A DNA stretch of 54,272 nucleotides, the filler included, from Sphacelaria rigidula (taxonomy: Eukaryota): the NCBI GenBank assembly GCA_964200075.2. It is 5 parts of 5 records of this genome, joined end to end, with 100 filler letters (N's around TTAATTAATTAA, not from the genome) between each part and the next. Parts side by side here need not be neighbours in the genome. Positions count along the whole stretch, not along the records: positions 1 to 10,775 come from CAXNAA020005935.1; 4 more parts are not named here. The stretch is one strand, 5' to 3'. Position numbers and translations under genes: made by a program. The notes beneath the pieces were generated by a model that had not been told where the DNA came from, searched no databases, and saw only the letters and a program-made list of their open reading frames with translations. Of the stretch, positions 1-54,272 are shown piece by piece (the first letter of the stretch is position 1; the number at the start of each line of letters is the position of its first letter).

Positions 1-102
1 AGCTCGACTCTGTACACGAGTCACCCTACCCATCCGGGCGTCGGTCCTCAGGCGTTGCCACTGTTGTGAAACGCAAACCGCTTCAGGCTTCTACCGCCAT
101 TA

Positions 103-2184
103 TTGACTCAACGCGCTCGCGGTGTTGATGGGCGGCATCCGCCCATGCCTTCCGACGTTTTCGGTACGTCGCACAAGGATTCCGATGCCTTACAACGCCC
201 GCGACGATACGACATGTATCGTGAGGACATTTCTGTTCACCAGCCCTCGCAGCGAACATCCTCCTCGTGTCTTGGCCGCTCCGAAGAGCCTTCCACAGGG
301 TACTTGCCTTTAGTAACGGCTCTTGAGCACTTGCTTCGTTCATCACCAGTTGTCATTTCTGACGGTCCGGCGACAACTGCCCTTTCACAAGCGCTTGCGG
401 CCGCGTTTCACACAGCCGTTCAATATTCAACGTCCTCAGATCATGTCCACTTTGACAGGAATGTGGATCATCAGGCCTCTGTACCAGCGGCTGCAGCCCA
501 TGATGACGAACGTTCAACCTCAGACGTTCCCTTTGATTTGGATATGGATGATGATACCATTGTCCACCATGGTGATCATACTACTCATGTTCATGATGTA
601 CATGCATTGTTATCGGGATTATCATCGACCATGGGATCCTCACGACCTAAATCTGTCGATCGGGCCCATGTGAGTTCACGAGTGCCCATAGATGCCTCGT
701 TGGTTGACATTCCCGCATCTTTGCGAAACGGGCGCAGCACTAACCGTGCCCTTCCGCCCTACCCTGATGCTGCAACTGTACGTGCGGTGGAACGACAAAT
801 TGCAGATCTTCGTCGATACCTGCGATCTGCTTCAACAATGGCTCACACCCAGTCATCTTTCACCACCGCCCCTATCGCGGCCACTCCAGCTCCTGCGGCT
901 GCAGACATCGACACAGATGCAGAAAGCACCCGTGTCACGCCCCCCGCCCCCAGCGCGGCGGCCACGGATGACATCCCCATCACGGCCACTGATGAGGAAT
1001 CGGCCACTTCGCCGCAGGCTTCTACTGCCACGGGCTCGGCTCCGACGCCTGCCCCCGGGTCTATCACGGACGACCGCTCCCTGTTGGGCGTCGAGCATTG
1101 CCCGGCGGGCCTCCTGCCCCGGCTCTGGTTACGAGGTCTCCGCTCCGATCACGAGCAAATCCTCGACGATTATCGTGTCATGCACCCGGCCACGCACCCT
1201 GCACCACCTTCGCCCCGCCAAACGGCGGACGGCGCTGCTCACCGTCTCCTTCATGACGACCTCACGGCACGTCTAACGCGCCAACGCCAGGCAGTCGACT
1301 CGGCGATCAGCCGCCAGCGGGCGGCTCAACAGACTTTGACTGCACGCCTCGCAGCGTTCGACAAGATACGCGAATCCATTCACCGAAATGAAGACCGCCT
1401 GCGCCAATACACCGCGGCCACGGCCAACACCACCTCGGCCCTCCGATCCTTGGAAAAGGAGCGACACCTTCCTCTTCTGAGGACAACGCCGACTGCGTCA
1501 GCGCCTGCGCCTACCCCTGCACATTCAGGCTCTGCGGAGAACCATCGGCCCTTGCGCCCATACGCTGTGGCTGCAGCTCCTACCGCCTCGCCTGCGCGCA
1601 CCCCGCCATCGCCAGCGCAGGACCTTCAGCCCTCGGCGACCCCTGTCCTCACACCTTGGCTCCGCCTTCAGGGCAGCGAACGGCCTTGGCTTTCTTGGAT
1701 GCTATGCCAACTTTCGGGAAAGTACAACCGCAAGAACCTTCTCCGCGCCTCCGAGGAGGCTTGGCGCTCGCTAACTCTGTCGATCAACAGCGTGATCGTA
1801 CCCTTCCTTCAGCAAGGGGGCCAACTGCCTAACAACGACCCGGGCACTCTCACTGTCAAACGCCTTGTACTGTACCTAACGATCGGTACCGGGGACAGTC
1901 GCCCCGCTTATGAGACCGCCGTCGCCGCCCTCTTCGCTGCTATGCGGGCAGCCCACAACACGCTGCCGCCCGAAGATGATGGGGCCTGGATCACACCCCA
2001 CCCCCTCGCCACCGTCGTGATGGCGACGACTTCGACGACGACCAACCCGGTGCCGCACAGCGCCGCGGTCAGGGCACCACCCGTCACCACAGCAATGATC
2101 GCCGCACAACCCGGGGCACCCATAAACGCTCCGGCAACCAATCTTCAAGCTCGTCTACGACCAGACACCGTCAGTACACCTTGA
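103..2184 (+). CDS. Gypsy ORF1 / N-terminal extension of Gag (693 open codons, first ATG at 145); Pro/Ala/Thr-rich with predicted coiled coils
   Basis: Long uninterrupted ORF directly upstream of and overlapping the gag fragments. It has a helical heptad-like segment (LTARLTRQRQAVDSAISRQRAAQQTLTARLAAFDKIRE) and a Trp-containing, globular-looking segment at about 1650-1990. No family recognised. Confidence 0.6.
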   Translation: MTQRARGVDGRHPPMPSDVFGTSHKDSDALQRPRRYDMYREDISVHQPSQRTSSSCLGRSEEPSTGYLPLVTALEHLLRSSPVVISDGPATTALSQALAAAFHTAVQYSTSSDHVHFDRNVDHQASVPAAAAHDDERSTSDVPFDLDMDDDTIVHHGDHTTHVHDVHALLSGLSSTMGSSRPKSVDRAHVSSRVPIDASLVDIPASLRNGRSTNRALPPYPDAATVRAVERQIADLRRYLRSASTMAHTQSSFTTAPIAATPAPAAADIDTDAESTRVTPPAPSAAATDDIPITATDEESATSPQASTATGSAPTPAPGSITDDRSLLGVEHCPAGLLPRLWLRGLRSDHEQILDDYRVMHPATHPAPPSPRQTADGAAHRLLHDDLTARLTRQRQAVDSAISRQRAAQQTLTARLAAFDKIRESIHRNEDRLRQYTAATANTTSALRSLEKERHLPLLRTTPTASAPAPTPAHSGSAENHRPLRPYAVAAAPTASPARTPPSPAQDLQPSATPVLTPWLRLQGSERPWLSWMLCQLSGKYNRKNLLRASEEAWRSLTLSINSVIVPFLQQGGQLPNNDPGTLTVKRLVLYLTIGTGDSRPAYETAVAALFAAMRAAHNTLPPEDDGAWITPHPLATVVMATTSTTTNPVPHSAAVRAPPVTTAMIAAQPGAPINAPATNLQARLRPDTVSTP

Positions 2185-3730
2185 CGCGATCCATGCGGCC
2201 CTCACCGGCCGTCAGGCAAGTAGCGGCTGCGTCTGCTCGCCTTTCAGGTCTCACGGATGGTGATAGTGACAATTCGGCTCGTCCATTGTCTTCAAACTCG
2301 GCTCGGTCACTCGCTGCCGCTCATAAAGTCGCTTCCGATACTCGTAGAGAAGCGTCTCGTGTCGCTGCAATCAAGCATGAGTACTTACAGATGGATGTAA
2401 AGAAACTCTGGCATATCAAAACCATGCCTGCTGCAGACAATGAGGACTCTGGTCAGTTTACTTCCGCTCTCATTTCCTCAATGCGTCGAACGATGCGCAA
2501 CATCCTTGAGGTTGGCCGATGCAACTGGTCAGAAACGTTTCGAAGACTCTGACTGGATTGATGGATAGCAAACACCGCTGCATAAGGCTTTGCACCCCTT
2601 AATCAGCCGTCGCTCCCCTGACGTTGTTGCTTCCTTAACGCAGATTCTCGACTCCTTCTTCGCCGCCATGGATCAAGATTGTGTCGGCGGGCAAACAGCG
2701 CCGCTATTATTCGGCAATTTGAAAAGGCGCATCATAAGTTATTTTGATAAATCTGAGCAAGCAGGCGCCATCGAGCGCCTCAGTTCCTTCGCCGTGGCGA
2801 CAGACGTGCCCTTTGCTGACTACCTACGCGAATTCAAGCTTTCGGTGTCGAGTGTAACTGGTACTGACCGACAGAATGGCCCTAGTGATGCTATGTGTCA
2901 GACGTATGTTCGCAATAGCATCGCTCAGCAATTTCCGATGCTGATGCAGCCTCTATTTCGGGGCGCTTTGGAGCACAAAGAGGTGCCTTACGCCTCCGGA
3001 GACGCGATGTGGAATGCGTTTGTAGATCAAGAACATAATTTAACGCCTGCCATTCGTGGCACACAGTGTTCTTCTGGGTCTTCGCAGACCTTGCGTGCCG
3101 CATTCATGAGTACCCCCGGGTCTCGTGCACACCCTCAGGCTTTGTCCAGTAATACTTGGACACCCAACTCTGTCGGTCATGTCTGTTCGTAGCAAAGAAG
3201 ACCCGTTCCGTGCAAGCTTCGACGCTTTTTTCGGCAGACACTTGTGATGACGTTTATGTCGTTTCCACAACTGCTTTCATCACTGATGACCCACATTTGT
3301 GGATCACCTTGCTTTCGCCTTCGGCTCGCAAGGATGCTTTTCGTCGCCGTGCTAACACATGCATCAACTGCAATGGTACTGGCCACAGTATGCGTGACTG
3401 CCCTGAACCTTGCATCAATATTTTTCGCTCATGAACCCTGAACTTCAGAGCAACAGGCAGGCGTGGCGCCGATGGCAAAAACGCATGCGCGAGTATACTC
3501 CACCTTCTCGCCACCATCGCCAGCCTTACCACAATCATAGCGACTCTCGCTCAAGTCGCGACCGCCGCCACACCACCAACACCGTCTCAGGTAGTCGTCA
3601 TAGAGATGGTTCTTTCCGCTCTTCTCAGTCTTTGCATGGTCATCACCAGCGAACGGGGCCGACTCACGACAACTCCAACCTCAATGCCAGAAACCCTGGT
3701 TCTTTCATGACGGATCGCATCGATCCATGA
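2181..3730 (+). pseudogene. gag: Gypsy gag (capsid-like region plus nucleocapsid zinc knuckle), frameshifted
   Basis: Fragments 2181-2552, 2590-3192, 3156-3434 and 3410-3730 lie in shifting frames. CX2CX4HX4C knuckle CINCNGTGHSMRDC at 3360-3401. MHR-like segment VPFADYLREFKL. Confidence 0.8.
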
Positions 3731-4447
3731 CATGCCGACGACGGTGTGAAGTCTTCGGCGCCGCCGATAGCAACATCATAGACTCATCCAACACACACTC
3801 GGGTGACAAAACGTTCTCACCCAACACTATGTAAGAGATCTGATGACGACCGTTCTTCTCGACCCTCGTCTTTATCTTCATACACACAGCGTAACCGTTG
3901 TGTTGACTCACAACCCAGCTCTATGCTTGGCTCCAGAATTGGTTCTCCGGAACAAAGTATAAATCTGAGGTGTGGGAAGACCGACCGCGGACCCTTTAGG
4001 CACAGGCTTCCTTCAACGACCGCACGCACCGGTTGCAACAGACTTCCTTCAACTGGTTCTGGTGTTGATTGTCCGAAACTGACCACTTCAAACCCTTCGA
4101 CTCCTACCCAGCCTGATCGTAGTCGTTTTTCGCGACACTCTTCTTCCGCGAAACTACCCCGACATACAGTGGACAACACTCGTCCCCTTTCACATTTAGC
4201 AGTGCCCTTTGTACCGAGCTTGCCAGCAGGCAGTTCACACGTTTCGGCCGAGCATGTCCCGATGCTGACAAGATCGCCTCAACTGGACGCAGTTGCAGTT
4301 TCCCGAGAAGTCTTGGAAGTTCCCAGCCATTTGTGACGGCACGAGAGGAAGCCTCGTCGTCATGCCCCCAAGGAAGCGCGAGCATTGACACGCCCCCCTC
4401 CCGTCAGCGGAAAATTGTGACCTCATTTTCCCCAAAAAGCGGCGACT

Positions 4448-7400
4448 TTGAGCTCGATGACATTGCCAGGCATCCCAGAGGAATCCAAATCGGATCCTTC
4501 AGACGGTACCGCATCCTCCACCGATGACCCCCGTCGCACTCCGCAGCATTTTATTTTTAATGATGACCCTTGTACTTCCAAGCCAGTCATCTACGAGATT
4601 GATCAAAATCCTGATTCACGCTGCCCTTCACAATCGAATCAGACCCTCGCGCTGTCTACCGATACCTTCGAACCCCCCGCGGATCACCCGCCATCCGTTT
4701 TCACAGTCAGTCCGACTAATCCTGACCAATTCACGTTATCTGAACATGGGCCTGACCTTGTTGATAGTAAGGTGTCCGTTGATCCTGCCACCTTCACTAC
4801 CCGCGTAGCATGACACTGCGGCCCTTACGCCACCGCGCGCGCCAAGTGCGTCTCATTGTTAGACAGCGGTAGTTCACAAACATTCATCAAAGAATCCATG
4901 TGGAATCGCATGAAGCAGACTAGCGCTGCTTCCGATGTCTGCGAAATCACCACCCCATCTCGCGTTTGGGGCGGTTTCGGCGACTCAAATTCACCCTTGA
5001 CAACACGAAAATCTGTTCGTGTTAGTGTGCATCTTTTCCACCACGATACACGCTCGGCTAGTCTCGCAGTTTAGGCTTACATCGTCCCGGGTAGCACCAT
5101 GCACCATACTCTCCTTCTTGGCAGAGATAGCTACATGCGGTTCGACCAACGCTCATACCGCACCCTCCCACCATTATTGCCTGAGCCGGCGCCTCGTGGA
5201 GGACTCCAATTAGAACACTTTCGTACCCTCAATGGTGCCTTAGCCTACAAAAAGAATGAGCAGGCTACCGGAGCTGCTTACCATCTTCGGTACAATGGCA
5301 GTTTTGGCGTCACCCTTTCCGACGAGCCTCAACTCTTGGAAGTTTTGCTTGTTCGCCGCAACGGTATGCTTGCCCTCACCGGCCACTACCTTGCGGAATT
5401 GCTGCCTAAAGTTGGCGCGCCCACTGGCACTGAGCATTTTGTCTCGGACGGCGAACAACTCCTGCCTCTCACAGGCCGTGCTAATTTGGAACCTGGCGAT
5501 GTCTTGGGCATCGCCGCGGCTCCTCTTATGCACATTCCTCTGGAAACCTGAGTAGCCGACCCTCCGGTGCCTGATCTCACGCCGCCGACTGATGGTTTTG
5601 TTCACTGCGTCGATGAGCCATACTTCAATCTACCCTCCTCACCCCCGACTCGGATTTCTGCGGTGGAATCCACCCAACCCCCTGCCGAACCTCGTGATGA
5701 AGTGCTTCAACGCTTATCGGTCGATTCTCGGGAACATTTCCTGCAAATGTGGCACCAACTTCCACCTCATTTGCGTGATGTCCACTTTGACCTACATGGT
5801 CCGGGCTAGGAGCTCGCCGTCATCCAAGAGCTACAGAATGTTCTCCTGGAATCTCAGGACAGATTTTCCCGATCCAAGACGGATCTCGGGCATTCTAAAA
5901 CATTGCCATTCGAGATAACACTGCAACTTGGCGTTTCGCCAATCTCATCTCGACCATATCGAACGAATCCCGTCCTCACCAAAAACGGCAATGCTATTTT
6001 GGATGCATACTTAGGAGCTGGTCTGATTCAACACTCGATTTTGCCATGGGCCTCACCCCTCGTGGTTGTCCCCCGAACAGATGGCAACATACGCATCACC
6101 GTGAATTACAAACGGCTGAATCGCGTCACTGTCGTGGGAAAACTCCCCGTACCTCGCATCGACGAAGTCTTCGACTCTCTCGGCGAAGGAAAAATATTCA
6201 GCACTTTCGATCTGGCCTCTGGATTTTTCCAAAATGCAATTCACCCCGGTACAGTTCCCTTGACAGCGTCCTGTACATCTTCAGGGCTTTATGAATAGCT
6301 TCGTATGCCACAAGGCGCTGCCACCGCACCTGGCTACTTTCAACGCCTCATGTAACTCGTTACTAAAGGTCTCCAGCACGTCATCATTTATCTAGACGAT
6401 GCTATCGCTCTTGATGCCTCCCTCAAGGCGCATGTTCGCACTCTACGAGAATTCCTCTCCCGCTTGCGTACACACGACTTAATACTGTCTCCATACAAAG
6501 CTCGACTCGGAGCCACTGAATGAATTAATGGGTTTTTTGGGACACTCTATTTCTCCTGCTGGATTGCACCCAGACACGAACAAAGTCAAGGCTATGCCTG
6601 ATATGCCCGTGCCCACCACTATTTCGCAGCTTCGCTCGCTGTTTGGCGGACTTTCATATTATCGCAAATTTTTGCCCATTTTGTCCAAGCGGATCCGGCC
6701 CATCACAGATTTACTAAAGAAAAACGTCCCGTTTGTCTTCACTGCAGAAACGGAAGCCACCGTCCGCAAACTGCTCAAAATACTTACCGAAAAACCGATT
6801 CTTTGTTTTCCGGATTGGGACGCGGTACTAGACGGCTCACGTCTTTTCCGACTACACACTGATGCTAGCACAGATGGGTTCGGCGCCGTTTTGAATCAGT
6901 CTCAACTGGATGTCTCTGTCCGACCTATTTTGTACATCAGCCGCGCAACCCTCCCAAATGAGGCAAACTGGAGTCCACTCGAACTCGAAGGCGGAGTCAT
7001 AACTTGGGCAATTAAAAGGCTTCGACAGTACTTGTTCCACGTGCCTTTCCACATCTATACAGATCACGGAGCTCATGAACAACTCGCTAAGGTTGGAGAA
7101 CATAACCCCCGCGTACAACGGTGGCTGGAGTTTTTGACTGCTTACCAGTACACTGTTAGACACCGTCCGGGCAAATCCAACGGCAATGCTCACCTTCTTT
7201 CGCGATTGCCTCTGCCCCCTACAGCGGTAGATTTCAGTCCCGCTTGCCGCTCGACTGAACCTGACGAACCAGGCGTCTACCCCATCCGGCGTTTTTATAT
7301 GCCCATCTACGCGCTTGACCTGCAATGCCCTGAAACAGGTCTGCACATGGGGGGGGGGCGCCCTCTGCCCCCTGATACAGTATTGGATGGCTTGGCGCCC

Positions 7401-10049
7401 ATAGCTACTGATTTTGCCGACTTCCGCACTTTCGGCCCTCGCGCGAACATCTCGGCGCTGCCACCACAAACTGTTCACCTCATCTCCGACAACACGCGCT
7501 CTCGGTCGGCAGCTCGTGCCAATTCTTCGCGTGCTGTGATGCCACCACCGCCGCCGGCCGCGCGTAGCAATGCGTCGCCGCCGCCGCCTCGTGCTCCCAC
7601 GGGCCGTACCACGCCTACAAAAACCGGCCGCGTGCCCAGTGTTGTACCAACACCGCCCGCGCCCCTTGTGTGCCCAACGCGCCGATCGTGTTCACCAGTT
7701 CGCGCTACCCCCATGCCGCCTTCTGGCACTCTCCCAGCACCTGCGCAACTGACTCGCGATACACATGCGTCAGATCCGCTCCCAGATCAAGATGTTGACG
7801 TCGGCACCCCTGGTTCTTCACCTGTGCCACCCCCTCCTGAGCCATCATGTGTGGTTGCCTCTCCGGCTGAAGGACAACTTCGAGAATTTCTCGCTACCTA
7901 TTCTCACCGCGATTGGGCTCGCAACCAACAACAGGAACCGCTCTGTCGTGCGACAATGCGGCACTTACGGCTTAACTGCCCCACCCCTTTCCCGGCCGAG
8001 ATCCTGACTCCCGTGGGCACTCTACCCGCGCCCACCGCCTTTGACGTGCTCGAGCTGGCACGCAAAGGTATTATCTTCACGGCTGACGACGACGTTCATT
8101 TGCTTGTTCGCCGATTCCACTGACATTTGAGCACGGCTGCCGCAGTAACAACTGCCACTTCGGCACATATGCGTCATGATGCGTCCGTGGGTCATTCTGA
8201 TTTGTCCTGCCATATAAGCGTCACGCGCACGTTAGCGCTCCTTGAACGCTTTTATTGGTGGATCGGCATGGAAGCATTCACGCGTTTTTGGATCCGACGA
8301 TGTTTCAAATGTCAGGCTCGCAAAACCTCTCGACAGACTGTGCGATGGCTGGTGATTTTCATGGAGCTTCCAAACGCTTCTGGTCACTTCGTATCGTTTG
8401 ACAACTTCGGCCCTTTACCCCCAACTGACCGTGGTAATACCTATATTCTACTTTTCACAGACCGCTTCAGCCGTCACGCGGCTATGTATGCTGTTACTGC
8501 TAGCGATTTCACTGCTGCCGGCACAGCAGACATTCTCGTCCATGACTACATTAAGCACTATGGCTGCCCGAAACAGCTCCTCTTCGACAATGGTCAACAA
8601 TTTTGCTCCGACCTCTCGGATGCTTTGTAAAAGCTCCTCGGCATTCGCAAAATTGCCACGAGCGCTTACCACCCTAGCGGTAACGGTGGAACTGAACGTG
8701 TGAACCACACCATGGCTCAAATGCTTTCCATGGTCGTAAACGACCGCCAGAATGACTGGGACCTTCATCTTTCGCATGTCATGCTGTCTTACAACAGTTC
8801 GGTTAACGCGTCTACGGGCCTCTCGCCCAACGAGCTACATCTTGAACGCTACCCTCGTCTGCCCATCACCGTTTTCGAAGGACATACCTTCGATGGTCAC
8901 CAAGGTCTGGACCAGGATCAGCTGTCCTACCACGACCTCGCCCGGGCTCGTCAGCGCAAGGCTTTCACTTTTGTGCGCGAACAACACGCTATCAACGCCT
9001 CAAGATCCAATGCCGCCCTTTACAATTTGATGCACAAACGTCCTACTTGGAAGATCGGCGATTGGGTCTGGATCTACAATAGTTTGTCCACCATCCGTCA
9101 AGGCGCTGACCGTGCTGCCCAGGCAGCAGCCTTGAAGACGAAACTGTCCCTCGATTGGACGGATCCGTTCAAGATTCTCATAGTCGGACCCTCGCCGACA
9201 TCTCCTGACGGCAAGCCCGTTGGCGACAAACTCCTCTACCTCTATTTACCTCGTGACCTCCAGGGGCACGACGCTAAACCTCGCGTCTCTGTGCATCGTT
9301 GCAAGCCTTGCACGAACCCGCATGACACTACGGACATGCCTCAATACCTACCTACAGGTCTCACTCAATACGTGCTCAACAGCCACTCAACAAAATCTCC
9401 ACCGTACCACGTTACCATCGATGACGTGACTGAACAACCTCTCCGCTTGGCCGTGTCCCACATTTCCGGCCACCAAATCACTCGAGGCCCTGGCGGCAAA
9501 ATTGCAGTTATGTACAAGACACACTGACAAGGTCTTCAGCGTGCGTCTTGGGAACGCGAGTCCGACCTTCAACTGCACCGTCGTGCTATCCTTCTCTCTT
9601 GGACACAATCCCCACAGCAAGAGCTCGCTGACAACAAGGGATATCGCAACATGAGACGCGGCGCCGCAGCCCGCGAACTCCATCGCGACAAAGGACTACG
9701 TTTTGTAGCCGATGATTACGAACTCGTACCCACCAAACAATGGGACGAAAAGATTCGCGCAAAACAACAACCGCTCCCTAAAGGTGCCTACTTGTGGTAT
9801 AAGGGCAGCGATTACCTCTGGTGGCTAGGTCAGATCCACTGCGTCGATGCCCCCGCGGCCGACACGTACATCGTGCGTTTCCTCGACGATCCTGGGCCCG
9901 TTCAGCTCAAGCTTCGCCCCGATTTTTACACGACCAGCCCTTCCGCACCCCGCGGCTCCTGGTGCCTACAGCGCTTCAAGTCACACGACCTACGCCGAGG
10001 TCTTCAGCGCAACATCGATCGTAGACATGACATCAATGCACCATCTTGA
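4448..10049 (+). pseudogene. pol: Gypsy pol (protease-RT-RNase H-integrase-chromodomain-PWWP/Tudor-like), disrupted
   Basis: Protease DSG at about 4862, RT about 5900-6520 (YLDD about 6389), RNase H about 6850-7210, integrase about 8170-8900 (SFDNFGP, FDNGQQF, GTERVN). In-frame stops at 4811, 5072, 5549, 5807, 6296, 6353, 8121, 8628 and 9525, plus one frameshift near 6520. Confidence 0.95.
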
Positions 10050-10639
10050 GTCCTATCTCTCCGCACTCTCTTTATCGCGATTTTTATCTCCCCTCCCAGT
10101 TTGGTTCTGGTACTTCCCCTGTTCCCACTCAGGTACGCTCTCCTCTTCACTGCTTCACCTACGATGGCTCTCCGATCGCGGCTCGTCTCTACCCTCATCA
10201 GCCCCTTCGACGACTTCCTCTGGATCCCCTTCGCCCCCTTCCATTGGCCCCTGCGCTGCCGCCACTTTGTCTGGCTGGTACTCGACCCTATCCGGGTTCT
10301 TGAGTTTTTGTTTTCCTGCTTGAGATTGCCGCTGTGTACCTTGCGATATTTTCTTTTGCTTTGATCTAGATAGCGCGTCAAAGCATTGTGTGCTTTTTCC
10401 GTCTGTTCGCTAGCTCGCAGCAGCATTGTGTGCTACTGCGCAGTCAACCGCAATTGCGTAATTGCGCTTTTTGAGCCACCTTTGGTTTTTCTTGTTTGAG
10501 TTGTGGGAGGATCGGGCACCGGGTTGATCATTACCCTCTTGTTTGTTTTCGCGTTGTCTCCTCATGACTTGACGGGTGAGACAAGCCTCAATTTTACTTG
10601 CTCTTGAGATTTCATCGCAACTCAAATAGAGGTTCGTCT

Positions 10640-10775
10640 GGGTGGGTGAGTGTCATGAGGAAGCAAGATAGACAGGCGTTATTTGAGCCCACAGACAACT
10701 TTGGGGCAGGTTGGCTCACAGATCACTCGATCCATCCATAGGAATGCTCCCATAGTTCTGGGGAAGGTTGATGTA
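10640..10775 (+). repeat. Polypurine tract (10640-10650) and start of the Gypsy 3' LTR (TGTCATGAGG from 10651)
   Basis: GGGTGGGTGAG is immediately followed by TG, about 600 bp after the pol stop. No second LTR copy is available in the window to confirm. Confidence 0.65.
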
Positions 10776-10875
10776 NNNNNNNNNNNNNNNNNNNNNNNNN
10801 NNNNNNNNNNNNNNNNNNNTTAATTAATTAANNNNNNNNNNNNNNNNNNNNNNNNNNNNNNNNNNNNNNNNNNNN
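10776..10875. other. Artificial linker (N44-TTAATTAATTAA-N44)
   Basis: 100 nt with a core giving stops in all six frames; identical to the three other linkers. Confidence 0.98.
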
Positions 10876-12528
10876 GGATGCTCCCACTAAAACCCCCTAT
10901 CAACTTGGCGCAGTACACGCGCCGCCCTGCTCCTGAGAGCTTCGGCCCTAGGGAAAGAGCACTATTAATAGGACCGCAAACAAGTTTTTGCATGCGGCTC
11001 TGTACTGCCAACAAACTACGATCTTGTTCAGCAAGCACACACGCTTGTTTGGTTTGGTTCGCTGCGAGAATTTCCGAATTCTTCCACGCCTAACGGCGAG
11101 TTTAGAGTGCATTATTGTTCCGGATTGAGTTTCGGAAGCTGCCCGTATTTGCGTGATCTGCTAACCCTGGACGAAAAAAATCACTGTAAAAAAATATGCC
11201 GCGTACGGCATGGAATCGGTCGTCTATTGCAATAGATCCAATAGTCGGTACTGTAGGCAATACAATTTTTGACAATGTCATCTATGGTTATTATCCAGGG
11301 TGTGGTGATGAACAGGTTTGTCGATGTACCTCCCTGCTGGTGTCCAGGATGTATCGGATCGACAAGAGAATTAATTAACCGCTCAATCCGACCGTGCTTC
11401 AGGGAAAACATGATCATCTGGGCACCCTCCATATACCGTATTGCCATCGATGACACAAGAATAACGCGTATGTTTTCCTCGACACTTCACTACGCGTCTC
11501 TTCCCTCCGATTATTTAGGTGCATGGATTCAATATTCAGACCCGCGGTAAGCCTGAAAAACAAGCGTTTTTCACTGCTCCCAACTAAAGTTTCATTTCAC
11601 ACTAGAACTCCGGGGCGAGGAGAAAAGATATACCTTCCTTGATTCCTGTATTTCCTCTCAAATGATGAAAGTTACTGAGGTGGGTTTTTCCTTAGAGAAA
11701 TGACTTCCGCCGCTTGATTGTTTTGTCCCACGCCAGCACGTTCAGTATACGCGGTGATCAGGAGCTCGAGGCGGTCAGTCACTTTTCGTTTTTCGCTGTG
11801 TTGCGTGCTGAGGATAGTTGCCACCTTGACACACTGAAATCGGGACGAAAGCAGTCTTGTGATTTGCTGGCAGCATTTCTGTACAGGGCAGTGTCGGTCG
11901 GTACGACAATAGAAATGGCTGTTGTCTCAACTGCTGTAGAATCTCATCTCGTGTTGTTATTGCTTGCTTGTCCAAGCACCCCCCGGTCATGGACACGGCC
12001 ATAGAACTACCATTCCAAGACGTACTTTTGTGCTGACTGTGCTATATCGTACGGCACTACTCACTAGCTCACACCACACAACCCACTCTTATTCACGCAG
12101 TTTCTCGGCAGCGCTCCCCTCTGATGCACGCACGAGGCTGTACCCTTCCACTCAAGCCCGCATCTGCGGTCGTGACCAGCATCATGACTGGGTAACCGAC
12201 ACGGTGGACGTACGTTAAATCATTTTGCGCGCTTACCGTCCAAGCGTCACAGCTCCGTGCATCCCCTACTTCAGTATCAAGCAAGAACTTCATGTGATAC
12301 AGTATATATGTATATATACCATCAGTGATTCAGTACAATTACCATCCTAATCACACACTCCCAGTGATTCATGATTCCCCTCCCCACTTCGTACGTGGGA
12401 CTGTCAGTCGGGAATGTTGATCCGAAAGGAGCCTTGGCGCCTAAGGAGTTGATGACATAAATAAAAAATATGAAAAGCTGACGCTACCGCGGCCACCGCT
12501 ACCTCGTGCTGGTTTTCTTACCCCTCAG

Positions 12529-13838
12529 GCCCGATGGAACCGTGTCCATACTTACAAAGGGGGACAGCAACAAGGTGCGTGCCGTTAGAGTGGTACGTGC
12601 GTTCGGTCACAGTGCATGAACGATGGGTCTTACAATCGCCGGTGGCGATGCGCAGCAGTTGTTCTGCGCGCCCCCCTTCTCCATGTACAGGCAGTTATTC
12701 GGGTACAAGGGGCGTATTTGGTGCTGGTATACTAAAAGCTCGCGTCGTTCGCAGACCATTATCGTCATGATTGTTATTTTCTTCATTCGAGTGCTCCGCG
12801 GCATCCTTTGCCTGACATTGTGTCCGTCCGAGTGGTAGCACTGGTGCTTGATGAGTTCGTCTCTGCGCCATCGGCGAAAGTAGTGACTGGTGTAGTTGAA
12901 ATCTCGATCGATTGATATGGTTGTCGTACATTCACCGATCTACTATTGTAGGAATCCGGCTGTGGTCACCAGGTGGATGTGTACTCAGGGTGAAAAGAAA
13001 CAGAAGCGCTCGCTGAAAGAAGCTCGACAAACCGAAGAGAGCAAAAATAAATATCGGTGATGAAACACGACCTCACCGTCCTCTACTGTCTTGGTGCCCA
13101 GTCATCCTCCTGTTCCGCTCTAATTTCCCCCCCCCCCGCCCGCGCGATGCCATTTTTGATTTGTTGCACCGGGTTACGTGCATACTGTGCACCTCAACAC
13201 CACCTTGATCAGGTGAACGACAGGGGGTTGTATGTGCCGGGGCAAATGTGGCTGGGGCGAGACGCAGTTCTCGGGAGGGCGCGGGGTACACTTCGTTACG
13301 TGGGCATGGTGACCATCATCCTCAACGACTATCCACCGCTCAAGTGAGTTGCTTCGTGAAGTGGAATGCTTGTACTCGAACCAAAACACGCTTTTGTAAC
13401 CTCGGATATCACGAACTTGGACGACAACGCTCTTCACACTGCCCTATTTGTTTTTTAGGGTGTACGTCGCACGGCCTTTTTGTGACACGGCACCTATCGC
13501 CGCCACCACTTTTCGTCAGATGACGGAGCTTGTTCGGAACTGCAAGGCCCGTTTAGTTTGCTTTGCCGCTGTGCGTAAATGTGTCGGTGAGCTGGTTGCA
13601 TGTGCTCCTTGCCGCAGGTACGTACGTCGTGTTGCTGTTCCTTTCTTCCCCTTCCTGCCCCATTTTGAGGAATGGATTTCATGTCGGATATGTATGTATC
13701 GAAGATCACCCGACTCCTGAGTATCTAGTGCAATGATACCCCGATCCGTCCCATTCCCATCTCTGTTGCCCACCAATCTGTAGGTATGTGCTGGTGGGAT
13801 TGATGGGGCTGTTTGTTCTCACGAATCGAGAAGCATGA
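12529..13838 (+). CDS. SEC11: Signal peptidase complex catalytic subunit SEC11 (peptidase S26B), last three exons; 5' exons not found in this block
   Basis: Exons 12529-12574 (PDGTVSILTKGDSNK), 13213-13343 (VNDRGLYVPGQMWLGRDAVLGRARGTLRYVGMVTIILNDYPPLK) and 13784-13838 (YVLVGLMGLFVLTNREA*). All introns are GT-AG with compatible phases. Matches the SEC11 C-terminal consensus LTKGDNN..DDRGLY..GQ.WL....V.GRARG..PY.G.VTI..NDYP..KY. Confidence 0.93.
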
Positions 13839-14794
13839 CGCGACGCAACACAACACAAGCTCACAGCAGCAGCAGCGGCGGCCGATACACTTGACCATCA
13901 CCAGCGACGCTTCGGGGTGTGCACTCTGGCCACGGATTATTGGTGAACTGCGGCTAGGAGCTTCCAGAGATATCCCTGTCAACGCATGAAAGAGTGAAAC
14001 TGCGCGTGGGCAATTTGGAGAGGATATTCTTGTCAAATATTGTGCAATGATTGTCTCTCGCGTGGTGGCTCATGTACTTGATGAGATGGAAAAGCACGAG
14101 TGTGTTGATGACGCAGTACCCCTTCTAGCTGAGGGTAGCACCACTCGTGCCCCCTCCGGCCCGTTATGCGGGGAACAGGTTTGACTGGAGGGTGCTGGCT
14201 CAACGTCTCTGCGCTTCGTGTAGAATCATATGCCGTGATTGGGAGCTGGGATCGGCATGCCAAAGTGTAGCTGGTGGCAAACACGTGATGTGTGACAAAA
14301 AAGAAGAAAATAGTAAACGCCGATTGGTACATGTTTGGTAGCTTGTTTACCGTACTTGTTGGCAGTGTCTTGACGCGTTGGTTCTATCGCGCAGCATCTG
14401 TAGGGCGGGTCGAGTGTGCAGCAAGCTCTGGTTGTCACAAAAAAATACGCATACAAACCAGAAAATGTTCGTTGCGTGCGAGATATTTCATGTATCCGCT
14501 GTGTGCGCTTGGTACATCCTCCCATCCTTAGTGCGCTCGCCACATGCATGGGACGAGATACTTCGATCTTTTCGATATTCTGAAGATTTTTATATACTTC
14601 ACTCTCAGTAGACACAGCAAACACACCCCCTGATTCCGACCACAAAATCTGTGAACGATCACGGCGAACTTTTATTTGTCCCGTGCTACGCCGCATTTGT
14701 GCCGTCATCGAAACGGTTTCCTGGAGGGATTTCTACAGTTGTTGCAGCAGAAAAGCATCTCGTCGTGATTCATTTTCTGTACAGCTACGAGTAA

Positions 14795-15090
14795 CAACGT
14801 TTTCGTGAGATTGAAAGTAGAGCGCTGATTGAGAGGGGCTTCGATCATTCGCTTGAAGTCAGCCAATTTTTCATTCCGTATGTGCCTTTCTTTCCCTCCG
14901 TCACTGGCGTGTGCCTACAGCTACACATCGAGATCCTACTCAGGGATATCAAGGGCATCAGTGGCAAGCCATTACAGAAAGCATATTGGGCCTCTTGGAG
15001 GAGCATTTCAGAACTGAAACGATTCATTCACTCATTGACCGCTCTGCACTCTCAATCGCACCCTTTACTCTACATCTCACGAAAACACTG
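14795..15090. mobile_element. MITE family A, copy 1 (about 296 bp, possibly hAT-like)
   Basis: Imperfect TIRs CAACGTTTTCGTGAGA / TCTCACGAAAACACTG. Homologous copies at 31648-31921 and 51185-51488. Flanks ACGAGTAA / GTGAGTAT look like a decayed 8-bp TSD. Confidence 0.8.
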
Positions 15091-15686
15091 GTGAGTATGG
15101 TATAGCTCAAAGCAAGGCATAAGAAAAGACATTTTCAATGTGTGAAGCGTTTACAACACGCTAAACACTACAAACCTAAAATTACGGTACCGCTTTCTGG
15201 CGAACCCATACTGCAAGATCGAAAACCGTATCTATCGAGCTGGTAGAAGCACCACATCGCCCCCGCGCATGGGTGGCTATGATTCGCCCAACCAGACACT
15301 CGTCAAACTACAAGACTAAACAGTCTATTAACAACCAGGGTACTGAACCCGAAGCACCGGGCCTATCGAAAATAAAAGGTGCCTGCATCTCCCACCAGAC
15401 AGCATATACACCACCGTGGCACTCGAACCTCCGAGATGAGCGCTCCGTCTCGCACCTTCATTAGGATCGCGATCTTTCAAAATATTGGACTTCCGATTTT
15501 CTATTCCAACATGACACGGTCACTTGCCATCTATCGCGTATCATCCTGGTACTCCACCAAATAGTAAAACCCCGGAGGGTAAGCGCATCAAAATGCAATC
15601 TCTAGACTCTGACGGTTACAACGCAGGTTCACCGACCAACCCAAATCTTCCCTCCCCTCCATCGTTTTACCAGCCATCACTTGTCA

Positions 15687-18600
15687 TCACGGGAATAGCT
15701 TGTCCGACGGCCCCACCACGAGCGATTCCGGATGCAGATCCAAGTCATCACCCACGTGATGATGGTGGTGGTGCTCTTCCCCAACATCCAAGTCAGTTGT
15801 CTCCAACCCTCGCGGTGCCAAGTCCACATGATGATGGTGGTGGTTTTGTTGTGGCTGATGATGGTGATGGTGAGGATGGTGCCCAAGGTGATGATGGTGA
15901 TGATCGATAGACATACCCGTCGGATCCAATCCTCCCAGGTCTCCATCTTCCCCCAAACCCGGTACTCCAACATCTACCCCCACGTCCTCCATCCGCGAAG
16001 GCTCCAAAACGTCTCCACCCATACCATCGAACCCCAAGGCCCTCGCCTCTTCGAGTCCTGCCTCGACCGCGCCCATGCTCATCGCGTCCAGGCCCACGGA
16101 GTCCAGACCCTCGGAAACCACCAAGTCCGTAGCACCGCCCCTGTCAACTGTAACGCCATCTTCTGTGCCTACGCCACCGCCGACGCCGTCGCCGCAGTGT
16201 GCGTGTCCGCCGCCACCACGACCGATGACATCGGGGTGCCCGTGATGTTGATGATGATGCGGGTGTTCTTGATGATGGTGCTGTTCTTCGTGATGATGCT
16301 GCGGGTGCTGCTGGTCGTGAACGTTGCTGTGGTGATCACCGCCAAGCATGCCCATCTCGTCATATGTTCGCTTGCGGCTCGCGCCTATTCCTCCCACCTC
16401 ACCGGTGTCGACACTGACATCACTGCCGCCACCGCCGTTGCCCACCGCCCCGCTGACTCCTACATCGACACCCGTGCCGATGTCGATGCTACCCATTCCA
16501 ATTCCCTCCGCTCCCACGACCGTTCCGTTAGTCACGTCCTTTTGGCCCGGCCGGTACCCGATCATTCCGGGGGTCTTGTGCTCCGCGCAGAGGACGGATC
16601 GCATGCCGTCGTAGCTGTACCAAGGGCGCTTCAAACACCCCGTCACCTGGCACTTGCGGGACACCACATCCATCATTCCGTCTGCCTTGTGTTTCTACCA
16701 TGGGCAGCGGCACAGGGGAAGCACGGGAGTGTATTCGCGAGAGGAGTACATGTAATAAATCATGCGCCGATACACATGCCATGCAAATCGCGATGGTAAT
16801 ATGAAAGAGGGAGGGACTGCGTTTTCGGGGGGATGCTGCTGCGTACGGTACAAAGACAGGGACTTTCCGCCCTTGTCGAACAAACGTTGAATGTCGGTTG
16901 CGCACGGACACTCGTACATCCCAACGGAGTCATCGATACAATATTTCGGAGCATGTGAGGATTGTATCGTCAAGTCAGCTCCCCACCAGATGTGACGACG
17001 CATGCGCTGAACGCCAGATGGGGCAGGGTAACAGCTACGCCATCAAAATGAACGACTTGTAGTTAACAAACGAGTGGGCGGCGGCAGGCCCGGCACACAC
17101 TAGTTTCGAGGAGGATTAGTAACAGAGTAACAACATCAGCGGCTTTTGAATTTTCAATTTCTGTAAGCCTCCACACCTGGCAAAACTTTGGCGGCCGCAT
17201 CCCAGGATAGTTAAATTGAGGCTCAGTCTGGCAGCCGTCGGCCTGACATTTGCGCTGCAGGCTGGTCATCCCAGGGAGGCGGTGCTGCGCGCAGTAGAGT
17301 CGCTTACGGTCCGCCTCGAACCCGTACCTGGGCAGCTTGTCGCACCCGGATTCCAGGCACAACCGCCGCTGTACTACACGCATACCCTCAGTTCGGTGGG
17401 CCCTGCAAAACACGGGCCCCTGATCATCGTAGCCGCAGCGTGCTCCAGCGCCGCAGCCAGGGTACTCACACGTTTTCGTGGAAACGTTGACGCACGCCTC
17501 TGTCTTGTGGTCTTTACAGAAACGCCGCACCCGGTCGGCGGGGTTCCCGAAGTTGGGCTGCTTGCGACACCCGTCGGCTTCGCATCGCTTGACATGAATG
17601 TTTTCCATTCCAGGGACCTTGTGAGTCCCGCACACACGCGCTCGCTGCTCCGTGGGCCAGCCCCATAACGGTTGGCGGCGGCAGTTCTCGTGCTCGCAGC
17701 GGCGCTGGGAGACGTTGACCATCATGTCCTGTTTGTGGGCTTGGCAGAAGCGCGCCTTTTCCCCCTCGAAGCCAAAGCTAGGCGTCACCTGTTTTTCAGT
17801 AGGGTCAGGATGGAAAAAATGGTCTACAAGTGCGCATCACCACATGGTGGGATTTACAAATGAATGGCGGAACGACAAAAGCAGGAGATATCGCTTTTGT
17901 GTCACCTGGTCGAATTGCTACCCAGCGAGTCGCGGTAGTTGCCCACGCGGACACAACTGGCGTGCCGGCTTGGGGTATAATATATGATGCAGTGCACGAA
18001 GGCAGCGTCGCCTGTCAAAATATGGGAGATGGCCACAGTGTTGACTGGAGTGTATGCCGCGTATATTTTTCTCTTCTCCGACTCAACAGGACGCGACCTA
18101 GAGTTTCGATCGTATATCTATGGTTGATGTCTCCGAACAAACTGACAATAACGCGAACCCTGACCCCAACCCCGACCCAAGGCGTAGCAAGGGGGGTGTA
18201 TAGGTTCCCCTTGGCAAAGTGTGCGTTGGCAGACCTCGAATCGCAGACCTGAAATCGACGCCGCAGGCGCCGATTTCGACAAAAACGCGTTCTGGACGAG
18301 CTGGGTCCACTGCTCACCTGCCCCAAACCATAAATTTTTCCAGAACTTTCTCGAGTCTGAAATCGGGTAGTTATATAGTCAAACATAGATATACGACCAA
18401 AACTCTAGGTCTACCGCTCAACAGTCCCTCTCACTTCCACAAGAAATCCCGCCAAGGTGCAATAGCAAACCTTTTCCCAGAAGATAGAGAAAAAACTCGT
18501 GATCGTGCTTTACAGCAGTTCATCAAGTCCGAAGCCCCACACAATGCCAAAGGCCCCGTGTGTATGCACAGCACGGAGGCACCCACCTCTGAACCTCTGC

Positions 18601-19762
18601 TCTTGATAGAGCAACCCCCCACTCCCATAACATTGTGCTGCTTCTACAAATTACATTTCCATCAGGGGAAGGGTACCTTGCAATGAGGTTCCTCGCACAA
18701 CCGATGGTGCACGTCCATCATGCCAGCCTTCTTGTGCTCCATGCAAAACCTCGCCTCCTCGCCCACATCGCCAAACCGCGCCTGTCGCGAACACTCAGGT
18801 ACCTGACAGTTATTTCCCACTTTGTATACCATTCCTTCCTCCCGATGGCTCTTACAGAACTGCCGCCGCTCGCCCTCATACCCGTACAGCGGGTGCCTCC
18901 GGCATCCGGGCGCCTCGCACCGCTTCCCTCTAAGGTTTACCATGCCAGGCTCCTTATGCACCGAACAGAACCGCATCGTATCCCCTCCCTCGAACCCGAA
19001 CCCCGCACTTTTGCTGCAACCTGGGTTCTCACAATTCCGCCGCCGCAAGTCGACCATTCCCGGCAGCTTGTGCTCGTCGCATCCGAATGCATCCCGCGAG
19101 CAGTTGCCCCACCGCGGAAATGCTGTGCACGTTGACTCTACGCACCTCCTCCGTTGTCGCGGCGGCGCTCCACCACCGCCGCCCGCACCGCCGCCCACGC
19201 CATTGGCGAGGTCTGTCGTAGTGTTGGGCCCAACAGCAACACGTACAGAACTAGACGATGGTCGCATGCCGCCGCCTCTGCCGCCGTCAGCGGAGCATGT
19301 ACCTGCGACTGAATCTGGCCCACCCGCCTCACCACCACTCCGGCCATCTCCTTCTGCTGCCCCGTGGTGGTGGTGGTGGTGTTCATGAGGATGAGGATGA
19401 GGATGAGAATAATGGTGGTGATGATCAGCGTTTGGGTCATCGCCGGCAGTGCTAGGGTGACTGCCGTCATCGATTTCAGTGTCGCCCAACAGCGGCGGCA
19501 AGCTATGAAGAGTGCAGGGTGGCAGCTGCCCTTTAACCCACTCCTTGACCTTGAGAAGATCGATCTCTAGTTGTCTCTTGGTTTTCCACTTGGTCTCGAG
19601 GGCGCCCTTGGAGACGAGCTTCGTGCAGTCATCTTCGGAGAGGCCGGACTCGCGGCGAAAGGCTTCGGCTGCTTCGACGAACAGTGCTCCGCCTTCAGCG
19701 GAGGAGAGGTAGCCGAAGATGGACGCATGCAGCTTTTTTCGCTGCAGCAGAGTCAAAGACAT
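15687..19762 (-). CDS. LIS1-type LisH/coiled-coil N-terminus fused to 11 EsV-1-7 cysteine-rich repeats, with His/Gly/acidic low-complexity regions (about 901 aa, 3 exons)
   Basis: Exons 19762-18677, 17788-17177 and 16694-15687 with GT-AG phase-0 introns. Splicing restores two split repeats (CEEPHCK|VTPSFGFEGEKARFCQAHK and PPKFCQ|KHKADGMMDV). Repeats follow C-x4-C-x15/16-C-x2-H[KR]-x2-(G)M. The N-terminus MSLTLLQRKKLHASIFGYL...AFRRE...GALETKW is in register with LIS1. Confidence 0.9.
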
Positions 19763-20038
19763 TTTCAATTATGGAATTGGCGGTTTCATTTGCTTGGGCG
19801 ATTGTTGAAGCACCGTGTTGAGGTTGCGCTGCGTTACGGCGTTTGGTGCAGCCTCGATCAGGCTCCGTGATGCGGAAAGGAGGATGTACAAGTTTCTGTT
19901 ATTTTTCTTTCCCACATTTGCCTCTGAAATTAAGTTCAAACTCGTAGTGATGAATTTTTGAATTTCAAAATCACACCTCACAAGCGCAGGCAGTCCGTGC
20001 ATGAACAACACCACTCACGGCACAGTACAGCGTGCACC
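19763..20038. promoter_or_regulatory. Putative bidirectional promoter / 5' UTR region
   Basis: 276 bp between the ATG of the minus-strand LisH/EsV-1-7 gene and a plus-strand ATG (CACCATGG) at 20039, with an AT-rich core at about 19890-19970. Confidence 0.45.
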
Positions 20039-20166
20039 ATGGCGATTGAAGACGCGAAGCATGTTTTTCACGAAGAATTCCTCGATGATGATGAGACGGA
20101 AGATCCAGAGGAGAAGGTGGTTGAGATGAACAATACTGAAGAGAATGGCGCGGCCTCATCCTCAGT
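20039..20166 (+). CDS. Probable first coding exon of an unidentified gene (acidic N-terminus)
   Basis: Kozak-like CACCATGG, protein-like MAIEDAKHVFHEEFLDDDETEDPEEKVVEMNNTEENGAASSS, and donor GTGAGT at 20167. No further exon identified in the block. Confidence 0.5.
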
Positions 20167-21244
20167 GTGAGTAGTAGCATACATAATTAGCGGTATGGTA
20201 ATGAGGAGGTGCTCTCACTGCAGTGCACTCAACACTTGCTGGGTGATAGCAACGACTACGGCAACAAACTACTGCGGTGTGCATTGGTGTGTGATTCTAC
20301 CACAAGTGATGAGACTCGCGAATGTGCGGTCTTTCTCGTGTTGTCTAGCTGATCAGTCATGCATCATCAAGTCACGATAGATAACACCCCCACGTGTATT
20401 CCTTTCTTGTTTACCCCTTGGAGGGTAAATGCCACAGATCGTCGCTGCATCGACCGCCAGCGCGCTTCAAGTTTTCCCATAAAACCGGTGGGAAAATGGT
20501 GGGTAGAAATGTACGTTTGTACGGAGCGAAGTATGCTTACCTTCTGTTGAAGTTTCGGAACCGTAGTTAAGGTACCGTACCGAGCGCACCCCCGGTATTT
20601 ACCGGGGTATTCAATGGTCTGTCGAGAAAAAAAATCGGACACGGAGCCCCCCCCCCCTTCGGAGGGCATTTTTTCAAAAATTGCCATGAGTTTTCTCATT
20701 GTTTTTGTGATATTTTTGTGAATTGTTTTCATTGTTTGTTGAAATTGTTGAAATAAATTGATCAACAAACACTGACAAAAACCGAAAATTCTAGCGGGCT
20801 TTGCGATGTTCGTATATTTCCTTCTGCTCCTTGCCCGCCCTGTCCCGATGACCTCGGATGCCGGCAACGCTTACACACATCTATGTACGAAACACGAGCG
20901 CACGGCAGTGGCAGCCTGTAGCCAAAAAATAGCAACATTATCTCACGCCTCGCCAAATTTGCCCGGACAACTAGTGGTGGGTAGTCGAGGCACACGACAC
21001 GGAACATGATCCCATAAATGTAATCATTGTAGGTGATGGGCTTGAAGGGGCGGTGTGTCCGTCATCTCAGCGGTCTCCATGCCAGCAAGGATCTCTGTAC
21101 ACGAAAGATGACCGCATCTGCCAACGCCTCGGCAAAAAACTAGGGGATAGCAGGGTGGGTGTCCCCCCCCCTCGCCTCAAAAACACGATTTTTCGATCTT
21201 GTGGCCTACGTGTCCCGAAATATATTTTTGACAGACCCTTGGGG

Positions 21245-21526
21245 TATTCCGCCGTGGTATGTGTGGGTATCGTAGGTATGAGTTTTGACAAAACCTGATT
21301 GAGCGGGCATGGTAGGTGTTGAAATCTCGAAATACCGTGTCATCGTAGGTATCGTGAGTATGGATTTTAAATACACGATTGGGCAGGTAGGGTAGGTACT
21401 GGTATCTCGAAATACCGTGGTACCGTGGGTATCGTACGTATGGCATTTGAAAATGCCCGATTGGGTCGGTTTCGGTACAGTATGAGATGTCCTAGATACC
21501 AGTACCGGGTACCTGCCTTACCCTCT
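21245..21526. repeat. GGTATC/GATACC-rich decayed DNA-transposon terminus or MITE
   Basis: Repeated GGTATCG-type motifs and a 13-bp inverted repeat GGTACTGGTATCT (21396-21408) / AGATACCAGTACC (21494-21506). Similar motif-rich DNA at about 20570-20640 and 31020-31160. Confidence 0.45.
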
Positions 21527-21650
21527 AAACCGCCATCAAAACTGTCATCCGGCAGTACGGAGAAGCGTTTCAGGGCGTGTCTCGGCAAAACTATCAAGGG
21601 TCGGACAAATAATAATTCGTCTGGAAACTACTTGGTTTTAGTATCATGAG

Positions 21651-21750
21651 NNNNNNNNNNNNNNNNNNNNNNNNNNNNNNNNNNNNNNNNNNNNTTAATT
21701 AATTAANNNNNNNNNNNNNNNNNNNNNNNNNNNNNNNNNNNNNNNNNNNN
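21651..21750. other. Artificial linker (N44-TTAATTAATTAA-N44)
   Basis: Identical 100-nt linker. Confidence 0.98.
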
Positions 21751-22316
21751 GTAGGAACGGTGCTCCGTCTCGAAAGGGATGCGTGGTCAATGGTCAAACG
21801 ACCAAGGCAAGCAACAAATGATTACGCCCCCCTTCCTCAAGGCGAGTCCATGATCTCAAGGGACTAACTCATCTCTACCCCGGTACTCGCCTTGCGTTTT
21901 GGTATCACATCGCGGATTAGATCACCACCCGCGCACAGCGTCGACTCTCGTCTCGTCCTCCTCCGCCCCCTCGGCGCATCGTCGTGTCTGCCTCACGTTT
22001 TTTTCCCTTCTCCTTTATTATGTCATTTTTTACAGCAAGTTAAGCCAGACCCTATTGTTCCTACAGACTAACCCCAGCCGTAACGCTAGAAGTATAGTGA
22101 CACCAAGTCAAATCCTTTATGAAGATCCGGATATCGAAACATCCGCCGAAGATGGTGCAATTTTGTCGTTTTACTTAAACTTTTCATGATTTTTATTTTT
22201 AGTCTTTTGTGTGTTGCCTCTCGTCTGTTGTCTCTTTTTCGTCTTTTTATTCGTCCTTTCCTCCCCGAATTGGTCTTTGATTTTGAACGTCTACATATAT
22301 ATATATATATATATAG

Positions 22317-25300
22317 GCTGCGAGTGGTGGAAGAAGCAAGAAGAGCGGACAGCGCAGAACTGGCCGAGAGACAACAAGATGTCAAGAGACTTGAGCAGGA
22401 CTTATTAGACGCCCACCAGGTGGTAGAAGCTGGTGAGGCGCTACTGCTAACTACTTCACCTAGTGACCCTGCCCTTCTTTGGTATGTTGCCTGTGTAATA
22501 TTCCAAAACATCGCAGTTGTACTAGGTTGTCATCCCGAAACATGATCTCTGCGTCCTGCTTGGTCTGCGAGAAATCCGTGTCTGTCTAGGAAACAGCTGT
22601 GATACATATTTTTTTGCCTCAACTCTTTTGGAACCCACTGACAACTTTTGTTTCCCTGAATCGGCATCATTTTGACTTGAAAATTACTTGAACTGATGCC
22701 GATTCACAAAAATATAAATCGTCAATGGGTTCCAAGAGGGTTGAGCCTAACCCAAAGTCTAAGCCTAACCCAAAGTCTAAGCCTAACCCAAAGCCTAAGC
22801 CTAATCCTAGCCCTCAAAACCTGGACAGGAAAAGGGCGCGCGCGGGGGGGAGAGGAGCGGGAAGGGGGCATGGCTTCTTGAATATTATCTATGAGCCCCC
22901 CTGCTTGTTTCGCCAAGTTATGTAACTCCGTCCCTGCATGAAAAATGATAGGCAGGTTCGAGCGGGGTGGAGCGAATTAGTATGGAGAACACGTTCTTGA
23001 CGTTCCTGGAATTCCGCAGGTCCGACCCGCTAGACAATAATCAAGAGAGGTCATTTCCCACGATTAGCAACTTGCTGTGTTGGCTGCCCGGTCGTCATGA
23101 GAGGCTCACGCTCTTTGGGGTTATCATGTCTATGTATGCTCCGCACTACATCGATGAACCTAGAGTATGCAACTAGAGCATCGGCGACACAGCAGACAGG
23201 ACCCGAGGTAGCTAGCCAGTCTTGGGTGGGACCATAGTGTCCTCATTTTTCACGGGGGTCGAAATCACTGCTCGTGTGGGAAAGGAGATTCATGGAGTCG
23301 CAATGCAGTGTTGTGATCCCATCTATTCTGGGCGCCGGTCTACACCTTTCGGTATATGTGGGCGCACCAGCCGGGGTCACACAGGACGAAGGTCAACACA
23401 TGAGGTTTTCTCTTTTGTTTGTTTTAGCGTTCCTTGTGCGGTGCTTGCCTGTTATTTTTATTGCGAGAGGGGTTCAGCAGTCTCTTTCCCTCGTCGACCG
23501 TTAAGTCGAATTTTGCGTACCCACGACATAGTCGCTCTGCACTGTTGGGCATTGTGCGACAAAAAAATCCCAGATAGCTCCGAGATTCGAACCCGCGACC
23601 CAACCGTGAGAAGATTCCGAGGTTACGAACTGAGCCACCGGGGCGACCGGCTACACCCACGACATAGTCGCTCTCCACTACTATTGGGTATTGTGTGGGA
23701 AAAAATCCCAGATCGCTCCGAGATTTGAACCCACGACCCCACCGTCAAAAGGTTTCGAGGTTACGAACTGAGCCACCCGGGCGACCGGCTGCAGTACAAG
23801 TTGCATGATGATTAGATTTCATGGATTGATTTATTGCCCTCTATCGATTATTCGTGCTCATGTGAAGTGGTTTAGCTCAATCAATACGCTAAAACCCCAA
23901 CCCTAACCCCAAGATGCAAAGTTTATTTTTGAGAGAAGCAATGGTACAACAAAGAGGTCAGCATCAATCACGCACTGTACGTGAAGATATTGAATGCTCC
24001 AATTTTTCAATGTCAATCATACGGGGGTTAAAAAACAATACAATGCTGCACTCATCCCAACTTATTTCAACATTTTGGATGCTGTACAGCAGTGCATACA
24101 TACAGATGAAGGAACCCTTGCCTAGTATTATCATATCATAGCAGACACTCCTCATGTACCGGCTGGATATCCCATAATTTGACCACATAATTTTTTTCCT
24201 TGGGATCCGGCAGGGAAAACCATGCTGCGGGCGTTTCAGAGCGGCCCCGTTGCCCAGCAATTCGGCAAGCTGGTTGGGCGACGCAAGGGCCGAGGTGCAG
24301 CAAGCCCCGATGCTCTGGAGGAAGACGAAATTATGCTGGAATTGGATCACGACATGATGGAACTGGAAGTACAGAGGGGGGACAATAACGAAGGACCGGA
24401 GGGTTTCAGTGCTGCCGATAGGCTGCTGGCGGCGGTGAGCAAATATTGGCCCATCACACGGGATCAGTAACCCCCACCGCGTCCCCCCTCCCCTCCCCTC
24501 CCCGCGCATCTCTTCGACTCTCGTTTTTTTTTGCTACTTCGCGTCCTCACGTATCCAACGATAGAGAAGCCATATTTCGCTCAAAAAGATCGTATCTATC
24601 GGGATTAGAACTGGCAACTGTCGGCCCTGATTGGTCATTGGTGCATCAAATGTATCACCGAGGCACGGTGACGGTATGATGCCCACGAGAAAACGCCGAT
24701 GTCATTATCTGGAGGTTTTGTCACAAAGGGGGTGGTATACTACGTACGAAGGATATATACCGTGTTCTATGCTTTTGTATGGTGTTCTGTTCGCGTGTAT
24801 GTGTCATACTTTGCTAGAGGCGAAGCTATAAGCATGAACGGTTTTGTAGGAAGGCGCTACGGTTTGAGCGGGAATTCTTGTAATGTCCTGTTCGCGTCCT
24901 GGTCGTATATATATGTACGTGTCATACTCCTTCACTGCAGGTGAAACGGCAGAGAGAACGGTTTCGTAAGGAGGCGTTACGGCGCGAGAAGGAGGCATCT
25001 ATCGCGAAGGGAAATGTGGAACAGCTCACGAGGGACAATCAGGAATTGAGGCGGGAAAATATGCATCTCTACAAGAAAATTAGGTGCCAAAGAACAACAA
25101 TGATATCGACACTGACACCGACACCGACGACAACTCTCGGCCTTGCAGCAGTATTTGCTCCATTCTTCGTAAGCGTGGCTCTCACACGTCTTTCGATAGC
25201 TACTTATTCCCGGCAATATAGTTTTGACTTAACCTCGTTTTTTTTGTGTGTTGTTTTGGTTTTCCGCTCCCTCAGTGCCCAGACTATCGATCCTTCAAAA

Positions 25301-28300
25301 ACCAATTGATGTCCCCTCAAACCGTGAGTAAAAAGCGGGGCTACGCAATGGCCTCAGCGCGCTGCCCGCCCCCCTGACCCTGGTGGCCACACTGGTCAAC
25401 TATTGGTCAGTGTTGACGGAGTACAAGTGGTGGGTTTGAATTTCGACAGTCATGGCTTATTGCGCTGGTTTTCGTCATGGAAAGCGTGAAGACGTGAGTT
25501 TGGGGTATTATTAACTTAGCAATTATTTTCTATTTTTTTTGTTTTTGTTTTACGGTTTCCGAAAAAACACTGCCGGAGGTTTTAGATTGTCAGATATATA
25601 TACATATATATGTATATATATTTCAGTGATCTGTCGCCTGAACTGAAGAATTCTGCTCTCACATTTTTCGGAGGACGTCAAAACTGTCCGACTATGCCGG
25701 AGACTTCAGAAAATAAAAGAGACCGGTTGATATTACCCCTCGAATAAGACTCATTGAGTACCAGTTGACGGGCTGCCAGACTGCTGCTATTCATACTCCG
25801 ATGCTCGATGGTGGATTCGATGTGTTCGATTGTCGCACGTTACACTGATGCGCGATGCGTTAGTTGTGGCCATGGGATAAACGTACGTACTCGAGGTGGA
25901 CGAACGCAAGCATCCGCTTTGAAGTAAATTTTTGAGAGCGGAGAAATAGTAACAAAAGTGAGAGAGACCGGAGTTAAGCTGGGGGGGAAAAAATGAGCAA
26001 GAGAGGATGAGAAAGGAAAACAAGAGGAAATGAAAAACTGGAAGGGAATGGCACGATAAGCGCCAGGTTAAGATTCATCGTAGTACCTGTTCCGACGAAA
26101 CTCCCGACAATGTCCTGTCGCATGCCGTCGGGTAAGGAATCTGTAAATAAACGTGATCGAGCGAATGACAACACATAAGACACTAGAGGCAGATTGGTAC
26201 TCGGCCAATTATAGACCACGTTTCTTTGGCGGAGATGTTTCACGCGCCAGCTCTATAACCGCAGTAGCGGTAGTAGTAGTACTAGTAGTAGTACTAGTAG
26301 TAGTAGTACTAGTACTAGTACTAGTACTAGTACTAGTAATTCTAGTACTAATCGTTTTCCCATCTTTGAGTCATAGTGATTGATTGATCTGATTTGATTT
26401 GATTTTTGCACTTCAACTGACCACTCAGGGGTCCAGCCGTGGTCTCATGATAGACGTACCCAAGAAAAATAGAACCGAAACACTCGCTGAAGAGAGTAAG
26501 GAACGGAAAAAAAAGAAAAAAGAAAAAAAAAGTCGAACAGAATGACATAGTAGACTAAGATGTAATAAAACAAGAATAATAAAAAAATCAACAAAAGCAA
26601 AGCACAGAAAGAAATGGCCGACCTAAAACAGAAAAAAAAAGAAGTAAAAAGTAAATAAAAGAGAATAAAATAATATGATGAAAAAAACAGGAGGAGCCCA
26701 AGGGGTTCAGGGCAGCAGAGTAGATACCGATACACACCAGTGGGCACCGCAAAGCCACCGACTAAGGACATAATCAACAACCGATGTGAGCAGACAGGAT
26801 TCTTCAATTGACAGCCCTCGACGCAGCAGCCTCTCGCTTGTGACGGCGGTCTGATTCTCGCTTGTCCGCGCGTCGCCACGTGTCCTCAAACTCTACCGCT
26901 CCCTTTTCGACTCCAATATGCCATTTGCTCATGTTCTTCGCCGTAGTGATCCAATCGTATACATCGTTAACCTCTACACCGTAGACGATCCACTTTCGTC
27001 GGGCTCCTTTGTGCGGGACAGCCCCTAGCGCACGTGGGTTCTCCTTTAGGGTAGTGGGACGGAAAATTGCCGGTAACGGTGCACGTTCCACTCTGATTGA
27101 CTTAGAGCGTTTTTTTCAGCGTCAGAGTGCCGTCTGCACCTCTCCGCTCTGAAAACCCCTGTGCCACTTCAGAGTTCATAGCGGAACGGAAAATAACTGC
27201 TCCCACCTTCACCGCCATGGTCACCGCCAGTCCAAAATCAACGCACCCTAGCAAGCAAAGTGGGACATCCGTCACAACTGCCATGCTCGTCACAATGAGC
27301 CGTTCACGAAGTAGAAACGCTTGGCAACGCAATCAGATGACCTCCCTGACGCCGCCATGGTATCAGCATTCGGTTGGTTGTGTTGCGTGGAAATCCAAAC
27401 GCTCGGCGGGGTACATGGTGTTGCCTTGGGTGCAGTTCCTCCCTCTGGCCAGCTTCAGCTGGGAGAAGACGGTGTGAACGATTCGTAGTCCACAGGGCAC
27501 AAGCGGTACTACACTTGACTGCATTGTCATTCCGTTAGAGGTCATGACGTCTTGCACCACCGTTATGGGTGGCATGTTGGAAAATCATTGCAATGCGGTC
27601 TTGTCTGTTGTTTGAAAGTGCTGCGTACTGTGCTGTACCACTGTACAACTGACTGTACGGTATCGCTGTAGTTCACCGTACCGCAATGCACTCTTGTAGG
27701 GTTCTGCATTGCACTTTTTGTACTCCACACTGCACAGCACTACTGCAGTACAGCCTTACAGGGCCCTGTAGTGCTCCGTTGTGGATTGAAGTACTGCAGG
27801 TGCAGTAAAGCCTAGTGTACGGTACGTACGGTGTCGCAGGGTACGGTACAGTCAGTGCTGTGCCGGCCTATGCATTTTCGAACTGGCCGCTGGTCGATCG
27901 CGCATTCGGCGGGGCAACCTGCGGCCAATCACTGCGACAAAAAAAACACGTGAAGCCACGTTACATCAGCTTTCGCTATGAACTTTCAAGCGTCCATTCT
28001 GAAGTTTCAAAGCTTTCACTCTGGACTCTGACTCTATGATGAGAATAAATATCTTCCGAAACTCTCTATTATAGTCGCTGAAATAATATTGGTGGTGGAG
28101 TTGGAATAGTGTAATAGTAGTAGTGGTAGTAGTGTAGTAGTCCAACCTTTGAGCCCTTGCATCAGTGTCCCGAATTTGTCACGAGTACGGCGTGTACACT
28201 AAAAGATGACCCGCACGCCATGAATCGTTGATGCTTTCACCTGTGCTCCAGGTTCGTCATGAGCTACGGAGACAAGGGATCGGGATCCGATGGCGCGGGC

Positions 28301-30030
28301 TCGGGTGCCGGTGCAGAGGCGGAGCAGCTGACCGAGAGTAAATACCGCCAGCTGTACGAGGAAGACATGGATCCGTTCAAAGAATTCGACTCACGTATGT
28401 GCATCGACCGTAGATACGGATCGGATGCTTGTCCTTCCATCACCTGCCCACATAGACTGGTCATCGGTCGTGAAACTAGTGCTGTAGCCCCTTGACGGCC
28501 AGGTTGGGAGCGTGTACTTAACCGGCATCACTTTCCATTCAAGAATGGTGTGTGTAAGACCCAGATGAACCACGCACCCTGGCAGTCAAAATATTCAAAG
28601 TCGATGAAAACGCGGAACCGCCTTTTAGTTTCGGTCAAGGATTTGAAGGTGGATGAAAAATGGGGAGGGTGCCGAGTGCGTGCTTTGCAGACCCTAACGC
28701 CGGAATCACCCCCCTTTCCGTAGGTATTCTGCAACACCCCCCCGCCCCCTTCCCCCCTCTCTACGGAGTCTATTATTTGCCAAGTTACCTTGACCCTTTT
28801 AGCAGCAGCCTGCATCGCTAGCTAGCGAGCAGACTTTCCATCCCTGTTTTGTTCGCAGTTGTCAGCTTTTCTGCAAGTGGGCTCCTCTCTCTCCTCCTCA
28901 TCTCACTGTTGGAAGAATCCCGACACAGGCAGGAATCATGGTTCGAATGGAGGGATTACTCGATCGGGGAATGTTCGTGAATTAGTAGTTTTCATTTCCA
29001 CTCGACAGTACTGGATCCGGTAGACATGGGGAAAAAAAAAAGTCGTTCACGGAAAAAAATTACCAGCATTATGCCGTCGGGGCAACACGGAGTAAAGACT
29101 CGTTTTCGTTGGAAGCGTGGTGACCCGTACGTGGTCCAAAAATGCGTTCTTGCGAGTGTTGCGCTAGAAATAGCTAGAAACTACACTAAAAATTGAAATA
29201 CTGGGCTTGAACAATCGTCTCACCATAAGACTAGAATGATTGGGAATTCGGTCAATGGGACCAATGCAATAAACAGCTAGAACCTGGGACTGTGTTCTCG
29301 TAGGACTCCCGTCGACCGGTCCGCCCGTATGTTGTTCATAACTGATGATACGAGTTACTTTACCTTGGTGGTCGTTGCGGGTGGTATGTAGTAAATAGTA
29401 TATCCCTGTTTCCAAGTTTTGGTCATAAACGCTCAAAGTGGAAAACCTGAAAAAAGTGACTATCAAGAACTAACTCATCATTTTGAATGGTAACGGTACT
29501 GAATTTACGTCAGGTGCCCTGCCATTTTGTCGACCCCGTCAACCCTGGACAGCCGGAGTGGTTATCTGGTAGATGGGCATCATTTTCACTCGGAGAATGA
29601 ATGTCGAGATCCAGATGATCCGACCCGGCGGTAGAAAGATTATATTATATTTACAGTGACCGTACAGGTCCGTTTCGATCTCACGACCTTCTCACCCCTT
29701 GGTGGCGATACTGCCAATGATTTCATAGTATCTGGGGGCTTCTTGGAAATTTATTCTTGTACGCCACAGTAGTCATTTACCAGAGTAATATTGTGAAACA
29801 AATGTTTGAACCGTCCCTTACCCCCCCCCCCCCCCCTCGCCCCCCCCCCCCTCGGCCCCCACATGTCTCTCCACCGCACGTGAGCAGAAGAGAAGGCTAC
29901 AAGGATCAAGAATATGGGTCTGCTGGACAAGTGGCTCTTTTGGGGATCGGGAACCGTTCTTCGGAACCGGTTCCGACGACACGCGCTCGTCGTGTACCTG
30001 CTACTCTTGCACGTCGTACTGTTGCTATAG
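22317..30030 (+). CDS. CASP: CASP/Coy1-type golgin (CASP C-terminal domain plus tail anchor), last five exons
   Basis: Exons 22317-22432, 24214-24434, 24941-25083, 28252-28394 and 29888-30030, all GT-AG and phase-compatible. They give LLAAVKRQRERFR...ELRRENMHLYKKIRFVMSY...ESKYRQLYEEDMDPFKEFDSQEKATRIKNMGLLDK...VLRNRFRRHALVVYLLLLHVVLLL*. The QRDRFR, DNxxLYEKxRY, YExxxxPF and transmembrane YxxxLH motifs of CASP_C are all matched. Confidence 0.9.
22618..22745. mobile_element. MITE family B, copy 1 (about 125 bp, piggyBac-like ends)
   Basis: TIRs CTCAACTCTTTTGGAACCCACTGAC / GTCAATGGGTTCCAAGAGGGTTGAG and internal inverted repeat GAATCGGCATCA / TGATGCCGATTC. Second copy at 36281-36402. Confidence 0.75.
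22744..22812. repeat. 18-bp tandem repeat built from degenerate CCCTAA-like hexamers
   Basis: (AGCCTAACCCAAAGTCTA) about 3.5 times; interstitial telomere-like. Confidence 0.7.
23180..23790 (-). mobile_element. tRNA-derived SINE-like element with a tandemly duplicated head (intronic, antisense to CASP)
   Basis: Two units of about 137 bp (about 23519-23653 and 23656-23790). On the minus strand each carries an A-box (TGGCTCAGTTCGTA), a B-box (GGTTCGAATC or GGTTCAAATC) and a T6-7 run. The lower boundary is approximate. Confidence 0.65.
26262..27095 (-). mobile_element. 5'-truncated non-LTR retrotransposon (RTE-like) 3' end with microsatellite tail
   Basis: ORF end 27091-26804 (DWITTAKNMSKWHIGVEKGAVEFEDTWRRAD) resembles the W-xx-A-x4-W-xx-V-xxG C-terminus of RTE-type ORFs. 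It is followed by a T-rich 3' UTR and a (TAC/TACTAG)n tail at 26262-26350. Confidence 0.6.
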
Positions 30031-31647
30031 AAGTCGTTGCCTTGTTTTCAATTTTTTGCCGCATTTCCTCGAGGGTCAATTAATGTGTGATGATGAATCA
30101 AAATCAGTCAAACTTTCATTCCCTCCCTTGCCCGCGCTCCCCCGGAGGAATCTGGAGGCTCGAGGGATAAACCCGTATCTCCCCCTACAAGTGCCGTGCG
30201 ATTTGTGCGATTTTTTTCTCAAGCATTGGGTGATAGCCACCAGTACTTCCGCAACCCGTCGATCTTCATCAAATGTTTTTGTCAGCTCACGTCTCCATGC
30301 TTTTGAAGGAAACAAGTAAAATACACCATCACTGTTGGGATTGGAACCCACTTCTGCAACTCCGCCCAAATTGGTTGATGATGTACCAGGTTAGCCACGG
30401 GGGCTTGGTGGCCTGTAGATGTACGAGTATCGAAGGGGAACAAAGGACGGGGAAAATGCCTCCCCCGGGTAAACGTTCGCGTTTTGTACTCTTGACAAGA
30501 AAGCGCGGGATAGAGGACGTGTATGATTTGTGTCCACCACACTTTGCTTTGCTTTTCGGTCTGTACGATTCTGCTGATTGGCGAACACTGGTGAGCCATA
30601 GTCCACGGATCTCTTCGCAAGGGAGCGTCATTTTTTCGTTGGAACTATTAGTGCAGTCTTACTCGCAGTGATCTACAAGAGGTGACAAAAGTACTGTCCT
30701 CATCAGACAATCAGATGAGAAAAAGGTAATGCCCGTTCACAGTTTGAGCTGCACCGATCCAGGAAGAGTACTGTACGACAGTTCTGTCTTCGTCACCAGA
30801 TGGAACGACATTGCGACATTCTCCCGCGGACATGCCGCTCCCAAAAGCCAGTACCAACACTATAGCAACAGCAGTGAGAAGTATGACGTTTGGAAGATTT
30901 GTAGGTGTAGCTGTAATAGCATAGGATACGGGTACATACGGATGCAGGTGTGGGGGTATTTCGAACAGGTACCCTTAGGTGCCCAGTAGTGTTTCAACAC
31001 AGATGATATCTCAGCTTCCTTGGCAGGTACCATGGAGTAGTACCCAGTATTTCGGTATTCGATACCCTGTGGACCCATGAGATACCTCAGTATTTTCAAC
31101 AGTCGATACCCAAGCTAGACTCTGGAGGACTCGACACTTTTGGCAGTCGAAACCCTGTGTACCGTGGATTGTTCAGTATTTCTTCGCTACAGTAGTCAAT
31201 TCCGACAGCGTTGGAGCGCCGTATTGGTCATCGTGGTGAATTGCGGCTAGAAAGCCTTTGCAGTCGGTGTGCTTGTCATACTGTATTTGTTTCCTGTGTG
31301 CTTGCGTATGTGTTTTATTTTACGGCTGGTTGTCGTCTGAACGAAGGACTGATGCAAATATGAAAAAGAAAGTCGGCAATATGTTGTTTGTCTGTGGCCG
31401 TTTTCCCTTGCAGTGGATGCGCTGACTGCTGGTGATGAAATAGTCGTTTGAGAGGATGATGGTTGGGCGAGGTTTTGAAGTATTTGGCGCGTCTCTTGTT
31501 TCCCTTTTCATCGTACTACTTACATTTTGAATCCCTCCTGTTCCTCGAGACGACTCGGTGGTCCCGAGGTATCGGTCTCTCTTCCCCCCGGTATGAACAT
31601 ACCTGCCTCATATTTTGTGACGAGGGGAATGAGTCACCACTTCTGAG

Positions 31648-31921
31648 AATGTTCGCGTGAGATTGAGAGTGAGTTTTATTATTCGCTTTAATTTGACCAA
31701 TTTTTTCAATTTTTGTGCGCTCTTCTCTGGTTGTGGCACTGTCGTATGCCTACAACTACCCGTCGATATCCTACTCTGGGATATCCAATGCTTCAGTGGC
31801 GAGATACTACAGAAGGCGTATATAAGGCCCGGAGGGGCATCCGGGAACTGAAACTATTTCGTTCATTATTCGACCGCTTCTCGTCCTCAATCGTATCCTG
31901 GACTCTCAATTTCACGAAAAA
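31648..31921. mobile_element. MITE family A, copy 2 (more diverged); further partial ends at about 32216-32260 and 32357-32400
   Basis: Shares GTGAGATTGAGAGT, TGCCTACAACTAC, GATATCCTACTCTGGGATATC, CAGTGGC, GAACTGAAAC and CTCTCAATTTCACGAAAA, or close variants, with copies 1 and 3. Confidence 0.7.
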
Positions 31922-32524
31922 AAAAAAACTACCTGTCGTCCACCATCCCCGAAATTTTCCTTCTTTCACGGATCCTCCACCTTTCAAGGTCGGTATCAAC
32001 GGGGGGCTGTTGTTTCTTCAGACTTTTCGGACTTTTTCGGGGAGAAAGAAAGGTTCCCCCGACAAATGAGACGACATATTTCATAACCAGGTGAAGGAAT
32101 ATATCAATGGAAGACTGACAGCATATCACAGTACTCGGAAAATCAATCAAGCGTTTGTCAGATGTTTTTTCGGCGTTTTGTTTTGCTCGAAAAGTCAAGG
32201 GTCTGTCAAAAACAACAATGTTTTCGTGAGATTGAGAATCTACGATACGATTGAGAGCAGGCTTTTCATGGCTTTCAGCGGCCAGGTGTGTCTGCATCAT
32301 TAATGGACAAAACGCTTACCTCGCACATTGGTGCAAAATCCTGCCGGCAAACCTAACAATGTTTCCGTGAAATCGAGCGTTGAAAGTACGATTGAGAGTG
32401 AGGCTTTATTCGTAACATGTCTCGCTGCGCCGGTTCCGATAATGAGACGAAAATTTTACATGTATGTGTAGCATGTTGGAACATTCCTGCCACCCGTTGT
32501 CTGAATGGAATGGCAGAATAATGT

Positions 32525-32624
32525 NNNNNNNNNNNNNNNNNNNNNNNNNNNNNNNNNNNNNNNNNNNNTTAATTAATTAANNNNNNNNNNNNNNNNNNNN
32601 NNNNNNNNNNNNNNNNNNNNNNNN
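32525..32624. other. Artificial linker (N44-TTAATTAATTAA-N44)
   Basis: Identical 100-nt linker. Confidence 0.98.
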
Positions 32625-33003
32625 TTCAGGATATGTGGTGTTCGTGTGGTCTCTGGCGGGGGTATTGGGTTGTTCGGCGGGCGGGTGGGTCGGTGGGGGG
32701 GGGGGGGGGGGGGGAAGGAAGTTAGTCGTTTGCCCCGAGCGATCGTGGCTTGTCTACAGCGCCACCAACTGCCATCTGCTACTGTACCAGGGGGGACGAA
32801 TAACTCACACATCACACTTCGTTATGTGAACACAGTAAACAAGGGCGAATCAAAGCTCATGAACGCTAAGAGACGGCGCTCCATATGTGCACACATAATG
32901 AAGCACACACGGCACATACGGTACATGCATGGGTAGCGAGCGATGCTTGTAGCACAACACAGTACGGGCATGTTCTCTGGACGATCGTCCGTCACGTCCT
33001 CAC

Positions 33004-36000
33004 CTGTGGGTGAAGGGTCTGAAGAGGAAGCGTGTTATTCAACGCCCTCGACACCCCCTGCCTTGCCAACACGGCAGATACGGTCTCCACGTCTGTCACG
33101 TCACGTCACGTCGCAAACAGGAAAAATAAAGCACAGGATAGATAGGGCCCAAGGGGCAAAGAATGTATGTAGTGAGGAGTAATTTTCGGGATCCACCCTG
33201 AACCAGCTTGTACGTCGGACCTACTTCAATCGATAAGCGATTGCACTCGCAGCACCGTGACAGTGAACGACTACTTCCGGCCATTTGTTTGTTTCCAGCG
33301 ATAACGCGTGTGACTTAATCCACTGCGGCCAAGATGACGTAATCCTTCCCACAACACACGCCATATGGTGTTGTACTGTAGTTCCCGTACGAGAAAAAAA
33401 CGACGTAGGTTGACAACCACAACTACCGACTAGCTACTCCCGAAACCGCTACGCTCGGTAGTCTAAATTGAGATAGTACAGTACAGTACCACCAAGACAA
33501 TTACAGTGTGAAACACGAAGGTTCGATTGCCGTTATAAAAAAAAATCTCCTCAAGTTTTTCGTCAAATTACTGTATCTCATTTCCGTCGTTGAGAATCTG
33601 GAGCATCTGGGTATACTACCAATATCAATTCGACTGAGGTTGTTTCAAGACAGTCGCCCCGGGGAGGGAGTGCTGCTCCAATCCGTGAGACCAAAATGCG
33701 AGGCACGTAACGGGGGGGAAGATGGGTTTAACCCTTGAGACCACCAACCCGTCCCGAGGAGGGAGAGGGGGCAGGGGGGGTGAAAGTGTGACGGAAAGAG
33801 AAAAACAGCGGCGGTACCACACTTCGACTCCATAACCGTTGATACACATACTTTTCAACATTTTATTCTACTGACACTAGGACCAAGGAGCGCCGCGAAG
33901 TGATCACGGGGCGTCGTTATTTCCGCCAAACCAACCCCTTACAAACGTGCACTACAGCTTCTTTGTGGTATGGGCCCCCATGACATACCATGCGTAACGG
34001 TGAAATCCAAAATGACGTTAAAACGCGCGGCTCACCGGTGCTGCGGAAGATCGAGGGCAGTGCCCCCGTGACCGGCAACGCTAACGTGTGACAGCGTACC
34101 CGCCGTTGACCGCTGCTCGAGGTGTACAGCAACGCCGCCTGACGTGCGACACGACAGTCAAGCGCGACCGCAAGTAGACACGGTACACGTGGTCGGGTCT
34201 CGATGCTGTGTACGAAACGAAATGACACTACTCGACACGACCCCGTTCGCATCGGCGGTACAGCCAACATCCGCGAAACAGCAACACTCCCCAATCTGTC
34301 GGCAACATGTCTTCGAAACAAACAAGTCGACTTGCTTATACATAACTCGCACCTCGGGAATGCTTGCAATTTCAATCCTACGGCACATGAGAGTACAAGC
34401 ACCGAACATCATATATCCAGGATCTGCTCATCTGCGCACACCCAATGTCACAGTCACATCACAATCACACATCTTGCACAACTTCAAAGTTACTACTGCG
34501 GTTCATCGCAAAGACCCAGCCCGAGAGTATGGATCTAAATATCTAGATCTATAGATCACCGATCCACATATCATGAGCTGTAGTAGTGCACAATATATAC
34601 GCAACGGAACACAAGAGAAGCGGGAACAAATGCAAGTATTCAGGGTCATACCTGAACGAACACGAGACGGCCCTCCTCCAGTTTACGCCCGTCATGCTCG
34701 AGACGACACACGATGGAGTGATGCGGGGTTACCACTGCCAGCTCCAATTCTCCCGGCATGTTCTCCACGCCGGGTCCCAACCGTTGCGTGCACGAGAAGC
34801 CCGCCGTGCATCGCACCTGATGACGAGCACATCGAGGAGCACCCTTATATATGTGTCGAAAAGGAAGCTCCAGAGGAGCACGAGTAACACGTACATACTT
34901 GCACTACTTCACTGCTGTATAGAATCTGTACGAGATGACCCCAAGAACAGGACAGTAGGAGGCCACCACACGAGACATCACCCGCGAATGGAATCGTTGC
35001 TTCAAAAACGAGCGTAGCACCAAGTAAGTGCAGCAGAGAGCAAGCCACGTCTCTCTGCCCATATCCAGCGTGCCGGTGTAAGAAGCGCTGATACAACAAA
35101 CTCAAAAGGACCGTGTTCAGCCAAGAGAGAGATGCCGCGATACCCTCATTCCACCCTCTCCCAGAAAAGTGGTTGGTTTGAGGAGGCGAAATCTATATGC
35201 GAATCAAAATGGCAAAAGCTAAGCACACCGAGTAGCTAGGAGCTCCCACGATTGGGATCGTTTTCGCCAATGTCGCCGATATGAGGCGCTTCATGCAGTC
35301 TGAAAACAGTTATCGTGCGCTGTATGGCCATTGCTTTCGCAACAGGTTTGGGGCTGCTTCTTTTTTTGTTGGGGAGGTGGGGGGGAACCTTCCCCAGCAT
35401 GACTCACATGACTCACGTGCGTTCTTTTGCTTTTGCCGTTTTTCGAAACAACACCAACTCGTATGTTTTCCCTGCTGCGGCCGAGAATCAATCTCACTCA
35501 TCACATGTCATCAGCAGACACCGAACTGAACGACATCTCCAAGTACAGCGTTGATGGGTTTTTTGTCCACCTTGAAACCAACCCAACTCTCACCTTGAGT
35601 ACCGTCTCACTGGCAGCGTGCTCGTGATCCCGCAAGGAAGCCTCCAGCTGATCCCTCAGGTTCAACGCGGTCTCTACACCTCCGGCCTCCTCGTCCCTGA
35701 GGTACGTGACCCGTCCGCCCGTGACCCTAGCTACCGCGCCCAGGGTAGCCACATCGTAAAATTCTCGATTGCGCCCTTGACCCGACCAAAGCATCAAGTC
35801 TACGCACACCTGTTTACATTGGCATCATTTTCGACAGCAAATGGTCAAGTCGAGAACCCTGAAAAAAACGTGGGAGGACGGAGCGGGTCAGAATGGCGAA
35901 CAAGAGCCAAAATATAGACAGCAGTTGTTGGTTCCTCCTCCTACGGGTTTCAAAAGGCAGCATGAGGAGATCGGACAAATCTTTATGTGGTAAAACATTT

Positions 36001-39000
36001 ATGTTCTAAGCGATCAAAGCACGTTCTTCTTTCTTCTCATCTCGAGCCTGCTCCCCATTGAGGCTCAATCCCTTCTTGCTTAGATACTTACGTTTTGGCG
36101 AATTTGACAGCATTTGAACCCAAAACATATGGGATGTAGGATCCACATGAGTGACACCAAGTATGCACCGCCTCATTGAGGAGTCTATGCGAGCTGGAAA
36201 AAAGCGGTGTATAGCTCTCACAGCCATATTTCATCGACGCAAACGAATTGGGCCGTGATCTACACATCTCAATCGTCTAATTAATCCTTTTGGAACCCAA
36301 TGGCGATATCTATTTTTGTGAAACGGCATCATTTTCAGTCATTTTCAAGCCAAATGATGCCGATTCACGAAAAGAATCGTCGGTGGGTTCCAAAGGGGTT
36401 GAGGGAGAGATGCTCATCTGCTCTACAGTCCGGAAACAAAAAACTCGTTCATCAATTGCCATGTCCAGTAAATCGTATGACGTAAGGACATACGGCTCAT
36501 ACTAAAATCTGAGGAAAACCCCGAACGATATATACAGCGGATGATGATTTTCGGTGTGAACATTTCCTGGAGCACGGGGAGACGATAGATACCCCCACCT
36601 TCACCTACTTCGCAAATTATCTAGAGGTATGACGCGAGTACGACTCTATACCTAACTTGATACATCTCAAGCAGGGGCACTACGTGCACCAACCTGGGAT
36701 TCTCACCTCAATTTTGACACTTGTGCTTTGAATTTTCGGTACCGTATGGAGTGCAGCAAGGGAATATCAAACACAAAACTGCGTGGATCACACTTTACTT
36801 GATGAGTTAGTGACGTCCTGTTGAATGATATTTTTGGGGCGCTCTGACTCTTTTGGGACCGGACCCCCACTAATACAGGATTGACGCTGTGTTAGTGGAA
36901 TCATAAAAAAATAAGTCTTCGAGCGACCTGCCCAGTCACGGCGAGGCGAAATTTATCGACCAGACCCGAACGACCAGCGCGGGGATTGTTGTCGAGTGTG
37001 ATGCCACTGCAAAGATTGTGTGGGGGGCCCATCCCTGGCCCTAATGAGCCTCCCCAGGTTTCCAAGTGCAGGGTGGTCACAGCTTGGTTTTATGGTATTA
37101 CTTGCATTCAGTACAGCGTTCCCGATTTTTTCCGGAGTGCTTTTTGGGTCCCAATTCTTTACTGAAACGTAGTAATTTACACGAACACAGGGAGCGGAAA
37201 AAACCTGAAAGGAGTGCACATGCCACAATGTGGTCATTTTCACGAGGCACAAAATCCAGGTGGGTTGTGGGAAGACAAAAGGAGCTACCGTACTGAAGTA
37301 CACGTATCCCTCTGCCGATGACTTGCAGTGTGCAGTCCACATGTATGTAGTGGACGGGGATGAAGAAGTGGTATATAGGCAGCTGATTTCGGTAGCTGAG
37401 AATTGCCGAGAACGTGCAAGGGAGTATGCAGCGGCGGCTGCTGCTTCAGTCCGAGAGGCGTACTACACTGTACTGTACTATACTGTTGTACGCATGCGCG
37501 CCGCAACGCTGATACCCTTCGAAGATAATTTGCCGCATGCAACAAGGGGGGAAATGGCGGCCCACCCCCGACCACAAAGGGCTGTGTGGCAAGGTGATGG
37601 GGACAAAAGTATCATCCAAAGCCCAAAGTGGCAGGCGGCCCGCCGGTCGCCGCATCCTGTTGGAAGCTCCACGACCCATCTTGCTTGCTACAACAGATGT
37701 ACACCACCTAAAGCGCACCCCGCACCGGAAAATAGATTGGATGAAACTTTCGGTTGTCGTCATAACCCTGCGGTTACAAACGCGGATTTTCAGCAGAACG
37801 CCACTGTTTCGTGCATATGCCAGACACGTCATTCCTAACCAGCCTCGTTGGTCGTTCTGGAGGCCCAGTCCCGAAAGGATCAACTCCGTCTCTCGGCTCG
37901 TTTTTCAGAGTTGCGCGGTGGAACTTCAGTAGGGAGAATCGCAAGGGCAGAAGGAAAACAAAACTGCGTGGACCATGTCAATGGAGTTGCCTACGATGCT
38001 GGAGTTAGGTTTTTGCTGAAAAGCTGTTGATACGGAGATGCTTATGGAAAAAAAATCGACTCCGACTCACTGATAATTAGTGGGACAAAAAGTCGGAAAT
38101 TTGGCGGATTTGGGGGAATTCTTCATGTTGATGGACGACAACGGCTGTGGTGTGAAGGATACCGGAGTATCGCAAGACAGGAAGGTTAGAAAAGGTAATA
38201 GAATCTGATCGGGGGCCTTTACGAAGGCCTAGGACTATCTTGCATCAAACCCTCGTGACGGCGAGGACGAGAACGGAAGTGTTTCTTGCTTTTTTTCACA
38301 CATTTTAGCCCCTGGAAACGGGGCGAAATACGACCTCGTTCGGGCCGACTGTTTTTTTCTCGACCGTTCATGCAAAAAAAAAAAAACACAGGAGATTCAA
38401 AATATATGTCGCCTGCGGCGTCGGACACCGTTAAGGGTCTGTACAATCATAAGGACCCTTACTTATGGGACTGAGGAAGTATACATACAAATACACTCGT
38501 AGCGCGCAGATGTTTTCATTCATTATTATGCTCTTGCGATTCTCCAAATGAAATTTCAAATCAGACGTCTCAAAAATGAGCGGCTACATGGCCTGAGACA
38601 TACAGCTCCGTTTGTAAGCTGGCCCAGCCGGAAAAGCAGGGATTCTCGCCTCAATTTTGAGAGGTGCGACTTGATATTTGGTACGGAGAATCGGTAGGGA
38701 AAAACAACAAAATAACTTCCTTAGCCTGAGATTTTTTTGGATTAATGAGTTGGAGACGTTTTCGTGTACACTGGATTTGCTTTTTGCCCTAAACTCACGA
38801 AAAAATGTAAGAACCTCAGGGTGAGGATTTTTTCTTCATGCCCCACCGATTCTCCACGCCAAACTCCAGATCGTAACTCTCAAAATTGAGTTGAGGATCT
38901 ACCTGCAACCTACAAATCCGCTTCTAGGCTGGCCCAGCTCGCGCCACTTTTCGGATTTGCTTGGCACCAAGATTTTGCAAACGCTTTCATGTAAAAAAAA

Positions 39001-42000
39001 AAACTGGAACTGCCAAAACATGAAGATGCGGGAAAATTGCAAAAAGTAACGAGAGACAGCACATTCAAGTGCACCAGATTTCCGGCGAGTGTTGTTGAAA
39101 ACCATATACCCTTACGAATAAAAAAGTTGGCTACATGATGACTATTATATTCAGCCACATGCCCCCCAGTGACGCGATGTCATGTGGCGGCGATGTCTGT
39201 TTTATTGTGGGATCAAAACGCAATCACAGCTTTCTAAACCACCGCTAGCCGGGCTACCCATCTCCAATACAGTAATAGGACCGACAGCGTCTAGAGACTT
39301 CCTTTGCTATTCCCATATTTCTGTATTTCCGGATGAGGGGAATATTTCTCCCATCATGCCGCAAGGTCTCCTTGCTTCCACCTCCCATCACTCAAAGGCC
39401 CCTCCCGCTGGTCTTCCTCAATGTCTGCGGAGCCAATAGACACACAACACAAAACAAACGTCAAAATGACAAAATGACTTTCACCTGCCGAGCGGCACAG
39501 TCCTTCGCCAAAAGTCGATAAAACTCAGCAGTCGCCCACGCTGCCGCGTTCTCTGCCTTGCTCCCCCCCCCCGTCGCCGTGGCTGGTTGGTACAAGCGGA
39601 ACTCCTTGTCTCCGCCGTACAGGCTCGAGTCTTCCCGTGCGGCGTTGATACCACCGGCCCCGGTATTTGGCGGCGACTGCGTCATGAGGAATACGCGTCC
39701 TCCGATGGTCTCCAGACAGTCTGCGACCGCACGAAGCACTGCCCCGCTAGCGCACGGGCTTTTCCCGGTGGTTGTTCGTCCCTCTGCGTTCAACAGACCT
39801 GATTTGCGTGAGTCCGCGGGAACACAGTGAGGGCAGGCGGGCGGGAGAGGGCGGGCACGAGTGCGTTGCAAAGTGTTGGTAGATATGGAGGGGACCTTGT
39901 TTGTGACCAGCCATTCAAGTGGATGTGATGTTTTACAAGTGTTGGGAGCAATTGAAGTGATCGCCAGCACAGTCGAAGGAAAAGTCTACACAATAAAATG
40001 GAACTATCAGCAGCACCGTTTTGGACACGGCCGAGAAGCAAACACATCAGGAAGGAAAAAAAACGATTTTGAGCGCGTTGCTCATGCGTACTTTCCTCTG
40101 CTGCGCTGGTTGTTCGAGCACCCACCTTGTACCCTCGCGAACGAATCGTTGTATTTACGCCATACCCAAAACCACGTACTAGCCCGTGTTACAGTGCATG
40201 AAAGAACAGACGAATGTCAACTTGACCAGGGTCACGAGTTTTGGCTGTGGCTGTCATACCAGGGATGGCCTCCATGACAGCTGGCAGGCCCCTCCTGCAA
40301 CTGTCGATTGGAAGAATCCAGTCTTTCGGCGGTAGTGGAGCGTACGGGTCCTGTTTTAGTACAAATAAAAAACAGAACCAACCGCGAACAGGAGCATTGG
40401 TCATGTTCCATCAACACGGCGCGAGTAAGGGAAGTAACTTTGCCCACTGACAAGCCAACAGCCTGTCACAAGCAGCGTTAGCTTTTTTGTGGGAAGCGAA
40501 TCCAACATTTTTTTCGCCATTCTTACCACACAGGCGAATATCACCGAGGCCACATCAGGCGCGAGGCCTTTGATGAATCCTTGTGACCAACTACACCCCC
40601 GCTCCTCTAGATGCGCACAAAATATTACGAAGTCATGATTTGGTCATCTGTGATCATTAAAAAAGAAAAAAGTCTGCCAACAGAGGAAACGTCTTCAATG
40701 GTCCAACAACAGCTGGGGGGGGGAATGTACGTGATTTACCCTCTCTGCCCGAAAGCACAAGAAAAAAACACAATGCATTACTCTTTGGACCTGTGTCCCC
40801 TCTCCCGTCTCACCTCTGTATCCGCCGCCACGACAATCTGTGACACTGCCCCCTCTTCGTCAAAGCGGTACACCTGAAGAGACGCATCGAAAGTGATCAG
40901 CCCCACCCTAGCAAGCTCCCCGCCCGGGACGACGTCCAACGCCGCCCCTACAGCCTGAAAGCAAGCCTGAGAGAACCCCGTCTCCAATGCCCTCGGAGAC
41001 ACGTCCACGCAGAAGACGAAGATGGGCTGCTGCTCCGGTCGTAGACAATACACGCCCTGTCACGGTTGAAGGGTGAACGCGGATAGTCTCGTGTTGGCAG
41101 GGGCACTTTTGTGTCGTGCGGTTGGTCAAGGGTGACACTACTTGTGGGGTAATCAGGGTTTGCCAGAGATAGAATGGGGTGATTGAGCTGTAGTGACGTG
41201 GTCCACCTGAGAGTACAGCCGCCATTGGTTGAATCAAATGGGAAAGGAAGACAGAGGCGAGACACACACATTTCCTGGGGCCGTGATAAGCCGACTCAAC
41301 GGTTTCACGCAGGACAGGGTCGACAGTCGACAGGAGGCGACGCTACGCATCTTCTCTTAGCCTCTGTATTTTCGACGGCGGCATTACTCTTCGACCCCAA
41401 GGGTGGCATTACGATGTTTAATTTACGCTCTTATCCTGTATAACCTCCCGGTAAAAGATACCCTAACTTTTAATCATGCCGCACGACTCCTTCCCCTCCC
41501 AGTCGTGCAAACCACTGCTTAAATCCATGGCGACGTCCCGGCAGCGACCGTAACCTCCCTCGGACCCTTCGGTACCCCTTATTTTCCAGTGTCGGGCGAC
41601 ATAAATCACTTACGTACTTGCGGGATGAGAGCGGCGATTTTGTATCTGCGCGCATTCGCCGCGGCAAAAGTGTCAGACAAAACTATACCCGAAACTGACC
41701 TTGGGCACGCCGAACATTACCTTGGGCACGATGAAGTCCACGCTTCCCCGGCACAGCTCCGACCGCTGCAAGCGATCTCTCCTCATGCCCATGGCATCCA
41801 AGGGACACTGGTACGGTTGGGGCACCGCTCCATCGTGCTTACAAAAATTGCACACCCACTGTCGACGGTCATGGAGGACGAAGACAAAACACAAGAGGAA
41901 CAAACGAACAAAAAAACAGCTCAGAACATGTAAAACGATACGTCAGAGCCACGTACTTCCGTCTTGTGAACTGAAAGTGAAGTAGAGAAGGCGACACCAA

Positions 42001-42745
42001 CCAAGCCCGACGACACGCTTTCACACCGTCAAAGGGGACGCGGAGCGCGGAGTCAGCTTCACGTAATAACTTGGCGAACGTTCCAGCAGATTGGCCCCGA
42101 CAGTGAAGAATACGACAAAAAACGACAGTGTTTCAACGCGCTTAGCTGCGAAAACACAGCAACAAACATGCTCGCCAGCACACGCACCACCATGTAACAC
42201 GGACAGGGCAGCTACCGCATACACGCAGACACGCACGAACACGCACCCGCTCGCCGTTCCTTCCGTAAGTAGCATAGCTGTTGATGTACGCTCGGCAGTT
42301 CTCGCATCGAAGAGGTCCACTTTCACCTGCACGTGGCCACCACACGGAACCGAGACCGGGGCGCGTCATACTCGACTGTTGGTGTGTGCGTGTGCGCGGA
42401 TCCAATCAAAAGCGACGGTTCGCTACATCGAGAGCACCCTTCCTTGTACAAGAAAAAGGGAGAGGCGCACCAGTTGCCCATCGTTGGACAATAACGCCAA
42501 CTACACCTCCCGACAGCGCCGACGTCTCAGCACTACATGAAACAAGTTTTTTCATCGCTCTCAGTCAGGCAAGAACGTCCCAACGACGCCGACACACACA
42601 CGCTAGTGGCCGCGATCCGGAGCACAATACAGCACTCGATGCAGAGCATGTAGAGCAACATCTCACCGAAGTCCACAAGCGGCACCGGTTGTTCATCAGG
42701 CCCCACGCACGCCATGGGTTGCACCACCACCGCCATCGGGAGCTG
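33004..42745 (-). CDS. SEC24: COPII cargo adaptor Sec24-family protein, ten internal exons (both ends outside the block)
   Basis: Exons 42745(or 42742)-42667, 42326-42247, 41858-41721, 41056-40814, 40350-40260, 39798-39485, 35809-35594, 34816-34652, 34138-34036 and 33092-33004, all GT-AG and phase-compatible. They encode the zinc finger (PLRCENCRAYIN...WVCNFC), SELCRGSVDF, the trunk/vWA domain (PIFVFCVDVS, RVGLITFD, GGRV, DVATL...TGG), the beta-sandwich (VLKVRCTAG, QAALLYTSSSGQRRVRCHTLALPV) and the start of the helical domain (DVETVSAVLARQG). Confidence 0.95.
36281..36402. mobile_element. MITE family B, copy 2 (in the 3.7-kb Sec24 intron)
   Basis: TTAA-TCCTTTTGGAACCCA ... TGGGTTCCAAAGGGG-TTGA, with the same internal CGGCATCAT / ATGATGCCG inverted repeat. 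Confidence 0.75.
38538..38895. repeat. Alternating inverted copies of a motif of about 43 bp (decayed foldback / TE termini)
   Basis: GATTCTCC...TCTCAAAA(A/T)TGAG at about 38538-38580 (forward), 38650-38692 (reverse) and 38848-38890 (forward). A partial relative lies at about 36699-36750. Confidence 0.5.
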
Positions 42746-43398
42746 CTAGGCCCAACAGGCCCCAAAAGACCACAGCGGCGAAACGACGAGGTCAATATAT
42801 GCAAAAAGAGTTGCACCCAAAAAAATGAGGGAATATGCGACGACTCGACTTCACCTTGAGGCATCTATCCAATATCGGGGATTAGCCAGCCACGTCTTTG
42901 AAGAACAGCAAGAGATATGGCATGGTTTACTGTACACACTGGCGAACAGCCAACATAAGTGCAGCAACAAAGGGCGTTGCGCGTTACTCCTCTGTTGTAC
43001 ACAGCATGGTGTACCCCGTCAACCGATATACCGCGCCCGCCTCGAAATTGTTCCACGATACCTAGCCACGATCAACAGACTATCGTGCCTGAGCAACACT
43101 CGTCTCGTCGATTTTTGGCACGGTAGGAAGCATCTGGCAACGGTAGGTGAGTATTACAGACGCTTGAAATGGAAAGCTTTTCCTACTGAAACGCCGGCCG
43201 TGTCCTTACCTTGCACGACTGATGAGCATCTGGGTTGATCGGGAGCTGAGCCATCGTAGATCGCATGAAGCGTGGCGAGCAATTTCCCTGACAAGAAGCA
43301 TGGTAACGAGAGATGCACACGCGACGACACGGGGGGGGGAGGGGGGGCGTACTCATTTGTTGCTTGCCGTAGTGAAGTGACGATTGACCACGGATCGC

Positions 43399-43498
43399 NN
43401 NNNNNNNNNNNNNNNNNNNNNNNNNNNNNNNNNNNNNNNNNNTTAATTAATTAANNNNNNNNNNNNNNNNNNNNNNNNNNNNNNNNNNNNNNNNNNNN
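43399..43498. other. Artificial linker (N44-TTAATTAATTAA-N44)
   Basis: Identical 100-nt linker. Confidence 0.98.
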
Positions 43499-43746
43499 CA
43501 CACACATGCCAGGAAGGGCGGTGGTGCGGCGAAAACAACAGATATATCCAATTTGAACTTGGGAGGGGGTGTTATTCATCGTTTATTTTACCCGACATGT
43601 ATGTGAGCGACCCTCTGGGTGCTCAACGACAACAGCGTGCCCATACATGTCGGGTAAAATAAACGATGAATAACACCCCCTCCCAAGTTCAAATTGGATA
43701 TATCTGTTGTTTTCGCCGCACCACCGCCCTTCCTGGCATGTGTGTG
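43499..43746. repeat. Perfect long inverted repeat: 105-bp arms, 38-bp loop (left arm cut by the block edge)
   Basis: 43499-43603 is the exact reverse complement of 43642-43746 by visual comparison. Confidence 0.93.
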
Positions 43747-44346
43747 ACAGAGAACAGTAGTAGCGGTGACGGGAACATTGCCCTATTTTTCAACGACATG
43801 TTTTTCGGCGCACAGAGGCGTGTCTCGTCCAAAAAGAGAGGCAGAGAGAAATCGATCTTCGCATTGACCACAGGCAAGAAGAGACGGAATCTCTCCGCAC
43901 CTCGATGTTCTAGCACATGGAAAATTGGGTACATGCTGCTAACATCGATGATACCAGTCTCTCGAGCGATTGGTACTCGCCGAGCGAGGACACACAAAGG
44001 ACACGGGCGAGGAGCTTCCTCTCTGTCGTTTCTTCTCTCTCTGGCGATATCGTCATCGACACGCGTGTGCATCGCAATTGTTAGGTGCACCTAGCCGCAG
44101 CTACTTAACTACTGCGGACACTTGGGGGGGAAGATGGCTTCGCTCGGTCGTAAGTGTTTCGCGTCACCTCTGCAAAAAAGAAATGCCACTTGAACCTCAT
44201 TTTGAGATGGACCCCATTTTTCAGGGTCCTCTGTTGTTTATTGGATTCCCTCATCTTGGAAGGAAATGGTGCTGGACTTGTTTTGGAGTCCTAGGAAAAT
44301 TCGCAAGGGACGGGGAGTTTGCCACCTACTTCGTATGAAATTTGCA

Positions 44347-44753
44347 CACGTCGGACAGCTCGTCAGCTAGCTCATCCGTGGGCTGTAGCTCACTTGTAGT
44401 CAAATATGTACAAATGGGCTACACCCGAGAGCTTACCAAGGGTAAAGATGCGTTGATGAGCTACGGGTTACTGGTAACGCACCCAGGACAAACATGCATA
44501 GCTCATGTCGCTCTCATAGCTTACCCAGGGCGAATATGCATTGATGAGCTACGGGTTGGTAGCTCCCCCGAAGCAAGCATGCGTAGCTGATGTAGCTTCA
44601 TAGGTCGTCGACGTCGAACATGCGTAGCTAATGAAACTCTTATAGTTCACCCAGGGCAAACATGCGTAGCTCATAAAGCTCTCACAGCTCACCCAGGGAG
44701 CTGCGCCAAAATCGAAATAGCTCGAGCTAGAGGGAGCTGATCTGTCCGACGTG
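44347..44753. mobile_element. MITE family C with internal AGCT-rich minisatellite
   Basis: TIR CACGTCGGACAG / CTGTCCGACGTG with internal GTAGCTCACCCAGGGCGAACATGC-type repeats. Partial second copy at 53160-53452. Confidence 0.7.
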
Positions 44754-45014
44754 AGGAGCTTTCCCATTTTCTCCTTTTGATCGAGCAAGAAGAATATTGC
44801 AAAGGAGAATTGAAGCCAGATAATACTAAGAGGATAAATGGCGTAGACGCATCAGATCCGACTTTCTTTTTTCGTCGCACCTTTGACACGTTCTTGTTTA
44901 CGACACACCCTGTAGGCTCTGTAGCCTCTAAGGCTTGCACACGTCGCACAACTCAACTAGGTTATAATCATGATTATTATATCCGCACTTTATTCACAAG
45001 TTGACTCTTTTCCG

Positions 45015-45250
45015 CATAACTCACCTGTGAGTTATAGCAACATAACTCAGCGGTGCACATTCTGGCCGGGTGAGTTATGCAGCATAGCTCAGCGATGCAA
45101 AGTGTGGCTGGGTAAGTCACACTGTATTCTATATTCCTCAGCGGTGCACATTCTGGCCGGGTGGGTTATAGAACATCACTCAGCGGTGCTTAATCTGTTC
45201 AGGTGAGTTATATATGATAACGCATCGCTGCAAGTCTGGCCGGGTGATTG
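45015..45250. repeat. Minisatellite, unit about 43 bp (ACTCAGCGGTGCACATTCTGGCCGGGTGAGTTAT...)
   Basis: About five degenerate units; same unit as the array at 51670-52060. Confidence 0.75.
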
Positions 45251-45416
45251 ATATACTATTATATACAATATACCGTAAGTGATCGGTTGAAAGAAAGAGG
45301 GGCGTGGACCTCACTCATGCATTCTAAGTCGTGTACACAGACGAGATTTTTGCCCATCTCCCTATGAAACTGCATTATGTACTCGTACAGTATATCAGTA
45401 TATATTTTCCATGTTA

Positions 45417-45739
45417 TATTAGAAAATATGTCGCTAGGACCCCTTTGACGTGATCGCTAGAGTTGGCGCAATGGCACCTATGCCGAGCAAGCAGACAAGC
45501 TGCTTTGGATTGTAGACAAAAGATAGTGTTCAAGGTACCGCTTGCGGGTAAGACAGCCCAAACAACCCACCGTATTGAACAGTCAATCGACAAGAGTGAG
45601 AGCAACCCGACAACTGCTACGCTCCATATCAGGCCGAACTATCGTGAGCAGTACCGGCGATCCACACAATGCCTCCATATATATACAATATCATACGAAG
45701 CGTTGACGAGAGTACGCCCCACAGCCTCATTTTCTATCA
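45417..45739 (-). repeat. Copia 3' LTR (323 bp)
   Basis: Direct repeat of 50840-51161 with roughly 20-25 differences by hand count (about 93% identity); abuts the PPT. Confidence 0.93.
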
Positions 45740-45974
45740 CTCCCCCTCAACGCAAGTACAAGTCTTGCTCCCTCACACTCCCCCCCAATGCAAATACATA
45801 CCAGTTCCAACCACCCAGCTCAGTACAACCGTCTCGACACTCAAGGACGAAAAAAGAACGGATCCAACAGCCAGACAAAATAGCAGTGCCTGTGTCTGCT
45901 GAGGTACTTGGTTCCTATGTCGGCGAGTTGGTCTTTGGTCTTAACGTAAGGAATGTCGATCCCTCCCTCCTTAG

Positions 45975-46416
45975 CACCGGATCTTACAAATTGGCGATGA
46001 ATCTTTCATTGGGGATGAGAAACCCGGAGAATTACAAACTTCGCATCCACACCAAATATTCGAAATGTGGTTCTATTTCTTCACCTACTGATAGCTATTG
46101 ACGACTGCTACACGCCATAGATATTTTTGGATTTCGATCACCGAAATGTTGGGGTCCTAGGTGAAAAGCCAATTTCGGAACCATTTTGGCGTCCGTTCGG
46201 ACACCCGGAATTCCCCAAAATTGGTACTTCACCTAGGACCCCAACATTTCGGTGATCGAAATCCAAATTTGTATGGGGTGTAGCAGTTGTCAACAGCTAT
46301 CAGTAGGTGTAGAAATGGAATCATATTTCGAAGATTCGGTGTGGATACGAAGATTTTCATTCTCCGGGTTTGTCATCCCCAATAAAAGATCCATCCCCAA
46401 TTTGTAAGATCCCGTG
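45975..46416. mobile_element. Foldback-type MITE (arms about 200 bp) nested in the Copia RNase H
   Basis: Left arm CACCGGATCTTACAAATTGGCGATG...GGGGTCCTAGGTGAA pairs with the reverse complement of about 46218-46416, leaving a spacer of about 40 bp. It interrupts FFIQQLVKE|GGIDIPYVKT. Flanks are CTCCTTAG / TTCCTTGA. Confidence 0.88.
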
Positions 46417-47354
46417 TTCCTTGACTAATTGCTGAATGAAGAAGTACCGTAGAGCTACGTGCTTAACTCTCGAGCTGAAGGTTCGGTTGCCTGCGACGTG
46501 GAGAGTTGAAGCGTTGTCGATGTAGACGGGGACAGAGTCGAAGCGTGTGTCAAATTCCATCTCCCGCATCATGTTCGAGCAAAATATGGCCTCCTTTATG
46601 GTGATTGCAGCAGCCACGAGTTCTGCTTCCATGGTCGATTGCGCCGCCAATCCTTGTAGTTCTACCTTAAAACCGATGAGGCCATTCGAGCGAAAGACAA
46701 GATATATATGATGATGTTGATTTCCCGTTATCCGGATTGTTGCCCCAGTTCGCCTCTGAGAAAGCCGTCAATCGGAAACCGCCCTGGTTGTAGGTGATGT
46801 CATGGTCCGTAATGCCGGCCGAATATCGAAGTAAGTGTTTCGCAGCTGCCACATGCGCCTTCGACGGTTTGGACATCGCCCGCGCCAGTTGATTCATGCC
46901 GTATCTACTGTCGTAGCGGGTTACTTGAGCGAGGTACATCACACTGCTTGTGATGGCGTGGATGCGCTATTTGTCCTCCTCGTTTAGTATTTTGTCCCTC
47001 GGCTGGTCCAGTGACAGTTCTTGTCCTACCCCAGGAGTGCACGCCGGGTTGCAGTTCGCCAGGCCGTATCGTTCCTGGAGAGACTTGATGTTGAATATCT
47101 TGCTACTACGGTCACGAACAACCTCCACTCCCAGCACTAAGGATACGTCTCCCATCTCCGCCATAAACGAACGTCCCATTAGTTTCTGCTTGATTCTTTC
47201 CAGCAACTTGGAGTCATTCTGCCACCGCTCCAGGTTGTACCCCCCAACTATTACCGACGTCATGCGAATTCTCTGAATCCTGCAGATCGGAATAACTGCC
47301 GCAACCGAAGCCGGGGACTTGTTTCCAGTCCAGCACCCCGACTCGATCTTTGTA

Positions 47355-47363
47355 GCAGCAGCA

Positions 47364-47434
<71 letters not shown>

Positions 47435-47488
47435 TGATGATAATAATGATGATGATGATGGTGATGGTGATGGTGATGGTGATGGCGA

Positions 47489-47543
<55 letters not shown>

Positions 47544-47544
47544 G
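47355..47544. repeat. Compound trinucleotide microsatellite (GCA)3(GTC)23...(GAT)n(GGTGAT)n(GTT)18
   Basis: Read directly; lies inside the Copia between the integrase and RT remnants. Confidence 0.95.
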
Positions 47545-49394
47545 CCTGTAGTTGCGGGCAGCCATGCGTACACTTGTCACTATGAAGCGAGTGTCGATGA
47601 TAATGGAGTAGCGATGATTGCTGGCAGTGGCATGGTCGGCAAAGACATGAGCCGGACGGCTTAATACAGAAGTATGATTGCGAAGGTCACGTATGAAGGC
47701 GTCGTTGGGGGTGTAGTTGTGACCCTTACTGCCGCCAGGCTCCTCGTCGTTGGGTAGTGAAGGGTGTATAATATAGACGCGATAGCACTTGCTGTCCTTG
47801 CCATACCTAACCAATCGTCTTCCGACTGCCTCGGGAGATAGTTTCTGAGTGCCCCCATTGGTGTGGACGAACGCCTTGGCCGTAATGACTCGAGGATGTC
47901 TTCGATCTGGTTTTCTCCCCTGCAGCATCTTGTACGGACATTGCATTCTTAGCGCAGAGTGCGGTGCTCTGTTTGCAAGGTAGGATGTCCTGAGTATTGA
48001 TTCCCCCTAGGGAAAGGTCGGTAGACCGCTGTCGGCAAGCATGCACCGGACATTGGCTGCAAGCGTCCTCCCTACGCGTTCTGACAGGCCGATTTGTTGT
48101 GGTGTATTGGTGCTCGCAAACTCTAGCAATATGCCTGTCTGCCGGCAGCACGTTCTGAAATCGTCGCCAATAAACTCACTCCCTTTGTCTGCCCTGAGTC
48201 GTTCGACCCGAACGCCACTGGGCCCACCCATGGTCATGACCAGTTGCAAGGTGCGTTGCATTTTGTTGTTGGCTGTCTTCGGATAGGCTAGTTGATGACT
48301 TTTCCCAACAGCACAAATGTCACAGTCCGGGACAGTTTCACCGAAGTCCACCCCGTTACTTTCGAATGTTTTAAGGAGGTTCAACCTTTTGCTGTTCAAG
48401 TGCCCTATCCGCCGATGCCGCAGCGTGGCGACGTCTGCAGCTTGCATAGCCTGTCCAGGCACGTCGTTGCCGTTGATTACTTCTAGAGAAAACAATTACA
48501 GGTCACTCTCCAGCTCCTGGAGCGGAACGGTGCAGTTGTTTGTTTCCAGTCTTGGGTTGTTCATCTCGAAAATAGATACCACTCCATTTCGTGTCGCTTG
48601 CTTGACGGAGAACAGATTCCACCATCCCAAGCCAGGCACGACCAAACACGAAATCTGGACCAGGCGTTTGACCGCTTCGTCGTCTTTGATGTGTCCACGG
48701 AGCAGTCCCTTACTAACCCCTGGCAGTTGGTGCCCCCCTGCGGTGGTGATCCTACACGGGATCGCCAGTCCCTGGTAGTTGTAGAGTTTGTGCCGTAGCC
48801 CCGGGATGAGGGTATCGTCAAAGTAATATTCCGACGCGCCACTGTCTACCATGACACTGACAGGGCTGACAGAGCTGTGGCTGACCTCCTTCCACCTGTC
48901 AAGAGCGGGTCCCGCCGCGAGAGCTGACCCATCGTCAGCGTCGGTGATACCGTCAAATGTTTCAGCGTTGTCGTCGGGGTTCGACGTGGCTCGGTGGTGT
49001 ATGAGCCCCCAAACATCAACCAGACGTAATGAACCACGGCTATTATGGCCAACGCGCGGACTATTGAGGAAAGTGCCTCCTTGATTCCTCGCAATATGTT
49101 GTGAGTCCCACGTCGGAACTCCAGATCCCCGGTCTCCTCGGCCCTGTCCGTCCCTTCGAAGACACCGAAGAGTCTGCTACTGTCAAATGAGGCAACGGGT
49201 TTGTTCGTCGGAGCGACCGGCCAAAGGTTGTCCGTTTCCCGTGGATATTGTGTTCTGGGCGCTTCTAAGGCATTGAAGGAGATGGGCGGGGTCTTCTCCC
49301 TTGCACCCTTGCACCGGTGACTGGTGGGTAACCCGACCTCTGGGCGAGATTAGCTGCTTGCTAGTTGTTTGCTGCCTGCTGATTGCGCCGTTGC

Positions 49395-50293
49395 AAGAAA
49401 CGGCACTCTTCGTCGCCGTGGGTTGTTGACATGTGGAAGGAGCACCACTACTTGCCTTCTGTCCCCTTTTCCTTGTCTCCCCCTGCCAGTGCTTGGGCCG
49501 CGTTTCGAGCGGGGCAAATTCTTTTAACGTGGCCTCGCTTTCCGCAACGGAAGCATATTATGTGGTTTCTTCTGCTATCACCACTCCCATTGGCCTGCAT
49601 GGCAACCCCGCGGCCTGCGACCAAGTTGATGGCATCTGGGCGAGAGAGATGGTCAGTACAAATGGTGCTGACCATGTATCGGAGATCCGCCAAATTCAAA
49701 TCACGCCTCTCGCAGCTAGCAATACGAACCCTTTCGTACTCGGCAGGCAGGGCTTATAGGATTATGTCCTCGTACCGCTCGTCGGGTATACATTGTCCCA
49801 TTCCTTTTAGGCGGTCACGGTAGCCGTCCATGACAAACAGAAAGTCTTCCGGATCATCTCTGGACTGCATCGTTGTAGTGTGAATTTAATCATGGAACTC
49901 CCTTCGTGCCTCTTCGCTGTTGCCGTCATATTTGTTGTGCAGCGCTGCCCACGCTGCTTGTCCGTCCCCGACCCCATTCTGTTGGGTTTTCCCGATATGA
50001 CGTCTGACGGTAATGTTTGCTGATTTTTCCGTGATAAAAAACAGAAAACTAGACATATTATTGTTTGCACCATCCCACGCCGCTGAAGTTGTCGTATCAC
50101 AGGGTGGTGGGTCATTATTCATTACGGTGGATCTGGGTCTTTGCCGCTCCTGCAGGATTTCTGCGGCCGCATTGTGGTGGAGGGACAGCATCACCCAGAG
50201 TTTGTCTTGATATTCCGGGGAGCTCGCTTTGTCCCTACCATCGAACGTTGGACAGAGGTTCAGTACCCCTCGAATACTCTCATTGTCCGCCAT
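49395..50293 (-). pseudogene. gag: Copia gag remnants
   Basis: MADNESIRG...PTFDG...GDGQAAWAALHNKYDGNS, zinc knuckle CFRCGKRGHVKRIC, and a second WCSFHMSTTHGDEEC motif; broken by stops. Confidence 0.88.
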
Positions 50294-50839
50294 GTGAATC
50301 CTGTTCGTCGTTCTGCACCAAGTTCACGAGTAAAGATAAAGGGTGTTCAAGGGTGTCTAAGTATAATTTCCCCGTCACACAATCGGCTTTGCTCACCACC
50401 GCTTGACTCGTCGGTAGCTAAAAACACTAGACCATGTAGAGGAATAGTGCCCGGAAAAGCCCCCCACCACAGCAGCGTCCACTGGATGTGCTGCTTGACT
50501 TCGACTGATGGGTGGCTTCAGAAAAGATATCGATATACAGGTGTTGCAGACAGTCCCACAGCTGTGCCCTTGAATCGTAGACGCGTACAATTTCCCCCCA
50601 AAAGGATCCGACTATTGCCCCGCTGTATTAAAATTACGTATGTTACCAGGTATGCACAGGAAAAGTGCCGTCCTCACTTCGTGACACACTGTTGCAGTGC
50701 CAGACGCACACAGGTGTAGTGCCGTCTTTACTTTGATTCAACTCACGTTGTTTTCCAGCAAAAAACCTTCCTTTTCGCTGCTACCTTCCTTTCTTCCAAA
50801 GTCTGATCCGTAGACGCCAACGCCGAGGCTCAATTAACC

Positions 50840-51161
50840 TGTTAGAAGTATGTCGCTAGGACCCCTTTGACGTGATCGCTAGAGTTGGCGCAATAACACT
50901 TAAGCCAAGCAAGCAGACAAGCTGCTTGGGAGTGTAGACAGAAGATAGTGTTCAAGGTGCCGCTTGCGGGTAAGACAGTCCAAACAACCCACCGTGTTGA
51001 ACAGTCAACCGACAAGAGTGAGAGCAACCCGACTACTGCTCAGCTCCATATCAGACCGAACTATCGTGAGCAGTACCGGCGATCCACACAATGCCTCCAT
51101 ATACATACAGTATCATACGAAGCGTTGACGAGAGTACGCCCCACAGCCTCATTTTCTATAA
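50840..51161 (-). repeat. Copia 5' LTR (about 322 bp)
   Basis: Direct repeat of 45417-45739; followed on the minus strand by the PBS-like motif. Confidence 0.93.
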
Positions 51162-51184
51162 AATGTTACACCTGCTGCAGTAAA

Positions 51185-51488
51185 CAACGTTTTCGTAAGA
51201 TTAAGAGTAGAGCGCTGATTGAGAGTGGTTTTGATAATTCGCTGTAACTTGGCCAATTTTTCATTCCGTGCGTGCTTTTCTTCGCCTCCATCACTGGCGT
51301 GTGCTTACAGCTAGACGTCGACATCCTACTCAGGGATACCAAGGCCCTCAGTGGCAAGCTACTACGGAAAGCACATTGGACCTCGGGGAGGGGCATTTCG
51401 GAACTGAAACGATTCATTCACTAATTGATCGCTTTGCACTCTCAATCGTATCCTCTATAATAATACTCTCAATCTCACGAAAACACGG
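51185..51488. mobile_element. MITE family A, copy 3
   Basis: Collinear with 14795-15090 along its length; TIRs CAACGTTTTCGTAAGATT / AATCTCACGAAAACACGG. Confidence 0.8.
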
Positions 51489-51669
51489 TTAGTAGTATAC
51501 TTATTTATTATTTTGCAGACCTACCTCGAGGTTTCGCACGCCACATATACCGAGGGGCAGACGTGTCACGTGATCACGTGTGTCCACTTACACAAGTGAC
51601 TAGTCTTAACCCCTGTCTTCCACAACATGTTGCCGGTCGGGGGAGTGGTACTACTGCATAACTCATTTC

Positions 51670-52060
51670 CCGATAACTCAGCTGTGAGGTATGCAAAATA
51701 ACTGAACAGTGCATATTCTGGTGAGATTAATAATTATAGAAGATTACTCAGCGATGCACATTTTGGCTGGGGGAGTTATAGAAGATGACTCAGGGGTGCA
51801 CATTCTGGCCGGGTGGGTTATACAGCATACTTCAGCGGTCTTGCAGCGGTGCATATTATGGTCAGGTGAGTTATAGAAGATAACTCAGTGGTGCACATTC
51901 TGGCCCGGTGAGTTATAGGCGATAGCTCAGCGCTGCACATTCTGGTCGGGTGAGTATAGAAGATAACTAAGTGATACATATTCTGGTCGAGCGAGTTAGA
52001 GAAGATGACTAAGTGATGCATATGTTCCGCCGGTGAGTTATCAGCATAATAACTGAGTTG
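51670..52060. repeat. Minisatellite, unit about 43 bp (same family as 45015-45250)
   Basis: About eight or nine degenerate units of ACTCAGCGGTGCACATTCTGGCCGGGTGAGTTATAGAAGATA. Confidence 0.8.
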
Positions 52061-52213
52061 ACTCATGGGGTGTCCGACGTTTGCTTTGCTTGCCTGAAAA
52101 ATATCTGAACTACCGCGTCGGAACGTACATTGCAGCACATTATACAGTACAATACATTGCAGTACATGTAACGGCACACTTTGATGCGGAACACCACGGT
52201 ACACGACGTTGTA

Positions 52214-52762
52214 CAGTAGTGGGCGGTCTAACTATTCAGCGGGGTTTGGGGGTTTTCCTCGCGTACTACTCTTCGATAGAAATCGAAATCGCTAGCGTCG
52301 GTAGATTATGGTACAATAAACATACCATCCTCAAAACACAGTGCCCAAGTCAGTGCTAGTCAGTGTTATCGGGCGAAACGAGTTCATATCCCATTCATCA
52401 GGAGGGTGTTATTGACCGTGAAACACAGTTTTTCGGCCCTAGTGCAATGAGTGGGCGGAATTAGAAAAAATAAAACTGTACATTTTTTTAGAAATATGAT
52501 CGGGACAGCCCCCATCGACCGAAAATACCGAAGAGTAAGAATCTGGGCTGAAACGTCGCAGGACCCCCGATGACCGGTCAGCCCGTAAGTTGCTCAACAT
52601 TGAGTACAGATGATGTTTTTTCCTTAGAATGTGGAGCGGATACAAATATCTTCAGATCCCCAATGTGATAAGCGGTGGCAAGCGAAAAGAGCCCAAGAAA
52701 ATCGCCAATTACGAGAGAATCACAAAATGCCCCAAAATGAATAGTTAGACCGCCCATTAGTG
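52214..52762. mobile_element. Tc1/mariner-superfamily non-autonomous element (about 549 bp)
   Basis: 25-bp TIRs CAGTAGTGGGCGGTCTAACTATTCA / TGAATAGTTAGACCGCCCATTAGTG (2 mismatches), flanked by TA on both sides. Confidence 0.85.
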
Positions 52763-53159
52763 TAGTACGATACCGCGGTACATACGGCGCAACGGTTACT
52801 TGCAACAAAGAATAGATAAACCGCAATGTAAAATTCTGCACTATGTCTCTCACAACGACGGTGGGAGGTTTCATGAACTCCAACGGGACGACAGTGCACC
52901 ATTGAATTGTTCTGGGCAGTACGAGTAGGCTAGGAATCGTTCAGACCCGTCTTCTAGCTGAAGATACTCACACGAGACTGGCAAGAGTGCGGACCTGTAC
53001 CAAAGGCAAGGCATTGTGCGCGCCGAGCATTTCAATTTCGCTCAAGATGATGAAGCGAGTGCTGATACCATGGCGGCGGCAGGGCGGTCGCCTGCAGTGA
53101 TACCGAACGCCATTATTCCGTGACTGGTGCCTATACTGCACGTCCCGTAGTTTCAATCA

Positions 53160-53452
53160 GGGTAAACACACGTAGCTCACGTACGTAACTCTCATAGCTC
53201 ATAATATACGGCAAACATGCGTTGGTCATGTAGCTCTCATCGCTCATCCAGGGCGAACGTGCATACCTCATGTAGCTCTCATGGCTTACCCAGGGCGAAT
53301 TTTCGCTAATGAGCTACGGGTCGGTAGCTCACCTAGGGCGAACATGCGAGGCTCATGTGGCTCTCACAGCTCACCCAGGGCAAGCTCATGTATACCTCTC
53401 ATAGCTCAGCAAGGAGCAACGCTGAAAAAGAGCTGATGGTCTGTCCGACGCG
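53160..53452. mobile_element. MITE family C, partial second copy
   Basis: Same AGCT-rich internal repeats and right end AGCTGATGGTCTGTCCGACG. Confidence 0.65.
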
Positions 53453-54272
53453 TGAATATTTCCTATTTCCACAGCTATAAAAAGTTTCCAGCAACGGAAA
53501 CTCTTTTCCGAGAAACCAACGGCGTCACTTTACTTCTCATGAAACTACAGTAGTATTCCCATTTTTTTCATTTCGAGAGGGTGCGGAACAACCCCGGAAC
53601 ATTTTATTTTATGAAGCCCAAAGAAAGCCGACGAAATCATCCTCCTCTCACATGGTGAGAGCCGTCCCGAATGTGCAAAGGAGGTACATAATAGGCTCTC
53701 TGGCTTTATCGACATCGGAGCAACAATGCGCGACAAGGTAACCTATTCATGGAGGAAGTTTCGACAGTCTGAGACGAATACAATCCTCAGTTGGTTGTTT
53801 TTGCAAAACTTCAATTAATATGTAACTTTTTGGAAGGCCACTTGAACCCCATTTTAGTGTTCAACCTCACTTACTTTTCAGGATTCCACTGTCCACATTT
53901 CAATGTTTACTACACACGCGGCCATTCGGCTACCCCGATGAAAATCCTCGATCGCGATTTTCATCCTCTTGAAGGTAAAATACTCTCCAGAGGGTATTTC
54001 ATCCCCGTGCGCGGTGATGAACGAATCCTGTGGAGGGCATGTGTTGCTGCGGTGATTTCTGAGATCTGAATCCTTCGAGAGTAACATAGAAGATGGTGCT
54101 CTGGAGGGCCGCGCATCCTCCAACTTCCTCCGGATGGATGCGCAGCCCTCCAGAGGCGAAACAAACCTCCGGAGGTGACACTTTCTACGATAGCCCCCCC
54201 CCCCAAAACCAGCTGAAAGTGTCACGAAAAAAATGGCCATACAGCGCCTGGTGTTCGGGTTCAGGCTGCATG

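Follow-up and report, generated by a model that had tools for sequence, protein, structure and literature searches.

The window, by which we mean the whole stretch of Sphacelaria rigidula DNA that was analyzed (54 272 nucleotides, filler included), carries at 4733–10049 (+ strand) the dead remains of a Ty3/gypsy (Metaviridae) retrotransposon of brown-alga type, whose pol frame runs past the integrase GPY/F domain through 9441–10046 (+). The tail beyond this domain is, very probably, built of a chromodomain, a structured Arg-rich helical linker and a Tudor-like barrel, in this order. To the whole explanation, a dead element copy with a chromodomain–linker–barrel tail that steers insertion in active relatives, we assign a probability of roughly 0.6. 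Integrase-reader fusions are the clearest cases of transposons picking their landing sites via chromatin.

In tblastn the Pol protein P0021 was colinear with the window over 4733–10046. The protease and reverse-transcriptase (RT) portion of pol is in frame 2 at 4733–6517 (+; tblastn, 47% identity to P0021 residues 24–618) with stops at 4811, 5072, 5549, 5807, 6296 and 6353; the Pfam match to RVT_1 was weak (5810–6295, E 0.0047), while both protease and RT domains were clear in the relative P0021 (Pfam). RNase H of the RT-associated type comes next and then a Pro-rich spacer, both in frame 3 at 6483–8120 (+; Pfam RT_RNaseH, E 3.9e-26, and RT_RNaseH_2, E 1.6e-18); tblastn frames and the stop listing place a frameshift between 6296 and 6483. 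Of the integrase, the zinc finger (H2C2) and the DDE core follow at 8127–9047 (+; Pfam and tblastn; Integrase_H2C2, E 3.6e-10; rve, E 8.4e-06), with stops at 8121 and 8628, and another relative, P0002, matched 7767–10040 at 59% identity (tblastn). The frame listing of 4733–10049 gave nine in-frame stops and this one frameshift for pol of the window copy. The Pfam order along the window was RNase H, integrase zinc finger, rve, and the protease–RT–RNase H–integrase order of Ty3/gypsy elements was found. Long terminal repeats (LTRs) were not: direct repeats of at least 80 nt were absent from window positions 1–20000, and blastn of 10050–10775 against 1–9000 gave nothing above chance, so no LTR pair was found. 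Since the genomic piece stops at 10775, the missing LTRs may be decayed or may lie outside it.

The frame is open over 8631–10049, the TGA at 9525–9527 being its sole break, and the protein strings quoted in the initial annotation were identical in the translation of 8124–10049 (+). The segment at 9048–9311 (+; WKIGDWVWIYN to RCKPC, from reading of the sequence and alignment of relatives), the GPY/F domain, is the ordinary SH3-like C-terminal domain (CTD) of the element; AF2 modelled it at low confidence. At 9978–10049 (+; frame reading, alignment) there is a short, poorly conserved C-terminus with the natural pol stop (TGA 10047), for which the AF2 model of the window's tail had pLDDT down to 47–54.

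The 172-aa tail matched 28 proteins, far above chance level (E 2e-46 to 6e-18), and 26 of them covered at least 92% of it; identity was 41–55% across at least 28 relatives, whose alignment has columns of unvarying W, G, F and C. In intact relatives the tail continues the integrase frame: a precomputed rve domain is present in 14 of the 28 matched proteins, and P0021 (1848 aa) is one of the full-length Pol proteins that carry the tail. Thus two expectations of the initial annotation, conservation in related copies and a common frame with integrase in intact ones, were borne out. A search of 1.84 billion proteins gave 583 cluster representatives with E ≤1e-3 (240 with E ≤1e-10 and 16 with E ≤1e-30); the best 150 of the 583, those listed, were all tail-family fragments. 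The named relatives with the tail come from Ectocarpus, Undaria and Sphacelaria. A profile search for longer relatives and a region search with P0021 returned the same family only; neither distant relatives nor donors among host proteins nor forms with a single domain were found. A Pol bearing NADAR was seen for 5 of 18 tail relatives in the P0021 region search and for 5 of 22 in the profile search (P0031, NADAR E 9e-46, Pfam); neither the window copy nor P0021 has NADAR (Pfam).

Conservation of regions was measured as mean pairwise identity among 12 long relatives. It was 0.72 for the integrase core, 0.70 for GPY/F, 0.69 for the chromodomain, 0.61 for the barrel, 0.57 for the linker and 0.42 for the extreme C-terminus. 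The values for the chromodomain and the barrel are thus near those for the integrase core and GPY/F and well above that for the C-terminus, which argues for selection during transposition.

AF2 modelled the window's own tail with pLDDT 86.0 and pTM 0.77; residues 131–320 of P0016 were modelled confidently as well. A profile search against all PDB sequences at E ≤10 produced seven matches (three to MPP8, one to Swi6, three to PHF19), all of them chromodomains or Tudor domains and each on the expected segment of the tail. Local Foldseek matches with prob 0.99–1.00 were to the MPP8 and Chp1 chromodomains and to the PHF1 and PHF19 Tudor domains, at 24–33% identity and, for MPP8 and PHF1/PHF19, rmsd 1.5–2.8 Å. 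Statistically, the reader-domain matches of the tail are weak (E about 0.01–0.1 in Foldseek and the profile search): both PDB runs of Foldseek had no match at E ≤0.001, and no single match was significant alone (Pfam Chromo, best E 0.0021; PDB profile, E 0.083–0.13). The window's own pieces and the read-through P0001 matched no Pfam reader family, and in intact P0021, P0031, P0002 and P0045 neither Chromo nor Tudor was found in Pfam at E ≤1. The ESM Atlas gave leads below threshold (scores 0.76–0.82), with Spin/Ssty, the DIR17 Tudor family and SAWADEE among the names.

The chromodomain (9441–9602, +; AF2, Foldseek, profile, Pfam) consists of three strands and a helix, with the TGA at 9525–9527 inside it. 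In P0016 residues 137–187 AF2 and Foldseek gave the three-stranded sheet with a C-terminal helix cap that is typical for the fold (strands 137–147, 153–161 and 168–171, helix 172–187; block mean pLDDT 77–89 across residues 141–190). Foldseek matched it to the chromodomains of MPP8, Chp1 and Swi6 with prob 0.92–1.00; for MPP8, prob was 1.00, TMt 0.63–0.68 and identity 31–33%, and for Chp1, an NMR model, prob was 0.99 with rmsd 6.2 Å over 74 columns. Profile matches of this segment in PDB had E 0.083 (MPP8) and E 0.76 (Swi6). Seven of 14 relatives matched Pfam Chromo at E ≤10, the best of them with E 0.0021, and none of the 14 reached the curated threshold of PF00385.

The TGA takes the place of the second residue of the aromatic cage. 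This column is W in all 25 relatives covering it, and P0046, a closer copy at 80% identity, likewise has Trp in it, which confirmed the stop at the conserved Trp proposed in the initial annotation; its statement that the first and third cage residues are missing held too. The window has Leu at both positions, and relatives have L18 V4 I1 F1 at position 1 (L, V or I in 23 of 24) and L23 I2 F1 at position 3 (25 of 26). The presumed placement of position 1 in the alignment relies on the HP1/MPP8 structure. The family's chromodomain, therefore, keeps one of three cage aromatics, the central Trp only. A group I cage of three aromatics (Y24, W45 and Y48), by which the relevant passages of PMC3350952 define the classical chromodomain, is absent from the family. 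Group II chromodomains (CHD_II) are described in the same passages as having no Y24, usually no Y48 and a retained W45; alignment counts give just this pattern for the family, and the 'group II-like' label of the initial annotation fits. CHD_II is described there as plant-only, and membership of the family in the CHD_II clade of plant chromoviruses is unlikely, because the text of PMC12477816 calls Ectocarpus chromodomain lineages unrelated to chromoviruses.

The linker between the two domains (9603–9773, +; about 57 aa; AF2, alignment) is a structured Arg-rich module of a helix, a short strand and a helix (residues 36–53, 63–65 and 68–76 of the window tail; block mean pLDDT 75–96), with N, A, R and G-Y columns invariant or nearly so among relatives. 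As far as secondary structure and scores go, AF2 modelled the linker and the barrel as one confident unit (pTM 0.77).

The five-stranded Tudor-like (Royal-family) barrel spans 9774–9977 (+; AF2, Foldseek, PDB profile, alignment). The initial annotation had the second segment at 9774–9915; the start was correct, and the end has to be moved, since the barrel continues to about 9977 through the G-S-W-C-L-Q strand. Its strands (residues 87–91, 97–107, 112–117, 123–127 and 144–149 of the window tail; pLDDT about 88–97) form the five-stranded antiparallel barrel expected of a Tudor domain, and W, WW-L-G, R-F and S-x-C-L are invariant in the relatives' alignment, with L-D-D-P-G-P and the W of S-W-C-L-Q nearly so. 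The top Foldseek match was PHF1 (8h43_B, E 0.019, prob 1.00, rmsd 1.5 Å, 32% identity), PHF19 (6wau) also being among the top ones; matches to PHF1/PHF19 had prob 0.99–1.00, 26–33% identity and rmsd 1.5–2.5 Å over 44–46 columns, and the PDB profile match to the PHF19 Tudor domain had E 0.092–0.13. Generic small barrels matched too: a de novo designed SH3 barrel had prob 0.99, phage small barrels had prob 1.00, and Spt5 KOW and SND1 were in the Foldseek lists. Foldseek against viral structures gave solely generic small barrels of phages and giant viruses (E ≥0.013), and single-sequence phmmer of the barrel alone against PDB gave only chance-level matches to mitoribosomal mL43 (E ≥0.66). Five of 14 relatives matched Pfam SH3_VIII-1_N, the best of them with E 0.04. 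We prefer the label 'Tudor-like' since the best matches were PHF1/PHF19 Tudor domains and PWWP was absent among the matches listed.

The PHF1 cage was mapped on the barrel through the PHF19 profile alignment with residue numbers from PMC7492083. Y47 corresponds to W and F65 to F in all 26 relatives, and D67 to D in 25 of 26; W41 corresponds to a small residue (A16, G5, S3 and E1 of 26) and F71, by ungapped extension of the alignment, to P in 25 of 26. Two residues of the leucyl patch that contact the peptide, L38 and L46, are each replaced by an invariant W (26/26). By the alignment, the barrel thus keeps two of the four aromatics of a PHF1-type cage (W41, Y47, F65, F71), so that the cage would be incomplete and a 'reader' function is a possibility at most; in PMC7492083 the MTF2 Tudor domain, with three of the four, is described as already binding weakly. 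The modelling suggested in the initial annotation did give chromo and Tudor folds, with PWWP absent among the matches listed; the aromatic cage expected there was, by alignment at the PHF1 positions, incomplete in the second domain, though methyl-lysine reading would be plausible. What stood was the tandem itself, a chromodomain and a Royal-family barrel on an integrase in addition to the normal GPY/F domain (AF2, Foldseek, alignment).

In active members of the family, the tail would most likely tether the integrase–cDNA complex, be it to nucleosomes or to a host factor bound to chromatin; insertion sites of new copies would be biased as a result; for chromatin tethering or targeting as such the odds are somewhat better than even. 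The tail would then be a cis-encoded counterpart to the chromodomains of chromoviruses and to the LEDGF PWWP used in trans by HIV integrase. Specific reading of methyl-lysine is less likely than not, though plausible: judged from aligned residues, neither the chromodomain pocket nor the barrel pocket is canonical, and the cages keep one of three and two of four aromatics, yet invariant Trp residues sit at two positions of the PHF1 peptide patch. Should the tail read a histone mark, this would probably happen on the side of the barrel that is rich in Trp (W249, W257, W258 and F276 in P0016 numbering) and not in a textbook cage. Alternatively, the invariant Trp residues could be packed onto the helices of the linker. 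One could speculate further that chromodomain, linker and barrel make up one bivalent reader of nucleosomes, its pocket non-canonical and lined with Trp, which evolved in brown algae, lacking as they do methylation at H3K9 and H3K27, for a lineage-specific state such as H3K79me2, H4K20me3 or H3K36me3. We consider this rather unlikely; if true, it would be the first retrotransposon integrase with a dual reader in cis and a natural probe of what makes an insertion site 'safe' in the chromatin of brown algae. The text of PMC12477816, with which the remarks of the initial annotation on Ectocarpus chromatin agree, reports that Ectocarpus has no H3K9me1/2/3, no H3K27me3 and almost no 5mC, and this raises the question of what ligands the reader domains of brown-algal transposons have. 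An abundant conserved tail with two Royal-family folds offers a concrete protein for nucleosome tests and a family for ChIP comparison. Should it read marks, the element itself encodes combinatorial two-domain targeting; should it read none, reader folds have been recycled for another integrase function.

The latter case has to be weighed. The barrel, and perhaps the chromodomain too, might be an SH3/KOW-like domain for binding nucleic acid or docking proteins, reading no histone mark and serving intasome assembly, non-specific binding of target DNA or nucleosomes, or recruitment of host proteins, with the chromodomain as a module of the chromo-shadow type. The two incomplete cages speak for it, as do the comparable Foldseek scores of Spt5 KOW, SND1, designed SH3 and phage barrels, the SH3_VIII-1_N matches and the conserved, Arg-rich linker helix; shadow chromodomains, according to passages of PMC3350952, keep W45 without Y24 and Y48, as is the case here. 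However, methyl-lysine readers (MPP8, PHF1/PHF19) ranked first among the matches and were the sole ones found by sequence, no chromo-shadow structure was among the Foldseek matches listed, the usual SH3-like role is already filled by the GPY/F CTD, and in the alignment the invariant barrel residues fall on the peptide-binding face of PHF1. We regard such a non-reading tail as rather improbable. Co-modelling of two P0016 tail copies for self-association of the chromo-shadow kind, with the alignment unused, scored 0.00 and weighs neither way.

A different question is whether the family with its two-domain tail is already fully described, in figures or supplements of the 2025 Genome Biology paper, as one of four Ectocarpus Gypsy lineages. 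All four bear reader domains fused to integrase, a chromodomain in three and a Tudor domain in one, according to the text of PMC12477816; Gypsy-12_Ec32 has NADAR and a C-terminal chromodomain, and Gypsy-10_Ec32 a C-terminal Tudor domain. Tail relatives include NADAR-bearing Pol, as in Gypsy-12_Ec32, and HHpred, which the authors used, would detect both domains. On the other hand, the same text puts chromodomain and Tudor in separate lineages, does not mention a tandem, and presents Gypsy-10_Ec32 as the first Tudor-bearing TE. A prior full description seems to us unlikely, and the second domain may have been overlooked so far in the NADAR/chromodomain Gypsy lineage. A full-text literature search brought up no tandem of chromodomain and Tudor on an LTR-retrotransposon integrase; PMC12477816, as far as its text goes, was the sole relevant match, next to one unrelated paper. 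The novelty of the module, proposed in the initial annotation, is lowered by the separate chromodomain and Tudor fusions in that paper and would hold for the tandem itself: compared by description only, both reader-like domains on one integrase are new against the fusions in its text.

The initial annotation had read the second segment as a PWWP/Tudor pattern in which LWWL replaces PWWP. The motif spacing is indeed conserved (G-A-x-x-W-Y-K ... L-W-W-L-G-K-I ... Y-I-V-R-F), and the Royal family includes PWWP as well as Tudor; a true PWWP would make this a reader in cis like that of LEDGF. The Tudor-like half of the reading stands and the PWWP half does not: PWWP was missing from the matches listed in both PDB Foldseek runs, from all seven PDB profile matches and from the five Pfam families matched by 14 relatives at E ≤10. 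Moreover, a helical bundle after the barrel is a defining feature of PWWP domains, and AF2 gave here two short helices of dropping confidence. With its L-W-W-L motif, no bundle and PWWP absent among the listed matches, a PWWP identity was set aside as very improbable. A frame left open by chance, or functionless 3′ junk, is next to impossible as an account of the tail: the window copy is dead, with its stops and frameshift, but for the family this reading is refuted by the tail matches, alignment, column counts and regional identities (41–55% identity in at least 28 relatives, invariant columns), by confident AF2 folds and by hundreds of family representatives.

The tail of the window family, in which a chromodomain and a Tudor-like barrel share one integrase, resembles parts of several known systems. 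Gypsy-12_Ec32 and Gypsy-10_Ec32 are likewise brown-algal Gypsy integrases with Royal-family reader domains, and the NADAR of Gypsy-12_Ec32 is shared with some tail relatives, though absent from the window copy and P0021; in the descriptions given in PMC12477816, chromodomain and Tudor are in different lineages, whereas the window family has both in one protein. Phylogenetically, the same text places Ectocarpus chromodomain Gypsy lineages outside chromoviruses and Chronos. Chromoviruses (MAGGY with CHD_I; plant Tekay, Galadriel and Reina with CHD_II) also have a chromodomain after the integrase GPY/F domain, with integration targeting as its presumed role, and in plant CHD_II, as described in passages of PMC3350952, the first and third cage aromatics are missing as well; the MAGGY chromodomain, as cited there, binds H3K9me2/3. 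Unlike them, the window family has the Tudor-like barrel as a second domain and brown algae as hosts. ECR-1, the centromeric Gypsy of Ectocarpus, similarly carries a C-terminal integrase chromodomain in a brown alga, but according to the text of PMC11541908 retains all three cage aromatics against one in the window family; the word Tudor has 0 occurrences in PMC11541908.

Tudor domains from PHF1 and PHF19 (Polycomb-like), readers of H3K36me3, match the barrel best, by structure as well as by profile, and the barrel conserves the equivalents of Y47, F65 and D67. The barrel differs in the small residue at W41, the probable Pro at F71 and the invariant Trp at L38 and L46; it sits in an integrase behind a helical module, while PHF1 and PHF19 are PRC2 accessory proteins. 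In HIV-1, tethering of integrase in trans by the PWWP of LEDGF/p75 picks the integration sites. There, as in the window family, an integrase is coupled to a Royal-family chromatin reader; in the window family, by contrast, two reader-like domains are encoded in cis, one of them Tudor-like rather than PWWP.

The pol copy that carries the chromodomain-barrel tail lies in piece 1 (1-10775) of the window. The 54,272 nt are a composite of five pieces of ~10,775 nt each, with spacers of the form N44-TTAATTAATTAA-N44 at the joints (10776-10875, 21651-21750, 32525-32624 and 43399-43498); they do not form a single contiguous locus, and features on either side of a joint need not be neighbours. Dispersed repeats are shared by pieces 2 and 5 (83% over 320 nt, e.g. 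14793-15104 and 51183-51499) and by pieces 3 and 5 (72% over 272 nt), and an inverted repeat by pieces 3 and 4 (82% over 126 nt, e.g. 22617-22745 and 36283-36404); no resemblance to Gypsy pol was seen among these repeats of pieces 2-5.

We found piece 1 to be colinear with P0021, a full Gypsy Pol protein of 1848 aa (4733-6517 in frame 2 and 6534-10046 in frame 3; 46-47% identity), and P0002, an integrase-plus-tail protein, aligned to 7767-10040 with 59% identity. Pfam domains of piece 1 followed the expected order: RT-RNase H (E 3.9e-26), integrase H2C2 zinc finger (E 3.6e-10) and rve core (E 8.4e-06); RVT_1 gave a weak match only. The copy is dead: nine in-frame stops interrupt pol on the plus strand (4811, 5072, 5549, 5807, 6296, 6353, 8121, 8628 and 9525), and the frame changes somewhere between 6296 and 6483. 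At four of the nine stops (5072, 5807, 6296 and 9525) relatives have Trp. An LTR pair was searched for within piece 1 and was not found. Within ORF 6483-8123, a long low-complexity spacer rich in Pro/Ala/Ser (7300-7900, plus strand) separates RNase H from the integrase zinc finger; such a spacer, variable in length, is also present in P0021 and another relative, P0027.

Beyond the GPY/F region (9048-9311, plus strand; from WKIGDWVWIYN to RCKPC) the frame runs to a natural stop at 10047, the TGA at 9525 being its sole break; translation of 8124-10049 reproduced both protein strings quoted in the initial annotation. The tail (9441-10046) consists of a chromodomain (9441-9602), a linker (9603-9773) and a barrel starting at 9774; the second domain had been placed at 9774-9915, and the domain stands with its end moved to ~9977.

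The 172 residues downstream of the TGA at 9525, used as query, matched 28 longer proteins (E 2e-46 to 6e-18, 41-54% identity); 26 of these matches covered at least 92% of the query, 14 of the 28 proteins had a precomputed rve domain, and none had a precomputed Chromo, Tudor or PWWP domain. In alignments of intact proteins, conservation extends over the entire tail, which continues the integrase frame. At the column of the TGA at 9525, all 25 relatives covering it have Trp, and P0046, a closer copy (80% identical), has Trp there as well. Mean pairwise identity among 12 long relatives was 0.72 for the integrase core, 0.70 for the GPY/F domain, 0.69 for the chromodomain, 0.57 for the linker, 0.61 for the barrel and 0.42 for the last ~24 residues. 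Given these matches, in-frame alignments and segment identities, the tail is real and well conserved, beyond what chance could produce.

An exhaustive phmmer search over 1.84 billion cluster representatives gave 583 matches at E<=1e-3, 240 at <=1e-10 and 16 at <=1e-30, short fragments being in the majority. As the relatives with a named source come from Ectocarpus sp. CCAP 1310/34, Undaria pinnatifida and Sphacelaria rigidula, the tail-defined family looks brown-algal. Two gene models join part of the tail to unrelated host-type domains, P0026 (TIMP and WSC) and Undaria P0044 (protein kinase and cNMP-binding); either exapted fragments or chimeric annotations spanning decayed insertions could account for them.

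Standard Pfam scanning is nearly blind to the tail domains. No reader family was detected in the window's pieces or their read-through, P0001, nor at E<=1 in four intact relatives; at E<=10, with 14 relatives scanned individually, Chromo was detected in seven (best E 0.0021), SH3_VIII-1_N in five, and Tudor_2 and Agenet in one each. A search of the entire PDB sequence set (E<=10) with a profile of alignment A1 (related integrase-plus-tail proteins) retrieved seven sequences, each of them a reader domain. Profile positions 141-197 matched Swi6 (E 0.76) and three constructs of the MPP8 chromodomain (E 0.083-0.092), and positions 250-289 matched three PHF19 Tudor constructs (E 0.092-0.13).

The AlphaFold2 model of a relative, P0016 (26 aligned rows), was confident for residues 131-320 only, with three strands and a helix at 137-187, a helix, short strand and helix at 198-237, and five strands at 247-308. 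The model of the window's 172-aa tail (29 aligned rows; mean pLDDT 86.0, pTM 0.77) repeats these linker elements and the five strands. In neither Foldseek run against PDB was there a match at E<=0.001; local matches with probability 0.99-1.00 were to MPP8 and Chp1 chromodomains (MPP8: TMt 0.63-0.68, identity 31-33%) and to PHF1/PHF19 Tudor domains. The best match of the window's tail was 8h43_B, of the PHF1/PHF19 Tudor group (E 0.019, rmsd 1.5 A over 44 columns, 32% identity); MTF2, PHF20, Spindlin, SND1 and Spt5-KOW barrels ranked lower, and no PWWP structure was among the PDB matches listed. The fold alone is generic, since a designed SH3 barrel (probability 0.99) and phage small barrels (1.00) match too; for the predicted barrel the label 'Tudor' rests on Foldseek rank, 26-33% identity and the independent profile match, all in agreement. 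The structural reading of the initial annotation, a chromodomain followed by a PWWP/Tudor-like domain, was essentially right, with 'Tudor-like' preferable to 'PWWP'.

The proposed function, a reader with an aromatic cage, is only partly supported. The chromodomain cage consists of Y24, W45 and Y48; retrotransposon group II chromodomains are without Y24 and usually without Y48, a pattern also seen in shadow chromodomains (PMC3350952). The tail family fits the 'group II-like' description given earlier, with L18/V4/I1/F1 at position 1, W in 25 of 25 at position 2 and L23/I2/F1 at position 3. For the barrel, the PHF1 cage is W41, Y47, F65 and F71, with polar D67 and S69 and a peptide-binding leucyl patch of L38, L45, L46 and L48 (PMC7492083); PHF19 numbering is PHF1 numbering plus 9, and we carried the numbers via the PHF19 profile alignment onto column counts (n=26). 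The equivalents of Y47 and F65 are aromatic (W and F, each 26/26); W41 is replaced by A16, G5, S3 and E1 (G in the window) and F71 by P in 25/26, the latter by ungapped extrapolation past the aligned stretch. D67 is kept in 25/26, and L38 and L46 are both W in 26/26. As judged from these columns, half of the canonical PHF1 cage is present, and the adjoining peptide-contact face is Trp-rich and invariant. A textbook methyl-lysine pocket is therefore doubtful, as MTF2, with three of the four aromatics, already binds weakly (PMC7492083). The invariant Trp residues may line a new pocket, or they may instead be packed onto the linker helices.

In the conserved architecture of this abundant family, the integrase core and GPY/F CTD are followed by the chromodomain, the structured linker and the Tudor-like barrel. 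By analogy with chromovirus chromodomains and with retroviral integrases, whose tethering is mediated by readers, the tail would most likely tether the intasome to chromatin and thereby bias integration. The main rival is that both folds would act without specificity for marks, in binding DNA or the nucleosome surface or in docking proteins. Among chromovirus chromodomains, that of MAGGY binds H3K9me2/3 (cited in PMC3350952). Ectocarpus is described as lacking H3K27me3 and H3K9me1/2/3, with negligible 5mC, and its repeats as associated with H3K79me2 and H4K20me3 (PMC12477816); in that brown alga, at least, the marks that chromodomains usually bind are thus missing, which fits the degenerate cage.

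Four Gypsy lineages, placed outside chromoviruses and Chronos, are described in Ectocarpus (PMC12477816, Genome Biol 2025), three of them with putative C-terminal chromodomains. One of the three is ECR-1, which, unlike the tail family, keeps all three cage aromatics (PMC11541908); another, exemplified by Gypsy-12_Ec32, additionally carries NADAR at the N-terminus. In the remaining lineage, Gypsy-10_Ec32, a Tudor domain occupies the C-terminus; it is called the first TE reported with Tudor, and has a homologue in Tribonema (PMC12477816). Single-reader integrase fusions, the Tudor fusion included, were thus already published for Ectocarpus in 2025. Our full-text literature searches found no retrotransposon-encoded PWWP, nor any further account of an integrase with chromodomain and Tudor in tandem.

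We observed Pol proteins with the same tail and NADAR (PF08719) near the N-terminus (P0017, P0031, P0032, P0033, P0039 and P0196); NADAR was present in 5 of 18 tail-bearing relatives in one search and 5 of 22 in another (E 9e-46 for P0031). There is none in the window's copy or in P0021, so NADAR is variable within the tail-defined family. The figures and supplements of PMC12477816, with reader-domain alignments and consensus sequences, may bear on a further point: that several tail relatives carry NADAR suggests that an unremarked Tudor-like barrel may follow the chromodomain of the published NADAR/chromodomain lineage.
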